DNA from: Blasia pusilla | Taxonomy: Eukaryota | DNA: 64,000 nucleotides | Direction: 5' to 3' | Assembly (NCBI GenBank): GCA_050084515.1 | Contig: CM114271.1 | Coordinates: 26,288,001-26,352,000 of the forward strand | Shown here: one piece after another, positions 1 to 64,000 of the stretch | Layout: the number at the start of each line of letters is the position of its first letter | Numbering within the stretch: position 1 is the first letter of the stretch | The notes under the pieces: model-generated | Databases searched by the model: none | Told to the model about the DNA's origin: nothing | The model's input: the letters and a program-made list of their open reading frames with translations, nothing else | Translations under genes and position numbers: made by a program

Positions 1-3000
1 CAAAACGTTTTCAATGTTCCCTCTAGTCATATTTATTGCATAGACACAAATGTACTAGTAAATATAAGAAGAGAAGTGAAGTTTCTTAAATCTTGTAATA
101 TTTTTGGTCAATTTTTGAATTCATATGTTTATGTTATTTTACAGATATATTTCAATATTACAAAAGCTGAAAATGATTTGACTCTATCACGAATATGGAA
201 GGTTATAGGAAAAATAAAAATAATGCCCTTAAAAGAGTAAAAGGATGTTATCACATAAAGAAGATTCCCTACAAGAAATACACATTTTTTCAATGAGGAA
301 ATTTAAGATTTAAAATTGCACTCGTATTCAATAGTTTTCAAAGATATTTTAGTATTGAATGATCTCAAAACCTTTTATGATTAATATAAACCCATTAAAG
401 CAAATTATTAATGAAAGTTACGTTACTATGCGAGGAAAGTTCATTCTTCGGGAAGTTAAGATATGTTAAAAAGGTCATGTGAGATATCATATTATCTCTT
501 GCGGAAAGGAATTGAGTAGAATTACCAAATGATTTTAATTATGCATAAATATGAAAATTTCATAGTTTTCTCTTTGCTCTTGTTTAAATAATGAAACAAA
601 ATTTAATTACATGTACTTAATATTATAGATGAAGGAAACCTTCTAATATGACTGTGAGGATGATTCAGTGACAAAATATTGTTATTGTAATCATTATAAC
701 ATGACTATTATGAGAACAATAACATAGTGGATTATGTAAGAGTTGATGCATTGACATTCTAATCTTTCGATCTTCTTTTCCAATATCGGGGTAAAGTAAA
801 CAAAGTGTCGACAAAGCTCCTTAGCGTAAGTAGAATGTTTGTTTCTTGTTACATTGCACGACTTTGATGTTGACATTTATTGTTATTGCAAATCGTCTTC
901 CTAGTATATTTTACCACTATTGATCCATATTATTTACATTTATCTCAATTAATATATTGGAAAAAAAATCATCCCAAACGTTCAAGAGTTTTCTATAGTC
1001 TGGACATGAAGACATTTGACTTCATTTGTGATTAATTAAGTAGATAATTGAGTACTAATTGTTCATACTTCCCGCGAGTTCTGTTGAACAAGTTGTTGAG
1101 TGTTAAGAGACAAATTATTATCGCTCTATGATATTTTGCCACATGCATTGGGAGGAAATTAAGATTTTTTATGACTCGAAAATAAATAAACTATGTACAA
1201 AATAACTCAAATTACAACTTACAAAACCATCATAGTCATATCTTTTTTTGACTTATAAGATAATTATAGGCATATATCTGTGAAAATGGTTTATGAAATA
1301 ATAAAAACATCATCAAATAGTACATAGGAAAAATAATTAAAATAAAATGGGTTCAAAATTCATACTATATTTGGTTCAAAAAGCATACTAAAATAACATA
1401 TGTGAGATTTACTAAGAAGGAAATCGTAATATAAATGTTATAATTGAACCAACATTGTTTATTGAATGGAATATGGATTTATTTTGATAGGCTTCATAGT
1501 TATAGATTATTTTCCATGATAATAATTATTTTTTATTTTTTTATTTGAGTTTTATTTCATTAAAGAGTAAATCCGCATACTTCTAGTCTATATTCGAAGG
1601 CTTTGATGTAATTTTAAGCGATAATTTGTTGTTAACTCCTTAAAAAAGGTAGTGAAAGAGGGAGGGGGCGATATTTATCAAGAGTAATATCGCTGAACTC
1701 AATAACAATATGTTGCTAGAAGATTTATTAATCACAACACAACGTTTTTTTTAAGTTGTCATTTATTATTCTGAGTTGAACAAATTGGACTTCCCCCCCC
1801 CCAAAAAAAAAACCTAATTCAATAATTTTTTATATATTACGATTTCAAGTTTGAATCTTATATTTTCTCTTAACTCCATCACTTACTCCTCCTCTTTCCA
1901 TGCGACCTCCCGCGTATTGAAAACGAAAAATTCGATGTACATCTATTCTATTAACAAAAGGTGACTCATCGTCAAGAGGAATTCAGTCAATGACATGACA
2001 CAAACTCTTCAAAATAAATAACGTCTGTTGAATTGTATCATCATACATGTGTTGTATTAACCAAAGGGGCCTTCTTGTCACGATGAACTTATTGAATGAC
2101 ATGTCACGTAGGATTTAAAATTTTAAAATATCTTCGATTTACATACTCCTATACTAAGCCCAAGAATCCAAAGTCTTTTAAATTTTTACTGTTTTATACT
2201 AAACTTAATAACATAACAAGGAAAAACTTGTTATCATAGCATAAAGTTGTGATAATTATTATTTCCTCCGATATTCATGAAATATCCATAAGTGTCCCCA
2301 TGGTTGTTGCTTGTCCAATAGTAAAACTATAAAAATAAAGGTTACGAAATAGAATCAAATAACCTATCATTAGAAATTACATTTATCTTCAATCAAAATA
2401 CGGTTATTAAAAAATAAAAAGATTTAAAAATATTCCTAAGTCGCCCTTATATTCATTACTACTCTTTTAAAATAATAAAAAATATATAAATTTAAAATTG
2501 ATAACAAGGAAATAATAATTATCTTAAATTCAAATATATAAAAAAAATTTAGAAGAAAAAATCAATAATCACTAAAAATTTCTCACACATCCTTCTTATT
2601 CATTACCTCTTCTTATTAAAAAATATAATAAAACATTTAGACCTAATTTTAAATTAATCTTCAAGTTTAGTAAGAAGAGGAAATAACTTGCTAATTTAGG
2701 AAAACTCGAAGAAGGGTACTAAGAGAATGGTGGGGAAAGATTTATTTCCAAAATAATGAAAGGGATGTTCTTACTTTATTGTTTTAGTTTTCTAACTTGT
2801 TTGGGAGACATTTCTAAATATCATTTTAGAATAAATTCATTAAATTTTCTTTTTTTTCTTAATTGATAGATTTTGATTGGAATAAAAAAAAAATATACTT
2901 TCCCCACTTAGAAAGGAAAATTATGGGAATTTTCTTTCATAATCCAAAAAATTAATACCCTTAATATTCAAAAGTGTTTTTTTTTTTTCCAAGAAAGATT

Positions 3001-3519
3001 TTAGAATTTTATCACGGAGAATACTAACTAGTTTGAGTCTAAAGGGAAAAATTTATAACCAACACTTTTAAAAAAGATTCAAAGTGCAACTTTTGTTGAA
3101 GATGTAATTAGTTTTGCATAAGATTAAATGTGGTATATTTCTCCAAGTATTGAATTTCTTGTAAAATTGACACTAATTACCAAATTGGTAAATTTATTTA
3201 GAATGTTTTAGATTTTCTAAAAAGTATCTATAACCATTTAAGTAAAGAAATTTCTCATGCTTATAGATTCTTATGATTTAAATTATTTCTAAAAACCATA
3301 ATTTTCTTTGTCATCCATATAGCAGCTCTCTACTTACTTTCGAAGAGAATCTTAATCACGAATATAAATTTGATGAAAAATGAACTCCAACCAAAAAAAT
3401 ATGATTTTGTGTAAATATATAAGTGTCTTACATATGCAAGTGCATAGGCCACTGGTAGTAAGTCTTACTTTAGTGAATGTTGTTTATATATGATCTGTGC
3501 ATGCTTCAAGTTTTGATAG

Positions 3520-4260
3520 TTGATGGAGGAAGGAAGAACATATGGATGGAAAGTTAACAATGATTAGAGTGGAGACCAATAACTCGACCTAATCATACAT
3601 CAAAATATTAGAATGCAAGTTTTACTTTTAATGATGGGATCAACTAAATCTTCTCATAGGGTAGTGATTTGGCCAAGAGAAAAAACATATGTAGAGGGTG
3701 AAATTCCAACTACGAAGCTCATCATAGCTTATTGAATTGTTGCAATGGAAATTATGTGACTCGCTTTCTAATTGAACTATCCATGAGTGGAAAATCCATA
3801 GTATGACAAATAAATCTTATGCTTGTGTAATGCAAACTATTATTATTCAAGGATGGGTTTCTTAGATTTGTTCGTCCGATATCCCATTTATATTCACTAC
3901 ACTTAACTTTTCCAAAACTCCAACTTTTTTTAAATACTGTTTCATACCGAAGGTTCACATGTGGATTTTTGCTTCCTCTAAAAAAAGATCAGAATTTGGG
4001 AGTATATTATTGGTGCTGCAAGATATCCACTCTAGCCATGGCTTATAGTTCCCAAACATGAAGCAATAGTGTTAAAAGAAAAAGACACTTTGAAGTATTA
4101 TCATTTTCAAGGAGGATGTGCAAAGAGAGATACTTTGGCCAACTAAAAATTTACATGATGCACACTCAAAAAACTTATTTACAATCATGAGTTACAAATA
4201 CTACTAGAGATTATCTTTGTTTCATGTGTTGTTTATAACATCATGATATGCATAGAAGAT
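3520..4260 (+). pseudogene. PIF/Harbinger (HARBI1-like DDE) transposase relic
   Basis: Broken frames give NCCNGNYVTRF (~3733, cf. NCCGAIDxTH), YIIGAARYPL*PWLIVP (~4005-4053, cf. YxxGDxGYPLxxWLxxP) and ERYFGQLK...SCVVYNI (cf. ERAFGxLK...CxxLHN). Many stops; boundaries approximate. Confidence 0.65.
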
Positions 4261-4745
4261 TGTACTATCGATAGTCTCATAGCACTGGGAGGAATTTCCT
4301 CCATAGCTATTAAGAGTTACATCTATCTATAGTTTAATGGGATGCCTACCACTAAGTTACAACTAGCCAAAATATAGTATCAAAGGACTCGTTGCAAAGT
4401 GCCACATTTAAAACATGGCATGGAAGATCTATCTTTGCTAAGCTTTCATTTTGCAAGTTTATGTTAGCCTAGTCATTATTCAGGTTAGTCTGGCATGGAA
4501 TTTAATGTGATATTACACGCACTCATTGAAGTAAGAAACATGAAAAATGTTTATTTGATCATTTATGCTGATATATGGATATGGTATAATTATATAAATT
4601 GAAATTAGTTTTTTAGATTAAATTCAATGTTATACTATGATTTAACTAATGTTAGCTGCTTATTACTAACCGTAGTGTTTATTTGCATATAAAAATCTTA
4701 ATGTTATAATTTAAATTCAACATAAATTTCAAATATAACAACTTA

Positions 4746-4804
4746 TAATGAAATCTCACCTTGCTACTTCCAATTGGTGTGAATAGCAAGGTGAAATTTC
4801 ATTA
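4746..4804. repeat. Inverted repeat, 21-bp arms with 1 mismatch, 17-nt loop
   Basis: taatgaaatctcaccttgcta ... tagcaaggtgaaatttcatta. Confidence 0.85.
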
Positions 4805-6156
4805 AAACAACGATGATTTGCAATGGATTTGATTTCACTATATCATATGTAGTATAATAATGACAAATAACAAATGAATTATACATGTATCTGTGTAATT
4901 AGAAGGTATAATATGATTTTTTTAAAATCAACAAAACCAACACACGTTCTGAATATTTGTTTTATGTTATTTATATATCAAGTATGTGGAATTCAAACAA
5001 ATAGTTTTAATTATAATGTAATAAGAGGAAAATAATTTAGAAGGAAAAATATGTAATTACAAGCACCCCTTGCCCTATCCCATGCCTTAATAAATAATTA
5101 AAAAAAGTAACGAAGGGTATTTGAACTTAAAAATATAAGTAATAAGGACATCTTTCATAAGGTTTCATCGCAAATGATGAGTTTGCCTATGAATAGTGAC
5201 ATTTTGACAAATTTGAACACTTCAGTAAAGTTGTATCAGGAGATGAGCACACCATGAACTTGTTTTTTATTCAACATATCTTATATCTTTGATCAATAAG
5301 TTACTATTTAATGTAAGATATCAAGATCTCCCTCAAAATCTCCTACCAACTCCATGAGATAATGCTCTAAAGATCATTGGGAGCACATATCCATTATATT
5401 GTGTGACTTGTCGTCCAATTTTCAATGTTCAAGACCATTCCTTAACCACAACCCATAATATCTACCTGAAATCGATGGATTACTTCCTAACTCGTCTTGG
5501 ATAGCTCTCATGTTGATGTTTTCCTTTGATCCTACCACTACGACTCTTTATTTTCAAAGTTTCATTCTCAATTAGAAAGACCTTTCAAGTGTTGGTATCT
5601 ATATTATCACACAATATTATAAAAATCAGTAATCTAATTGAAAATCTCCCTTTGTTGCGAAACAAAGGGAGAGAAAAATCCTTTTTTACATTCGAAATAG
5701 TATTTAATAAGTCCTATATTCTTTAAAAAAGATGACTGATTCTTATGAAATCGAGATATGTTTGTCATGCTAAAAACTCATCATGTGTTAATAGAATGCA
5801 AATGCATGGTACATGCATTTTTAGTGGTAAAGATGAAATTCTGAAATTTTTTTATTGATATAATGTTACACGTGATTTGGGAATTGACTTCAAATTTCTT
5901 GCAATTTTCTTAAATTTCATTTTGTAATTAAATCGTCCTAACATTTTACCTTTCTCTTTCTTAATTAAGAAAATTGATGTTAACGGAATCCCATTGCTTC
6001 TATGGTGGTTTCTTTATACTCTACTATAATCTAATACTCTACTAGTACTACCTCTACAAGCCAAATCTACATTAGGCACTCTAGTAGGCATGTTTATGCA
6101 ATTTCATGGATTTCTTTCCTCTTTAGTTTGATGTATGGGATTCACGAGGTTCTATA

Positions 6157-6230
6157 GAAGTTAGAAAGTCAATCATTAGATGTTTGTACATCACATGGTA
6201 CAAACATCTAATGATTGACTTTCTAACTTC
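6157..6230. repeat. Perfect 33-bp inverted repeat with 8-nt loop
   Basis: gaagttagaaagtcaatcattagatgtttgtac-atcacatg-gtacaaacatctaatgattgactttctaacttc. Confidence 0.95.
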
Positions 6231-6519
6231 CCTTCTCTATTAGGAGCGTCAGAACTATGATAAGGGTTGCTCTTTTCTTAATTAGGAGATAAAATATAAT
6301 ATTGTGAAAAAGGATAAGATAATTCTTTCAGCATAATGTGTACGCCCATCGTGCTGATCTTGAGGTGCCAATGTGTGCGTACCATGTTGATTATAACATC
6401 TTTTCTCTTACAAGGAGAAACACATAATTGCAACACAAATCTTACATGTCTCATTGACGTATAAGTGTTGTTGGAATTACCCCATGGGCTTACAAGTATC
6501 ATATTCACGAGAAAGACCC

Positions 6520-7010
6520 TGTCACGATTGTTATGATAGATCGGTGAGATCTAGCAGAGCGTCTGCACGAGTTGTGGATGATAGGCCTAGGAGGTCAAGG
6601 ATGACTTGTTGAGGCCCCGAGAAACCTGACAGAGTAGGTTTCCCCTTCGTTTCGGCTCATTTGCAGCCATATAGATAAACTTACTATTTCGGGTAAGTTT
6701 CCATATTTGGGAAAGTTGACTTTCCACTTTGGGAAGTGGCCCTTGACCCGCTACAGTAGGTCAAGATCCAAGGAGGTGACCTGCAAACATACGCTACCGT
6801 TGAGAGGGCTTGGGAGAGGGAAGGGGGTATACCTCATTCTCTTTTTGTTAAACCTCTTGGCATAAGGGAGCGGAGCTATGGTCCCTTGCTTTGTGAGTGT
6901 AACCCAAGTCTCTCATTAGGAGAGTGGGTTTGGTTTGACATGAGAGAGAGAGTGCACACCTTTGAGAGCTATGGTGTGAGATGGTGTAGAGAGACATTGG
7001 ATCTTACTTT
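6520..7010 (+). repeat. Terminal repeat A1 of copy 1 (~490 bp)
   Basis: Direct repeat of 16111-16624; homology stops after ggatcttacttt. Contains a TATA-like motif (catatagataaac) and short hairpins. Confidence 0.92.
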
Positions 7011-8552
7011 ACAAAGAGAGAATGAGAGAGTGAGAGAGCTTCATGGGGGAGCTTGCAAGTCACTCGCTGTTTTTTCAGGTTGGGGACTGCGTTCCCCCCT
7101 CAGAGGCTCATGGGAGTGCTCACCGGAGCAAGGGCAACTTTGATTGTTCTTTGCATTTGCCGATTTTCATGTGGAAGAGGGGCGCGCGGAAGTGCTGCCC
7201 AATTTCTGATAGGGATTGATTATGGGGGCGGGTTACCCCATGCCGGTGCTCTTGGGAGCACCATGTAGCTTGGTGATTTGTATTTTTATAGGTTTTATAT
7301 TTTTTTTGGGAGAAATCAATGCGGAAGCGCTGCCAAATTTTGTGTAGGAGAAAGAGACATTGGGCTTTACAACAGTCCGTGTCAATTTTTACTGGAATGT
7401 TCAATTTAAAATATTTTTTAACTTTGTCGTAAGTTATGAACGTTGTGCAATAAACAAGGAGCAATTTGGAGTTGCGAGCAAAAAGTGATGGTCAATCTTG
7501 CAAAATTGCCATTGTTATGCGTTTTTTAGGGTTAAGTTGTTCAAACCCTAAACTAGCCGCCATGCCGCCGGCGGTCGTCGCCATCATAGTCAACGCCAAC
7601 GGTCCACCCTTGATGGTCAACCGTCACCATCAATGTTCAACCATCAACGTCAATGGTCCACCGTCCGTTGTTCATCCTTTGGTTGCCATTGCCGCCGTTA
7701 CGGAGTGGAGGGCGTTTACACGACGTTCGTTGATTCTCTAACTTGCGTCGCCACCATATACTTTATTTTGGCCACCACCCTCATCAACCTGTGGTGGCAG
7801 ATGACCTCTGGTTATGGTGTTTCAGTTATGATTTCATGCTGCTATGTTGTGATTGGTAGCCACTCGACGACGATTGAGTGTCGTGTTGTGACGCCCGTAG
7901 CCGCAACGCTTCGCCAATTGCCGTGTTGTGCCGCTCGTGGCTGCACCGCACCATCTTGATCAAAGAGCACACCATCATTGCGGATCTGAGTGTGGGTTAA
8001 TTGTTGATTGAGGAGGGTATGCCGCCGAGTGCCGCATCCCACCATCGAGGGCCGTGCCGTTCGTAGTCGTTCCGTGTCGTCTGCAACGCCGCACCGTTCC
8101 GTTGGAACCGCACTATTTATCGAGGAGTTTTGAGCAGCGTCAATACGGGAGGAGTTGTCTCCATGGCCGAGTTGGGGTCGAGGTTTTTTGTTGTTGAGGA
8201 GGGACATCGACATGTGTTCAGGTTACCCATTCTGGTCCTTTACCATGCACGTGTGAGGGATTTTGGGATTTGGGTAGTTTATTTGGGGATATTGGGTGTG
8301 TGGATGGTGAGAGCATCATTAATTTATGTGGTTTAGGGGACATAGACCTATGTGGGATTTATGGAGTTGAGGGTATGTTGTCGATGAGATGATAGCCTTG
8401 TCGATTTGTCGGACACGCCACTTGTTGCCGCACGTTACACATCTCGGGGAGGGAGAGTGTAGATGGAGTGCCGCATGTTTGGGATGACTGATTGATGGAT
8501 TACTCACGAGGCGAGAGGGGCACAAGGGTCATCACGGCGTCCATTCGAGACT

Positions 8553-10033
8553 TTGAGAGGCGAGGTGCTGAACCTCGAGAGTAGCTCTAGAGATTTTACG
8601 CGGATTGGCGCGAGGTTCCGAGGGTCTCCACGTGAGGGACCACCTCAACCCCCTTATGTGTCATCATCACATGAGGGGGAGGATATAGAGGATTTTGTGA
8701 GCACACTGCCACATATTGCGAGTGCCACATATTGGGCGTACGAGATGGAAGACCGGGGTAGAGGACCGCGTAGGTTTTCAAGTGCAATAAGTACGATTGA
8801 GTTACACGATTTCATACCAGAGTTTAGGAGTTGGTGTGACTCCCAACGGGCCAAGAACTCTAGAGAGTTCAACCCATTTACAACATGGAACGGTATGTTC
8901 CACCATTTAGAGGGGGCACCCATGGACGATTACCATGAGTTCTCTCAGAGATATGCACGTGAGATCGAGGCGTGGAGGCTCTACTATGACCCACATTGTG
9001 TGTCATGGACGGAGCCATTCCCAGATGAGGAGGAGGAGTCAAGAGAGGCTACTTCCTCTTCCACAAGTGAGGTTTTAGGAGGGGTCACTCGCACGGGAGC
9101 AGTTGAACCGTGTCGTCGGGTTCGTCCTAGGTTCAACCATGTGGTTGATTTCTTTGGTGAGTTGAGGGCGAGCTACCAGGGGGTACGAACAGAGAATTTG
9201 CAGAGCATCCATGACTTCCAGAGGCTCCTGGCCGAGAGTTTGCGTGAGGCTTACACTTTCTAGCGCCGATTGATCAACGTCACTCAAGGTATGCAGAGGC
9301 TCGGGCTATCCAATCATGATACGCGATGTTGGACCGGACCCTGCGGACACGAGTGCGGGAGGGGGTGCTTCTTATGAACACCTCCCCTATGTTGAGAGAT
9401 GTTCTTAGGATCGCCGAGAACATTGAGCGCAACATGGCGGAGGAGAGCATAACCACCATGGGTTCTGGGCAAGAGAACTCGCGATTGATTGCACCACTTG
9501 TGCAGCAACGTCGAGTCCGAGATAGGCCGACTGTGGCACCACGAGCTAAGGGAGGATACCCGGAGGCCGTGCCATAGAGACCAGCGCCTTCATATGCGGC
9601 TTAGCAGCAGCCACCTACTATCACTTGTTGGTCATGTGGTGGAGCCATCATCAACACGATTGCACTCGTTAGGGTTATGGACGTGTGCCTCAACATGGAG
9701 GAGGAGATGGTGCTGCACCCGGAGGTTATCAGTGTGACTATTGTCAGAGGTATGGTCATACACATGCCAGGTGTTTCTGTTTACATCCTGAGTTACGTCC
9801 GGACCGAGGGCCAGAGACAGCACCAAAGCAAGTAGCCGGTCCGGGTGGGCCTTAAGATCGTGCACCAAGTGGTGTCGTTGGGGGACAAGGAGCTGGAGTT
9901 TCCCGACACGGTGGTGGAGCTACCCGTGGAGGAGGTAGAGTCCTACCACCTAGACGCGTCGAGGGAGATGCAAAACATGATGCTAGGATGGCTACTCAGA
10001 TACATTAGCTACAGGAGCAGATTGGCACTATAA
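8553..10033 (+). pseudogene. Gag region of copy 1 (capsid-like segment plus two zinc knuckles)
   Basis: ORFs 8553-9263 and 9326-9577 (SIHDFQR..ESLREAYT). CCHC knuckle GYQCDYCQRYGHTHARC at ~9722-9772. A second, upstream knuckle reads WACGGAYHKRNC in copy 2. Confidence 0.8.
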
Positions 10034-10619
10034 CATTGCGATTACCCGATGCCAGATCCGTGGCATCGACATCATATGGAGCAGCCAAAGATATGGAGGA
10101 TCCTGGTTGGATGTGCGGGGTTGCTTAGATGGAGGCAGCCGTAGTTGTGACGCGTGGAGCAGCCACAGAGTTGGATCCACAGTAAGGGAAAGCCAGGAAA
10201 CACACTAGGTTTCCTCAGTCTTTCACGTTGTCAGAGGCGATGAGAACCCCATCGATGGGTCCTGATCAGAGTTCCTGGAGTGTTGGTGATGTTGTTGGTG
10301 TGCAGGCACAAAGGGCGATGGGAGAAGCGAGTGCAACGACTCCTATTGTTGATGCTCAGGAGGGGCATGTGTCAAGCACATTGTTGGGGGCGGCCACCAT
10401 TGTGTACCGCTGTCCTTTATTTTCTGCTTCCGATGTTATGACGTTGGGGGGTAAGCCCGCCAAGGCTTATCGGCTGGCCACTACGCTATATGAGCATAGA
10501 GTTGGATTTCCTGCATAACGTTCAGAGGTGATTGCAGAGGAGGTGATGGACCTGCCCTTGGAGCGGATGCTTGGGCTGTCCACGTGCGATTCATGGTAGA
10601 TTGCAGTTGCTAGGATGGG

Positions 10620-11100
10620 GAGATGCCCGCTAGACCCGCAATAGAGCATGCCATGGCTTCCCCTGGTGTTGTGTTGTTGGATAACAAAGAAGAGGTCTTC
10701 CTATTGGTGAGTCTCGGAGGTAGAGCTTTTAGGCCGCAGCGCGTCTTGTTGGATTCAGGAGCGCAATCCTTGATGTTGGGGAAAGCGTCATTCAGAGGAT
10801 TGGGCTTGACAAGAGCCGATGTGGAGCGTTGTCCATTCCGGATACACACACCCTTGGGTTGAGCGAGTACCACATAGTATATCACCCGATGGGAGGTTGT
10901 GGTGAGGATTTTCTCGGGACATCCTACAGATGAGTCCGTGGTGCGAGCCAAGGCGATAGTGACTGATGTAGAGTCCTAGGACATCTTGGTTGGTGGAGTA
11001 GTGTTATACCTGATGGGGTTTTCCTTGGATTACTGGGAGGAGTCAGCGTCCTTCAAACCAAGATGGCAGTGAGGTGATGGGCGCCTTAGCTGATTACCTG
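10620..11100 (+). pseudogene. Retroviral-type aspartic protease of copy 1
   Basis: RVLLDSGAQSLMLG with DSG at 10752-10760; downstream DILVG flap-like motif at ~10980. Confidence 0.85.
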
Positions 11101-11459
11101 TTCGATTCACAAGTGCAGTGATCAAGCGACGGCCAGTAGAGGTTGCAACCTTAGCACCATTAAGCACTGCCATCACTTGGCCTAGTGAGGACATGTCCAT
11201 GCAGAGGATACGCCCGTTCTTGACATTTCTATGGAGAGGAGTGTTATGATAGTTGCATCATTCCGTGGAGAAGAGATGCCATTGTGAGGCTCGATCTGAG
11301 AAGCTTCGACGATTGGCAGAGGAGCACCTGCAGACCATATGGAGCGAGGCATTTGCACCATAGCATGATAGGTCTAAGAAACCCGAGGTAGTTGGGAGTG
11401 CTACAATGATACCCTTGGATACCACACCTATTGTGTGGTGTATATCGAAGAAGGGTGTT

Positions 11460-12400
11460 CGAGTGTTAGATCTCTTTGGAGGGAATAGCACCGGGTTAGC
11501 TGTTGTTTTGTAGACAAGAGTGCGAGTGCAGGAGTACGTGTATGTGGAGAGTGATGATGTTGTGAGGCGCGTCTCAATACAACATGTGGCACAATTACGC
11601 CTACGTTTTCTTGACTTATTGTTTGTGTCTGCGGTGTTGGGATACAAGAGTTCCCTACCAAAGGATATTTCGTTGGTAGGGGCGTAGGACTTAGAGCAGG
11701 TAGGGACCATTGATTTGGTCATTTTCGGTTGGCCATGTGAGGGCCAATTGAGTGTTGGACAAGGCAGCGGGTTGGTTGACACTCAGTCCAGGTTGTTTTG
11801 GGAGATGTCGAAAGATTTTACGGTAGTTGCAGGAGCACATGTCTCGTTCTCCAGCCTACATTATGGAGAATGTGCCGATCTTAGGAGACTCGAGGTCACG
11901 CATGGTGACGAGTGCTCATCTAGTGCGTGCCTAAATTGGCCGTGCAGTGTTCTTGGATGCAACGAGTGTAGATTCTAGAGCCCATCGCCCGTGTCTATGG
12001 TGGACCAACTTGGTGCCCCATGCGCTGTTACGAAGGGCGTATGCGAGAGTGGAGCGCCCCTCCCATTTGTTAATGGATTCCATTCTGAATCCAGGTCGTC
12101 GATCACAGGTAGTGAGGCACGATGATCGACCAATGTTGACTGTGGTTAACAGGGTAGGTAGGCGGGGCAGCCTTGCCCACGTTTGTGAGTTTTCCCGCTT
12201 CCTATACATACAAGGAGGTCGGTCTTGGCTTGGTTTGGGATGACCAGGTTCAACGGTTGATGGACCCCAATGCCAACAAGAGAGAGCGAGCGATGGGATT
12301 TCCCACAAGAGTGACAGCAGTACCTTCAGTGTCAAAGGCATCATGACGCCATGTCTTGGGTCATGCGATGGACCTGAACTGTTTGACATGGATCCTTAGC
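11460..12400 (+). pseudogene. DNMT3-like C5 cytosine DNA methyltransferase domain inside the retrotransposon polyprotein (copy 1)
   Basis: Motifs in canonical order: I RVLDLFGGNSTGL (11460); II YVYVESD; III PKDIS; IV GTIDLVIFGWPCEG (PC at 11733-11738); V SRLFWE; VI YIMENVP (ENV 11866-11874); VIII DATSVDSRAHRPCLWWTNL; IX RERAMGFP; X RHVLGHAMD. Contains stops and a frameshift. Confidence 0.93.
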
Positions 12401-12839
12401 TGTTGAGCAACGCCGTATGAGATCACGACAGATCACAATGGTTGCGTTAGTGAGCCCCATGCCTACCGAGACGGTGGAGGCAGTGGCTGGGGGCGAGACT
12501 CGAGGAGACCTACACACCAGGGGAGATTGGGAGAGACACCCTTGGACTTCTTGGGATGTTTTCCAGGTACGCCAGAAGTTGATAGCCACATCATCGAGCG
12601 TGGTTCAGGGCACTGCATGTGAAGGAGATCAGAGTTTGCAATTGGTTGTAGGAGAGTGGCCAGGTGTTGTTGTTCGAGACGGGGTTGCACCATAGCAACC
12701 ACCGATACACTACGGTGGACAGTCCTATCGTAGTCATCATGAAGACTTGGGAGCCAGATATGGTCCCTAAGTTAACAGGAGGAGAGCGGCGCTGAATACA
12801 TCAATTCCTCTTAATTTATAGGAGTTGCTTTGCGCTTAG

Positions 12840-14140
12840 CATGGAGGATCTGGGAACGTTGAAGGGATCGGGGATCCGCATTGAGTTGTGGAGTGATACG
12901 CCGATCTTTCTGACGACCCTACTTATATAGTGATATGGAGAGGGCTCTGATTCAGAGTAGGAGCCAAGACTTGGTCGGAGCTAAACTAGTGGAGATGTCG
13001 CATGGGGAGTATGCATCTGCCACTGTCATGCCCGCCAATAAGGATGTGCATGGCAACAGGACGGATAGGCGGATGTGTGGGGGTTACTGACCTATCAATT
13101 GGCAGACGAAGTCCAATAGGTATGCCATGCCCACCCTTGAGGAGATCTTTGATGCAATTGGTCATGCAAAGGTCTTCAGTTCATTGGATTTGCGAGTCGG
13201 ATACCATCAGCTGCCTATTAGATTGGAGGACAGGCATAAGTGGACATTTTGGGGCATCGATCCTCACGGGAAGGATTGTTTGTATGAATGGTGGTTCTTA
13301 CCCTTTGGGTTAAAGAACGCCCTGGCTGAGCTTCAGAGGGTCATGGATAGGATCTTGGCTGGTCTGGATTTTCCTAGGTATGATATTGATGACATTGTAG
13401 CCTTTAGCGCCACGGTTGAGGAGCATGAGCGACATCTAGAGGAGGTGTTTCGATGATTGCAATTACAAGGCAAGTGCAAGTTCTTCTACGACCAGATTGA
13501 GTATTTGGATCATACGATATACCCAAGGAGGCCTTGGTATCTCACACACTCCACGCCCTACAGATATGAGCCATGTTCGCGCATTCATGGGATTGGCGAA
13601 CTTCTATCTGCGGTACGTCAAGGGATTCAATTCGATTGCGCAGCCGCTAACCTTGCTGACGAAGGTGGATCACGAGTGGCACTAGGGGGATGAGCAAGAG
13701 TGAGCATTTCAATTGCTAAAGGAGAGGTTGACGTCCGCGCCCATCTTGAGGAGACCGATCAGGGGGCGTCCTTTTCAGTTGCACACAGATTGGAGCATGT
13801 TGGGGCTTGGAGCGGTGCTCGCCTAGCATGATGATGAGGGTAGAGAGTTCATGGTGGCTTACGCTAGCCGCTCGAACAATGTTGCAGAGGCAAAGTACAA
13901 CTCGTATGAGGGTGAGTGCTTGGCTACAGTGTGGGGTGTCGCGCATTTCAGGTGTTACTTATTCCACAACCCCTTTACCATCATCATTGATCATCAACTA
14001 CATAAGTGGTTGATGGAGTCCGAAAAATTTATAGGGAAGCTTGCGAGATGGGCTCTGTTGTTGTAGGAGTATGATTTTTAGGTGGTACATAGACTTAGGA
14101 CGCTCAACCAAGATGCAAATGGGTAGAGTCGTAATTCATG
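12840..14140 (+). pseudogene. Gypsy reverse transcriptase and RNase H of copy 1
   Basis: AKVFSSLDLRVGYHQ, LPFGLKNA, YDIDDIVAF (~13380); VRAFMGLANFY; RNase H FQLHTDWSMLGLGAVL, VAYASRS, YEGECLA, KLARWALLL. Confidence 0.95.
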
Positions 14141-14329
14141 CCCAAGTCAACGAGATGCAACTGGATTTTAATGGCATGGAGAGAATGATGAGGAGTCAGT
14201 GCCAGGATGGCATGCATCAACCTATTTAGGCATGTTGGCTATGGAGAGCCAGAGTGTGGAGACTTCGATGGCGAGGTCTTGCGGAGAGTCCTTGGATCCC
14301 GAGGCCAGTGAGGAGACGACAAGTGGCCG

Positions 14330-15600
14330 AGATATTCATGATGATGGAGAAGTGTTGGAGTACCTTCGTACTAGCAGCGTTGCGAGCACCGTGGATGCTA
14401 GAGAGCAGGATTGGATCCTACAGCGGGCCTTACGGTTCTGTTGGGAGGGGACACATGTTTTGAGGGTTTGGGAGGATGGTAGAGTATATGTAGTGCCACA
14501 TCCTTTGCATAGAGTACGACTTTTGCAGCATGCCTACGAGGAGTTGGGTCACTTTGGAATGAAGCGGACGTACAGCTTCCTCCAGATTCAGTATTGGTGG
14601 CGAGGCATGCATACTGACGTTCAGTAGTTTGTTGTTAGGTGCATGGTGTGTTATCGGGTCCGAGCATCATTCAATGCTCTGACTCCACAATTGAATCCAT
14701 TCCCAATGATGGGCTTAGGGTATAGACAAAGTTTGGATTTTGCATAACCTTTGCCTTTGACGGAGCGTCACAGTAGTTATGTGTTGGTGATGGTCAAGCA
14801 CTTCTCGAAGTGGATCAAGTTGGTTACATTGCTTGACAAAGCGAGTGAGGGAGTAGCTTATGCCTTCCTTGATAGAGTGAAGAGTCATTATGGTGCACCG
14901 TTTGAGCTGTTGACAGACCATGGTACCGAGTTTCGCGGTGAGTTCCAAGCCTTGTGTCATCAGGCGTTGATCGACCACCGCACGACTTTGGGAGATCATC
15001 CTGAGGCGGATGGATTAGCGGAGAGAGTTGTGCAGAAGATGAAGAGGGGTTTACGTAAGTATGGCTTGCAAAGAGGTTACCTAGGAGATTGGGACCTCTA
15101 GTTGCCGTGGTTGGCGATGGGATACAAATTCAGCAGGCAGGCATCCTTAGCATCTTTTTCACCGTACTTGCTACTTTATGGCCGAGAGACAGATTTACCT
15201 TCAGCCATTCGTCGAGATGCTGGTGAGGTGCTGGACCTTGATGACCCCGATGTATGGATGCGAGCATGTTCTCAGAGGGTTGAGTTATTTCGGAGAGAGA
15301 TGCCCATGGCGTTTGAGAACTTGGAAATTACGCAACATCGAGATATGTTGAGGTATGCCACTATTTGGGATGGTGGTTATTGACCAACTATCTGGAGGTT
15401 TCATCAGGGAGATTATGTCTACTTGTAGCAAACGGCAGTGATGATGTTGGATGTGACTGCATGGCGCACTATCTTGAGAGTGTGTGACGTTTTGCCATCC
15501 GATGTTCTCTTGTCGCAGGGACGTGATGGTATAGTATGGAAGGACCATGTGCGTAATTGTGCGCCATGTCATTTTCCTAACATTGATGGTATAGTAGATC
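14330..15600 (+). pseudogene. DDE integrase of copy 1
   Basis: HAYEELGHFG...YWWRGM (Zn-binding region), HFSKWI, LTDHGTEF, HPEADGLAERVVQ, SPYLLLYGR. Confidence 0.93.
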
Positions 15601-15624
15601 CGAGCTAAATACTAGTTTCTGCAG

Positions 15625-15790
15625 GCTTGCGTTATATGTTGTGTGGTTCTGCTCGTGGTGCCATCCCAAATAGTGGCTGACCTCCCACCACGATGCTAGT
15701 CTGTGATGGATGTTCGAGAGGCTGGCATATGGCATGTCTGACGCCACCACTCACTAGGGTTCCCCGGGGACGATGGATGTGTCCTTGATG
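15625..15790 (+). pseudogene. C-terminal PHD finger fused to the integrase (copy 1)
   Basis: YMLCGS...[32 protein letters not shown] matches the C4HC3 pattern; the first Cys is not intact in any copy and this copy has a short insertion. Confidence 0.88.
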
Positions 15791-15985
15791 TATATAGAGG
15801 AGATACTAGGTAGGTTTTGATTCGATATTTTTATGTGACACGGATGACAGGAATGCGACTAACGATGGGGCCACATGAGCACCACGTCTTTCTGCTCTTT
15901 GCGTCCTAGAGATGTATGTCGTGGTAGGTAGGGATAGATGGCTATTTGGAGTTAGAGGGACCTAACCACTAGCCAAGGGGGATTG

Positions 15986-16108
15986 GAGATATTTTGGTAC
16001 TTCTCGCCTCTATGTATGGAGGCCATGAGTTAGCATGGAATCGTGTGTGTTTGTGTGTGTGTTCGATTAGACGATGTATGTTGTGTAGCGATGTGTATGC
16101 GTACGACA
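15986..16108 (+). repeat. Repeat B1 of copy 1 (~120 bp)
   Basis: gagatattttggtacttctcgcctc...gcgtacgaca; direct repeat of 16630-16747. Confidence 0.92.
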
Positions 16109-16110
16109 TG

Positions 16111-16624
16111 TGTCACAACTATTAGGATAAATCGGTCGGATCTAGCAGAGTGTCTGCATGAGTAGTGGAGGACAGGCCCAAGAGGTCGAGGATGACTTGT
16201 TGATGCCTCGGGAAACCTGAGAGAGCATGTTTCCCCTTTGTTTCGGCTCATTTGGAGCCATATATATAAACTTACTATTTCGGGTAAGTTCCCATGTTTG
16301 AGATAGTTGACTTTACAATTTGGGAAGTGGCCCTTGACCCACTATAGTAGGTCAAGAGCCAAGGAGGTGACCTATGAACATAGGTTACCGTTGAGAGGTC
16401 TTGGGAGAGGGAAGGGGATATACCTCTAAGAGAGATAAAGCTTGAGAGCTCATTCTCTTTTTGTTGAACCTCTTGGCATAAGGAGGCGGAGTTATGGTCC
16501 CTTGCCTTGTGAGTGTAACCCAAGCCTCTCATTAGGAGAGTAGGTTTGGTTTGACATGAGAGAGAGTGCACACCTTTGAGAGCTATGGTGTGAGATGGTG
16601 TAGAGAGAGATTGGATCTTACTTT
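16111..16624 (+). repeat. Repeat A2 of copy 1
   Basis: Starts TGTCAC; colinear with 6520-7010 and carries an extra ~24 bp that A1 lacks. Confidence 0.92.
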
Positions 16625-16629
16625 AATTC

Positions 16630-16747
16630 GAGATATTTTGGTACTTCTCGCCTCTCTGTATGGATGCCATGAGTTAACATGGAATCGTGTGTGTTTGTGT
16701 TCGATGACAACGATGTATGTTGTGTAGCGATGTGTATGTGCACGATA
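16630..16747 (+). repeat. Repeat B2 of copy 1 (right terminus)
   Basis: Second copy of B, followed directly by the TSD ACCC. Confidence 0.9.
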
Positions 16748-18982
16748 ACCCATCTCTTATATGTAACTAGATAAGTCAAGTTGCTATTTAAGGGGATCAA
16801 TGCTATATCATTATATTGTACGTGTTTAAATCTACGATATGTATTCATGATATTTCAAACATGTTGGAGAGTTGAAGGCACTCTTCACGAGGATGGGTAA
16901 GGATTGAGAGTTGTACATACTAAGAAAATATCACAAGTAGCTTGAATACTATTCATTGATGCTAACCTTGAACATCAAAATAAGAAGTTGAATTCCAACA
17001 TGCAAGGATGGATGTTGAAGTAACTTTGTTAATGGTATGTTTATCAAACATGTGTGCAAGTACTCTATGTATTATTTTCAACATTCCTTATTATGAAAGG
17101 ATGTTTTAAAATGCATTACAGTCATTCATAATCAAAACGAATATATGAAAATATATTTCTCTATTGATAGTTTTTATGGCTTGCAATGCTTATATCTACC
17201 TTGGAATACATGGTACTACATATCTCTATGCATCCATGTTTGGATAACCCACACAAAAGGATTTTTGCACTTGAGATAGGAATGCAAACATCTCATCTCC
17301 ATTGTGGTCATGTTTAAAAGAAATTGGTGTCAACTCATGTAATGCATCACTTGTCACATGGAGTCAACAAAAATAAGCGTTTGAGTAGAACATGATATGA
17401 CCCATATTGCAAAATGGTGCACCAAAAGGAAAACAAATCAAGCTCCATGGGGGAATTTTACAATGTTTGTGTGACCCTCGTAACTAAACACACACCAACG
17501 TGGAACACGAAAACTCTATTGGACTCACAGTGAGATCGAAACATATCAAAGTCGTACGGGGAAGACATGAGTCTAACTCAAAGGAGGTTGCATCCTAGTT
17601 GGGAATCTGCCTGTCGTTCGAGGTGCTTTCCACATTGAAGTCATATGACCTCTACATAATTAAGACGTAGTTGAGATGAAGAAAGTTGGGTTTGAAATTT
17701 TGCAAAAGTCAGTGCTCCTATAACAAAGTTCCAAAGTATCAAACAAAAATAAGTCAAAGTAAGGGATCACAATTACATGAATTATAGTTTGGATTGGGGA
17801 CCAAGGATAGGAGGGGAAGATCTGAGAGGGAGTTTGGAGCAAGCATGAATCACATCTAAATTGGAAACATTGCGAGTTGATATATTTTTTCCTCACATAA
17901 GACCACATGATCCACAACTTTTAACAATTAATGTCCGTAGAGCACAATATATTCACATTTCATATTTGCATAAAGGTTTTGGTTGGAGAGCTACTATTAT
18001 AAAATTTTCTATCTTCAATAGGGAGCCCTCCTGCTTGAGGTGTATTTATATTTTACTTAAACTTATCTCTATTATAATAAGATTCCACATTGTATTTTTC
18101 GTATTTGTGCTTGCTCAAACAATAAAATCCGTTCCACTGCATTGTCTCCTCATTGGGATATCTATCCTTGTTCACTAATTCCTTATATATCTAGTTGCTC
18201 TATCTCACAGTTCTACTCATACTCCTAGTTGCTAAGACAATACTCCCTTTAAAGCATGATATTCCTTGTTTCCAACATGTTAACACCTAGTTTGCTATTG
18301 GATCAAGTTTGTGAGTTGGACCTTATATCTATTAAAGTAGTTTTTTATGAGATAAAATTTATAAGAATGTATCATCTCACTACTATTCCTTTGTTGAATC
18401 TAATCATGCGTGAGACATCCCAACTCAATAGATCAAGATATGCTTACTTCCTTTGGTTTATCGGCATCCGACGTTACTCACATCTTTGTAGATCTAGTGT
18501 TACTTACGAGCCCCGCCTATCAAAAACCACTTTAGATGCCTCTAAGCACGGTATCACTTTTGACACTTTTGTATCAAGTATCTCAGAAAATTTATAGTCC
18601 CTCTCTCTCGATCCATGGATTTTTTCTATTTTATAAATCATGTTTAATATGGTTCAATGTATCAAGAGTCAAGTTTTTTTATTAGTTTCAAAGTGGTAGC
18701 TTTTCTCAATCTTATGCATGCATTCTAATTGGTGCTTAGCCCCAACTTATGTCATGGATTCCAAAGCTCATAAAACTTACACAAGGAAAAATAGAAGATG
18801 TTATATCAATATGTTTATAATGCTTGATTTTATCTCATGTCCCTTGCCTACCGACATGTCCTTTCTACTTTATGTTTCTTGACTTATTCTTCTTGTATAC
18901 GATATCCAAGCCTTTGTTTCTTTTAATTACAAAAAGGTATAGTCTCTTTTCAAAGATTGGAAAATACAAGGAATAGCCCATC

Positions 18983-20216
18983 TGTAACATTATAATTATC
19001 TCTTTGTATTGTACTTATCTTATATAGATATGATTCTTCTTTACATTTAGAATTAGTATCAAATAAACATCGACGGATCTTGACAAATAAGCATCGACAA
19101 ATCTTGAAAGATGGTAGTATTGAGGCGATAACTTATTTATAACATCGAACACATAAATTCATAATTATAAAGTCCTTGTAAACTATTTTTCGCTTGTGGA
19201 GAAGAAAACTAACAGAACTAGTGTTAAACCCTTCCCGAACAGGCCTATTAACATCCATGGATCACTATATAAGAACTTCAATGGACAATCCCATGTCCTC
19301 CCATACGTGAAAATAGGAAAAATCACAAGAGTTGGAGATTGCATGACCTAGTTTATGAATTCCTCCCCAAAGTGGTAAACTAGATAGCGACTAAATGAGT
19401 GCTTATCTACAAAGAGAATGGTCACGTGGTATGCGTTAAGGAAAGGAAAATTATGTACAATTTGTGCTCCATCCCTTCCCTACTTGACGGGCATCCTCTA
19501 CTCTCTTCAATAATGGGTTGTGGCGAGTTGCTCTTGCAAGAGGGGTAATCCACTCTCATTGGGAAACTAACAAGCCTAAAACCCATCCATTATCTATAGT
19601 ATGACTAAACTTCCCTAAGATGACAAATCTCTCATCTTCACACTTACCATACTCTATAAATCTCTAGAAGAATAGACCATAATCAAATTACTCTCCAAAG
19701 AGGGGTAATACACTCTCATTGAAAGAGCAAGCAGACCCAATACCATCCACGCAATAGTGATACAATAACTCAAGAAATGAAGTAGAAGGTGATGAACCCT
19801 TGAAGGTCTTTCCTCTTTGTATACTCATAAGAGATCCACAACAGTACAAAATAAGGCTAATGTTATCTTGTGCCATATGGCTTCCTCCCAAAGCTTAGTC
19901 AATCACATTTTGACACAAGTAGATAACCTCTTATCTCTTCCAAAATCTCCTCTTTTACTCACTTCATATATTTCAAAGTATCCCAACTACCCTAGCCACT
20001 AACCAACACTACTTTTTATTTTCTTTCATTAATGCACTAATCCCACTACTTTACTTTTATAGTCTCATGTTTAATTTATTATCTGTTTTCCTAAAGTTGG
20101 ACGTGCATAAAAGAAGCACCATAAAGAGCTTTAAACATGGAAATTTCTTTTTCCTAAGCTTATTTACTTAATATTAATAAAGCTCTCTCTAACACTTAAT
20201 GAGATAAGAGTTAACA
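18983..20216 (-). mobile_element. 3' LTR of a second Gypsy family
   Basis: On the minus strand it starts TGTTAAC and ends GTTACA, just downstream of an integrase relic. Core ~19110-20000 is homologous in inverted orientation to ~41520-42400. Confidence 0.65.
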
Positions 20217-20291
20217 TAGTGGGTCCCTTCAAACATGCACATTCTCAATATGTGCCAAAAATATTGAGACTTCTTGCTATTTTTCTCACAC

Positions 20292-21400
20292 TTATTTTGT
20301 ATGTGTCTGTAGACAGATTGAATTGAAATCAATAAATCCCTCACATCTACAAAAAATTTTGATTTCTTTTCCTACAATGGGCAGCTTGAGAATTGTGCCA
20401 TCTAGTTCACATAGTTTATAAGTGGTATTATCGAAAACAAAGACTACAACATATGGACCAAACCAATGACGTGCAAACCTCTTAATTGTAATAGGCTGGT
20501 TTTCAAGGTTTTTGCGGTGCACCAAAACCCAATCTAATTCTCTTATAGACTCCTTCCAAAGTCCATGAGTTTTGTCGAAGCGTTCATTATTTTTCAACAT
20601 TGCTTCCTTCATATTGACTTATGCTTCTGCGATATCTTCTTCACGCCGCTCTAGCTGTTGTATTCAAAGTGCCAAGAGCTCTTCCCTATCGAGCCTGCCC
20701 TCCGACGAAGAATCCATCCAAGTAGGAATATCTCCTTCTGTTGGTATTATTGGCATTTGACCTATAATCAACTCTATAAGCATGAAACATACACCGATGT
20801 TGTGAGTGGTTCTATTTGCCCAAAAAGAAAATGGAAGCAATATAGGATAATCAACATAATAGTCTCCATACGCTTTTACCAATGTTTGAATTATTGGAAG
20901 ATATCCCCTTGTGCTCTTGCCGTTTGCCTCTGGTTTCATGGATGTTATTAATCCTGGTTGGACTCCATACTTCTTGAAGAACTCTTATGCTTCCGTCATA
21001 TTCAACTCACTTCTATCTGCAAGGATTCTCCCGACACTCCGATGGCGAGCAACAATCGCCTCTAGAATAAAATGACATATAGGCTGTGTTGTTTAAGCTT
21101 GTAAAGCCTTCCCTTCTACAAAGTCGGTTAATTCTTGTCATGCTAGGACTAGGTAGTGCATTCTCCAAAGACCTAGTGGCAAAGCAACTATATCTATAAC
21201 CCACTGATGATGAATAGACAAAGGATACGTGGGTTTAAGTCCATATTTTATCTTTCTTTTTCTTTTCTTTATTTGACATTCAACACATGACCCAACAACA
21301 ATATCCTCTAGAATAAAACAACATATAGACTATGTTATTTTAGCTCATAAAGTCCTCCCTTCTACAAAGTTGGAAAACTCTTTCAGCTTTCATTGCAATC
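20292..21400 (-). pseudogene. Gypsy integrase relic (second family) with GPY/F motif
   Basis: PEANGKSTRG, WANRTTH, WFGPYVV...YKLCELDG. The segment at ~21300-21375 duplicates ~21056-21127. Confidence 0.8.
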
Positions 21401-21439
21401 ACAACTCCCCAAAGGTCCTTCTTTACCTGAGGGTATCTC

Positions 21440-22260
21440 CTTTATCGTTCCGTGAGTGTACGAGCTCAAGATGGTCTCCATCTTGAACTTCAGTTCTTTA
21501 GAGTCTCAATATTTGCATTTGTTTGAAATGCACATAATATAAAGAAACATCATCAATAATGACACATGGAAAGTTGGATGGATCTTAAATTCTTATGGCA
21601 GCTTCAATGTATAAACATCCTCAAATAGGTTTGCATTCTCATGTTGTTGCATCTGGGCTAACAAACCTTTTTCCATTGCTTGTCAAATTTTTGCCAATGT
21701 AGATCTCTTTAAAAAGGCTAGGTCAAGAGGCCCTTGAGGCTCCCATCCATTCGCCAAAAGAAACAAAGATTGTCCTATTACATTATGGTCGGTCTAGTTG
21801 TAACTATACTCTCCCATACTTATCCACCTTACTAAGTCTTGTTGGTCTCTACTTACATAATTTCTGAAGTATTGATTCCCAATCAAGTTTACTCTTTCCG
21901 TTTGCCCGTTCGTTCGAGGATGAAACGTGATACTACAACTCACCTTCATCCTCAATCTTTTAAAGAGGTGCATGAAAAAGGAACAAGTAGACTAAGGATC
22001 TTGTTTTGAAAAAATACTCTTTGGTAACCCATGTGTTTGCCACCTGATATCCAATAGGATTCGCAAATTTGCATAGGCTGTTATATAATCCATTATTGGG
22101 ACAAACCTTCCCATTTTCCTCCACCAATCAACTATCATAATTATAGCATTATGTCGATCAAACTCTATAAGACTCGTAATTAAATCCATATTTATACTTT
22201 GCAAGGGCCCTTATGGAATGGACAATGGGTGATACGACGCGTCACACATGTCTTTACAAA
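21440..22260 (-). pseudogene. Integrase relic of a third, Tf2/chromovirus-like Gypsy
   Basis: SINMDLITSL...MIVDW...HGLPKSIFS..DP; HPRTNGQTERVN...QYFRNYV. Confidence 0.75.
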
Positions 22261-22329
22261 CTGAGCAACATCCTCCTTCATGTTGCGCTTGGAAGCTCTT
22301 AATTAGTCAAAATAGCCATGGTGGATTTA

Positions 22330-22900
22330 TCTCCTTTATGTCTTGCCCATGATCTATCACGACACTCGATCAACACGTTTGTCCACAACTTATCCTTAAA
22401 AAGAAAGATACATCGCAGCTTAAAGCTTAGTGATCCATGCTTCAAACTTAAGTTAGCCAACTTCTCTCTCTGCTTCAACTTCCTTAAGAACTCCCCTTCT
22501 TCGGTATCCTTGTATATCCCTCACAGATCCTTCTCTCCAAATTTGTTTCCTCGGAGAATATTGCTCTAAAGACTGATGACTTTGATAGCATGTATTCATC
22601 AAGAATGACATTATATTTCCATGGCTTGTAGAGTTGCTCCATATTCATCAATGCCAAGGTATCTTGTCTTGATCTTGTATCTACAAATTTTTGAATGATA
22701 TAATATAAATGAACATTCAAATATGATGAAGTCCCAAGTTACGACACCTCTTCCTCGAGCAATGAACCACTTTGAAAAACTCTTTCTCATGAGTGGCCAC
22801 ACGTTTTTGGCGTTGCTAAGATTCTTGCTTTTGTATGTTATAGGTCTCCCTTCCTACACCAACATTCGTTTCTCTTTTTCTATGGTCAGGGTGATTCAAT
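22330..22900 (-). pseudogene. Probable Gypsy gag relic
   Basis: Broken ORFs 22484-22802 (SFSKW...FVDTRSR...LEQL-like) resemble retrotransposon gag; weak. Confidence 0.35.
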
Positions 22901-23900
22901 ATCTTAAACTAAATCTATACCAAGCAAGGAGGATATTGATCGGTTAAGAATTTATGAAGAGATTTGAATGGAACAAGTGAAAGAAATCAAGGCTCGAGAA
23001 GTCGTCATCTTTGGTAGTGTTGAATGTTTTCTTTGGTAAGTGTAAATATGTGGGTTGGTTTGCTAGACCCATAGATCCTTGAAAGCAATTCCCATAGTTA
23101 CTTGTGATCTACCCACTCTAATTGCATGTTTTGCTCCTTGTTGCATTATGAAGTTAGAAAAAATGTATACCTTGTGCTAGGAGAAAAAAGGTGGTTTTTA
23201 CTTGGTCGAGTGAGAGAAGGTACCTCTAAAGAATATGGGAGGAAGGTTGGCAACATCTTTCAATTTTTTTGTAGAGTTGGAATTTTACTTTGGCTCAAGT
23301 CTTGACCCACATCTCGACATGATAGACAAAAAAAAGGACATGTAGGAAAAAGTACATGAATAGTATCCCTCCCATAGTCCTTCGCATCATCCACGGGTAT
23401 TTTTTTTGTCCACCCATGTGTGCATTTTCTTTCCATCTTCTATTAGGAATGGTCATCCTCTCGAGGTTGGGAGTTGTCGGAGCCCTGCTGATGTTTATTA
23501 TCTAAACTTGATTCTTAGATAGACGAGGTCAAACAATGCAAAAGGATAGATTGAAACCTCGTTGCAAAAAAATGCCAAATGGTTATAAAAAAACAAATTA
23601 AAATACTTATGATCCATGCCTCAATGATTTGGATTTGCGAACACATAGTAATATGGACTTGGCATGCATCAAAGTTGATAAATAATATCCGACGAGTATG
23701 GCTATAGTGACCAACAATATGAACGAATCCTACATATATGTTGGTGTGCCAAAATTGGATGTTAAATTCTCAAGAGGAAGATAGGTCAACTCTTGAAAAC
23801 CAAATTAGTATTCAATGAATGCATATTGAGTAAGGGAAGGGATAGAACCAAGAGTCCCTTTCCAGCCTAAGGCCAAGGGTCTCCAATTGCAAAGGATGAT

Positions 23901-24100
23901 TGTTACGTATATTAGGATAGATAGACGAGACCTAGTATGGCACCTTTGAGGATAGTGGAGGATAGTCTCAATAGGTCAAGGATGACCTCCTAAGATGTCT
24001 CGATATTTGGATGCTATGAGTTATCATGGGATCTTGTGTGTTTGTGTGTGTATTCGATGACAACGAGGTATTTTGTATAGCAATGTATATGCGTATGATG
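23901..24100 (+). mobile_element. Internally deleted solo A+B unit of the DNMT-Gypsy family with a 4-bp TSD
   Basis: First ~88 bp match the A start (tgttacgtatattaggatagat...ggtcaaggatgac); the rest matches B (...gcgtatgatg). TGAT flanks both sides (23897-23900, 24101-24104). Confidence 0.85.
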
Positions 24101-26024
24101 TGATAGATTATTGAATGTTTGAATAAGAGAAGTTTAAGGTAGAGAAAATTATCAAGTCTCCATCATTCATTGTAAATTGGAACTACAACAAATGAGGAGG
24201 CTTAGAGGGGTTTGTTGTAAGCCATGAGCTTAAAACTAAATTCATATATTAGTTAAAGTAAATACATTTATTTAAACATGGTTCTCTATATTTTAATATC
24301 CCAAATGTGTATTCTAATTATCAATCTTTTTCAAATCCACCTACTAATCATGTTTTCATCATTTTTGGAATATGATGACATTATATCGTAGGCAATAGGA
24401 GTGTTTTAATATCGAAAGGCTCTCAAAAGAGTAAATGCATTAGCATGAGCCTCCATGAACAAAATTCATGAAGGCTTCAAGAATGAGCATAGCAAGAACC
24501 ATACAAAGATCAAAACTGATTTTGGTGTTCATATCTTTGTTGCTTGCCACTTGACCTTGAGTGGGCTATTTTTGAATGAGGGAAATTAATCAAGGCTCCT
24601 GAGTAAACTTAATGAGGTGGAAAATGGTTAAAGGGATGCGCACTATGAAGGCATGAATAGAAACACATAAAATGGCACGAGTTATGAATATGCATGCAGG
24701 CATGGTGTCAAAGTTGTCCAAAGAAGAAAGAGATCCTCCACTATGTGTATCAAGCATTTTGGATTTGGTCCCAAAGTCAAGGCTCTAGAGAGCAAGGTTT
24801 CTTTACATTTTTTACGTCTATTTTTTCATTTTAATGGAGTAAATTCAATCCATTCAAATGCTTGTACGTCTGATTAGAACCCATTACAATGGGTAATGGG
24901 TTCTAATTGATGGGTTAGAACCACTCAAACGTACTTCAAGTTGATGGAAATATATAGAGGGTTGTTTGGTACATTCTCTGCATGAATGTCTTGGCATATC
25001 ATTATTGCTTCACATTTCAGAGCCCTATATAATATGAAGACTAATGAAACCAAAATTTGAAGTATTTTTTATCGCTCTTGATTTAAAGGTATTGATTTAG
25101 AAGACTTTGCATCATGCTTTTCATTTGGGCCATAAATTGGAGGAATTAGCGAATGTAACTACTCAAGGTTTGCATAATTTCCTTTGTTATAATCATGTCA
25201 CCTTCAAGCTATTATATCCTCCTCCATTAGTTATGATTTAAAAAATAAATGTATGTAGAAAATGTATTGTAAGACTTTGAGTCCTCATTGAAAACTAAGG
25301 AAAAGTCTAACCCACTTAAGTTTCGAGAACATTTAAACTTTGGGTGGAAAGAACAAGTTTCACAAAAACTATATACCTTTTGGCATGATGAGAGTGGACC
25401 TAGAGGATACCACCCAACAAGAACCTCTATTATGGGAGGCCAATCAAAATAATCATCCTCGCCTAGAAAACTTGGAGATGTAGTTGGGTACTTTATCATT
25501 TGGCTTGAACGAAACTTGTAGAGGTTGATTTAATAGGTAGTATAAATGATGCTTCTCGAGATCCCATGGTAAATTGATAAGAGTAAGGTTAAACAAGATG
25601 ATGGTTTTCTTCATATGAATAGTTTTGTGCATTTCTTTCCTATACATTATGTTTTGGGTGTTGCATTTTGCTGTCAATGACTTGATAGACAATGGTCTCG
25701 TACATAGAAGATAGTCACTTTTTGATAAACTATGATATTTTCAACTTCAATTTAATCACCCTTCATTCACTCCTGCATGTAAATGTTGTAATTTTTTGCC
25801 CACTATTTTGCACGTATGGATTCATAGCCAATATACAAGTCCCATAATCTACAAATATAAATGACTAATATGTGTTTTGCAATAACTACCATGGCAGTGT
25901 AAATAACTTACATAGTCACAATAGACAACACTATACACGACTCGTGCGTAACACATATAATGACAAAAGTAGTTGACAACAGCGACAAAATGACTATAGA
26001 ATGACTTAGAGTGTAATTTATTAT

Positions 26025-26674
26025 CACTACAAAAATCATTCAAAATAATTTTTCAATTTGATTGAGTCATATATTAAAACATCTATATGAGCGCGCAATA
26101 CCATATTACTACAATTATTAACTAAAAAATACTTTGCTATAAGGCTTTGTATGATTCGTCACTATCTTAGTAATAATACCACACTCAAAACTCAAATAAA
26201 GAAGTGGATCATTCAATCCATATCCATTATTTCCTTGCTCATTGGTTCATGGAATCATAATCATACACCACGTCAACATATGACTTATTCGCTAAATACA
26301 TGTGTCAGCATGTGATGGTTAAGGTTGAGGTCTATCGTTTCTTGACAAGTAATCTAGTCAACATGCCATACATTGCAATGATGAGGAAAAGTTCAATATA
26401 ACTAAGTCATTATCTAAACACTTCATTCAATAAGATAGGGTCATGTCGCGTGAAATGCTTATATATCACATCAGATAGCCCTTATGTAAGTCATATGACT
26501 CGTTTAACAAGTTACACACCATTGCGGTCATAAAGAGGTTAGCTAAGTCATATTCGATAAGTGACTTACTTTATATGAATCCATTGCTAATGAGTCGTTA
26601 TGAGTAATGTCTATGCATAAATGATGAAATATACTCACGTATTAAGATCCTAAAATGCCAATTTTCTTATAGTA
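26025..26674. mobile_element. Possible non-autonomous CACTA element
   Basis: Starts CACTACAAAAA, ends ttttcttatagta (degenerate TIR); many internal atgactta/taagtcat motifs in both orientations; TSD imperfect (tat/ttt). Confidence 0.45.
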
Positions 26675-26935
26675 TTTGTATCTTCAAGATTTTTAATCTA
26701 TTTTAGTGATTTCTTCATTTTTTTATTCTCACAAAAGATGCTAATATATGGGTGGGGAGGCTAGTCACCTTCTTGGAAAGCTCTACAAGCATTGTGTTTA
26801 CAGATTTTCATATTTCCATTAAGAAGGCTATGCGCATGAGCTTTACCCATTTTTCATAGAGTTTTCACTAAAAGCGGACTGACATAGGGTAATAGAAGAG
26901 TGTTAAGGAAAAAATATGGGATGCAACACGCATAT

Positions 26936-27763
26936 CGTAACGTCAAGTGTCAAGAGTTAACAAGAATGAGAGAAAATAGATCGATGGTTACGTAAGTATC
27001 GCTTGTAGCAGGGAAAATTAAGGGATTATGACATATGTATAGTTGTTATAGTTAGTTCTGGAATAAGATTTTAGTTAAGAGGCATCATTGGCATTATTTC
27101 CATCATAATATTTGCTCTATGGGAGACAGCCGGACTTAATTACAACGATAATATGTGATCTAACAAAGGTGTTCGACATTGAATACTTGAATGTATGGGT
27201 GTGAGCATGTTAGCAGAGGGCATTTTTTAATATATTTATTCCCATGGATTGAAGAACTTATCTACTGCTTAGCAGAAGGATAGATTGAGAGATTGAGGTA
27301 TGCAACTATTTGTGGAGAAGGTTATCATGGAGGGATCAAGAGTTTCCAACATGGGAATTTGTCTAGTTACAATAGTAGGCACTCGTGACAATAGATCTTA
27401 CCGTAGGACACATAATTTTGCATTTGTACAAGGTGTTAGAAATCCGAGTCCTTCTGCTGGAGGGATGGGATGGTATGCTTGCATCATCTTTACAATTATG
27501 CATAATGCCATCTTTTGAACGTGGGTGAGAGAGTTTATCCAAGTTGGCAGTGGTGTCTTGGGGATTAAGGTGCATGTAAGGTGGATTACAAGCGGTGTAT
27601 CCACCGTGTTGGTAAGTGATATCTTCTTCTAAATATCTTATAGTAGATAGCCCTATGCCTTATACGGAATCTTCTTAAAGAACTTATCTGTCCATCCTCC
27701 ATAGTTTTGAATAATGCTTAAATAACGCATAATTTCTCTTAACTTGACCTCGGGGATGTCACA
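26936..27763. mobile_element. Possible solo LTR
   Basis: cgtaacg start (TG decayed to CG) and cggggatgtcaca end are LTR-like; no TSD and no second copy in the window. Confidence 0.3.
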
Positions 27764-28559
27764 CTTCATGCACTTTTAATACCACGAACGGCTTGCCCTC
27801 CCCCTTATACCCCATTAAATTTTTTTTTTGATTTTTTTGTAGTCGACAAACTATAAATAAAATGAATAAAAAATATCCTTGAATGAAATTTATCGATATA
27901 TGACACTATCTTGATTAATTTTACTGAAAGTTCTTGAAATTTTGGTCGCTATATAACTTGGTATGTACTTTCAAAACTTAAATTTATTTATGTCTTAGAA
28001 TGCCATATTTGCATTAAAAATAATAAATATGGAGATAATAAAAAAATTTTACTTATGAAAATGGAGGTTCCAATCGCCTCGTATGTTCATCTTGTATAGA
28101 TTTGTCATTGGGATGTAAATGCCACACAATATTTTTGGATTAAATATCTACAGTCATTGTCACAAGACATTAAATAGATGTACCCTTTAACTAAATCATT
28201 TGTATCATAAACATATTTCAAATCTTTGATTGGTCGTATCGGCCTAAACCAATTGAACACAACTCTACAAACACATCCTTCTTTATTTGGAGCCATTCTA
28301 TGTTCCAAATCAATAACTCCTCTACATCTACCCCACTTACTACTATACTTATTTTGAATTTATTGTACTCTTCCAATCCAAGGAACTAATCTTGTAAATG
28401 TGCTAGGATTTACTACAAATCTAGTTCTTCTTAGAGGTACATCTTCTTCAAATAATACTTTGCAATCCGCTCCCACATCCAATAAGCAATGAGGAATGCC
28501 ACAAGAAGAAGCTAGTGATCCTCTTACGTTAGTTTGATTATAATACACACTCTGTTTTT

Positions 28560-29535
28560 CCTCTCATCTTCTTCCTCAATCTTTCTTCTCCTCATTCTCA
28601 CATTTGTTTTCTTCCACAATGCCATAAATACCAAAACTTTGTCGAGAAATGTCCTTAGGCCTGATAAACTGAGGGGGACATTTTTCTCCACATCCCCTTC
28701 TAGAGGTTGAATTAAAAATGGAGAATGTCAAATGCGATCTTCCATTGTTTCCCTAATCTTGGACCTAACGTTGAAAGATCTAAACCGTTCACATTAATGT
28801 ATGAATTTGTAGGGACTAGCCCTTCAAGTTTGAGCTTTTTCCGACAGTATAATCTATTGTTGGACGAAGATCAAGGATGAAAACTAAGAAATACCCAATG
28901 CATCGACACTTCCACTCCTCCTCTTTATCTTTTTTCTCCTCATTCTCACCTTTTTTTTCTTCCACAATTCCATAAATATCAAAACTATGTCGGGAAATTT
29001 CCATAGGCCCGATAAACCGAGGGAGGGGGAATTCTCCACATGCCCTTCTAGAGGTTGAATAAAAAATGGAGAATGACAAATGTGGTGTTCCATTGTTTCC
29101 CTAATCATGGATCTTAACTTGAAAGATCTAAACCGTTCAAAATAATGTTTGAATCACTAGGGAGTAGCCCTTCAAGTTTGAGCTCAAACAGACAGTGCAA
29201 TATATTGTTGGACCAAGATCATGGATTAAAACTAAGAGATGCCAAGTGCATAAACACTTTCATTCCTCTTCTTCCTCTTTCTTCTCCTCTTTCTCAATTC
29301 TATTTTCTTCTACAATGCCATACATACCAAAACTTTGTTGAAAAATGTTCTTGGACCTGATAAACCAAGGGGAAAGAAATTTCTCCAATTATCTTTCTAG
29401 AGGTTGAATTAAAAATGGAGATTGACAAATGTGGTCTTCCATTGTTTCCTTAAGCTTAAGTTGAAAGATCTGCACAGTTCAAAATGATGCATGCATCACT
29501 AAGGACCAACCCTTAAAATTTTCGAGCTCTATCCA
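28560..29535. repeat. Diverged tandem repeat, period ~348 bp, ~2.7 copies
   Basis: cttccacaatgccataaatacc-like anchor at ~28611, ~28958, ~29307; tctagaggttgaat.aaaaatggaga occurs three times. Confidence 0.9.
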
Positions 29536-30099
29536 AAGGCTAACCAAGTTTGTATTTTAAGATGAATTTAGGAATTAATCTTGTTTTATTACTTTCGTCA
29601 TAGTTTTAATCTCGGAGCATATATTTTAAGATTAGTAGATTAATAATCTTATGTCGATGGGAAGATCTTCCAAGAGTTGGTTACTTCCCTACTTTTTAAT
29701 ATTTATAACTTTAGAATTTTTTATTGATGTTATATCTATTAGGAAAATATTTTATATATTAATTCCAATATATATATAGACCAATAGGAGAGTGATATGT
29801 GGCAAAGGGGATTTAACCCTACCCTTTTGACTTGGAACAAAAAATTGTACTCTTTTAAAAGATTTGACCCTACCTTGATTACATTAACAACAAAAATCAT
29901 AATAAATCCCTTCCTTGCCTAAGTTCGACTAAATGCTGATTTTTTTCGCCGGTGGCATTGAAATTACCAATAAGTTGGACAAACCAGACTCTTGACTTTT
30001 GAGCTAGTGACATCCCCTAGAACTTGACCTCATGCAAATTTTCTTTAAGGGCTCAAATATCATCCATGAAACCCTCTTCTCAAGATGACAGTTATCTCA

Positions 30100-30720
30100 C
30101 ATATGCTTCATCTACAACTATCTTTGTTGCGTCCATATTTTTTTATTTAGTTGATGAGATATTTTCCCCAACTATGAGCTTGAATCGTGGATTTTAAGGA
30201 CATGATATAGGCTATCCAACACGACATGCCTATCTACACAGTTGTGTTTACAATTTGCAATTACACAAAGCAGAGGAAAAAAGTCAACCTCGAGCCAAAT
30301 ATGGGCACTCACAAAATATTCATTCTCTAATTTCATTACAGACACAACTCCTCAAAGCTCCCTCTTTAGCTGAGGGTAACTCCTTTGTCATTTTGTTAGT
30401 GTGCAAGATCCAAACCTTGTTGAAAACCTTATATTTTTTGCTTCATCTTGCACAAGTGCCTCTCCGAAAGCAATAGGACTAGTATCCACTATGATTATAA
30501 CCCACGGTGACTTCAAGGCCTTCTCTAACAGCATCACCGCTATCCTTCGCTCCTTCTCCTAAGTGACTTTTTTTTCTCAACCACTCATATAAAGGATCAA
30601 ATTTATGGCTCCTAAAGACCTGCTCACGTCAACGACTTTCTCACACTCTCATATCTTAGAGATGTAATCAAACTTTTTTGGGATTCAATTATTAACCAAA
30701 CTCTCCCCAAAGATCATCCA
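30100..30720 (-). pseudogene. Gypsy RT-end/RNase H relic
   Basis: Minus strand IIVDTSPIAFGEALVQD...RFGSCTLTK*QRSYPQLKR. Confidence 0.7.
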
Positions 30721-31859
30721 CTACCACAATCTAAGGAACCTAAAACTACACTTTTCTCGAAAAAGAGTAAGATGTATTTTTTTTAGTCTGGTTAGAATCA
30801 TATCCAAATCACATATATGATTAGATATAAAATTTAGAAACTTGTCATTTATAATCCTTTCATTTATATCTTTTATTGCACATCCTTTTATAGGAATATA
30901 ATCTACAAAATAAATAGTCTTCTCCAGAATGAGCTCTCATAGGATCTCATTCATTGCATTTTGCATCCGAGTAACAAATATTTTACTTAAGAGAATGTGC
31001 ACATTCTTTCAAGCCCAAATGGAGTGTGCGCAGTGGTTATGTCTATACTTTACATAGCCAATTAGAATCCATCACATCTTAAGAGTGAATCTCCTATAAA
31101 AAAGATGACATGGGTTGCAAAAAGCTTTGACAAGTTCAAATAGCCTACGTTCCCATATTTTTAATGGTTAATTACCTCATTGTGTTTAGACAAAAAATCC
31201 TACCTTTGTGGTCTTATAAAAGATCCAATCAAGATGATGGTCTGTAAGTTATGTACGATCTTTGTGATTTTCGGTGTGAAGGTTTATGATGCGTCACTAT
31301 ATATCTTCTTGAAATGTATTTTTCCCCTAGATTTATTTGATGTTATTACACAGCTTTGGTCCCATATTTTTCAATAAATATAAATGTTTGGGCCAATAGC
31401 TTGTCGATGGATATATCTGACGCAACAATGTATTTATTGGGTACATGAATAAGTGTAAGATCTACATCTCATCATAAGGTTTATATGGACAAAGGTAACA
31501 TCAAGGATTATGGACCAGGTTTTGTGATAGATTAGATGAGGCGGTTTGAGGATATTAGGACCCTTGCATGGCGTGATGGAGTTAGTGGTGAAGAGCCCAA
31601 GGAAGCCTAATTGATTATCGCGAAAGATGTTAAACTTAGGATTTGACCACGTCTTACATAATACCTAGGCCATGGTCAAATGGATCAAATCAATTACCAA
31701 TGCTTTCTCTACAGAGTTAATCTAAGATCTTTTGTTATAGCAAAGAAGTGTGATTCAAGGGTGCTCTCCGTAGGAAAGTCACCAAAAGTGAGTGACTTAC
31801 AATGCACATTATTGTACCTACTTGGACAGGAAATATTAATCATCCTCTATTAATGTAAC

Positions 31860-33500
31860 TTTTGTTCAATTGATACGGGTTGTAGTTTCCCAAGACCAAA
31901 TAGATGGTTTGGGAGTGGTGGACCTTCAAGCATATGCCTAGCCACCCCCTCTTTAAAGATCCTTTCAAAGAAAATTGGTAAAGCTTGTGGAAATCATCAT
32001 AGTGTAGAGGGATAAAGAAGTGTTAGTCCATTATCTACTTATGAAAATGGGACAGGGAAATAATTATTGGTGATTCCAAAAGTGTTTTAAATTTTGCATA
32101 TTCGCACGTCCGGGTATCGGTAGAGATGTTTTTTCTTTTGGTGATGGAATCTTGGACCAACCTTCTATGTCGATGAGAGGGAGATAGGTGATTTCCAAAT
32201 TGGTGAAGGAGAGAAATAGTGGAACGAAGTTGAAATAGAAATAATAGGATATAGATTTGAAACATGACAAAGGGGTGGGATTCAAGTTTTTTGGCTTTCC
32301 AAAGACCACACTAAAGCCTCATCAATAATGAACTTTTGCATCTTTGCCCTTATACAACCATTTGGATTTAACTCCATCTAAATCTCTATATATATTGTAT
32401 TCATCAGATGAGTATCTTCTTTGAAGATGTTTTGGACGTTTGTTTTGTTTAGGATTGATAGGCATCATGGCTTAGAATGTTTATACATGCGAGCCATGTT
32501 TCCAAGTAGGAGAAGAAGTGTTGGTAGTATCTATAGTATCATGATGTCAATAGATTTTGGAGATCAATTCTTATCTAGAGGCTATGTTCTGCACTCAAGG
32601 CCTTCGTGATGCAGGATAAGACTTGAAAGATGGGAAAAGACACTAGATGTGAGTAGTCAAGAAAAGGAAAGGAACAAATATCAGAGGAATATTTGTTTCA
32701 TTCATCGAAAATTACAAAATTTTGAAGATGAAGAGTGGGAATGACTGCCAAGTTCACCAAACAGGATAGAGTTGGAGGTAAGTTTAGTAAGAGAAAGTGT
32801 AACTCCCTCTCCCATAAATAGAAAATAGGCATCCTATTTGAGGAACCAATATTATCAATTAAGGATCCAAAATATCCAATCATGTTGAATAAGATAATGT
32901 ATTTGGAAAAAGGATCCCAATTGTGAGATTAGTAGTTGTGAGATTATATCATTTTTCCTAGTTCACAATCCTAGTTTTGATCTTGGAGATAGGCTCCTCA
33001 AGGATATCCCTACTAATGCACATATTGACATATACCAGATGTTAGGGAGAGAGTACGTGTTTCCTATCTTTGGTGAATAACATGTTAATGCATCCGCCAA
33101 CACCAAAGTTTGAGAGATCCTTGAGTCAAGGGGTAGGCTCCAAATCCTTAAGAAGAACAACAAACTCTTAAGGTGAGGGAGAGAAAGATGAAAGACTCTT
33201 TTTGGTATGTTGTTATATTTTTAAGATACTATAACTATTATCTGCCTATTAGGCAAAGACAAGTAGATGTGGTGCTTGTTGTGGATATGAATGGAAATAG
33301 GAATGAATCTCAGTTTGTGGATGCTATGCTCCATACTCTTCAAATAGGAAAGTTAATTTTGTAAGTTCAAATGGAATCCAACTACTCTCTTATTCTCTAC
33401 CCATGCCGCATCATCATCATGATGGAAGGGATAATGCCCAATCCTAGCAACAAAGTATTTATCTCCCGCTTTTGCTTTGCCCTCCAATCTTAAACTAAGC
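31860..33500 (-). pseudogene. Possible L1-like LINE reverse transcriptase relic
   Basis: Only degenerate motif traces (VLADA for FADD at ~33095; LVGISL for YLGIPL at ~33010); heavily decayed. Confidence 0.3.
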
Positions 33501-34029
33501 CTTTTGAGGAGCGGAAAAGCCAAAAGTGCATTGATTTCTCCTCTTCTAAACCCTTTGCCACTTAAACCTTACAATTATGAGCCCAATGTGCAAGAGAAAG
33601 GGGCCATATACGAGTAAAGATATCCCATGCCCATAAGTCATGCTTGGTCCTACTTTGGTTCTCTCTTATTGATGTTGGAACCAGAGGAAACTAGGCGAGT
33701 TAGATAACTACTTGCTAATTTAGGTTTTGAGCATCAAGAATATACATCACTAGACCTATAAGATGAAGCAGCTATTTATAAGGGTGAATTTAAAACTTTA
33801 TTGCATGCAAAAGCAACACTAGGAATGGTTGCAACCTCTGTAGGAGTAGGAGTTTAACAAGCAGGTGTCCTATTGGGAAACCTTACGCATCTCTCGTCAT
33901 ATGTCCTTGTAGTTTCTACATGCATTGGTGGACATTGGAATTCATCCCTTAAGAGAGCATAAAAATTACTTGTCATAACCTTGAGAATCACATATAAGAT
34001 TCTCATCCTACGATGCATATGTGAAAGGT

Positions 34030-37000
34030 TCGGATATACCAGAGTTGAGGATGGTTTTTCGATGAGACGATAGATAAGTTGATTTGCCGCACCACGCGGC
34101 TTGTTGTTGCACAACACACGTCTTAGTGAGAGAGTGTAGATTGAGTGACGCCTGTTCAGTTTGAGTGATTGAGTGATTACTTGCGAGGTTGAGAGTGATT
34201 GTGTGAGAGGGGCATGAAGGTCATCACGGTATCCTTTCAGGACTTTGAGAGGCGAGGTTGTGGACCTAAGAGTAGCTCTAGAGGATTTACCCGGAGTGGT
34301 GCGAGGTTTTGAGAGTCTCCACATGAGAGACCACCTCGATCTCTGTATGTGTCATCTTCAGACGACGGGGAGAGTGTAGAGGAGTGCGTTTGTGATTTGC
34401 AACACATATTGAGTGGTCCTACCAGTTGGGCGTATGAAAAAGACGACCGCGTAGGTTTTCAGGTGTTATAGGCACTCTTGAGTAACACGACTTCATTGCA
34501 GCGTTTAGGAGTTGGTGTGACTCACAACGAGTTTGGACCTATAGAGAGTTCAACCCGTTTAGAGCATGTTCTTGCATTTGGAGGGGGCGCCCATGGATGA
34601 TTACCATGAGTTCTCTCACATATATGCCCAGGAGATCGAGGCATGACGACTCTAATATGAACCATACTATCTGTCATGGACAAAGCCATTCCTAGATGAG
34701 GATAAGTCAGGAGAGGCTACTTCCTCTTTCATCCATGACGTTTTATGAGGGATAACTTGCACTGGAGCAGTTGCACTGTCCAATCAAGTTTTTCCAAGGT
34801 TCAACCCTGTGGTTGAGTTATTTGGTGAGAACTTGCGGAGCATCCACGACTTCTAAAGGTGTCCGGAAGAAAGTTAGCTTGAGGCCTACACTCGCTTACA
34901 CCGGTTAATTAACATCACTCAGGTAGTGACAGAGTCCTAGACTATCCATAAATGGTACGTGATCCTGGACCGGACTCTACGAAGACCTCTCCGAGAGGGG
35001 ATGCTTCTTATGAATACCTCCCCTATGTTGAGAGATTTGTTTAGGACCGTTGACAACATTGAGCACAATATGGTAGAGGAGAGTGTAGCCACCATGAGTT
35101 ATGGGTGAGAGCAGCCATGAGTATCTGCACCACAAATGCAACAACGTGAATTCCAAGATAGGTCCGTGGATATTGGGCGGCCCTGCCATAGAGCTCAAGG
35201 AGGATACAGGGAGGCTGTGCCACAGAGACCTTCGCCCTCATATGCGGCTAAGTTTTTGCTGCCTACGATTATTTTTTGGGCATGTGGTGGAGCCTATCAC
35301 AAGCGTAATTGCACTCGTCAGGGTGATGGACGCGTGCCTCAACCTGGAGGAGGAGATGGTGCTACACTAGGAGATTATCAGTATGACTATTGTCAGAGGT
35401 ACTGTCACACATGCGCCAGGTGTTTCAACTTACACCCTGAGTTACGTCGAGACCGATGGCCAGAGAGGATACCAGAGCGAGTTGCCATCGAGATGGGCCT
35501 AGAGGTCGTGCACCATGTGGTCCCGTTGGGGGACAAGGAGGTGGAGTTGTCCGAGGGGGTGGTGTAATTGCCCATGGAGGAGGTAGAGTTAAACCGCTAA
35601 GACGCAACGAGGGGGACATCAGGCGTGAGGAAAGGATGGCTGCTCATATACAACAGCTAAAGTAGCAGATTACTGCTCTAGTATTGAGGTTACTAGGTGC
35701 CGAATCCGTGGCATCGACGTCTTATGGAGCAGCCGGAGATATGGAGGATCTTGGCAAGATGTGTGGGGTTGCCAAGATGGAGGCTTCCGCAGTTCTTACA
35801 TGTGGAGCAGCCGTAGAGTTTGGTCCACAGTGAGGGAAAGCCTGGAAAAAGACTTGGCTTCCTGAGTCCTTCACGTTGTTTGATGAGATGAGGACTCCAT
35901 CGATGGGTCCTGATCAAAGATCTCGCAGAGTTGGTGATGTTGTTGGTATGCATGTAGGGAGGGCAATAGGAGAAGGAGGTGCAACGACTCCTATTCCTGA
36001 TGCTCAAGAGGAGCATGTGTCGAACACGTTGATGGGGGTCGCCACGATGGTGTACTGTGCTCCTTTATTTTCTTCTTCCGATGTTATGACATTGGAAGGT
36101 ACGCCCACCAAACTTTTCCGGTTGGCCGCTATGCTATGTGAGCGTGGTGTTGGTATTCTTACGTCCCTCTCAAGGATGATTGGAAAGGAGGTGATGGACC
36201 TGCCCTTGGAGCGTATGCTCAGGTTGTTCGCGTCAAATTCATGGTGGGTTGCGTTTGCTAGGATGGCGGAGATGCCCGCTAGACCCACAATAGAGCATGC
36301 TATGGATTCTTCTTGTGTTGTATGGCTGGATAACCAGGGAGAGGTCTTCATGTTGGTGAGTCCAAGAGGTAGAGTTTTTAGACCGTAGGACGTCTTGTTG
36401 GATTTTCTTTTTAGAGCGCAACCCCTGATGTTGGGGAAAGCGACATTAAGAGGATTGGGCTTGTCGAGAGCTGATGTCGAGCGTTGTCCTTTCCTCATAC
36501 AGACATCCTTGGGTGGAGTGACTACCACATACTATATCACCCGACATGAGGTCGTGGTGAGGATTATCTCGAGACGTCCTACAAATGAGTCTATGGTGCA
36601 AGCCAAGGCGATAGTGACCGATGCCGAGTCCTTTGACGTCTTGGTTGATGAAGTAGTATTATACCGGATGGGGTTTTATGTGGATTATTGGGACGAGTCA
36701 ACATCCTACAGACAAGTATGGCAGTCAGGTGATGGGCGCCTTAGCCTATTGCCCCTTTCATTCATCCGTTGAGTGATCAAGCAATGGCCAGGAGAGATGG
36801 CGACCTTAGGAGCATTTAGCAGCGCAATCACTTGGCCTAGTGATTTGATTGAGGGATATGCCCTTATAGAGTACACTCATGTTCGTGACATTTCTATGGA
36901 GAGGAGTGTCATCGTAGCCGCATCATTCCACGGAGGAAAGGTGTTGCTTTGGGGCTCAACTGCACGAGCTTCGACGCTTAGCCGTTGAGCATGTCCAGAC

Positions 37001-37728
37001 CGCGTGGAGTGGGATGCTTGCACCAAAGCGGGACGGTTAGAGGAACCTGAGGTAGCTAGGAGTGCTACTATGACTCCTTTGGACACCACCCCGATTGTGT
37101 GGTGCATCCCACAGGAGAGTCTTTGCGTGCTAGATCTCTTTGGAGGGATTAACATTGGTTTAGCTGATGTTTTGCAAGCAGGAGTGCGCGTGCAAGAGTA
37201 CCTATACATGGAGATTGATGATATTGCAAGGCACACTTCACTTCACCATGTGGCTAAGTTATGGCTGTGATTTCCTTCCTTGTTGTTTGCGTCCGCCGTC
37301 TAGGGATACCAAAGTTCCCTACCGAGGGATATTTCCTTGTTGGGGGTGCTCGACTTGGAGTGGTTGGATAGGGACCATAGATTTGGTCATTGCAGGTAGG
37401 CTGTCTCAGGGCAAATTGAGTGTTGGATGAGGTAGCAGGTTAGCTAACACTCTATTTAGGTTGTTTCGGGAGAAGATCCAGATTTTGCGACGCTCGTAGG
37501 AGCACCAATCACGTTGATTAGGAGTGGCACTATGGGGGATAAGCATGAGAGAGCATTTTAGCTGCTCAAGGACCGATTGACATCCGCCCCCATAATGAGG
37601 AGACCAATCACGGGGTGTCCTTTCTAGTTGCATAGTGATTGGAGCATGTTGGGGCTTCGAGCCGTACTCACCCAACATGACGATGATGGTTGAGAGTTTG
37701 TGGTGGCTTGAGCTAATCTTTCAAACAA
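34030..37728 (+). mobile_element. DNMT-Gypsy copy 2, 5' part (UTR, gag, protease, N-half of DNMT, deletion, start of RNase H)
   Basis: Colinear with copies 1 and 3. DNMT LCVLDLFGGINIGL...YMEIDD...IDLVIAGRLSQG at ~37120-37505, then a jump at ~37515 to the RT end and RNase H. A1 is missing. Confidence 0.9.
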
Positions 37729-37849
37729 AATTTTCGTATAGTAAAATCATCCAGTGTGTAAACTCCTGTCTCTTTCAATATTAGATAGATTTTTATTAGT
37801 ATCAAGTAAAATAGCTCAAAAAAAAGGAAATTCCCATGTTTAAACCTCT

Positions 37850-38260
37850 TTATGGGTCCAGAAAGGAGTTAATAATTTTTGGGCATTTGCTTACAAGTCC
37901 ATTTTGCATGAAACTTTACTAGAGTTTAACATGCACCTTGGAGAACACGTGGCATAAATTCCAATTCAAAATGTGAAAGTTGGACAAGATGAAAAATAAA
38001 AAAAACCCAAACCATTTTGGTCTCATCGTTCGGGTCCAAAATGGACTTGCCACTTTTTGAGCTTGTGGTCCCAACTCCATTTTGCTTTAAACTTGCCAAG
38101 AGTGTTAGATGCACCTTGGAAACCATGTGGGCTAAATTTTAGCTCAAGATGGAAACGTTGGACAAGATGTCCGGTTAAAGACCATTTTTTTTCATTCAAG
38201 GTTATGTCCTTCGGGTCCAAAAGGTCATTTTAAACTTAATTTGGGATGAGACTTTGCCAA
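37850..38260. repeat. Diverged ~180-bp tandem repeat, ~2.2 copies
   Basis: gggtcca anchor at ~37854, ~38032, ~38213; atgcaccttgga and gttggacaagatg are repeated. Confidence 0.75.
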
Positions 38261-39106
38261 ACTGAAAGATTTTATTGGGGGACCATCTGCACTATTCTAT
38301 AGAATGCTAGAAGAGTTATTACATTACACTCTTGTAAGTAATTACACTCTCGCAATTAAATGTAAATGATATCCTACTCCCTAGAGTAAATTCATCCTTC
38401 CATAAAATTTAAACCAAATCTATTCATTCTCCATTAAAATTCAATTTCCCTTTCCATTACATATGAATCAACGCACCTCTGAATTTCTTTATCTATCATT
38501 TTCAAATTTATAGAGATTTAGTAAGATTTATATTCACCTATTGTAGTATTAAATAAAAATGAAATAACAAGTAATTTTGGTTTTCTATTCCATCCAAGTC
38601 TCTTTCAAATTCTACCCCATGCAATATTTATCAGAGGGATAAAATTCATACATCATTTATCTTTACAATTAAATTCAAACATATATTTTCCTTCATTAGT
38701 TTTGGGAAAAAAAATTCATCCCTTTTCCAATCTCCATCTTTCAATAAATAAAAGAAACTCGCTTAATTTTATAAGTTAGTAATTTTTTAGGAATCAGTAA
38801 TATAAAAAATAAATTTATATCAAACAAATCATTAAATTATGGTATCTTCCATCCTATCCAAGGATTTATAACCTAAGAGAAAAATTTAATCCATTTCATG
38901 AACTCACTTCATGGACAACATTGTTGATCGTCTCACATTCACAAGTTTCCTTAGTTGTATATTTTGAATTTTTTTATAAATGTCTTACAACAAATGAGGA
39001 GTAGCCCACAAAACATTGGGATTGAGAGGAATCTAATACTTGTGTACATAACAAAGATATAAATATCAATTCATTCTCTCTTATCTGATTCATCATCCGA
39101 TATATG

Positions 39107-40985
39107 TTACACCGGTGTCGACGTCTCACCATTTCTTCCTCCTCTTCCCCTAGCTCTAGTCACGCACGTCCCACCTCCATGAGGAACAATCCTTTCCAAC
39201 TCAACATCACCTTCACCATCATCAGTTTCTTGTGTTTGTTGTGTCGAAAACATCTCCCACTCTCTCTCGAAGAATCCAAAGAGTTCCTCCTGCATTCGAC
39301 GAGGAAAGTAGTATGTTCGAGGATATCCGCTTTCAGTCTTTTGAGGAATATCTTGCCATAAGAAAGGTGGCAAGATCAATATGAGTCTCCTCAAAACAAG
39401 CTCATCCATCAATGGATTTTGATAATGGTTAAGCACAAGTTGTCAAGTTGTGTTGAGGGCGTCTCAAACTTCTTGTGATTTCAACCCTCAAGCACAGAAG
39501 AAGTTTTCCGCCTCTCGATTTTTGGAGATCAATGGCTTTTCCGTGGATGAGCTCTACTTGATCGTACATGTTAATCCACCAGACCAACCACGCTCGCATT
39601 GCGGGATCAATCCTCTGTTGGCGACGGATTTTCGCTTGAATCACCATGTCTATGTTCACTTCGGGGTTATAGTTCGATCGAAAGCTACGATATCCCAAAT
39701 TGGAAGTGAAAATTTCTTGCTCTTGGGTTAATTTATGATAAGTGGATGGTGCATTGCCATCAGGAGTGCGGAAAGATATGCCGAAAAGGTGATAGAGTCT
39801 TCTTGACCAAGCTTGTCTACAAGTTGGACAATTGTGAGATAGTAGCTTGGCCTTTTGAAGACAATATGGATGCCAATAACAAGCTTTACATGTGCCTATC
39901 ACGTAGCAACCTTCTGCATCAATGGGGTTGAAGCATATCGTGTATTTGGGCCAGTGTTTTGGCGTGAGGGTCCCTCCTTCACATACTGTGATTGCCTTCA
40001 TCCAATCCGAAAGATCTTGCACTGTTTCGGATTAAGAGGCATCGGTGCCAACATCATAGAGGCATAGTTCGCAGCGTTTGAATCTATGATATTGTCCCAT
40101 GTTGCGTGTAGAGCAGGAGGCCACAACTCCTCGATAGGTTGGAATAAGATTATATCAACCTCCTTCATGAAACGACCCTCAAGTAGGATTGTCTCAAGGG
40201 TGAATTCTCCCACGTTACCTCTTGCTCTCCATCGCAATAATTCATCCATCTCTTGTTGTCGTCTTGCCGTGATGTTCTCATATGCTCTCCTCCACTGCTC
40301 TTTGTGGTCAACCATTACAACTCTTTGCCTTTTATGGAGGTCATCTATGGAGAAAGATTCATTCAAATGCCTCTACATCTCTTTCTTCAATCTCATGTGC
40401 TCCTCATATAGTTGTTCATACTTCCCCTTCAAAACTTGAATCCTGCGGCCAAATCAAAATTGAGTTGGGAATTTGTCATTAAACTCTCCAACTGTGATGA
40501 ATGAGACATTACCTCGCTATTATCCGGAGCACTCTCCCCACAAAAGGTTTGGAGAGGAGCATTGCTATGTATAGTGCAATACATAGCAATGCTCTCCCCG
40601 AAATCATCAAAGCTTGTACAATGACCTACACAGAGGTCATTCAAACCATCTTGTCTATCCTCCGCCCCCATGTGTACTCGCTCTTCATCTCCACTCTCGT
40701 CTTGTATATACTCTTCAGCATGACTATTTCTTCTTTGACCATCCAAGGAAGATAGTATGGCTCTAAGGCTCCTTGACAATCCACCTTGCTGATAATGGCG
40801 TGACGACGCTCGTGGTGATGAAGCTTCCACTCTTGCTCGTTTAAAGTGTTACCGTGGATTTCAACAATCTTCTTCTCTTGGCTCTTATCTCTTTGAATTC
40901 GTGAAGATTTCTCGTCCACATCGCCATATTGGATATGCAGGCCTGACGTAGCCCATGTGCGGGTCCGCGAGCCCCTACCCTCCAC
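39107..40985 (-). pseudogene. Intronless, frameshifted coiled-coil plus RING-finger protein
   Basis: Consecutive overlapping minus-strand ORFs. Charged helical part YEQLYEEHMRLKKE..EQWRRAYE; RING-like YTIC-x15-CKACYWHPYC-x10-CPTC in ORF 39429-40022; acidic tail. Confidence 0.65.
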
Positions 40986-41383
40986 CCCCCCTTGCGGGCC
41001 CGCTCTACATCCTGCGCGGGGGCTTTATGGCCTACATACGCGTCCACGATGCCCACCCCCTGGGTCTGTGAGCCCTCCCTCGTCCATATGTGGGCCTGCA
41101 AGGCCCCGCCCCTACACCCGCATATGAGCCCATGAGCCCGCATGCAGGCCTGTCGTAGGCCGCGTGCGGCCCGTGAGCCTGAGTGCCCCCGCCTCCCCCC
41201 CCATGGGCCCGCCGTTCCGGTGAACCCCGCGGGGATACGTGGCGGCCTCGGAGTGGCTGGGCCAAGTTCAAATTGGCCCCAACTTCCTCCCCTTCCCCCT
41301 TTTTTCCCTTTGGAGTAGAATCCATAAGGGAAGGGGCCCATAAGAGGCCCCAAATATTTACATATGGGGGGAGTTAAAGAGTA

Positions 41384-42548
41384 CGTTACCTAATTATCAC
41401 TTATTCTCCATATTTATTCAGTTTTTTAGTGATATTTTGGATTAGGCTCCAAAAGTTTCCGAACTTTAGGAAAAGAGATAACAAAAGAAGATGGAATTAT
41501 AAAAGTAAAGGAGTGGGGTTGGTGACTAGGCTAGTTGGGGTAATTTAGAAGATATGAAGTGAGTAAAGGAGGATTTTTTGGAAGAGTTAAGAGGTAATCT
41601 ACTTGTGGCAAAATTTGATCAACTAAGCCTTGATAGGAAGCCATATGGCACAAGATCAAATTAGCTTTTGGATCTCTTGTGAGTATATCAAGAGGATGGA
41701 CCTTTAAGGATTTATTACCTTCTACTTCATATCTTGAGTTTTCTCGTGTCACTCTTTAATGGATGGTTTTGGGATTGCTTGCTCTTCCAATGAGAGTGGA
41801 TTACCCTTCTTGGGAGAGTAACTTGACCATGATCTAGTCTTTGAAAGGATTCTAGAGTGTGGTATGTGTGGAGATGAGAAACTTGTCACCTTAGGAGAGT
41901 TTGGTCATACTAGAAATAGTGGATGGTTTGGTTTGTTATTTTCCCAATGAGACTGGATTACACCTCTTGGGAGAGCAATCCTGCCATAACCCATTATAGA
42001 AGAGAGTAGAGGATGTTCGTCAAGTATGGATAAGGATGAAACACGAGTTGTACCGGATTTTCCTTTCCTTCATCCGTATTGTGACAAGATTCTCTTTGTA
42101 GGTAGGCATTGGTTCACTCGCCATCTAGTTTATCGCTTTGGGGAGGCGTTTAAGAACTAAGTCATGCAATTTCCAACTCCGATGATTCTTCCTATAATCA
42201 CGTGCGAAAGGATATGGGATTGTACTTTGTATGTCCTTATATAGTAATCCATGGATGTCAAAAGGCCTGCTCAAGTAGGATTTAACAGTAGTTGTGATAT
42301 TTTTCTTATGTACAAATGTAAAGTACTTTAGACAAACTTCATAGTTAGGAATTTCAGGATTCCATGTTATGAAAAAAGTGATGGCCTTGGCACTACCATT
42401 CGTGATTCTTGTCGTGAGAGAATGGAGGCTTTACATAATAATTCTGTATTGAAAGAGGAGAACTTCTTGTAGATTTTGATTTGCATCAACCACGTCTATT
42501 GGATCTAGAAGGTCTCCCATTACTCGAAGAAAGACTCTCCATATGACA
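41384..42548 (+). mobile_element. LTR of the second Gypsy family, nested in copy 2
   Basis: cgttac start, TGACA end, preceded by purine tract ggggggagttaaagag; homologous to the LTR at 18983-20216. Copy-2 RNase H resumes directly after 42548. Confidence 0.7.
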
Positions 42549-44844
42549 ACGATGTAGAGACAAAGTAAAGCTCGTATGAGGATGAGTACTTGGCTATAGT
42601 ATGCGTTGTCGCGCATTTCATGTGTTATTTATTCAGTTACCCCTTTACCATCATTACTAATCATCAGCCACTTAAGTGGTTGATGGAGAGTCCTTTAATC
42701 TAGAGCCGATGAGGAGACGACAGGTGACAGGTGGCGGACATATTCATGACGATGAAGTAGTCTTGGAGTGCTTGCGTATTGGCAGCGTTGCCACCACAAT
42801 GGGTGCTAGAGAGCGGGATCGGATCCTAAAATGAGCCAAACAATTTCAGTGGGAGGGGACACATGTAATGCGAGTTTGGGAGGATGGTAGAGTCCGTGTA
42901 GTGCCATATACTTCCGATCATGGGTTAGGGTTATAGATGGAGTTTGGATTTTGCAAAACCGTAACCTTTGACGGAATGCCATAGTCGTTATGTGTTGGTG
43001 ATGGTCCGACACTTCTCAAAATGGATAGAGTTGATTGTATTTCCTCACAAAGCGAGTGAGGTAGTAGCGGATGCCTTCCTAGATTTATTGCTCAGTCATC
43101 ACGATGCATTAGCTGAGGTGTTGACACACCAGGGTACACAATTTTGCGGGGAGTTTCAGACCTTGTGTGATCGGGTGCGGATCAACCATCGCACCACTTT
43201 GCGAGATCATCCTAAGAGGGATGGACTAGCGGAGAGGGTTGTGCAAACGGTGAAGATAGGATTGCGCAAGTATGGCTTGTAGAGAGGTCATCTAGGAGAT
43301 TGGGACCTTGAGTTACCGTGGTTGGCGATGGGATACACATTGAGCAAACATGCCTCCTTAGCGTCTTTCTCACCGTACTTGCTACTTTATGACTGAGAGC
43401 CGGATTTTCCTGTGGCCATTCGTCAAGATGTTGGTGAGGTGAGGTGTTAAACCTTGATGACCATGATGTATGGATGCAAGAATGTTCTCAGAGGGTTGAG
43501 TTGTTTCGAAGAGTGATACCCATGATGTTTGAGAACTTGATGACTATGCAATATTGGGATAAATTGAGGTATGTGACTATTCAGGAAGGTGGTTATCGAC
43601 CTACTATCCAGAGGTTTCATAAGGGAGACTATATCTACTTGCAGCAGAGGGCACCTACAATATTGGATGTGACTTCAAGGCGCACTATCTTGAGAGTGGG
43701 TGAGATTCTGCCATCTGTTGTTCTCTAATTGGAGGGACCTGATGGTATGGTTTGGAAGGACGATGTGCATAATTTTCTGCCATGTCACCTTCCTAACATT
43801 GATGGTACAATTGATCCAAGCTTAACAATAGTTCATGTAGGGTTGCGAGGTATGTTGCGTGATTCCACCCGTGGTGCAGCCACCATGCTAGTTTGTGATG
43901 AGTGTTCGAGAGGATCGCATATGGCATGTCTAAAGCCACCTCTCACTAGGGTCCCTCGATGATGCTGGATGAATCTCATATAAACATAGAGAAGGCTGTT
44001 CTAGATTCCAACTTGTGTGAGTGATATGGATGACAAGGAGGCGACTAACAAGCAGCCCATATGAGCACCCGACCTTTTTGCTCTTTGCGTCCGAGAGATG
44101 TATGTGATGGTAGGTAGGGATAGATGGCTATATGGAGTTAGAGGGACCTAACCACCAACTAGGGGGATAATTGGAGATATTTTGTAACTTCTCGTCTCGT
44201 TGTTTGGATGCCATACGTTAGCATGGGATTGTGTGTGTTTCTGTGTGTGTTCGGTGATAGCGATGTATATGCGTATGACAACTGTCACGTCTTTTAGGAT
44301 AGATAAAGGAGATCTAATACACCGCCTTCAAAGATACTAGAGGGCAACCGAAGGAGGTCGAGGATGACGAGTTGAGGCCACGGCCGCGAGTAACCTGAGA
44401 GAGCAAGTTTCCCCTTTGGGGTATAGTTGACTTTCCACTTTGGAAGTGGCCCTTGACCTGCCATAGTAGTTCAAGGGCCAAGAAGGTGACTTGCAAGCAT
44501 AATTTATTGAGGAGAAAGCTTGGGAGAGGGAAGGGGCTATATCTCCAAGAGAGAGAGTTTGAGAGCTCATTTTCTCTTTGTTGAAGCTCTTGGCATGAGG
44601 CGGTAGAGCTATGGTCTTGCTTGGCTTGCGTGTGTAACCCAAGCCTCTTATTAGGAGAGTACACCATGACATGAGAGAGAGTGCACACCGTGGAGAACTT
44701 GGTGTGAGATGTTGAGAGAGATCTACTTGATTTATTAGAGATATTTTGGTACTTCTTGTCTCGTTGTTCGGATGCTATGAGTTAGCATGGGACCGTGCGT
44801 ATTTATGTGTATGTTCAATGATAACAATGTGTATGCGTATGACA
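42549..44844 (+). mobile_element. DNMT-Gypsy copy 2, 3' part (RNase H end, deleted integrase, PHD, B1-A2-B2)
   Basis: Continues the YASRSNN/AKYSSYEGEC motif broken at 37728. PHD MLVCDECSRGSHMACLKPPL at ~43845-43975; B1 44174-44280, A2 44283-~44735, B2 44738-44844 ending TGACA. Confidence 0.92.
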
Positions 44845-45129
44845 ACCTCTTCAAGTATCACATCACGTTTGACAACACCAACGCTCCTCCACAAGTGGTT
44901 TCATGAGCTACCACAGCTAGAGGGAAGCACTTTGAAACGTTCTCAAGTAGAGGGATAGGAAAAACTAGGGGAAAAAAATCCTCTATTCATGCGGTATAGC
45001 TAGAGAAGCACATTGACCGACATTGCACTTAATTTCCAAAACCTACTTGATTTAGTTAGGGGGATAGCGCAAGTGCAAGTAGCAACAACCCAGGTGAGCA
45101 TCGTGCGAGGGAAGTAAAGAGGGAGAGCT

Positions 45130-47100
45130 CGAGCGCATACAGGAGCGCTAAAACTTGGAGTTCCATTTGGCTCACTCCAAGAGTCAGTTCATGCTCTTGT
45201 TGATCATGGTTTGAAGATCGACATCATGTCGCAAAGTATATACAACAAAGGGATGTGGCCAATTGATACAAGGTCTGGATGGATACTACGTGGGGCTAAT
45301 AACCAAAAAGGTGAACTCTACGGTGCTTGTCCTACAGTCAAAATTTGTATCGGAGATGTGTTGATTGAGCAAAATTTCTTTCTTCTGAATGGAGCTTCTT
45401 ATCGTGTGATTCTTGGACAACCTTACATCACAGCATCTAGAATGGAGACCAAAGTCATGGATGATGGGTCTTACTAAGACCGTATTAGAAGTGAGGATGG
45501 AACGAGATCAATTCAATTCCTTATTCTACGATTAGGTTATGAAAGGAATAGAGAGAAGTTGAGAGATGGTCCTATGAAGGAAGAGAGTTGGGAGTTTTTG
45601 GATTTTTAGTAAGCACTCCTTTAGAGCGAGAATATGGGGGTACAGAGAAAATAAAGAGTTTTCCGCTAGAAGAGGGGGAAGAATCATATATGTTTAGGTG
45701 TGGGTTTTCTCAATGTTTTTCTTCGTGATCGAGTAGATTCCAAATGATGAAAGAAATGAATGAAAAGAAAATACGATTTATGAAGACAAAAAAAAGGTTT
45801 GTTAAAATGTGAGGGTGTTCTATCAGATGAAGAGTTCATTAGTGGGATGTATAAAGAAGAGGGTTTTGGAGATAGTCTTGAAGAGGTGTTGACCCAAATA
45901 AGCTTTGATTTGTTTGATACAAGTGTGATTACAATTCACACGCGTAAGTTACATGAAGAAATATCAAGGTTTATGGAAGGAGAAAATGGATATGAATCTA
46001 CGAAGAAGGAAGCGAGATGGGTTCAAGTTTGAGGCAGACGAACATCCCATGAGGGCACGAGTGCACAAAAAATACAAGACGATGATCTGGAAGGTCAAAC
46101 CAATGGCTACTCAACTACCAGATGGTTGTGGGAAACAAGTAGAAGGTGAATCAATGGAGCCAAATCTTTGGGATGTAAAGAATATAGGATACAAGGTCAC
46201 ACAACAGACGATAGCTTGTCTGCAAATAGGAGGGGGTGAGTTTCTCACATAAATTGAAAGAAAAAGCTTTCGGGAGATGTTAAGGAGACATGGTAAGGTC
46301 TTCTATTTTACTACACAAGAAATTGGTTTTGTAGACACAAGTGTGGTGACACTGATGGTAATTTTCACAGTTCCACATGTACCTTGGGATTTGAAACCCA
46401 TACCAATACCAGGAGCTATTATTCCCACAATGATTAAGTTATTGAAGAAGAAGATGTAGATGGGGATCTTAGAGCAATTTATGGGGCCTTACGCAAGTTG
46501 ATGGTTCACTACGCAGAAGAAATCATGAGCTCTCCTGTTCATTCAAGATATGCAACCGGGAAATAAGATAACCATTCAAAATATGGGAGCATGGCCAGCC
46601 TAGAATAGATGAAGTTGCAGAAGCTTTTGCAGCCCGTGCTTTTTTTTCTGTAGGAGATTTACACTCAAGATATGATCAATTCCAATTAACTATGGAGAGT
46701 AGAGATATGACCCTTATACACACTCCACTTGGGCTTGTAAGAATGTGCACATTACCTCACGGAGTAACAAATTCTCTTGCTTAAATGCAAAGTGCAATAA
46801 ATAAGATTTTGAGAAAATTCATTCTTGAGAAAACTATTCCTTTTATAGATGATATTCCTATAAAAGCATGTGCAATAGAAGAAAGAATTCAGAGGGTTGT
46901 TAAAGATGGATGTAGAAAGTTTGTGTCTAATCATATTTGTGATGTAGATAGGATCCTAACGAGACTAGAAGAGGTCAATCTTACTCTTTATGGAAAAAAG
47001 TGTAGCTTTGGGGTTCCTTAGATTGTGGTAGTGGGTCATCTTTGTGGAGAGTTTGGCTGAAAACCAAATCCAACATAGTTGATGTCAGCGGGACCTTCAA
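45130..47100 (+). pseudogene. Protease and RT fragment of a Gypsy element distinct from the DNMT family
   Basis: ALVDHG...VILGQPYIT (protease); TVPHVPW, TPLGLVRMCTLPHGVTNS, PFIDDIPIK, KCSFGV (RT). Truncated where copy 3 begins. Confidence 0.85.
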
Positions 47101-47865
47101 GGGCACTCTCACATATCTCTCTCAATGTCAGATCAAACCCACTCTTCTAATTATAGGCTTGGGTTACACACACAAGGCAAGCAAGACCAAAGCTTTGCCG
47201 CCTCATGCCGAGAGGTTCAACAGAGAGAGAATGAGCTCTCAAGCTCTCTCTCCTTGAGGTATACCCCTCCCCTCTCCCAACCTCTCTCCATGGTAACATA
47301 TGCGCCCAAGTCACCTCCTTGGCTCTTGACATGATGTAGGAGATCAAGGGACACTTAACAAAAATAAGAAGTCGATCATAGAATCAAAATGGTACTTACC
47401 TAAAATAGTAAGTTCCTCAATATGGCTCCAAATGAGCCCAAACGAAGGGGAAACCTACTCTCTCAGGTTTCTTGGGGCCTTAGCAAGTCATCCTCAACCT
47501 ATTGAGCCTGCCCTACACTACTCACGAAGGTGCTCTACTAGATCTCTCCGATTTATCCTAAAAGACGTGACAACTTTGGTGCTCATATACATCGTTGTCA
47601 CCGAACACACACATAAACACGCACGATCCCATGCTTACTCATGACATTCAAAAAATGAGACAAGAAGTACCAAAATATCTCCAATCGCGCTCCTAGTTGG
47701 TGGTTAGGTCCCTCTTACTCCAGATAGCCATCTATCCCTACCTTCCATGACATACATCTCTCAGACGCTAAGAGCAAGAAGGTCGGGTGCTCATGTGGCC
47801 CCATCGTTACTCGCCTTCTTGTCATCCATATCACAGATACGAGTCGGAATGTAGAACTACCTACT

Positions 47866-48012
47866 CTATGTACATCTGGGACACATCCATTGTTCCTGAG
47901 GAATCCTAGTGAGAGGTGGCATCAAACATACCATATGCCATCCTCTCGAACATCCATCATAGACTAGCATAGTGGCTGCACCACGGGCGGAACCACACAA
48001 CATACCCTGCAA
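47866..48012 (-). pseudogene. PHD finger of copy 3
   Basis: ORF 47866-48195 ends [46 protein letters not shown]. Confidence 0.88.
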
Positions 48013-51000
48013 GCTTGCACGAACTATTCCTGAGCTCGGACCAACTATACCGTCTATGTTTGAAAGATGACATGGCGCAAAATTACGCATATCGTCCTTC
48101 CAAACCATACCATCGCGTCCCTCCAATAAGAGAGCACCCGATGGCGAAACCTCACACACTGTCAAGATGGTGCGCCCTTTATTCACATCCAACATCGTGG
48201 ATGCCCTCTGCTACAAGTAGGCAAAGTCTCCTTGATGAAACCTCCGGATAGTAAGTCGATAACCACCTCCCCGAATAGTCGCATACCTCAACGTATCACG
48301 ATGTTGGGAAATCGCCAAGTTCTCAAACGCCATGGCTATCACTCTCTAAAACAACTCACTTCTCTAAGAACATGCTTGCATCCATATATCAAGGTCAACA
48401 AGTTTCAACACCTCACCAACATCTTGACGAATGGTCGTAGGTAAATGTGGCTCTCGGCCATAATGCAACAAGTACGGTGAGAAAGACGCTAAGGATGTCT
48501 GCCTGCTGAATCTGTATCCCATCGCAAACCACAGCAACTAAAGGTCCCAATCTCCTTGGTGACCTCTCTACAAGCCAAACTTGCGTAGTCCTCTCTTCAC
48601 CATCTGCACAACCTACTCGGCTAGTCCATTTGCCTCATGATGATCTCGCAAAGTAGTGCGGTGGTCGATCAGTGCCTGATCACAAAAGGCCCGAAACTCC
48701 CCGCGGAACTCTGTACCCTGGTCTGTCAACACCTCAGCTGGTGCACGGTGATGACTCAACACTTGATCTAGGAAGATATACGCTACTCCCTCACTTGCTT
48801 TGTCAGGCAATGCAACCAACTCTATTCACTTCGAGAAGTGTTGGACCATCACCAACACATGAGGACTATGGCGCTCCGTCAAACACAAAGGTCATGCAAA
48901 ATCCAAACTCCATCTGTAACCAAAACCCATGCGTGGTGTGCGATCGAGTTCGATCATTGTTCAATGCTCGAACTCGATTGCACACTGGAAGCAAATTGTT
49001 GAGCGTTAGTCTGTATGCCTCGCCACCAATACTGAATCTGGAGCAAGTTGTTCGTCCGCTTCACTCCAAAATGACCCAACTCCTTGTGGGCATGACGCAC
49101 CAAATGTGCTCTCTCCAAAGGATCAGGCACTACACGCACTCTACCATCCTTCCACACTTGCAACATATGTGTGCCCTCCCATCGGAACCATCTGGCTCAC
49201 TGTAGGATCCGATCCGGCTCTCTAGCACCCATTTTGCTCACGACGTTGCCAGTACGTAGGTACTTCAAGACCACTCCATCGTTGTAAATATTTAAGCCAC
49301 CTATCGTCTCCTTACTCGCCTCTGGATCTAAGGAATCTCCATCAGACCTCGCCATCAAAGTCTCAACAATCAGGCTCTCCATAGCCAACAAGCCCAAATA
49401 GGCTAACGGATGTCATCCTAACACCAACTCCTCATCACTCTCACCATGCCAACGAGCTCTAGTTGCATTTTGCTGACTCGGGCAGGGGTTATGGCTCAAA
49501 CCATCTGCATCCTAGTTGAGCGTCCCATGTCTATGCACCACAAAAGAGCCCACCTCGCAAGCTTCCCTGTAAGCTTGTCGGACTCCATCAACCACTTAAG
49601 TGGCTGATCAATAATGATGGTAAAGGGATAGATAACATCTGAAATATGCGACAACCCACATTGTAGCCAAGCACTCACCCTCATTGGAGCTATACTTTGC
49701 GTTTGCAATGTTGTTTGAGCGACTAGCATAAGCCACCACAAACTTTGTACCATCATCGTCATGTTGGGTCAGCAGGCCTCCAAGCCCCAACATGCTCCAA
49801 TCGATATGCAATTGGAAAGGATGTCCCTTGATTGTCCTCCTCAATGTGGGCACAGACTTCAATATGTCCTTAAGCATCTAAAATGCTCTCTCTTGCTCAT
49901 CCCCTTAGTGCCACTCCTGATCCACCTTGGTTATCAAGGTTAGCGGCTTCGAATCAAACTGAAACCCTTGACGTACCCTCGATAGAAGTTTGCCAATCAT
50001 ATGAATACACGAACTTGACTCACATCTATAGGGCATGGAATGCGTGAGATAACCTCTACCTTCATCCGTTGCATACCAAGGCCCCGAGGGTAGATCGTAT
50101 GACCCAAGTACTCAATTTGGTCGTAGAAGAACTTGCACTTGCCTGGATGTAGCTTCAGCCCATGTTACTACAATCGTCGAAACACCTCCTCTAGATGCTG
50201 CTCATGCTCCTCAACCGTGGTGCTAAAGACTACAATGTCATCAATATAATACCTAGCAAAATCCAGACTTGCCAAGATCCTATCCATAACCCTCTGAAAA
50301 TGAGTCGAGTCATTTTTTAACCCAAATGGTAAGAACCGCCATTGGTACAAACAATCCTTCCCATGAGGATGGATGCCCCAAAATACCGTCTTCTGCCTGT
50401 CCTCCAATCTGATAGATAGCTGATGGTATCTGGCTCGCAACCCAATGAACTGAAGACCTTTGCATGCCCAATCGCATCAAAGATCTCCTCAGGGGTGGGG
50501 ATGGCATGCCTATCGAACTTCGTATGCCGATTGATAGGTCGGTAATCTCCACACATTTGCCTATCCGTCCAATTGCCATGCACATCCTTCTTGGTGGGCA
50601 TGACAATGGCAGATGCATACTCTCTATGCGACATCTCCACTAGTCTTGCTCCAACCAAGTCCTGGCTCCTACTTTGAATCAGATCCTCTCCATGTCATTG
50701 TACCTGTAGGGTCGTCGGAAGATCGTCCTATCACTCGACAACTCAATGCGGATCCCTGAACTCTTCAACGTACCAAAATCATGCATACTAAATGCAAAAC
50801 ACCTCCTATAACTCCTAAGGAACTAGTGTATGTGATGCCGCTCTCCTCTTGTCATCTTAGGGCCCATATCTGGCTCTCAAGTCTCCATTGTGACTATGGT
50901 AGGACTCTCCGGCGCGGATGTCGGTGGTTGCTATGGTGCAACCCCATCTCGGACAATAGAACTCTCATCTCCATGTGTAGTTCCCGGAGCCACACTGGAT

Positions 51001-51189
51001 GTTGTGGCTATTATCTCATGCCGTACGTGCAAAACATCCAAAGAAGTCCAAGGGTATCTCTTCCGATCACTCCTGGTGTGTTGAGCCCCTAGTCATTGCC
51101 TCAACCATCTCGATAGGCATGGGGCTCACCAATGCAACTTTTGTGATATGTCGCATCCTCAAATAACCTTGCTAAGCTGCTCCTAAGCT

Positions 51190-52135
51190 GAAAATCCATA
51201 TCAAGAAGTTTAGGTCCATCGACTTATCCAAGATATGACGTCGTGATGCCTCCAATAGTGACGGTATTTCTGTCACTCCTCTAGGGAATCCCATGCTTGC
51301 AGTCGCTCATCGGCGTTGGGCTCCACCAACCTCTATACCTGGTCATCCCAAACCAAGCCAGGTCCAGCCTCCTTGAATGCATAGGAAGCGGGAAAACTCA
51401 CCAATGAAGGAAAGGCTGCTCGTGGCATGCCAATTCTGTTGACCACAATCAACAACGGTCAATCATCGAGCCTCATTGCTTGTGATTGATGGCCTAGATC
51501 CAATATAGAATCCACCAACAAATCAGAGGGACGCTCCATTCTTGCATAAGCACTCCGCAATACCTCATGTGGTACTAAGTTGGTCCACCAAAGATGCGGG
51601 CGTGTGCTCTAGAACCTACTCTCGCCCCATCTAACACTATTGTTAGGCCGATCCATGCGCGCACCTGATGTGCACTCGTCACCATGTGGAACCTCGAATC
51701 GCCCAAAATTGGCACATTCTCCAAAATGTATGTTGGAGAACAAGGCTAATGCTCATCTAAATATAATCATCAAGATCCGCATCATCTCCCAAAACAACCT
51801 GGACCGAGTGTCAGCTAACCCGCTCCCTCTTCCAACACTCAATTAGCCCTGACACGGCCAACCAGCAATGACCAAGTCTATGGTCCCTACCCGCTCCAAG
51901 TCCTGCGCCCCCAACAATGAAATTTCCCTCGATAGGGAACTCTAGTAATCCTGAATGGTGGACGCGGATAACAAGTCAGGAAAATAGAGGCGTAACAGCG
52001 CCACATGGTGAGTGAAGCGTGCCTTGCAACATCATCAAGTTCCACATATAGGTACTGTTGCACGCACACTCCAGCATGCAAAATAGCAGCTAATCCAACG
52101 TTGATCCCTCCAAAGAGATCCAACACCTAAATACC
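51190..52135 (-). pseudogene. DNMT3-like methyltransferase domain of copy 3
   Basis: VLDLFGGINVGL, YVELDD, GTIDLVIAGWPCQG (PC at 51857-51852), YILENVPILGDSR, GSRAHAR..WWTNL, EPNADER..MGFPRGVT. Confidence 0.93.
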
Positions 52136-55100
52136 TTCTCTTGGGATGCATCACACAATCGGGGTGGTGTCCAAAGGGGTCATAGCAGCACTCCTGCCTA
52201 ACTGGGGTTCCTCTGACTCGTCACACTCTAGTGCAAGAGTCTCGCTCCACGCGATCTGCACATGCTAAGTGGCTAAGCGTCGAAGCTCCTCAATCGAGCC
52301 CCAAAGCGGCACTTCTCCTCCACAGACTGATGCGTCTACCATGATACTCCTCTCCATAGAAATGTCAGATACGGGAGTATCCTCTACATGGACATGTCCC
52401 TCAATCAAATCACTAGGCAAAGTGATGGCACAACTAAATGTTGCTAAGGTCGCCATCTCTCATGGCCGTTGCATGATCACAGGACATGCGAATCGAACGG
52501 GTAATGAGCTAAGCCAAGCATCACATGATTTCCATCCTGGTCTGTAGGACGCTGACTCCTCCCAGTAATCCAGGGAAAATCCCATCGGGTATAACACTGC
52601 TCAACCAACCAAGACGTCGTAAGACTCTACATCAGTCATTATCGCCTTGGCTTGCACCACGGACTCATCAGTAGGATGTCCCAAGCGAATCCTCACCACA
52701 ACCTCATGTCGGGTGATATAATGTGTGGTACTTGCTCCACCCAAGGATGTCTGTATGCGAAATGGACAACGCCTCACATCGGCTCTCGTCAAGCCCAATC
52801 CCTTGAATGACGCTTTCTCCAACATCAGGGGTTACGCTTCTAAATCCAACAAGATGCGTTGCGGACTAAAAGCTCTACCTCCAGGACTTACCAACAGGAA
52901 GACCTTTCCTCAGTTATCCAGCAACACAACACAAGCAGAATCCATGCCACACTCTATCGCGGGTCTAGCGGGCATCTCCGCCATCCTAGCAGCTGCAGCC
53001 TACCATGAATCTGACGTGGATGGCGTGAGCATTCGCTCCAAGGGCAGATCCATCACCTCCTCTGCAATCACCTCTGAACGTGATGCAGGAACTCCAACTC
53101 CTCCATGCTCACATAGCGTAGCGGCCAGCCAAAAAACCTCGGCGGGCATACCTCCCAACGTTATAAAATCGGAAGCGCGGTACACAACGGTGGCCACCCC
53201 CAACAACGTGCTCGACATATGCCCCTCCTGAGCATCAGCAATATGAGTCATCGCACTGGCTTCTCCCATTGCCCTCTATGCTTGCACACCAACAACATCA
53301 CCAATTATCCAAGAACTCTGATCAGGAACCATCGATGGGATCCTCGTCGCCTCGGACAACGTGAAAGACCAAGTAAGCCTAGTCTATTTCCTGGCTTCCC
53401 CTCGCTCTGGATCCAACTCTACGGCTGATCCACATGTCATAACTACGGTGGCCTCCATTTGGGCAACCCCGCACATCCAACAAGGATCCTCCATATCTCT
53501 GGCTGCTCCATATGATGTCGATGCCACAGATCCGGCATCGGGTAATCTCAATGCCATAGCGGCAATCTGCTCTTGTAGCTTATATATCTGAGCAGCCATC
53601 CTAGCCTCATGCCCGGCATCTCCCTCGACGCATCTAGGTGGTTTGACTCTACCTCCTCCACGGGCAGCTCCACCACCCCGTCGGGCAACTCCAGCTCCTC
53701 GTCCCCTAAGGGGACCACCTGGTGCACGATCTCTAGCCCACCCAGACCGGATACTTGCTAAGGTGCCCTCTCTAAACCTCGGTCCGGACGTAACTCAGGA
53801 TGTTACATGGAACATGTGGTGCGGGTATGACCATACCTTTGACAGCACCCAATAACCTCCAGGTGCAGCACCATCTCCTCCTCCATGTAGAGGCACACGT
53901 CCATTACCCTAACGAGTGGAATCATGCTAATGATGGGCTCCACCACATGACCAGCAAGTGATCGTAGGTGGTTGTTGCAGAGCCGCATATGAAGTCGCAC
54001 GTCTTTATGGCACGGCCTCCCAATATTCTCCCTGAGCTCATGGTGCCACAATCAACCTATCTTGGAGTCCACGTTGTTGCACAGGTGATGCAGACAATCG
54101 TGAGTGCTCTCGCCTAGAACCCATGATGGCTACGCTCTCCTCCGCCATGTTGCCCTCACTATTCTCGACGGTCCTTAAAACATTTCTCAACGTAGGGGAG
54201 GTGTTCATAAGAAGCACCCCCTTCCGCACTTGTGTCCGCAGGGTCCGGTAGAGCATTGCATACCATGATTGGATAGCCTGAGCCTTTGTTAGCCTCTGAG
54301 TGACGTTGATCAAACGGCGCAAGCGAGTATAAGCCTCACGCAAACTCTCACCCGAGCGCCTCTGGAAGTCATGGATGCTCCGCAACTCTGCGTCTGTACC
54401 CCTTGGTAGCTCGTCCTCTACTCAGCGAAGAACTCAACCATGAGGTTGAACCTAAGACAAACCCGACTAGATGGTGCAACTACTCCAATGCGAGTGACCC
54501 TCCTAAAACATCACTAGTGGAAGAGAAAGTAGCCTCTCCTGACTCCTCCTCCTCATCTGGGAGCGGCTCCATCCATGACACATAGTATGGGTCATAGTAG
54601 AGTCGCCATGCCTCAATCTCCTGGGCATATCTGTGGGAGAACTCATGGTAATCGTCCATGGGCGCCCCCTCCAAATGCTGGAACATATCTAGATGTAAAC
54701 GGGTTGAACTCTCTAGAGTTCCTAGCCCGATGTGAGTCACACCAACTCCTAAACTCTGCAATGAATTTGTGTAGGTTTATAGTGCCTGCAACAGCCAAAA
54801 ACCTACGCGGTCCTCTACTTTGGTCATCCATCTCGTACGTTCAACTGGTAGGACCACTCAATATGTACGGTGGATCACTAACACACTCCTCTATATGCTC
54901 CCCCTCGTTTGAAGATGACATAGAAGGAGATCGAGGTGGTCTCTCACCTGGAGACCCTCAAAACCTTGCACCACTTTGGTTAAACCCTCTAGAGCTACTC
55001 TCATGTCCACTACCTCGCCTCTCAAAATCCTGAAAGGACACCGTGATGGCCCTCATGACCCTCTCACATTATCACTCTTAATCTCGCGAGTAATCCCTCA

Positions 55101-55204
55101 ATCACTCAAACTAAACATGTGGCACTCAATCTACACTCTCTCATTGAGACGTGTGTTGTGCGGCAACAAGCAGCCAGGTGCGGAAAATCATTGATCTATC
55201 GTCT

Positions 55205-55362
55205 CATCAACAAACCATCCTCAACTTTGGACATCCGACACATGTCTATGTCCCCTAAACCCATACATCATCGATGCTCCTAGCATCAACAAACCATCCT
55301 CAACTTTGGACATCCCACACATGTCTATGTCCCCTAAACCCATACATCATCGATGATCCTAG
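55205..55362. repeat. ~79-bp tandem duplication in the 5' UTR of copy 3
   Basis: catcaacaaaccatcctcaactttggacatcc...cctag occurs twice, nearly identical. Confidence 0.9.
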
Positions 55363-57098
55363 CATCAACACGAAACCCAATATCTGAAAATCCCTCACAC
55401 ATGCAAGGTTAGAGATCAAAATGGGTAACCTGACAAAAATGTCGATGTCGCTCCTCGGTATCTGCAAATCTCAACCCCAACTCGGTCGTGAAGACAACTC
55501 CTCCAATCAGCAAGTCATACTCCTCTTGTACGGACGCTGTTGAAACCTTCTCGATGCGCGGTGCAGGTTCAGTGGTCCGGTGCCTCAATCTACGGGCGTC
55601 ATGGCACGGTAATCAATCTTCGTCGAGCGGCTACCAATCACAACATAGCAACATGAAATTAAAATTCACACACCATAACGCAAGGTCATCTGCCATCACT
55701 GGTTGATGACAAAACTGCAATGACGGTGACGTCCAAAAAAAAGTACATGGTGGCAACGCAAGTCAGAGAATCAACGGTCATCGCGGAAGATCCTCCACTC
55801 CGTAATGACGACAATGAGAACTAAAGGATGGACAACGGATGAATGCGGCTGTGAGAACCGCTAGGCGGCGGCGGCAGCCGACAATGGACGGTGGACCATT
55901 GATGGTGACGACCAACCATTGACGATTGATTATTGATGGTGAAGGTTGACCGTTGATGGCTGAACGTTGACAGTGAAAATGACGGAGACGGCCTCCACCG
56001 GCGTGGCGGCTGGTTTAGGATTTGAACAATTTAACCTTGAAATTTGCCTAACAATGGAAGTGTTGCAAGATTGACCATAACTTTTTGCTCGCAAATCCAA
56101 ATTGCGTACTCTCTATTGCACAGCGTGTACAACTTCACGATCTAAAATAATATTAAAAATATTTTGAATTGGACATTCCAGTAAAAAATGACGGGGACTG
56201 TCGTAAAGCCCAATGTCTCTTTCTTCTATGAAAAAATTGGCAACGCTTCCGCACTGATTTCTCCCAACAAAAATATAAAACCTATGAAAATACAAATCAA
56301 AAGCTACATGGCGCTTCCAAGAGCACCGCATGGGGAAACCCGCCCCCATCCTCAATCCCTATCAAAAATTAGGCAGCGCTTCCGCGCGCCACTCTTCCAC
56401 ACGAAAAAATGGCAAAGGAAACATCACAAGTAAGCGGCTCTTGATCTGGTGAGCACTCCCATGAACCGCTGAATGGGGAATATGATCCCCAACCTGCAAA
56501 ACCAGCGAGTGACCAACGAGCTCCCCATGAAGCTCTCTCACTCACTCATTTCTCTCTTTGTTAAATAAGATCCAATCTCTCTCACAACACCATAGTTCTC
56601 ACATGTGTTCACTCTCACATGTCTCTCTCAATGTCAAACCAAACCCACTCTCTTAATGAGAGGTTTGGGTTACACACACAAAGCAAGCAAGACCATAGCT
56701 CCTCCGACTCATGCCAACAGGTTCAACAAAGAGACAATGAGCTCTCAAGCTCTCTCTCCTTGAGGTATACCCCTCCCCTCTCCCAAGCTCTCTCCATGGT
56801 AATGAATGCTCCCAAGTCACCTCCTTGGCTCTTGACCTTATGTATGAGTTCAATGGCCACTTACCAAAATTATAAAATCCATCATATACTTAAAATGGTA
56901 CTCATCTAAAATAGTAGTTCCTCAATAGTAATAGTAAGTTCTTCAATATGGCTCCAAATGAGCCGAAACGAAGGGGAAACCTGCTCTCTCAGGTTTCCTG
57001 GGGCCTAAGTAGGTCATTCTCGACCTACTGAGCCTATCCTCTACTACTCACAAAGACGCTCTATTAGATCTCACTGATCTATCCTAAAAGACGTGAAA

Positions 57099-57420
57099 AA
57101 GTTCCTTGAGCGAGGGAGCGATGTCTACTTGGTGGGCATCGATCATAGCGGTTAATCCGGCAGGATTATCGAGCATAATATGCAAACAACTCAACATTTT
57201 GACCTTCCTGGACCTCAGTGTGTTAGCAATTGAATCGCCTCTTGCATCTCCTATGGAGTTCTCTTTAATTTTCAAGCTCTGTAGTCTTTCCAATGAACCG
57301 ACTTCTATAGCCTATCCAAGAGCCACCATCCCATCTCCGCTTGAAATTATAACAAAAGATAAGTTGTATCCACTTTCAATCTTGGCCATATATTTGCTTT
57401 AAGGCAATGGAATCTCAGCA
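57099..57420 (-). pseudogene. Ribonuclease-inhibitor-type leucine-rich-repeat fragment cut by copy 3
   Basis: GMVALG*AIEVGSLERLQSLKIKENSIGDARGDSIANTLRS..MLSCLHI..GLTAMIDA...PSLKEL matches LxxLxLxxNxIGDxG-type repeats; ends at the copy-3 terminus. Confidence 0.5.
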
Positions 57421-60182
57421 CGCACCGTAACGATGTAGAACTGACGGGTTTTGGAAGGAGATAGCCCTATTGTTTCTTATGCGACTTCTTCTCATTCATC
57501 TACTCATTCTACTCGTCTCGGCAGCAATGAATGGACATTGCCTACATGTGGCTTTGTGATATACTCTCCTTCAATGACATGTGAAAGTAACAAGGTCACA
57601 ATATATGTGATAAGGTCAAGCAGATCCTCCCCCGAAAAATCGAGTTTTCAAATTTCTAGAAGTGTTTCCACAATGAAGTATATGTTCACGCGGGAGTGTT
57701 TCTTGTGAATAAACGCGTGCGTGGAGGATTTCTTAGTGTGTAGAACCGTGTTTAGATTTAGCTAAACCATCTTAACTTACATTTTCCTCTAACTACCAAT
57801 GAAAATACTTCATTTTTAGTTGTTTTTTGCTATACCTACTAGAACTAGTATTGTTTATTCCATGTCATTCTTTGGAAATTAAGATAATTAAATATCTTAA
57901 TTTATTTACTTCAATTATTATAGATATTAGTTTTAGACTTTGATATACAACTAATATTCAACTAACTTTAGTTATTTTGACTTCCTATTAGTTTTACTTA
58001 AGTCACGTCATTTTTTCACATTAATAAATAAGTATATTTTGAACTACTAATTTAAATTAATTAAAAAAAAATTCCACGTATGATTTACTTGTGTATATTA
58101 GTTTTAATTCTTTAATACACATAGTATCACTAGTATTGTATATTCCATGTCATTTTTTCAAAAATAATTTTGTTTCACTATTTGAAAGATAATGCACTCC
58201 AGTTTTTTGCATTTTTTTTACAACTAAGTTCAACTAACTTTTTGTTCTATTGTCTTCATGTTATTTTTAAATAAGACACATCATATTTTTTAATTAATAT
58301 ACAAAGAAATCTTGAAATATTAAAATTTTATGACAAAATATAAAATGCCACATAAGTTTTTCTAGTCCATGTTAGTTGTAGTTTATAACTAAATTGTGAC
58401 ATGTTTGAAATTTTTGCCAATGTAGTTGTTAAACTAGTGATTCCAAACTTAGTGTTAAACTCCCTAGTGTTAAATAAACTATATTCCCTCTAGTGACTCC
58501 CATTGGTGGTAAGAGGTTCCCTATAGATAGATGCCTTGGTCTTGAAGAACAAGACGATACAAAATATTCTTCCTGTTTTCTCTATGATTTAGAGGGATGG
58601 TATATAGGTGATGAACTTGATTGGGAATATTGGCATATTAATTACATGGAGTTAGAACTAAATGTTGATAATAGTGAGATTAGAGATTTTATGGTTGACA
58701 TTCTTTCTCTTGATCATGATTCAAGTCTTTGACGAAGCAACGAGTATGTATTGATACATGTTATTGGCATTGAGGTTTGTATAGTAAAGGAATTTGATGG
58801 AAAATTTAGTATTCTTGCTACAAAACACAAATCTTCTTATTATGTTCTTTTACTTATGTGATCCAAATATGTGAAGTTATTTAAATGTAATGACCTATCA
58901 TATATTTTGTAGGTTGTGTTGAAGAATCGTCGGAGGAACCAAATATTTGACAAAGTAGTGATGATGAGTTGTATGTTCCTCTTTGTGAAGAAACAATTGA
59001 GCTTAAGCTTGAAAATCTTAAGAGAATTGAAGTGGTACAAGTATCAAGCAATAACTATGTTCCAACACATATGTTTGACCAGGAGGTAGACAAGTACATG
59101 ATAGTATTGATTAAGGATATAAGATAATACTCGATGAGAGTATGTATAGAGTTGTATTCACTTCGTTAAAATGTCATATTAATCCATGCATTGACATTGA
59201 CTTGTCACAAGGTTAGGGGGAAGAAGGAGATACACGTTTGACTAATGATTGGATTCCTTCCTTTGAGCCTATATCTTCTAGCTACTCGTTTGTGCAAGAT
59301 GCCTTAGGTTTTGGGTCTTAGGCTCTAAGCAGTGGTCATACTGATAACTCTGGTGACTCAAGTGAAATGAGTAGTGTTGAGTCTCACTTAATAGTAGATT
59401 CGTTATTTTTATGAAATGTCAAATGTAAGAAAATTTTCAATTTAGGTAAGATATCGATCTAATAGTGAAGTTATATTGTTCCATTGTTCCATAAATGTAT
59501 ATTTGTAAATATTAACTCTTATTGAAATTTCTATTTGTCCTATGTAGAAAGATTTATCATATGATGGAAAAAATCAAGCATCACCTTATAATGGTACAAG
59601 GCCTTTTACTGACCCCACAAACTATGAGGGAAATATGCATCTTGAGTGAAAGAAGTCTACCTATCAAAAGGAAAAGAATGAGCACTTCAAGATGTACGGT
59701 TTGTACCTCCTTCTATAACTAAAGTGTCCACTAAGTAAGAATGTTTAGCGCTATTGTAATGTAAATCTAGTTGAATTTCTTAGGCATATTATGGAAATTT
59801 TTTATTTATTTTGTATTTCTTCTTACGTGTTATTCTATACTTCTAGATCCATTCAACGCACAATGGCTACATCAAATACACGAAAGTGCAAGAGCTAAAA
59901 GACTTAGCCAAAGATATGAAAATTTTGATCTCATATATTATTCTATTCATATTGATTTGTTTTTCAATATTGGAACCATTGTGACTAATCATTGGGTTGT
60001 TCTCATTTTTTTGTTGGTTTACTTTTGAAGTGAATATGATATGGTTCATTTTACAATGTTTTAGTTACATCATATGTGAAATATATGTTTTTATATATAT
60101 ATATATATTGCTTTAGAGGTTTTTTTATTAATCTGTATTATCATAGGCGACCCTAGGAAAAAAGCCAATATTCATCAATTAA

Positions 60183-60357
60183 TCTATATTATTAAGAGAG
60201 GACAGGTTCGAGGACCCCATCCCCCGATGATGACACATATACACTTTGGTCTCCTGTCGTGACGACACAAGTAACAAACAATTAATAGAAAAACTAAATT
60301 AACATAACAATATTTTTGACACATTTTCACCCGCGCATAGCATGTGCATTATACTAG
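60183..60357 (+). mobile_element. 175-bp non-autonomous Helitron
   Basis: A|TCTATATTATTAAG 5' end; 3' GC-rich hairpin-like cccgcgcatagcatgtgc followed by CTAG|T. Confidence 0.7.
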
Positions 60358-61007
60358 TAATTTTAATAGTATTATAATGGATGATTTTAACTATCAATAT
60401 AGTGGAAAATTTATGAGAAAAAACCAAAAACATGATTTATCCTTAATTAATATTTGATGGGAAGGGACATTGAATTTTAATGGAGAAGGAGTAAATTTTG
60501 TTTAAATTTCATGGAAAGGTAAAATTAATTGGGGGATTAGGATATCATTTAAATTTTAATGGAGGAGTATAATTACTTACAAAAGTGAAATTTTATTACT
60601 CTTCTAAGATTTCAGAAAATGTACAAATATATTTAAGGTTTGAAATGAATAATATGATTATTTTTTTAAATAATCATGTTAATTCACATGTGATCTTTTG
60701 GGAAAGGAAAATGATTTTGAATGGAAAAGGAAAATGATCTTATTAATTAAAATCAGCTAAAAGTTTTATTAGTGAATGTTATTTCGGTGGGAAGAGTGGA
60801 AGGGGAGGAATAGTTATTATTCAAACTTTTACGAATGAATGAATAATTTAGGGGAGATGTGTATTATTTGAAGGTGGACATTTATTATTATTTATATAAT
60901 TTTTTGGGAAATTATACTTAAAATTTGAAATTAATTATAGTTTCAAATTTTAAGGTCCTTCTATTGTTGACACTTGTTTTTTAAGGCTAAAGAAAATAGA
61001 ACTATGT

Positions 61008-61037
61008 CACACGTGCATCACACGGGCAACATACTAG
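61008..61037 (+). mobile_element. Second Helitron 3' terminus
   Basis: cacacgtgcatcacacgggcaacatactag|t: hairpin plus CTAG followed by T. Confidence 0.65.
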
Positions 61038-61129
61038 TGTATTTAAATGTGAAAGTTGTCACAAGTTCCTTGTTTAAGTTGCAAGTTGTTTATGTTACAA
61101 TTTAACTTCTAACAAGTTCTTTCCTTTTG

Positions 61130-62190
61130 AGTCTCCTCCTTATGCTAACCATAACGATTGTATGACATGCTTTGAGTTGCATGAGCTTAAATTCAAACAT
61201 TTAGATTTAATGATCGTGAATGCCAGTGTGATTATTGTACAAGGAACGATACAAAGGAAAAAAATCCTTATGTTTGGATGGCTCTTGCTCTTATTGACGA
61301 AGTAGTGGCTCCAATGACTACGACTAGAGTTGGTGAGTTTGATGTTAAAGATAATATTTTTGTATTAATTTTATTTCATACATCACTTTCTTTCCTATTT
61401 TTATTAACTTTTATATATTCTACTTTTGGGTTATTTTCTAGGTCTAGGATAATACATTTGATATGCTTCCTCATTTGACAACTCTAATGCCATCTCCAAT
61501 GTAATGCTCTTGATTATTATTATCATTTTTTGGGGTTTTTTAATTACTTTATATTTAAATTTCTTATAGTAAAAATATTTTTAATTTATTCCTTGTAGAC
61601 TTACGCTTCCGTCCATCATATGCTTGGAGTTGCATGAGGATAAGGCCAAAGATGTAGACATGGTGATCGGCTTGACCTACTTGATGGGGCATGTATTAGA
61701 GATTATTTGATAATGATGGGTGCATATGAAGCCTATATTCCATCGCGAGATGCCTTGCTCCCACTCATAAAGTACTCAGTCCTACAACTACTACTATAAT
61801 TGATGACTTTGATGTTGACGATAATATGAGGTATAAATTTTGTTAATATTTATTATTATTAAATCACATCATGATTTTTGCTGAAACTTAAAAATATATA
61901 TATTATAGATTTTGGTTGGTTTTCAAGCCAATGATAAGGGTATTTGATGACGATTCTTACTATGCCATCTCCAATGTATAGTTCTTTTCCATAGCCTTCT
62001 TATTTTATTTGTACCATTTTCTTGTTACTGACCTTAATTACGTTTCACGCTAATTCTTCTCCTAATATTTTTATTCTTCAAAGTCTTTATGTTCCTTCTA
62101 GCCCTCAAAGATTACATGATATGCTTTGAGTTACACGAGCCAATGGCCAAAGACGAAGGCATGCTGATCTAGTTGAGGCACATGATGGAG
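61130..62190. repeat. Diverged ~450-500-bp tandem units upstream of RepHel
   Basis: atgctttgagttgcatgag-like anchor at ~61168, ~61620, ~62121; tgccatctccaatgta at ~61488 and ~61963. Confidence 0.65.
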
Positions 62191-62439
62191 AACTAATTGG
62201 TGATTCTCCAATAAGGAATAATATACCTCACAATAATTTTTCTCTTGGAATGGGTTATCTCGAGGTTCACACAGAAGTAAATGAAGATCCAATGTTTTAT
62301 ACTTTTCCAAATGTGGCATGCGGAAGGGTTGTTGACTTTAAGAAGTTGGTGAATATCACGTATACATGAATTTGAAGAGAAAGGTATTTGAATTATTCCC
62401 CTGACATATCTTATTGTTAGTATTACTGGCCATTATAGC

Positions 62440-64000
62440 ACTGGATGTATGGATGATGTATGCTGAACTTGATAAGCGTTTCATTGGAAGTGTGCGAGAG
62501 TAAAGTCGTCAAAGTTCCTAAGCTCTCCTTTGGGATGTGTTGTAAGCACAGTAAGATTCAATTCCCCTATTTAGAGGCTTCACATCCTTTTCTATTTTAC
62601 TTGATTTTGGGTGTTATGTCAAATAATATGCATTTGTTGTGTAATGCATGTGCCTATAATAGCACACTTCAATTGGCATCCATCGAAGCACATGTTATAG
62701 AGCATGGTGGTGGTGCAGGAAACTGAAGGATTCAAGATGGTATTTATCATGCTATTGGATCTCTTAATGCGAAGATGGGTGTTTCTCCTTAATTTGCAGA
62801 AATTTATATTCATGATGATGAGTCTCAAATTGAACTGAGGAGAAGGATCATGACTCGAGATAACCGTGATCGATTGAGGGGATTATAAGACATGTTACAT
62901 GTCCATAATCCATATGTTGCTATCTTTCGATATGTGGCCATGGACCCAGGTTATTTTTATACTCATATTTTTCTAAAGGGTAGTAAGTGTGGGCTTGATG
63001 CGCAATGGTCTATTTGCCTATTGCTTCACAAATTGATGCTATCTCGCATTGAGACAAAAGTGAGCCAAAAGAAGGACATGATATAATTGTGCGCTTATAC
63101 GGAGGAGAGATTTGTTAAATGTCTCACTTGAATGAGGCTTATATTCCATTGCAATTTGTATTGTCTTTTTTCTTTGGTGAAGTTGGTTGGAATCCTGACA
63201 TACCTATGCGCACGGGTAATCTTAGAAGAAATGCGATGAGAAGAGGGCATGTTGTGATGGAGGAAGATGGAGGTAAGGATGTTAACCACAATGTACCACA
63301 GGGAATAGAAGAAGAGCCACTTTAAGATGGAGAGATTACTAATGAAGCATGTTCAAAGACTATCACTACTCTACAATTTGCTTTATTTTGACTTTGAGTA
63401 CGAGCTGATATTGAAGATCATGACAGGTTGTCAAGGTTCGGTTGTCTTACTAAAGAATATATGGTAGGTATGGATGCAAGTATTGAGATGCAATGATTAA
63501 CTTGGATACGGTTACATCAAAGGGAGTTGAGAGCTTATTTATATCAAGGTGTGAGAGATGCTATGACTAGGCATGGTAATGATGGTCATGCCATAGGGAG
63601 GCGAGTCATTTTACCTTCCTCTTTTATAAGAGGACCTTGACACATGCATAAATTTTATCATGGTGCCCTGAAAATTGTGAGACATTTTGGTAAGCCATAC
63701 TACTGTCTGACTATGACTTACAACCCTTAGTGGCTAGAAATTACTTTTGCTCTACTTCATGGTCGAACAGCCTTCGATTGTTCTGACTTGGTTGTAAGCG
63801 TTTCCAAAAAAAAAACAAAAAAGTTATTGAGGCTTATAGTGGAAAAGCATATTTTGGGTCAAGTTGTGGGATGTATTCATGTAGTGGAGTTTCAAAAGAA
63901 GGATCTATCACATGTGCATATTTTCATTCTTCTTGCCTCAAAGGATAGCCAAGGAAAACCTCTGATTTTGATGATATTATAACTAATGAGATTCTTGATT
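62440..64000 (+). pseudogene. Helitron Rep/helicase N-terminal part (decayed; runs off the window)
   Basis: Zn-finger MDDVC...FHW...FGMCCK; RIQDGIYHAIGSL; FAEIYIHD; YIPLQFVL..GEVGW; LRAYLYQG; GRRVILPSSF; GKP...TMTYNP.W; VVEFQKKDLSHVHI (HUH motif). Confidence 0.92.

What the first reader, a model, noticed from the sequence alone, without database searches (positions are those of the whole stretch)
6520..16747. Split direct repeats (A...B-A-B) instead of LTRs on a DDE-integrase Gypsy element
Seen: the left end has only A (6520-7010), while the right end is B1 (15986-16108), A2 (16111-16624), B2 (16630-16747). A 4-bp duplication ACCC flanks the A1 start and B2 end, so this is the integrated unit. 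Copy 2 has the same B-A-B end (44174-44844), and copy 3 has A1 alone at its 5' end and B1-A2 at its 3' end. No TGG-type tRNA primer site follows A1; a GA-rich tract does. Known: A...B-A-B split repeats typify tyrosine-recombinase retroelements (PAT, TOC1, Ngaro), which lack DDE integrase and normally make no such TSD, whereas Gypsy elements have two equal LTRs. Inference: a hybrid replication mode, possibly tRNA-independent. LTR finders would mis-delimit these elements.
Basis: partly seen in the sequence, partly recalled or inferred. Interest (0 to 1): 0.9.

Follow-up and report, generated by a model that had tools for sequence, protein, structure and literature searches.

The report
Gypsy retrotransposon with split terminal repeats
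A very abundant, decayed liverwort-type Gypsy retrotransposon really does carry A…B-A-B split repeats instead of two equal LTRs, but this odd layout was already noted once for its algal relatives that also encode a DNA methyltransferase.

Summary
Copy 1 is ACCC | A1 6520-7011 | internal | B1 15982-16108 | TG | A2 16111-16625 | B2 16626-16747 | ACCC. In the window, 2 of 2 readable 5' ends have A alone. 2 of 2 complete 3' ends have B-A-B. A deleted solo A·B unit (23901-24100) has its own 4-bp duplication (TGAT). Whole-genome reads show the family is about 1.4% of reads, that B's end abuts many different flanks, and that the A-end|B-start joint is common.

One is a Dnmt3-like cytosine methyltransferase between protease and RT. 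The other is a PHD finger after the integrase. No tyrosine recombinase was found. An intact, distant relative has the same PPT-B-(GACA nn TGTCAC)-A layout. A young copy of that family has a B-A-B 3' end with identical B copies.

de Mendoza et al. 2018 state that the Klebsormidium KnitGypsy-Dnmt3 element has DIRS-type repeats with Gypsy domains. This is therefore a new member of a known kind.

My reading is that RT signals define a B·A LTR, while the integrase ends are A-start and B-end. That implies integration from a joined-ends intermediate, probably a 2-LTR circle. This route is inferred, not shown.

The parts
6516..6519 (+). left target-site duplication ACCC of copy 1
6520..7011 (+). A1, starts TGTCAC; the only repeat at the 5' end of copy 1
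6833..6847 (+). segment inside A complementary to the 15 nt that follow A1 (one G·U); candidate 5' end of the RNA and self-primer. Copy 1's A1 has a 25-nt deletion just upstream of it
7012..7026 (+). primer-binding-site candidate (GA-rich, not tRNA-like), directly after A1
8496..9260 (+). longest open frame (255 aa), probably gag
   Evidence: only a sub-threshold Retrotrans_gag match, through homolog P0141
10620..12394 (+). decayed protease and Dnmt3-like C5 cytosine methyltransferase region (FxGxG, GWPC[Q/E]G and ENVP motifs visible, with stops)
   Evidence: tblastn against L001 ORF1; Pfam and PDB matches on L001
12745..15791 (+). decayed pol: RT (Pfam 13091-13453), RNase H (13827-14063), integrase H2C2 (within 14172-14624), rve DDE core (14748-15098), PHD finger (15681-15785)
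15975..15981 (+). polypurine tract (AAGGGGG) directly before B1
   Evidence: the same CTAGGGGG-type tract precedes B in copy 2, L001 and L005
15982..16108 (+). B1, GT-rich, ends ...GACA
16109..16110 (+). 2-nt spacer (TG) between B-end GACA and A-start TGTCAC: an internal copy of the joined element termini
   Evidence: spacers are AC (copy 2), GT (copy 3) and GC (L001, L005)
16111..16625 (+). A2
16626..16747 (+). B2, the right end of the integrated unit
   Evidence: loose ends at B's end
16748..16751 (+). right target-site duplication ACCC
23897..24104 (+). solo A·B unit with an internal deletion (23901-24100), flanked by TGAT/TGAT
34030..44844 (+). copy 2: 5' end missing, foreign insertion at about 37729-42545, 3' end B1 44180-44280 / AC / A2 44283-44733 / B2 44734-44844
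47104..57098 (-). copy 3: A1 57098-56561 alone at the 5' end, primer-site candidate 56560-56545, B1 47685-47575 / GT / A2 from 47572, truncated near 47104-47116

Best explanation
What it is. These are three old, decayed copies and one solo unit of a very abundant Ty3/gypsy-type retrotransposon of the streptophyte 'Gypsy-DNMT3' kind. The gene order is gag, protease, Dnmt3-like cytosine methyltransferase, RT, RNase H, DDE integrase, PHD finger. The host is probably a liverwort. Its termini are true split direct repeats: A - internal - B-nn-A-B.

How it most likely works (inferred). The RNA starts inside A1, about 30 nt after a TATA-like motif. Its first bases pair with the sequence directly after A1 and prime minus-strand synthesis (Tf1-like self-priming, no tRNA). 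Plus-strand synthesis starts at the G-rich polypurine tract directly before B1. Reverse transcription therefore makes an ordinary linear cDNA with B·A LTRs at both ends.

The sites of the DDE integrase are not at those cDNA ends. They are TGTCA... at A-start and ...GACA at B-end, which abut inside each LTR as GACA-nn-TGTCAC. Integration therefore needs a molecule in which cDNA end A is joined to cDNA start B, most simply a 2-LTR circle. The integrase then opens that molecule at the B|A junction next to the primer site and inserts it with a 4-bp staggered cut. The result is A-int-B-A-B with TG...CA ends and a 4-bp duplication. B1-nn-A2 is then the internal copy of the joined termini, and A2|B2 is the fossil circle junction.

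My odds: about 0.85 that the identity and the A-start/B-end integration by the DDE integrase are right. About 0.4 that the joined-ends (circle) route is right.
For: Shown:
- The split repeats hold at 2 of 2 readable 5' ends and 2 of 2 complete 3' ends, and B1-A2 at 3 of 3.
- A 4-bp duplication is present at 2 of 2 testable units: ACCC for copy 1, and TGAT for the solo A·B unit.
- In copy 1, A1/A2 and B1/B2 are equally diverged (K2P 0.106 and 0.125).
- Family level: 1263 reads run from B's end into unlike AT-rich sequence. 183 DNA reads and 5 RNA reads show the A-end|B-start joint. Among the 15 joints listed (498 not shown), none runs from B-end to the internal start.
- Domains: RVT_1, RT_RNaseH, Integrase_H2C2 and rve in 4 of 20 ORF pieces of copy 1. 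PHD is present in all 3 copies. The protease-DNMT region is found by tblastn in all 3 copies.
- Intact relative L001 (about 56% amino-acid identity in pol to copy 1). ORF1 carries PF00145 (E 6.8e-12). ORF2 is RT-RH-IN-PHD. There is no tyrosine recombinase. Its best solved relatives are DNMT3A/3B/3C.
- L001's non-coding DNA does not align with the window's. It nevertheless has CTAGGGGGGG, then about 109 nt of GT-rich B, then ...CGACA GC TGTCACG.
- L005 is a second contig of the same assembly and family. It reads pol end - PPT - B1 - GC - A2 (360 nt) - B2 - unrelated flank, with B1 = B2 at 106 of 106 bases.
- Self-priming signal. In L001, the 13 nt directly after the A end (as placed by L005's A|B joint) are a perfect complement of a segment inside A, 176 nt upstream (0 of 2000 shuffles reach 13). 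Copy 1 has 10 nt exact (15 with one G·U; 9 of 2000). Copy 3 has 10 nt (27 of 2000). The fold of copy 3 forms that pairing. A TATA-like motif lies 28-31 nt before that segment in L001, L005 and 4 of 5 window A copies.

From the literature:
- The same repeat layout on a Gypsy-DNMT3 element of Klebsormidium (PMC5890265, section 9 and figure legends read).
- Retroviral integrases can cleave palindromic LTR-LTR junctions of 2-LTR circles (PMC1905944, PMC1180852, PMC4372172; search listing only).
Against: - No circular or linear extrachromosomal DNA was examined, so the circle step is pure inference.
- A 2-LTR circle carries two identical B|A junctions. Random opening should give as many A-B-A-int-B insertions as A-int-B-A-B ones, and 1-LTR circles should give A-int-B. 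All 4 informative 3' ends seen (copies 1, 2 and 3, and L005) are of the A-int-B-A(-B) type. This hints at a directed process that the model does not explain.
- RNA reads cross the A|B joint (5 reads). The joint could therefore be copied from RNA rather than made by end-joining.
- The transcription start and poly(A) site were not mapped. No pile of read starts was reported at the predicted start (table 6).
- The fold of copy 1 pairs the CT-rich segment with another GA run instead. GA/CT low complexity inflates chance complementarity in the window family.
- Loose ends at A-start were not among the 6 rows listed for run X16, so the 5' terminus rests on 2 window copies plus the solo unit.
- Only two families were examined. 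No Klebsormidium sequence was on hand for direct comparison.
Confidence: 0.6

Rival explanations
1. Reverse transcriptase itself builds a linear A-int-B-A-B cDNA, with no circle. It would do so through extra template switches on an RNA that reads from A1 through A2 into B2. The internal B1-nn-A2 would serve, as in the DIRS/PAT/Ngaro models, to restore the missing outer ends. The DDE integrase would then insert this linear DNA in the usual way.
For: - 5 sense RNA reads cross the A2|B2 joint, roughly in proportion to the DNA reads (183) given the RNA-to-DNA depth ratio.
- All 4 informative 3' ends are of one permutation type, as a deterministic process would give.
- The internal copy of the joined termini is the defining idea of the DIRS model (PMC7192593, passages read).
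Against: - There is no polypurine tract at B's 3' end to start a plus strand at A-start.
- There is no primer-site candidate after B that is conserved between the two families.
- The signals that are conserved (PPT before B, self-complementary site after A) sit exactly at B-start and A-end. Those are the ends of a B·A LTR.
- The scheme needs at least three template switches and repeated use of already-copied RNA.
Confidence: 0.25
2. This is a DIRS-like element in mechanism. Integration is by a tyrosine recombinase, encoded elsewhere or supplied in trans, acting on a circle. The DDE integrase would be a relic.
For: The A-int-B-A-B layout is otherwise known from tyrosine-recombinase elements (PMC3783388 and PMC7192593, passages read).
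Against: - No Phage_integrase match in either long ORF of the intact relative L001. L001 has no other ORF above 163 aa.
- None in the 20 ORF pieces of copy 1.
- The integrase-PHD frame is intact in L001 and L005.
- TG...CA termini with 4-bp duplications at 2 of 2 testable units are the signature of DDE integration.
Confidence: 0.03
3. The layout is accidental or secondary. Under this reading these are ordinary two-LTR elements that were truncated, recombined into tandem forms, nested in a solo LTR, or mis-assembled.
For: - The copies are old (K2P 0.1-0.2 between repeat pairs).
- Copies 2 and 3 are each damaged at one end.
- Complex LTR arrays do arise by unequal recombination (general knowledge).
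Against: - The same layout occurs in three copies that are only 75-78% identical to each other, in a solo unit with its own duplication, in raw reads of an independent run, and in a young copy of a different family from another assembly with identical B copies.
- It is also reported in print for Klebsormidium.
- The A and B pairs are equally diverged.
Confidence: 0.03

Closest known systems
KnitGypsy-Dnmt3 of Klebsormidium nitens (de Mendoza et al. 2018, Nat Commun 9:1341; 'Gypsy-DNMT3' of streptophytes in bioRxiv 10.64898/2026.05.21.726589)
   Same: Gypsy domain set, with a Dnmt3-like C5 methyltransferase inside the polyprotein. Repeat structure 'the same as that of a DIRS retrotransposon', i.e. 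A-coding-B-A-B. The window copies and their intact relative L001 show both features.
   Different: - The host is liverwort-like rather than a charophyte alga, and copy number is far higher (about 1.4% of WGS reads).
- The passages I read do not mention the C-terminal PHD finger, the 4-bp duplication, the GACA-nn-TGTCAC junction, the PPT, or the self-complementary primer site.
- I had no K. nitens sequence, and the paper's supplements were closed, so direct kinship is untested.
Tyrosine-recombinase retroelements with split direct repeats (PAT-like, Ngaro, TOC1, SymbioDIRS-Dnmt3)
   Same: A1-internal-B1-A2-B2 order, with an internal copy of the joined termini. Some also carry a methyltransferase.
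   Different: Here there is a DDE integrase and no tyrosine recombinase. The termini are TG...CA with a 4-bp target duplication. A PPT and a primer site sit at LTR-like positions. The RT is of Ty3/gypsy type.
Tf1/sushi-type self-priming LTR retrotransposons
   Same: There is no tRNA site. The sequence just downstream of the 5' repeat is complementary to a sequence derived from the repeat (definition quoted in PMC2864245, passage read). This is seen here in two families.
   Different: The start of the RNA was not mapped here. Tf1 has two equal LTRs.
Cleavage of palindromic LTR-LTR junctions of 2-LTR circles by retroviral integrases, and the abutted-end circle junctions of IS3/IS911-type DDE transposons
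   Same: A DDE enzyme opens a junction of two element ends separated by a few bases and uses the ends for insertion. The GACA-nn-TGTCAC site has that form. The retroviral papers were seen as a search listing only.
   Different: In retroviruses the junction is formed by the cDNA ends themselves, and the circle route is minor at best. Here the site lies 106-127 bp inside the RT-defined LTR, so a joined form would be obligatory. The IS911 comparison is recalled from memory, not read.

Membership tests
Ty3/gypsy (Metaviridae-type) LTR retrotransposon | pol order RT - RNase H - DDE integrase (rve) with an H2C2 zinc domain | tested here: met
   Pfam on ORF pieces of copy 1. Full set in relatives P0022 and L001.
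Ty3/gypsy (Metaviridae-type) LTR retrotransposon | two equal long terminal repeats at the ends of the integrated element | tested here: not met
   The 5' end has A only and the 3' end has B-A-B.
Ty3/gypsy (Metaviridae-type) LTR retrotransposon | TG...CA termini and a short (4-6 bp) target-site duplication | tested here: met
   TGTCAC...GACA termini. ACCC and TGAT duplications at 2 of 2 testable units.
Ty3/gypsy (Metaviridae-type) LTR retrotransposon | polypurine tract before the 3' repeat and a primer-binding site after the 5' repeat | tested here: inconclusive
   A G-rich PPT lies directly before B1 in 2 of 3 window copies (copy 3's is mutated to CTAGGAGCGCG), and in L001 and L005. There is no tRNA-type site. 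A self-complementary site follows A. No host tRNA set was on hand; the window has 0 tRNA genes.
Streptophyte Gypsy-DNMT3 (KnitGypsy-Dnmt3 kind) | Dnmt3-like C5 cytosine methyltransferase inside the gag-pol coding region | tested here: met
   L001 ORF1 matches PF00145 (E 6.8e-12). Its best PDB relatives are DNMT3A/B/C. The homologous but stop-ridden region is present in all 3 window copies.
Streptophyte Gypsy-DNMT3 (KnitGypsy-Dnmt3 kind) | DIRS-type repeat order A-coding-B-A-B | tested here: met
   Window copies and L005. Definition taken from PMC5890265 figure legends.
Streptophyte Gypsy-DNMT3 (KnitGypsy-Dnmt3 kind) | sequence kinship with the Klebsormidium elements | not testable with these tools
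   No K. nitens sequence could be fetched. Named relatives found were Marchantia, Calypogeia and Closterium.
DIRS order (DIRS1, PAT-like, Ngaro, TOC1) | tyrosine recombinase instead of a DDE integrase | tested here: not met
   No Phage_integrase match in L001 ORF1 or ORF2 or in the window pieces. rve is present.
DIRS order (DIRS1, PAT-like, Ngaro, TOC1) | split direct repeats or ITR plus an internal copy of the joined termini | tested here: met
   B1-nn-A2 equals B-end plus A-start.
Self-priming (Tf1-like) retrotransposons | the first bases of the transcript are complementary to the site directly after the 5' repeat | tested here: inconclusive
   Complementarity was found in two families, and a TATA-like motif lies 28-31 nt upstream. 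The RNA 5' end was not mapped (one search gave no start pile there).

The most novel reading that the evidence does not exclude
In this clade, an ancient streptophyte lineage reaching from charophyte algae to liverworts, the linear cDNA made by reverse transcription is not the integration substrate. The DDE integrase recognises only an abutted-ends site (GACA-nn-TGTCAC) buried 106-127 bp inside the LTR. A joined-ends molecule, such as a 2-LTR circle or a head-to-tail concatemer, would then be an obligatory intermediate, opened at one specific junction. That would be a natural retroelement living by the long-discarded 'circle as integration precursor' route. It would also be a mechanistic bridge between retroviral integrases and IS3/IS911-type copy-out-paste-in transposases, and a convergent solution with tyrosine-recombinase retroelements.
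Probability: 0.35. Interest if true: 0.8.

Novelty: new member of a known kind. Interest (0 to 1): 0.55.

Why it matters
- **Annotation.** LTR finders that pair A1 with A2 will cut off B2 and misplace the target duplication. They will also misdate and misclassify a family that makes up about 1.4% of this genome's reads. The element's methyltransferase and PHD finger are likewise easy to miss.
- **Mechanism.** The one published remark on this layout is a figure legend, and I found no mechanistic treatment. The anatomy worked out here turns the curiosity into testable predictions about how a DDE integrase can maintain split repeats. That anatomy is RT signals at B-start and A-end, and integrase signals at A-start and B-end joined internally with a 2-nt spacer.
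- **Material for experiments.** Intact, apparently young relatives exist (L001, L005, and Marchantia gene models).

Tried and rejected
- **Collection scans.** The viral-contig scan gave 59 pattern matches, none a relative. The genome-contig scan gave 1 locus.
- **Other integrase matches.** Five further matches in the same assembly were only 23-31% identical and were not followed.
- **The look-up of sequencing runs**: no RNA holder listed. All indexed holders had small shares (0.19 or less).
- **Pfam.** No match for 16 of 20 ORF pieces of copy 1. No match for 5 of 6 homologs of the 255-aa frame; the sixth, P0141, gave only a sub-threshold Retrotrans_gag match.
- **RNA genes.** No tRNA genes and no Rfam family in the window. 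The primer site could not be compared with host tRNAs.
- **Fold of copy 1** did not show the proposed primer pairing, and its z-score was only -1.8.
- **Other complementarity.** Searches around the B1|A2 junction, before B1 and at the B2 end found only scattered 9-mers. I rejected a primer site after B and a plus-strand primer at B's end.
- **Models considered and rejected.** A canonical A·B LTR: 5' ends lack B, and B1 abuts A2. A canonical B·A LTR as the integrated form: flanks and duplications sit at A-start and B-end, and the solo unit is A·B. An A-only LTR: B2 lies inside the duplication. 'int' as an intron of an A·B LTR: no splice-site-like boundaries.
- **L001 alone** cannot tell the layouts apart. 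It is a collapsed, circular-looking assembly with a 127-nt overlap.
- **Literature searches** for split or permuted LTRs found nothing further. Two searches on liverwort LTR elements and the Tat paper gave nothing on termini.

Full report
**1. The observation**

The repeat finder and BLAST confirm the layout of copy 1:
- ACCC (6516-6519)
- A1 6520-7011
- about 9 kb internal
- B1 15982-16108
- a 2-nt spacer TG
- A2 16111-16625
- B2 16626-16747
- ACCC (16748-16751)

When both boundaries are shifted by up to 3 nt, ACCC at shift 0/0 is the only 4-mer match. A1/A2 (K2P 0.106) and B1/B2 (0.125) are equally diverged. Both pairs therefore probably date from one event.

The window holds two more long copies, 75-78% identical to copy 1:
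- Copy 2 (plus strand, about 34030-44844) lacks its 5' end and carries a foreign insertion. It ends B1 44180-44280 / AC / A2 44283-44733 / B2 44734-44844.
- Copy 3 (minus strand) starts with A1 at 57098 with no B upstream. It has B1 47685-47575 / GT / A2 from 47572. A2 is cut off near 47104-47116, where another repeat begins.

The counts are: A alone at 2 of 2 readable 5' ends, B-A-B at 2 of 2 complete 3' ends, and B1-A2 at 3 of 3.

It is a solo A·B with an internal deletion at 23901-24100. It starts with the A-start motif, ends at the position of the B-end motif, and is flanked by TGAT on both sides. A second 4-mer match (GATG) at shift -3/-3 comes from the overlapping GATGAT/GATGTGAT context. 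TGAT is the match that fits the homologous termini.

**2. The family level**

No genome is held for the window. I therefore laid public reads of the same coded organism on window 6300-17000 at 80% or more likeness.

DNA (WGS run X16, about 1% of the run read):
- 177,884 of 12,434,590 records lie on the element (1.43%). Depth is roughly 900-3200 when both orientations are summed.
- At the end of B (place 16108), 1263 reads continue into sequence unlike the window. The consensus agreement is only 0.34 and the sequence is AT-rich. This means many different flanks, so B's end is a real terminus across the family.
- The joint from A's end to B's start ('16624 to 15982, goes back 643') is seen in 97+86 DNA reads and in one contig of run X1.
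- Among the 15 joints listed, none leads from B's end to the start of the internal region, as a canonical A·B 5' LTR would give. 498 joints were not shown, so this is weak.
- Loose ends at A-start were not among the 6 rows listed for X16 (11,275 not shown). The 5' terminus therefore rests on the window copies.

RNA (run X19):
- 7144 of 10,132,408 records lie on the element. They are strongly strand-biased in the direction expected for sense RNA.
- 1+4 RNA reads show the A-end to B-start joint.

**3. What the element is**

Pfam on 20 stop-free pieces of copy 1 gave hits in 4: RVT_1, RT_RNaseH, Integrase_H2C2 and rve. A PHD finger follows the integrase in all three copies.

The RT piece finds its best named relatives in liverworts (Calypogeia fissa, Marchantia polymorpha). 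It also finds an intact RT-RH-IN-PHD protein, P0022.

The genome-contig scan returned one locus, L001. It is a 9285-nt contig filed in a cyanobacterial bin. I take it to be a mis-binned eukaryotic contig (inference). L001 has a 127-nt identical overlap at its ends, so it is a collapsed, circular-looking assembly of one unit. It has two intact long frames:
- ORF1 (1355 aa when read across the overlap) has two CCHC knuckles (seen in the translation). It also has a weak aspartyl-protease match and a C5 cytosine methyltransferase (PF00145, E 6.8e-12). The methyltransferase's best solved relatives are DNMT3A/3B/3C (E about 6e-8).
- ORF2 is RT-RH-IN-PHD. No tyrosine recombinase is present.

tblastn shows that all three window copies carry the homologous protease-methyltransferase region. 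In copy 1 it spans 10620-12394 at 32-45% identity. The FxGxG, GWPC(Q/E)G and ENVP motifs are visible but interrupted by stops.

The longest open frame of copy 1 (8496-9260) has only 78 short homologs. One of them gives a sub-threshold Retrotrans_gag match. The frame is probably gag.

**4. An independent family has the same architecture**

L001's non-coding DNA does not align with the window's. Only three pol segments match at the DNA level. Its order is nevertheless the same: pol stop, 3' UTR, CTAGGGGGGG, about 109 nt of GT-rich sequence ending ...CGACA, spacer GC, then TGTCACG....

A second contig of the same assembly, L005 (2905 nt), is 85% identical to L001 over the first ~750 nt of the queried non-coding stretch, and 96% identical in the integrase protein. 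It reads pol end - PPT - B1 2311-2416 - GC - A2 2419-2778 - B2 2779-2884 - unrelated flank. B1 and B2 are identical at 106 of 106 bases. This is a young B-A-B 3' end in a family whose pol protein is only about 56% identical to the window's.

The spacer differs between copies and families (TG, AC, GT, GC), while GACA and TGTCAC are kept.

**5. It is already in print**

- Searches for split direct repeats returned only tyrosine-recombinase elements.
- The methyltransferase led to de Mendoza et al. 2018 (PMC5890265). I read section 9 in full and passages from other parts. The paper describes KnitGypsy-Dnmt3 of Klebsormidium nitens. The Fig. [quoted passage not shown] The Fig. 1e legend defines that arrangement as 'A-coding region-B-A-B'.
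- A 2026 preprint refers to 'streptophytes (Gypsy-DNMT3)' (passages read).
- Only these two papers hold those names in the library.
- The DNMT region of L001 also finds Marchantia, Calypogeia and Closterium proteins.
They may hold more on the termini.

The finding is therefore a new, liverwort-type and very abundant member of a known kind.

**6. Anatomy that bears on mechanism**

Two sets of boundaries have different signatures.

(a) B-start and A-end carry reverse-transcription signals.
- A G-rich polypurine tract sits directly before B1 in copies 1 and 2, in L001 and in L005. It is mutated in copy 3.
- Directly after A1 there is no tRNA-type site. Instead there is a sequence complementary to a segment inside A, about 175-180 nt upstream.
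- In L001 the A end, placed by homology to L005's A|B joint, is 7414. The next 13 nt (7415-7427) are a perfect complement of 7239-7251 (0 of 2000 shuffles reach 13).
- In copy 1, 7012-7026 pairs with 6833-6847 (10 nt exact, 15 with one G·U; 9 of 2000). In copy 3 the exact match is 10 nt (27 of 2000). The minimum-energy fold of copy 3 forms this pairing. The fold of copy 1 does not.
- A TATA-like motif lies 28-31 nt before the internal segment in L001, in L005 and in 4 of 5 window A copies. Copy 1's A1 has a 25-nt deletion there.

This is the pattern described for self-priming elements (definition in PMC2864245, passage read; the details of Tf1 are recalled from memory).

(b) A-start and B-end carry integrase signals. 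These are TGTCA... and ...GACA, that is TG...CA with a 4-5 nt inverted repeat, diverse flanks and 4-bp duplications. Inside the element the two ends abut as GACA-nn-TGTCAC.

**7. Most likely mechanism (inferred)**

Reverse transcription of an RNA that starts in A1 and includes B1-nn-A2 would give an ordinary linear cDNA, B·A-int-B·A. This uses self-priming after A1 and plus-strand priming before B1.

The ends of that cDNA lack CA/TG. The integrase sites lie 106-127 bp inside the LTR. The A2|B2 joint equals cDNA end A-end ligated to cDNA start B-start, with no extra bases. It therefore looks like a circle junction.

Opening a 2-LTR circle at the B|A junction next to the primer site gives exactly A-int-B-A-B. 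Cuts 3' of CA on both strands would leave 2-nt 5' overhangs, like processed retroviral ends. Integrases of HIV-1 and a spumavirus are reported to cut palindromic LTR-LTR junctions (PMC1905944, PMC1180852, PMC4372172; search listing only). The likeness to IS911-type circle junctions is recalled from memory.

Weak points of this model:
- Nothing extrachromosomal was examined.
- A circle has two identical junctions, and 1-LTR circles have one. A-B-A-int-B and A-int-B insertions are therefore expected, yet all 4 informative 3' ends are of one type.
- RNA reads cross the A|B joint, so the joint might instead be RNA-templated. This keeps a purely RT-based, DIRS-like restoration model alive as a rival.

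**8. Verdict**

- Observation: confirmed.
- Interpretation: partly supported. The split repeats on a DDE Gypsy element are real, and priming is probably tRNA-independent.
- Novelty: the layout is not new for this clade, and 'hybrid replication' overstates what is shown.
- Possibly new here, since I found none of it in the papers searched: the fine anatomy (RT-defined versus integrase-defined boundaries, the abutted-ends site with a 2-nt spacer, the 4-bp duplication, the self-priming signal, the PHD finger) and the presence and abundance in a liverwort-type genome.

Noticed in passing
window 28558-29534: Tandem array of about three units of a 348-349-bp repeat, 77-88% alike. It has no similarity to the Gypsy family.
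   Followed up: no
window 26970-27573: Fragment of a different Gypsy-type integrase, 32-47% identical to L001 ORF2 residues 791-990 by tblastn.
   Followed up: no
window 37729-42545 and 19111-20015: Copy 2 is interrupted by a foreign insertion of about 4.8 kb. Part of it (41507-42399) is an inverted 78%-identical match of 19111-20015. This points to another repeat family.
   Followed up: no
window 30671-31170 and 46569-47080: Inverted 75% match of a further repeat. One arm starts where copy 3's A2 is cut off, so an insertion or deletion involving this repeat probably removed copy 3's 3' end.
   Followed up: partly
window 55205-55370: Near-identical (97.7%) tandem duplication of about 80-87 nt inside copy 3. 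It is much younger than the copy itself.
   Followed up: no
window 6157-6230: 75-nt sequence that matches its own reverse complement at 93% (a palindrome), in the AT-rich flank about 290 nt upstream of copy 1.
   Followed up: no
L001 7595-7771 and 8150-8178: The 1.2-kb leader between the primer-site candidate and ORF1 of the intact relative holds 38-nt and 26-27-nt tandem repeats and a run of 28 A. The meaning of the A run is unknown.
   Followed up: no
proteins P0016, P0171, P0174, P0176, P0177 and others: Several annotated Marchantia polymorpha 'hypothetical proteins' are pieces of this kind of element (DNMT fused with RT/RNase H or CCHC). Host-gene DNMT counts in liverworts may therefore include retrotransposon copies.
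   Followed up: no
window 6001-16000 versus its flanks: The element is 45-53% G+C with a strong positive GC skew on its sense strand. The surrounding DNA is 27-30% G+C. Differences between reads and the window copy are dominated by C>T and G>A, as expected for methylated repeats.
   Followed up: partly

Follow-up and report, generated by a model that had tools for sequence, protein, structure and literature searches.

The 64-kb stretch of DNA analysed here (the window, taken at its full length) contains three copies of one Ty3/Gypsy LTR retrotransposon family, all of which are pseudogenes. Pol of this family was shown to have the order protease, DNMT3-like methyltransferase, reverse transcriptase (RT), RNase H, integrase, and PHD finger, and the presence of a C5-methyltransferase domain in this Gypsy family is confirmed as real. 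We consider it likely that the copies are dead members of a Gypsy-DNMT3 lineage, whose methylase was under selection and had a role in methylation in the active ancestors.

Three copies of a methylase-bearing Gypsy family

Copy 1, on the forward strand, is bounded by a 5′ LTR (6520-7011), which begins with TG, and a 3′ LTR (16111-16625); the two were paired by self-BLAST and are colinear over their whole length, with 85.5% identity over 517 columns. No target-site duplications were recognisable at this copy at its level of decay. An upstream ORF remnant with an open frame of 255 amino acids (8496-9263), in which no Pfam family was found, is probably gag, judging from its position; its Ka/Ks between copies 1 and 3 is 0.43. 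Copy 1 aligns colinearly to P0239, an intact relative of 2352 amino acids whose CCHC, protease, methylase, RT, RNase H, and integrase follow each other in a single ORF. The aspartic protease is located at 10713-11000 (window positions 10713-11813 align to residues 766-1134 of P0239, whose Pfam protease comprises residues 765-860), and its DSG motif is contained in an ORF at 10614-10862. The DNMT3-like C5-methyltransferase domain (11379-12406), delimited with an HMM of intact relatives, is distributed over three frames. It is followed by the RT (12929-13528; RVT_1, 44.1 bits; P0239 residues 1459-1659, E = 1e-51), by RNase H and integrase (13542-15611; RT_RNaseH, 97.6 bits; Integrase_H2C2, 47 bits; rve, 30.2 bits and under its cut-off; P0239 residues 1672-2336, E = 4e-170), and, at the C-terminal end of the integrase, by a PHD finger (15681-15791; PF00628, 37.2 bits). 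The first-pass annotation had proposed that a C5-methyltransferase is embedded in a Gypsy Pol between protease and RT. The HMM, Pfam, and the alignment to P0239 all agree with this placement, and the N-terminal part of the copy 1 domain lies in the frame of the protease and its C-terminal part in that of the RT; a domain out of frame with its neighbours, which the annotation had named as a refutation, was thus not seen in copy 1.

Copy 2, also on the forward strand, is split by a nested insertion at about 37733-42680. Its 5′ part (34030-37732) corresponds to copy 1 in two self-BLAST blocks (8364-11838 versus 34042-37505 and 13665-13879 versus 37513-37728), separated by an internal deletion of copy 1 positions 11838-13665. 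This deletion ends the methylase, of which the N-terminal half remains (37058-37529; motifs I-IV, with PC lost). The 3′ part (42681-44808; self-BLAST 14283-16700 versus 42685-44808) consists of an integrase remnant, which aligns to the integrase of P0239, and an LTR.

Copy 3, on the reverse strand, comprises a 5′ LTR (56610-57099), the methylase domain (51103-52189) in five frame pieces, a block of RT, RNase H, and integrase (48013-50685; RVT_1, 77.1 bits; RT_RNaseH_2, 71.2 bits; rve, 35.4 bits) that is colinear with P0239, a PHD finger (47872-48000; PF00628, 29.9 bits; coordinates computed from the matched residues), and a 3′ LTR (47104-47573). Its LTRs form a self-BLAST pair with 83.3% identity over 490 columns, so that the LTR pairs of copies 1 and 3 are 83-85% identical.

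According to self-BLAST, copy 1 is 78% identical to copy 3 over 8583 bases and 75% identical to copy 2 over 3536 bases. The copies align end to end with the methylase at the same position in each, which, together with the HMM matches described below, bears out the earlier view that the domain is part of the family and not a one-off capture. Outside the elements, no open frame of at least 100 amino acids within the window resembled a host gene. Some open frames outside the three copies are remnants of other retroelements.

Motifs, affinity, and selection of the methylase

C5-methyltransferase motifs I, IV, VI, VIII, IX, and X occur in linear order in the translations of copies 1 and 3, and both copies keep the catalytic PC and ENV, just as had been read from the sequence at first pass. 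Copy 1 contains motif I (DLFGG..GL), motif IV (GWPCEG), motif VI (ENV), motif VIII (AHRP.LWWTNL), motif IX (ERAMGFP), and motif X. Copy 3 has the same set, but its motif IV reads GWPCQG. Copy 2 retains only motif I; its motif IV, shortly before the point where the copy breaks off, has become GRLSQG and no longer contains PC.

An HMM built from 12 intact relatives was run on the six-frame translation of the whole window and matched the three copies only, colinearly in each. The matches are 11379-11807 (HMM positions 28-167, E = 3e-40), 11812-12165 (169-286, E = 4e-39), and 12167-12406 (288-367, E = 1e-29) in copy 1; 37058-37369 (30-133, E = 8.5e-27) and 37365-37529 (131-185, E = 7.5e-4) in copy 2; and 52189-52010, 52013-51294 (the main piece, 91-329, E = 1e-63), 51754-51602, and 51297-51103 in copy 3. 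With the general Pfam family PF00145, the N-terminal piece of copy 1 scored 16.5 bits, below the gathering cut-off of 22 bits; no match was obtained in the other two pieces of this copy, nor at E ≤ 0.01 in its whole-frame reads. Copy 3 exceeded the cut-off with 23.8 bits, in a match confined to the part around motif IV. The same family gives 21-50 bits with intact relatives, one of which (P0099), at 21.4 bits, is also below the cut-off.

All three copies were shown to be long dead. Within the methylase alone, copy 1 has six stops and two frame changes, copy 2 has three stops and one frame change in addition to its truncation, and copy 3 has seven stops and four frame changes. The first-pass annotation was silent on every copy being a pseudogene. 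Of 26 invariant columns, 24 are kept in copy 3 and 19 in copy 1, PC and ENV included.

The DNMT3 wording of the domain, which had been noticed from the motifs, was upheld by comparison with solved structures. A profile of the 12 intact relatives gave 57 PDB matches at E ≤ 0.01, the first 29 of which are DNMT3A/3B/3C (3e-27 to 1e-19), followed by two chains named "DNA methyltransferase" (9e-13, the next class), DRM2 (2e-11), M.HhaI (2e-10), and DNMT2 (about 1e-6); no row named DNMT1 occurs among the 57. The alignment to DNMT3 consists of three colinear stretches, including motif VIII and the target-recognition part (HMM positions 120-295 to chain residues 59-226). A profile made from the window's own N-terminal pieces also retrieved mainly DNMT3 (29 of 36 matches, best E = 4e-5), and all 47 matches at E ≤ 10 to a long read of copy 3 in one frame are C5-methylases (best E = 0.015, motif IV only). 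The middle piece of copy 1 alone found no methylase in the PDB, but only two chance matches to glutathione synthetase (E = 1.5). The AlphaFold model of one relative (P0031; pLDDT 88.7) was also compared using Foldseek, and all listed top-50 ranks were DNMT3A/B/C, with TM scores of 0.75-0.79 (normalised by the catalytic-domain chains). Thus, both sequence profile and fold support DNMT3A/3B/3C as the nearest solved relatives of the domain. Its putative membership of the DNMT3 clade relies on this ranking and on the published Klebsormidium tree rather than on a phylogeny of our own; our tree comprises transposon-borne domains only, without DNMT1, CMT, DNMT3, DRM, or bacterial references.

The domain shares with the catalytic domain of animal DNMT3A/3B/3C its linear motif order and its best profile and fold matches, although identity in the structural alignments is only about 22-25%. 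In the profile alignment, motif IV is PCQ, as in most C5-methylases, whereas the aligned DNMT3A has PCN. In contrast to animal DNMT3, the domain is part of a retrotransposon polyprotein and has neither PWWP nor ADD. The reader domains of DNMT3 are PWWP and ADD in animals and a domain of unknown function in land plants (MBE 2025, msaf176); Pfam searches of copies 1 and 3 for such domains gave only retroelement domains and the PHD finger at the far end of Pol. The circularly permuted order of DRM, which the first-pass annotation had set aside, does not apply either: the HMM matches are colinear, and DRM2 chains match only partially (HMM positions 49-177, through their C-terminal residues 226-351).

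Ka/Ks between copies 1 and 3 is 0.27 over 321 codons of the methylase, 0.35 for the RT, 0.39 for RNase H-integrase, and 0.87 for the linker between methylase and RT, compared with 0.80-1.25 in shifted-frame controls; such pairwise values also contain the neutral decay that followed insertion, blended with the phase under selection. When the N-terminal half of the methylase is compared by codon position, divergence is lowest at second positions in all three pairs of copies and highest at third positions in two of them. The methylase value, which is not near 1, relative to the controls indicates that purifying selection maintained the domain during the active life of the family, as judged from the codons of decayed copies. 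This is in line with the expectation under which the dN/dS check had been proposed.

Relatives and lineage

An exhaustive profile search of proteins revealed 711 matches at E ≤ 1e-3, 180 of them at E ≤ 1e-10. By comparison, a word-indexed search of longer proteins with the N-terminal piece of copy 1 gave none at E ≤ 0.001 among 1707 candidates; as the exhaustive search showed, this empty result is due to a lack of sensitivity. Named matches were from Marchantia, Calypogeia, Sphagnum, Closterium, Klebsormidium, Scenedesmus, Haematococcus, Monoraphidium, and Cymbomonas. Annotated database proteins of the same type are present in Marchantia polymorpha (at least 12 clusters), Calypogeia fissa, and Sphagnum jensenii.

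In the tree of transposon-borne domains, the three window copies form a clade (SH-aLRT 97) nested within a clade of 20 rows (SH-aLRT 99), in which all named rows are from bryophytes (Marchantia, Sphagnum, and Calypogeia). Based on these domain sequences, the window family was shown to group as a member of a streptophyte Gypsy-DNMT3 lineage, with bryophyte proteins as its closest named relatives. Among ten rows of Marchantia polymorpha, branches are mostly 0.005-0.07 long, with one of 0.10; one cluster has 18 members, and one protein keeps all 26 invariant columns. These copies look young and intact. Two domain orders were observed, which are split between streptophytes and chlorophytes in the sampled relatives.

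A PF00628 PHD finger is present in both full copies (1 and 3) and in 56 of 97 long relatives. The best PDB match of the copy 1 finger is KAT6A (E = 2.5e-16), and most of the best matches are fingers that read unmethylated H3K4.

The weight that the first-pass annotation had placed on novelty is not sustained. Elements of this kind are already known: the original description of Gypsy-DNMT3 is from Klebsormidium nitens, the architecture is common to hundreds of database proteins, and "streptophytes (Gypsy-DNMT3)" are cited in a 2026 preprint. The K. nitens protein KFL_009030040 (P0305) has methylase, RT, RNase H, and integrase in the order of the window family, matches the relative P0008 with E = 4.8e-43, and is on the same side of the tree as the window copies; it is presumably one of the published Klebsormidium elements. 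As for the narrower claim that such an element had not been described in a land plant, we likewise found no paper on land-plant Gypsy-DNMT3 copies, although the supplements of de Mendoza et al. (2018) and of MBE 2025 msaf176 may list some; on the other hand, the Marchantia, Calypogeia, and Sphagnum proteins are already in public databases.

Proposed role and comparison with known elements

Since plants silence transposons mainly by cytosine methylation, it is paradoxical for a transposon to encode a de novo methylase itself. In active elements, the enzyme would be made as part of Gag-Pol and enter the virus-like particle (after de Mendoza et al. 2018). It would then methylate newly made element cDNA at CG sites, or the DNA of the integration site, and a new copy would arrive already marked like host heterochromatin. 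The PHD finger of the integrase would tether integration to histone H3 tails, in the manner of the chromodomain of chromoviruses. Packaging followed by cDNA methylation was hypothesised by de Mendoza et al. (2018); as the main role of the methylase, self-methylation of cDNA is possible but less likely than not. The window copies themselves are capable of none of these steps now, and the mechanism could apply only to their ancestors.

It is rather unlikely, but conceivable, that the methylase instead works on the host: once the integrase with its PHD finger has docked, the enzyme would seed or spread methylation in the chromatin of the integration site and its surroundings, and the insertion would land in, or create, tolerant silent chromatin. 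The histone-reading PHD finger accompanies the methylase both in the window and in the 56 long relatives mentioned above, in one of the domain orders the methylase directly precedes the integrase, and an effect on chromatin at the insertion site is raised in the discussion of de Mendoza et al. (2018). However, the window methylase adjoins protease and RT rather than integrase, and the present evidence fits cDNA and target site alike as the substrate. A self-limiting module, in which the methylase silences new copies at once, causes less harm to the host, and allows the lineage to persist at low copy number, is quite improbable: three copies within 64 kb do not suggest tight restraint, even though the tree, which broadly follows the host groups, shows the lineage to have endured among green plants and the authors of de Mendoza et al. 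(2018) name this possibility. RNA methylation was raised by the same authors for LINE-borne methylases, but a role of the present domain on RNA (the element's genomic RNA or a tRNA primer), similar to that of DNMT2, is extremely unlikely given that DNMT2 chains reached only about 1e-6 compared with 3e-27 for DNMT3.

Other explanations concern the origin of the domain. The domain could be a C5-methylase of bacterial or viral descent that only looks like DNMT3: the ancestry of eukaryotic DNMTs is believed to lie in transfers from bacteria (MBE 2025), our tree is confined to transposon-borne domains, and one relative (P0167) is labelled as coming from a bacterial metagenome bin. We consider this very unlikely, since DNMT3 outscores every other solved methylase by at least 14 orders of magnitude and the alignment to it runs through the target-recognition part; P0167, which comes from a 2.4-kb contig and is placed within the streptophyte clade, is probably eukaryotic DNA assigned to the wrong bin. 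Two further possibilities, an assembly chimera and the single capture of part of a host gene, are refuted: the domain is at the same place in three copies that have diverged by 22-25%, hundreds of relatives share the architecture, and the codon-position asymmetry shows selection within the family. The preferred reading thus remains that of dead copies of a Gypsy-DNMT3 element with a formerly selected DNMT3-like methylase.

Because its copies are dead, the window adds little alone, beyond showing that the Gypsy-DNMT3 lineage entered a genome, probably that of a bryophyte judging from the tree, and was under selection there. Together with its relatives, it may point to an old lineage that extends through green plants into bryophytes in two domain orders, with the methylase regularly paired with an integrase PHD finger and with young, intact-looking copies in Marchantia, a proposal that we hold to be almost an even call. 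If it is true, Gypsy-DNMT3 would be no algal oddity, and the element would carry both a writer and a reader. If it is also unreported, the role of a transposon-borne DNMT3 would become testable in a genetically tractable land plant, Marchantia, whose intact natural copies could be used for testing both cDNA self-methylation and PHD-guided integration.

The closest described element is KnitGypsy-Dnmt3 of Klebsormidium nitens, a Gypsy LTR element whose Pol contains a DNMT3-like domain in non-permuted order and under purifying selection (de Mendoza et al. 2018, Nat Commun 9:1341). In that study, the Klebsormidium copies formed a divergent Dnmt3-related clade, and the domain showed no de novo methylation in yeast, a result that the authors call inconclusive. 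The window family differs in belonging to a separate, well-supported clade together with bryophyte proteins, in having dead copies, and in its PHD finger after the integrase; the word PHD is absent from the main text of de Mendoza et al. (2018). Moreover, the repeats of KnitGypsy-Dnmt3 are DIRS-like (legend of Fig. 4c in de Mendoza et al. 2018), whereas the window family has plain LTR pairs: self-BLAST detected only one colinear LTR pair per full copy and no DIRS-like arrangement.

Chlorophyte Gypsy elements (for example, Scenedesmus "pol", Haematococcus, and Cymbomonas) have a homologous methylase and a homologous integrase/PHD backbone (window 14304-15794 versus P0245, E = 6e-113), but their order is RT, RNase H, methylase, integrase, and PHD, and they lie on the other side of the tree from the window family. 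Chromoviruses resemble the window family in carrying a chromatin reader at the C-terminal end of the integrase, which is a chromodomain in the former and a PHD finger in the latter; the Chromo family had no match at E ≤ 0.01 in either full copy (1 and 3). SymbioDIRS-Dnmt3 of Symbiodinium likewise has a DNMT3-like domain in a retrotransposon Pol, and the enzyme was active on CG when tested in yeast (de Mendoza et al. 2018). Those are DIRS elements of dinoflagellates, which use a tyrosine recombinase and acquired the domain independently, whereas the window family is Gypsy.

Gypsy copies and the methylase within Pol

The background DNA of the window is AT-rich (27–37% G+C), and G+C rises to about 50% in three stretches. 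Comparison of the window with itself revealed that each of these is a copy of the same LTR retrotransposon, with 75–78% identity between copies. Copy 1 (plus strand) is flanked by LTRs at 6520–7011 and 16111–16625 (85.5% identical), and copy 3 (minus strand) by LTRs at 47104–47573 and 56610–57099 (83.3% identical). Copy 2 (plus strand) occupies 34030–37732 and resumes at 42681–44808, both parts being separated by a nested insertion; it also has an internal deletion corresponding to copy 1 positions 11838–13665. Pfam scans of copies 1 and 3 (three reading frames, stops written as X) detected RVT_1, RT_RNaseH, Integrase_H2C2, and rve, which identify the copies as Ty3/Gypsy elements, and a PHD finger at the C-terminal end of the integrase. 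Other retroelement remnants were observed at 19111–20984, 37733–42680, and 45118–47080. They include integrase-like open frames at 20295–20984 (minus strand), a segment of the insertion nested in copy 2 (41507–42399) that shares 78% identity over 913 columns with 19111–20015, and an RT-like piece (46593–47069) weakly matching P0239, an intact relative. At 28558–29534, a sequence of about 350 bases is directly repeated, in tandem or locally, the copies being 78–80% identical.

The first-pass annotation had placed C5-methyltransferase motifs, in order, between protease and RT in all three copies. Translation of copies 1 and 3 bears this out: each shows motif I, the PC of motif IV, ENV, a DNMT3-like motif VIII, and motifs IX and X. 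Copy 2 shows only motif I, has lost the PC, and ends shortly beyond. Single decayed pieces give little signal in general libraries: PF00145 scored 16.5 bits (cut-off 22) on the N-terminal piece of copy 1, did not match the other two pieces or the whole-frame reads of this copy, and scored 23.8 bits on copy 3. In the PDB, the middle piece of copy 1 matched no methylase, and the long frame of copy 3 matched 47 C5-methylase chains with a best E-value of only 0.015. The signal became decisive once relatives could be used. Against the window translated in six frames, an HMM of 12 intact relatives (alignment A3) matched the three methylase sites only (11379–12406 and 37058–37529, plus strand; 51103–52189, minus strand). 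The matches are colinear; E-values are 3e-40, 4e-39, and 1e-29 in copy 1, 8.5e-27 in copy 2, and 1e-63 in copy 3. The methylase is thereby confirmed in all three copies, and the feature is real and was correctly read.

All three copies are pseudogenes, relics of the element. The methylase contains six stops and two frame changes in copy 1, three stops and one frame change plus a truncation in copy 2, and seven stops and four frame changes in copy 3; Pol outside the methylase is equally broken (e.g., RNase H-integrase of copy 1 has 13 stops). Columns invariant in the 12 intact relatives are kept at 24 of 26 positions in copy 3, 19 of 26 in copy 1, and six of the eight covered in copy 2. Copy 1 aligns colinearly with P0239, an intact protein of 2352 aa whose single ORF encodes a zinc knuckle, protease, methylase, RT, RNase H, and integrase. 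The methylase is also in frame with its neighbors: in copy 1, its N-terminal part is read in the same frame as the protease (10713–11813), and its C-terminal part in another frame, that of the RT (12170–13528). Thus, the frame changes of copy 1 lie inside and after the methylase and not at its borders.

Similarity to DNMT3 and past selection

By ranking against solved structures, in sequence and in modeled fold, the methylase is placed as DNMT3-like. The 12-relative profile had 57 matches at E ≤ 0.01 among all PDB sequences, the first 29 of which are DNMT3A, 3B, or 3C (3e-27 to 1e-19), followed by two chains named "DNA methyltransferase" (9e-13 and 1e-11), DRM2 (2e-11), M.HhaI (2e-10), and DNMT2 (about 1e-6); no row among the 57 was named DNMT1. 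The alignment with DNMT3A comprises three colinear stretches, one of which spans motif VIII and the target-recognition part. The match to DRM2 is confined to the first half of the profile and involves the C-terminal part of DRM2, in keeping with its permuted order. A profile of the window copies alone gave the same ranking at lower scores (29 of 36 rows DNMT3, best E-value 4e-5). Using the AlphaFold model of P0031, a relative (pLDDT 88.7), Foldseek found DNMT3A/B/C chains at all listed top-50 ranks, with 20–25% identity.

Past selection on the methylase was evident when copies 1 and 3 were aligned and codon changes were counted in the frames of copy 1. Over 321 codons the methylase has a Ka/Ks of 0.27, with differences of 0.19, 0.16, and 0.35 at codon positions 1, 2, and 3. 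The ratio is 0.35 for RT, 0.39 for RNase H-integrase, 0.43 for the putative gag, 0.60 for protease plus linker, and 0.87 for the linker between methylase and RT; the same stretches in shifted frames, used as a control, gave 0.80–1.25. A three-way count over the N-terminal half of the methylase showed the lowest divergence at second positions in every one of the three pairs and the highest at third positions in two of them. Since Ka/Ks includes neutral decay after insertion, selection in the active phase was stronger than these ratios show.

The methylase region (11012–12511) is also the most diverged stretch between copies 1 and 3 (23–24.5% per 500 bases; 12–21% elsewhere), and at third codon positions it diverges more (0.35) than the non-coding leader does (0.20). 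A local mutation bias, or recombination between sub-lineages, may explain this. On the sense strand of both copies, CpG is moderately depleted (observed/expected 0.65–0.81), CpA (1.34–1.42) exceeds TpG (1.08–1.18) in coding and leader parts alike, and G is about 1.45 times as frequent as C. The CpA/TpG asymmetry would fit minus-strand deamination and could also be plain composition. The two copies have 187 CpG sites in common, and at a further 235 a CpG in one copy is TpG or CpA in the other.

Relatives and two domain orders

When 1.84 billion representative proteins were searched with a profile of the N-terminal pieces from the window (A2), 711 matched at E ≤ 1e-3, of which 180 reached E ≤ 1e-10 and five E ≤ 1e-30. 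With P0008, an intact relative, as query, 58 proteins of 382–1217 residues and 97 of 1218–3475 residues were found. The majority of relatives are metagenome proteins. Among named organisms, Marchantia polymorpha contributes at least 12 clusters, one of them comprising 18 members; other bryophytes are Calypogeia fissa and Sphagnum jensenii, and the remaining names are Closterium species, Klebsormidium nitens, Scenedesmus, Haematococcus lacustris, Monoraphidium neglectum, and Cymbomonas tetramitiformis.

According to Pfam scans of selected relatives, the methylase precedes RT, as in the window copies, in P0176 and P0194 of Marchantia, P0305 of Klebsormidium, P0239, P0244, and P0183. P0064 of Closterium, a protein without RT, fits this order with protease then methylase. 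In P0045, P0214 of Cymbomonas and, by protein position, P0084, the methylase lies between RNase H and integrase, and queries with this order map on the window in a non-colinear way. The 176 proteins with a near-complete domain comprise 17 with the methylase before RT, 78 with it between RNase H and integrase, and 81 without RT, which fall into neither group. Additional domains were observed in some relatives. P0084 has a G-patch domain between methylase and integrase, and P0198 and P0255 also list PF01585. P0054 (1417 aa) also contains a Dam-type adenine methylase (PF05869, 45.9 bits), which recalls the dual-methylase "EpiLTRs" described in the accessible text of a 2026 preprint (10.64898/2026.05.21.726589).

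A methylase tree (quick IQ-TREE search, no outgroup) was built from 91 rows: the three window copies, with X at every break, and 88 of the 309 proteins with a domain match. The 88 comprise all named proteins, all with the methylase before RT, the closest partials, a random 15 with RNase H-methylase-integrase order, and a random 20 of unassigned order; 221 were omitted. The window copies group together (support 97) within a 20-row clade (support 99) that also contains ten Marchantia rows, Sphagnum, Calypogeia, and five further rows. This bryophyte clade lies within a 56-row side that includes Closterium and Klebsormidium and has no row with the methylase between RNase H and integrase. On the other side (35 rows) are the chlorophyte names and the rows with that order, as well as P0313, a methylase-before-RT row on a very long branch. 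Ten rows, including copy 2, fill less than half of the columns and their exact places are unsure. Judging from where the window copies fall in the tree, their host is probably a bryophyte. In the sampled proteins, the two domain orders follow the streptophyte-chlorophyte split. One close relative, P0167, is labeled as a protein from a "Candidatus Obscuribacterales" metagenome bin; since its contig is only 2.4 kb long and the tree places it within the streptophyte clade, P0167 probably represents a eukaryotic fragment that was misbinned.

PHD finger, possible mechanism, and known elements

The PHD finger follows the integrase at 15681–15791 in copy 1 (plus strand; PF00628, 37.2 bits) and at 47872–48000 in copy 3 (minus strand; 29.9 bits). 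Pfam found no chromodomain in these copies; the integrase ends in the PHD finger instead. According to a precomputed Pfam column, PF00628 is present in 56 of the 97 long relatives. The finger of copy 1 matches those of KAT6A (2.5e-16), CHD4, KDM5, PHF12, DPF2/3, ATXR5, PHF21A, AIRE, and UHRF1, most of which presumably read the unmethylated H3 tail. The PHD finger suggests that integration is tethered to chromatin. No paper on the pairing of PHD finger and methylase was found in the accessible literature.

Beyond what is shown here, namely architecture, likeness to DNMT3, past selection, and spread of the lineage, we infer that the methylase would enter the particle as part of Gag-Pol and could there methylate the cDNA of the element. 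Methylation of cDNA is the hypothesis put forward in the main text of de Mendoza et al. (2018), which reports CG methylation in yeast by the Symbiodinium DIRS domains and calls the result for the Klebsormidium domain, for which such methylation was not shown, inconclusive. The main rival reading is that the methylase acts at the target site and not on the cDNA.

Our search of the literature outside subscription journals and supplements found no paper describing land-plant elements of this type. Methyltransferase and PHD are both absent from the plant LTR retrotransposon survey of Neumann et al. (2019). The main text of de Mendoza et al. (2018) contains none of the words Marchantia, Physcomitrella, Sphagnum, PHD, and chromodomain, and the accessible text of the 2026 preprint none of the terms Marchantia, land plant, and bryophyte. 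The wider pattern, a bryophyte clade with young-looking Marchantia copies, regular PHD pairing, and two domain orders, is perhaps worth more than the window itself. The kind of element is already known: de Mendoza et al. (2018) describe in their main text KnitGypsy-Dnmt3 in K. nitens, whose copies fall in a divergent Dnmt3-related clade, together with DNMT-bearing DIRS and LINE elements in Symbiodinium, and the accessible text of the preprint cites "streptophytes (Gypsy-DNMT3)". The family in the window is a further member of Gypsy-DNMT3.

Follow-up and report, generated by a model that had tools for sequence, protein, structure and literature searches.

The window, by which we mean the whole 64,000-nucleotide stretch of the Blasia pusilla genome analysed here, contains three decayed copies of a retroelement of ~10.2 kb that encodes, in this order, Gag, a protease, a C5 methylase, a reverse transcriptase (RT), RNase H, an integrase and a PHD finger. 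With its protease-RT-RNase H-integrase order and a DDE integrase, the triad being the commonest reading in 40 copies, it is a Ty3/Gypsy element, dead but very abundant in the genome. Copy 1 (6520-16747, forward strand) displays repeats, domains and a target site duplication. Copy 2 (approximately 34030-44850, forward strand) is partial, both the methylase-RT junction and RT being absent, and is split by an insertion. Copy 3 (47104-57099, reverse strand) retains every domain, all of them broken, and has its 3' end cut by another element.

On the forward strand of copy 1, a broken gag-like region (8760-10494; tblastn of the N-terminal part of the relative P0199, E 7e-78) is followed by a broken aspartic protease (10716-11048; tblastn of the protease of the intact relative L100, E 4e-18, which itself matches Pfam Asp_protease_2 below the cut-off) and a frameshifted DNMT3-like C5 cytosine methyltransferase (11454-12394; tblastn E 1e-58). 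Behind the latter lies an in-frame TAG followed by CAACCA (12693-12701, the TAG at 12693-12695), a family-wide feature that recurs in copy 3 on the reverse strand at 50933-50925 (TAG 50933-50931). The second part comprises a broken RT (13016-13525; tblastn E 2e-78), RNase H (13725-14123; tblastn E 3e-65), the integrase zinc finger and DDE core (14493-15032; PF17921 E 7e-14 and PF00665 E 4e-8, over the cut-off) and an integrase C-terminal domain (15303-15605; 72% identity to P0161), from which a short linker leads to the PHD finger, the frame between these last two domains being unbroken across copies.

The window also holds other repetitive DNA. The element that cuts the 3' end of copy 3 is a different LTR element (45118-47080) with a protease at 45118-45474 and a weak RT at 46587-47042, and its repeat matches 30671-31170 in reverse. 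The insertion of ~4.8 kb in copy 2 (37730-42545) sits inside RNase H, and one stretch of it (41507-42399) aligns in reverse with 19111-20015 at 78%. Same-family relics, consisting of an integrase C-terminal domain piece and a sequence like the terminal repeat B described below, occur at 27337-27544 and 23999-24099, and a Helitron helicase-like fragment (PF14214, E 1e-9, over the cut-off) lies at 63731-63979.

In the genome that carries the window (G000; 390 Mb, 26 contigs), a first look returned 4,218 candidates for the PHD region and 9,866 for the methylase. None of the 150 methylase candidates scored from these 9,866 was intact, the longest open frame around the methylase among them having 762 aa, and younger, divergent subfamilies may have been missed. 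The organisation of an undamaged element can be seen in L100, in which 1,369 aa of Gag, protease and methylase are followed by TAG CAG TTA and then by 1,047 aa of RT, RNase H, integrase and PHD. One anchor interval (in 7 of 12 copies) hinted at a -1 shift of frame from gag to protease, but this was rejected, as 38 copies show shared stops only in the other two frames. A single frame change was seen in the first frame of the relative L102 (2477-2609) and none in that of L100, which could be a mutation or an assembly error.

The ends of the element are not paired LTRs; they are split repeats in the arrangement A-coding-B-A-B, with B-A-B present in 23 of 40 copies, and the element starts with TGTCAC and ends with CGACA. 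On the forward strand of copy 1, A1 (6520-7011, starting TGTCAC) is 85.5% identical to A2 (16111-16625), B1 (15982-16108, ending CGACA) is 88% identical to 16626-16745 and is separated by 2 nt from A2, and B2 (16626-16747) forms the right end. Across 19 copies, the median identity between A1 and A2 amounts to 94.4% (range 68.2-98.4, with a nested repeat involved in the lowest value). A polypurine-tract-like run lies just 5' of B1 (15975-15981), where other copies have a G run. A1 is directly followed by neither B nor a TGG primer-binding site, and a purine-rich run follows it in all 29 listed copies, so that the two full direct LTRs and the primer-binding site of a Ty3/Gypsy element are missing. 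No mirror layout (A-B-A at the 5' end) was found in 30 5' ends, and the complete split layout is also present in the metagenome relatives L063, L067, L107, L131 and L132.

The TG...CA ends and the target duplications, on the other hand, are those of Ty3/Gypsy. Copy 1 is flanked by ACCC at 6516-6519 and 16748-16751, an exact 4-bp duplication occurs in 12 of the 18 copies with both ends, against 2 of 306 mismatched control pairs (15 of 18 copies if one mismatch is allowed), and a 5-bp duplication in none of the 18. From these ends and duplications it follows that a DDE integrase made the insertions. Membership of the Phygy clade of REXdb, for which an NCGN target preference is described (PMC6317226), was considered by target motif and rejected on this basis, none of the 12 exact duplications showing NCGN. 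The spacer of 2 nt between B1 and A2 is present in 27 of 40 copies (GC 8, AC 8, GT 8, AT 3). An internal CA-NN-TG junction is thereby kept at this place in the window (16104-16116) and in 27 fetched copies. Transposases of the IS3 and IS30 families work from a circle-junction-type substrate, and by analogy the internal junction suggests a circle-junction template which, if true, would explain how DIRS-like ends can occur together with integrase-type target duplications; the lack of a mirror layout in the 30 5' ends speaks against it, however. The joint between A2 and B2 shifts by one base among copies (11 versus 7) and resembles an end-joined circle junction.

In a Pfam scan with stops read as X, the PHD family PF00628 was recognised over its cut-off of 24 bits in copy 1 (15633-15791, forward strand; 41.5 bits, E 1.4e-10), copy 2 (43849 to ~43971, forward strand; 27.9 bits, E 2.3e-6) and copy 3 (48006-47872, reverse strand; 34.9 bits, E 1.6e-8). 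This bears out the preliminary description of the locus, which had read a C4HC3-pattern finger in all three copies and had named PF00628 as the family to look for; re-reading likewise confirmed its observation that the first ligand is Tyr, Gly and Gly in copies 1, 2 and 3. All three fingers are broken and none has a complete ligand set. Copy 1 shows, in addition to the Tyr, in-frame stops at 15606, 15678 and 15786, of which the second lies within a 24-nt insertion missing from 9 of 9 other copies and the last precedes the final Cys; copy 2 is without ligands 1, 2, 7 and 8, and copy 3 without ligands 1 and 3. As had also been stated, the finger closes the reading frame, with a TAG at 15795, a few codons past the last Cys of copy 1, and a stop at the same place in 5 of 9 other copies. 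A chromodomain behind it had been reported missing, and indeed the three frames of 15790-16110 in copy 1 yielded no Pfam family and hence no chromodomain, and Pfam showed no chromodomain after the PHD of L100 either.

For the family as a whole, we tallied the ligands in 48 copies, i.e. the 40 best non-window methylase matches of the 150 scored plus nine PHD matches, one being a duplicate. The PHD region is present in 41 of them; ligand 1 is Cys without exception in these, and 23 retain the full set of eight ligands. The family finger has the C4HC3 ligands together with a Trp two residues ahead of Cys7 and belongs to PF00628. From the RT start to the PHD, all 40 intervals between adjacent anchors keep the frame in most copies, and stops at any one position are shared by at most 8 of 32 copies, the junction TAG aside. 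Since the ligands are kept and the frame from RT to PHD is without a shared stop, neither of the two observations that would have spoken against the finger according to the preliminary description, a loss of the zinc ligands or a stop before the PHD, was made across the family copies. Moreover, when L100 is compared with L102, dN/dS is lowest in the integrase core (0.02), reaches 0.04 in RT and ~0.05 in the PHD, and is 0.13 in the methylase; this one pair of intact relatives, in which dS is near saturation, shows a PHD that appears to be under purifying selection. We can conclude that the PHD finger of the element is genuine and that the odd first ligand of the window copies is decay. The data further support the view that the finger is the regular C-terminus of the family's integrase, in the slot where chromoviruses put a chromodomain.

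The question arises what a PHD finger and a methylase do in one and the same element. From our point of view, the PHD could be an integration-targeting module and the methylase a separate module that acts on the element's own DNA, a reading that is based on sequence and that we hold to have roughly an even chance of being right. The main alternative is that of a coupled reader and writer, in which the PHD would recruit or activate the methylase on chosen chromatin, be it within a readthrough product that stays uncleaved or within the pre-integration complex. The ADD domain does this for the methylase in animal DNMT3; it consists of a GATA-like finger and an all-Cys PHD-like finger, immediately N-terminal to the catalytic domain. 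The intact L100 methylase does have its best PDB matches in DNMT3A/B/C (E 1e-7), the PC and ENV motifs prevail among 40 copies (in which motifs I, IV, VI, VIII, IX and X were tallied), and the methylase region contains no ADD or PWWP of its own by Pfam, which speaks for coupling. Yet the finger is a single one, its ligand 5 is His in 37 of 41 copies, the best PDB matches listed for it include no ADD, and it is located ~1,000 residues downstream of the methylase, beyond the conserved stop and with protease sites presumed in between. As read from its ligands, it is a His-containing C4HC3 PHD and not an ADD domain, and the earlier suggestion of a DNMT3-ADD-like reader that guides the writer is hence not supported.

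The relatives provide arguments in both directions. PF00628 is found in 85 of 101 integrase relatives, a proportion biased by the PHD included in the query. A profile derived from ten natural methylase domains detects a methylase sharing the open frame in 46 of these 85. It immediately precedes the integrase in 40 (for 20 of which a position between RNase H and integrase can be proven) and lies ahead of RT in 6. Another 18 of the 85 carry RNase H, integrase and PHD but no methylase, as expected with an upstream stop, and the remaining 21 are fragments. In the metagenome set, a methylase lies upstream in 34 of the 38 loci with enough DNA, and the pairing reaches as far as Tetrabaena and Pleodorina. 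According to these counts the association is old and wide, and the 46 shared frames, in particular the 40 with the methylase next to the integrase, fit some coupling and count against a view entirely free of it. However, the methylase occupies two places in the polyprotein whereas the PHD is always behind the integrase, and the full-length relatives P0216, P0219 and P0220 have a methylase and no PHD. As such, of the proposed pair of reader and writer the reader part is supported, in so far as the finger resembles readers of unmodified H3 (see below), and the coupling is the less likely part. Because of the conserved, leaky-looking stop between them, methylase and finger are probably separate and not one reader-writer unit, and we consider coupling unlikely.

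Among named proteins, the closest ones belong to Calypogeia, Sphagnum, Marchantia and Coleochaete, and no named Klebsormidium protein was among the relatives retrieved. In a quick integrase tree (103 of 105 rows, two being too short; SH-aLRT without bootstrap; 11 distant matches as outgroup), the window copy groups with P0161, P0001 and P0082 (SH-aLRT 97), and this group falls inside a 29-row group of the methylase-before-RT type (SH-aLRT 86). Given the weak support of the tree, we make no claim on the order in which the methylase moved. Many algal-type relatives (P0052, P0056, P0018, P0023, P0026, P0030) carry 320-430 residues past the PHD with a stretch that looks Tudor-like by eye. In P0052 and P0056 this part contains DPFAGSG and SPPF motifs and is adenine-methylase-like (PF02086, E 0.0035, below the cut-off); if true, these two would unite in a single frame a DNMT, a PHD and an additional methylase. 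P0132, a member of the plant-type cluster, is labelled uncultured cyanobacterium and is probably mis-binned host DNA.

The stop between methylase and RT is a feature of the family and not of single copies. Out of 43 sequences, two were without the region and one was mis-mapped; the remaining 40 copies comprise 37 with TAG, one with TAA and two with a sense codon, which amounts to a stop in 38 of 40, and 33 of the 40 have exactly TAG-CAACCA. Throughout the genome, a 20-base junction pattern was found 1,269 times with TAG versus 18 times with A, C or G as the first base (6 of them CAG). On contig C1, the first 100 exact junction matches spread over 25 Mb at ~4 per Mb with no obvious cluster, which, if anything, speaks against targeted insertion. 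Among 80 metagenome loci, 46 include the place where the RT frame begins and 44 show a stop upstream of it, at the matching place in 39 of these 44 and elsewhere in 5. Likewise, 23 of 63 database proteins scanned stop 82-176 residues past the methylase, Marchantia models included. The Marchantia polymorpha models P0199, P0200, P0204, P0211 and P0214, annotated as hypothetical or as methyltransferase, have 1,159-1,278 aa and stop 82-86 residues past the methylase, and by their sequence they look like the Gag-protease-methylase first frame. The idea that PHD and methyltransferase share one polyprotein thus stands as far as the same frame is concerned and fails as far as one open frame is concerned, since an in-frame TAG intervenes family-wide.

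UAG followed by CARYYA is the readthrough signal of tobacco mosaic virus (TMV), with ~10% readthrough in vivo (PMC2754532), and such a signal is present at the junction of the window family and of L100 (CAGTTA), L102 (CAATCA) and L106 (CAACCA). In the latter three, the junction stop is the sole TAG with CARYYA among 101, 75 and 63 TAGs of the strand, respectively, and the junction frame and CARYYA are kept although the flanking codons diverge. We only infer low-level readthrough of the junction TAG, because three observations speak against it: the largest metagenome group, with 31 of the 44 stop-bearing loci, has TAG or TAA followed by CAACCC, which differs from CARYYA by one base; an in-frame ATG follows the stop after ~2-3 codons in this group and after 15 codons in the window family; and in Tca2 the gag-pol stop need not be read through via local signals (PMC2194720).

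The same ATGs and the Tca2 precedent are what one would expect if the PHD steers integration and the downstream frame is made by re-initiation, from an internal promoter or by splicing, so that methylase and PHD would never be part of one chain. A complete RT-to-PHD frame of 1,083 aa in a Coleochaete transcriptome (P0003) points the same way. The position of the ATG is not conserved, however, and L100 contains no Met within the first ~115 residues past the stop; in addition, a second frame with its own start leaves unexplained why frame and CARYYA persist amid diverging codons. RT and integrase normally need a fusion to Gag for packaging, which also argues against separate translation. We regard this alternative as rather improbable, a little more so than coupling.

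As to what the finger binds, its best PDB matches are CHD4, PHD1 of KDM5A/B, PHF12, BHC80, ATXR5, DPF/KAT6, BAZ2A/B and UHRF1, and neither search lists an ING, BPTF, TAF3, DNMT3 ADD or ATRX entry in its top 60 PDB matches. PHD fingers of the ING/BPTF type, which read H3K4me3, have an aromatic cage with a Trp two residues before the His ligand. At this position, 39 of 41 copies and 74 of 80 relatives have Gly, and a Trp never occurs, so that the finger is, by its residues, without the cage Trp and not of the H3K4me3-reader type. In ATXR5 and BAZ2A/B, K4 is read unmodified and without an aromatic cage (PMC5499861, PMC4291147), and a P-x-G-x-W loop and the Asp after Cys3 bind H3A1 and H3R2 in ATXR5 and BAZ2A (PMC5499861, PMC4291147). 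Both of these features of unmodified-H3 readers are found here, the correspondence to the ATXR5 numbering being inferred: the Asp behind Cys3 is kept by 36 of 41 copies and, among the relatives, by 77 of 80, and in 23 aligned proteins the P and W of the loop are invariant and G and D are present in at least 90%. ATXR5, BAZ2A/B, KDM5 PHD1 and BHC80 share with the finger the ligand spacing, the LxPP...PxGxW loop, the Asp after Cys3 and the lack of the cage Trp (PMC5499861, PMC4291147). The second Asp, which binds H3R2 in ATXR5, is by contrast mostly absent. At this position after Cys4 (ATXR5 Asp44), the window family has Ser, as does BHC80 in the alignment, and only 5 of 80 relatives have Asp. 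The window family also has no acidic residue immediately before Cys1. As both the second Asp and the N-terminal acidic residue are missing, H3 binding could be weak or different. Overall, the finger resembles the PHD readers of unmodified H3.

A predicted complex of the P0161 finger with the H3 tail of the genome under study lends weak support to this. It scored 0.38 versus 0.02 for the best control, with runs agreeing in at least 91% of contacts and a partner pLDDT of at least 54, and methyl states are indistinguishable by this method. Whereas 51 of 78 solved pairs pass the mark applied, 2 of 108 mismatched ones do so; at scores of 0.60 or less, though, the passes include only 5 of the 78 solved pairs, as opposed to all 4 of the passing mismatches. 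Since PHD and H3 are a textbook pair, the pass may also reflect memory.

The missing acidic residues would further agree with a finger that is not a histone reader at all: its partner would be a host protein, nucleic acid of the element itself or another integrase subunit, or it would stabilise the integrase C-terminus. The PHD of ATXR5, too, has functions beyond nucleosome binding (PMC5499861). The P-x-G-x-W loop and the Asp after Cys3 are, however, kept across the relatives, and the nearest structures are those of H3-tail readers, which makes such a role improbable, in our estimate somewhat more so than separate translation of the second frame. Finally, an origin of the TAG by damage to a single master copy spread in trans, the working element having one open frame, might be suspected from the heavy C-to-T decay of the copies, in which CAG to TAG is a common change, and from the relatives P0158 and P0212 with the same domain order in a single open frame, but it is largely refuted and very improbable in view of the 6 CAG against 1,269 TAG, the matching stops in 39 of 44 metagenome loci and in the intact L100 and L102, and the 23 of 63 database proteins that end soon after the methylase.

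Coming back to the PHD as targeting module and the methylase as separate module, the following course of events can be imagined. The element has one frame, in which Gag, protease and the DNMT3-like domain are followed by the in-frame TAG-CAACCA and then by RT, RNase H, integrase and PHD. Most ribosomes would end at the TAG and a minority would continue, as in TMV, so that the methylase would be made and packaged at a Gag-like level and the integrase-PHD at perhaps one tenth of it. The protease probably releases the domains. The PHD would remain on the integrase and bind the H3 N-terminus when K4 is not trimethylated, thereby tethering insertion away from active promoters, a job done in chromoviruses by the chromodomain. 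The methylase, in turn, would most likely act on new cDNA or on a fresh insertion without the PHD; self-methylation was proposed for such enzymes by de Mendoza et al. (PMC5890265). One could further speculate on the whole of it, namely that in an old green-lineage clade abundant in bryophytes a TMV-type leaky stop brings many copies of a DNMT3-like enzyme into the particle, where it pre-methylates the cDNA, that a scarce integrase-PHD reads unmethylated H3K4, and that a circle-junction-type substrate may explain the ends. In this full form the proposal is tentative and, taken together, doubtful.

Among known systems, KnitGypsy-Dnmt3 of Klebsormidium nitens (PMC5890265) is similar in that a DNMT3-related domain is part of the Gypsy coding region in a green-lineage host and, to judge by the published description, in its DIRS-like split terminal repeats. 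Its DNMT is stated to share an open frame with RT and RNase H, whereas an in-frame stop lies between them in the window element. The text and three supplement files of that report contain no mention of a PHD or of target sites, although its Fig. 4c may draw a PHD. Gypsy-7a_cRei of Chlamydomonas reinhardtii likewise has a Gypsy polyprotein with a PHD finger, with intergenic insertion at 2.6 times above chance and a proposal of targeting; REM1 of the same alga is cited alongside it as a PHD-type Gypsy (10.1101/2022.06.16.496473). In contrast to the split ends and the methylase found here, Gypsy-7a_cRei has 15.4 kb and paired LTRs, and no methylase is mentioned for it (10.1101/2022.06.16.496473). 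With the chromoviruses, the element shares the slot at the integrase C-terminus for a chromatin reader that is proposed or shown to direct insertion; it differs from them in having a PHD and no chromodomain, a predicted mark of unmodified H3K4 as opposed to H3K9me, and split termini (PMC6317226, PMC6673714), and is hence no chromovirus. The EpiLTRs of Cymbomonas and Euglena also unite a reader and a DNA methylase in one LTR element, but use a chromodomain, DAM and a DNMT4-related enzyme where the window element has a PHD and a DNMT3-like enzyme (10.64898/2026.05.21.726589).

The junction has its counterparts, too. Besides the amber codon with CARYYA of TMV (PMC2754532), stop-separated frames with the upstream product in excess are described for MuLV, SIRE1, Tca2 and rice gypsy candidates; in those the stop comes after gag alone, in the window element after protease and methylase (PMC2754532, PMC2194720). 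PHD fingers are called widespread in retrotransposons (PMC6673714), are among the commonest reader-transposon fusions (10.1101/2021.11.30.470311) and occur in Ginger1 integrase-like transposases (PMC2836005). In a literature search that left subscription papers, Repbase and figures outside its scope, we found no paper naming PHD and DNMT3 in one Gypsy element, nor a readthrough stop therein; a fern genome paper treats host CMT genes only. The PHD alone is a known accessory domain, and what is added here is the conserved stop and the detail of the split termini.

Overall, the at least 1,269 junction places of ~10 kb each would correspond to up to ~3% of the Blasia genome, and some host gene models named hypothetical or methyltransferase are probably first frames of such elements. 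Transposon methylases have been described as absent from 'land plants, such as tracheophytes' (PMC6338049), and the relatives in Marchantia, Sphagnum and Calypogeia put such methylase elements in land plants. Chromatin maps exist for Marchantia and make PHD-directed insertion examinable. From our point of view, most of the interest lies in the recoding signal and the termini and less in the finger. As the stop would set the methylase at Gag stoichiometry, it points to self-methylation of the cDNA and not to a reader-guided methylation of host chromatin, and it thereby bears on the purpose that the methylases of retrotransposons may have.
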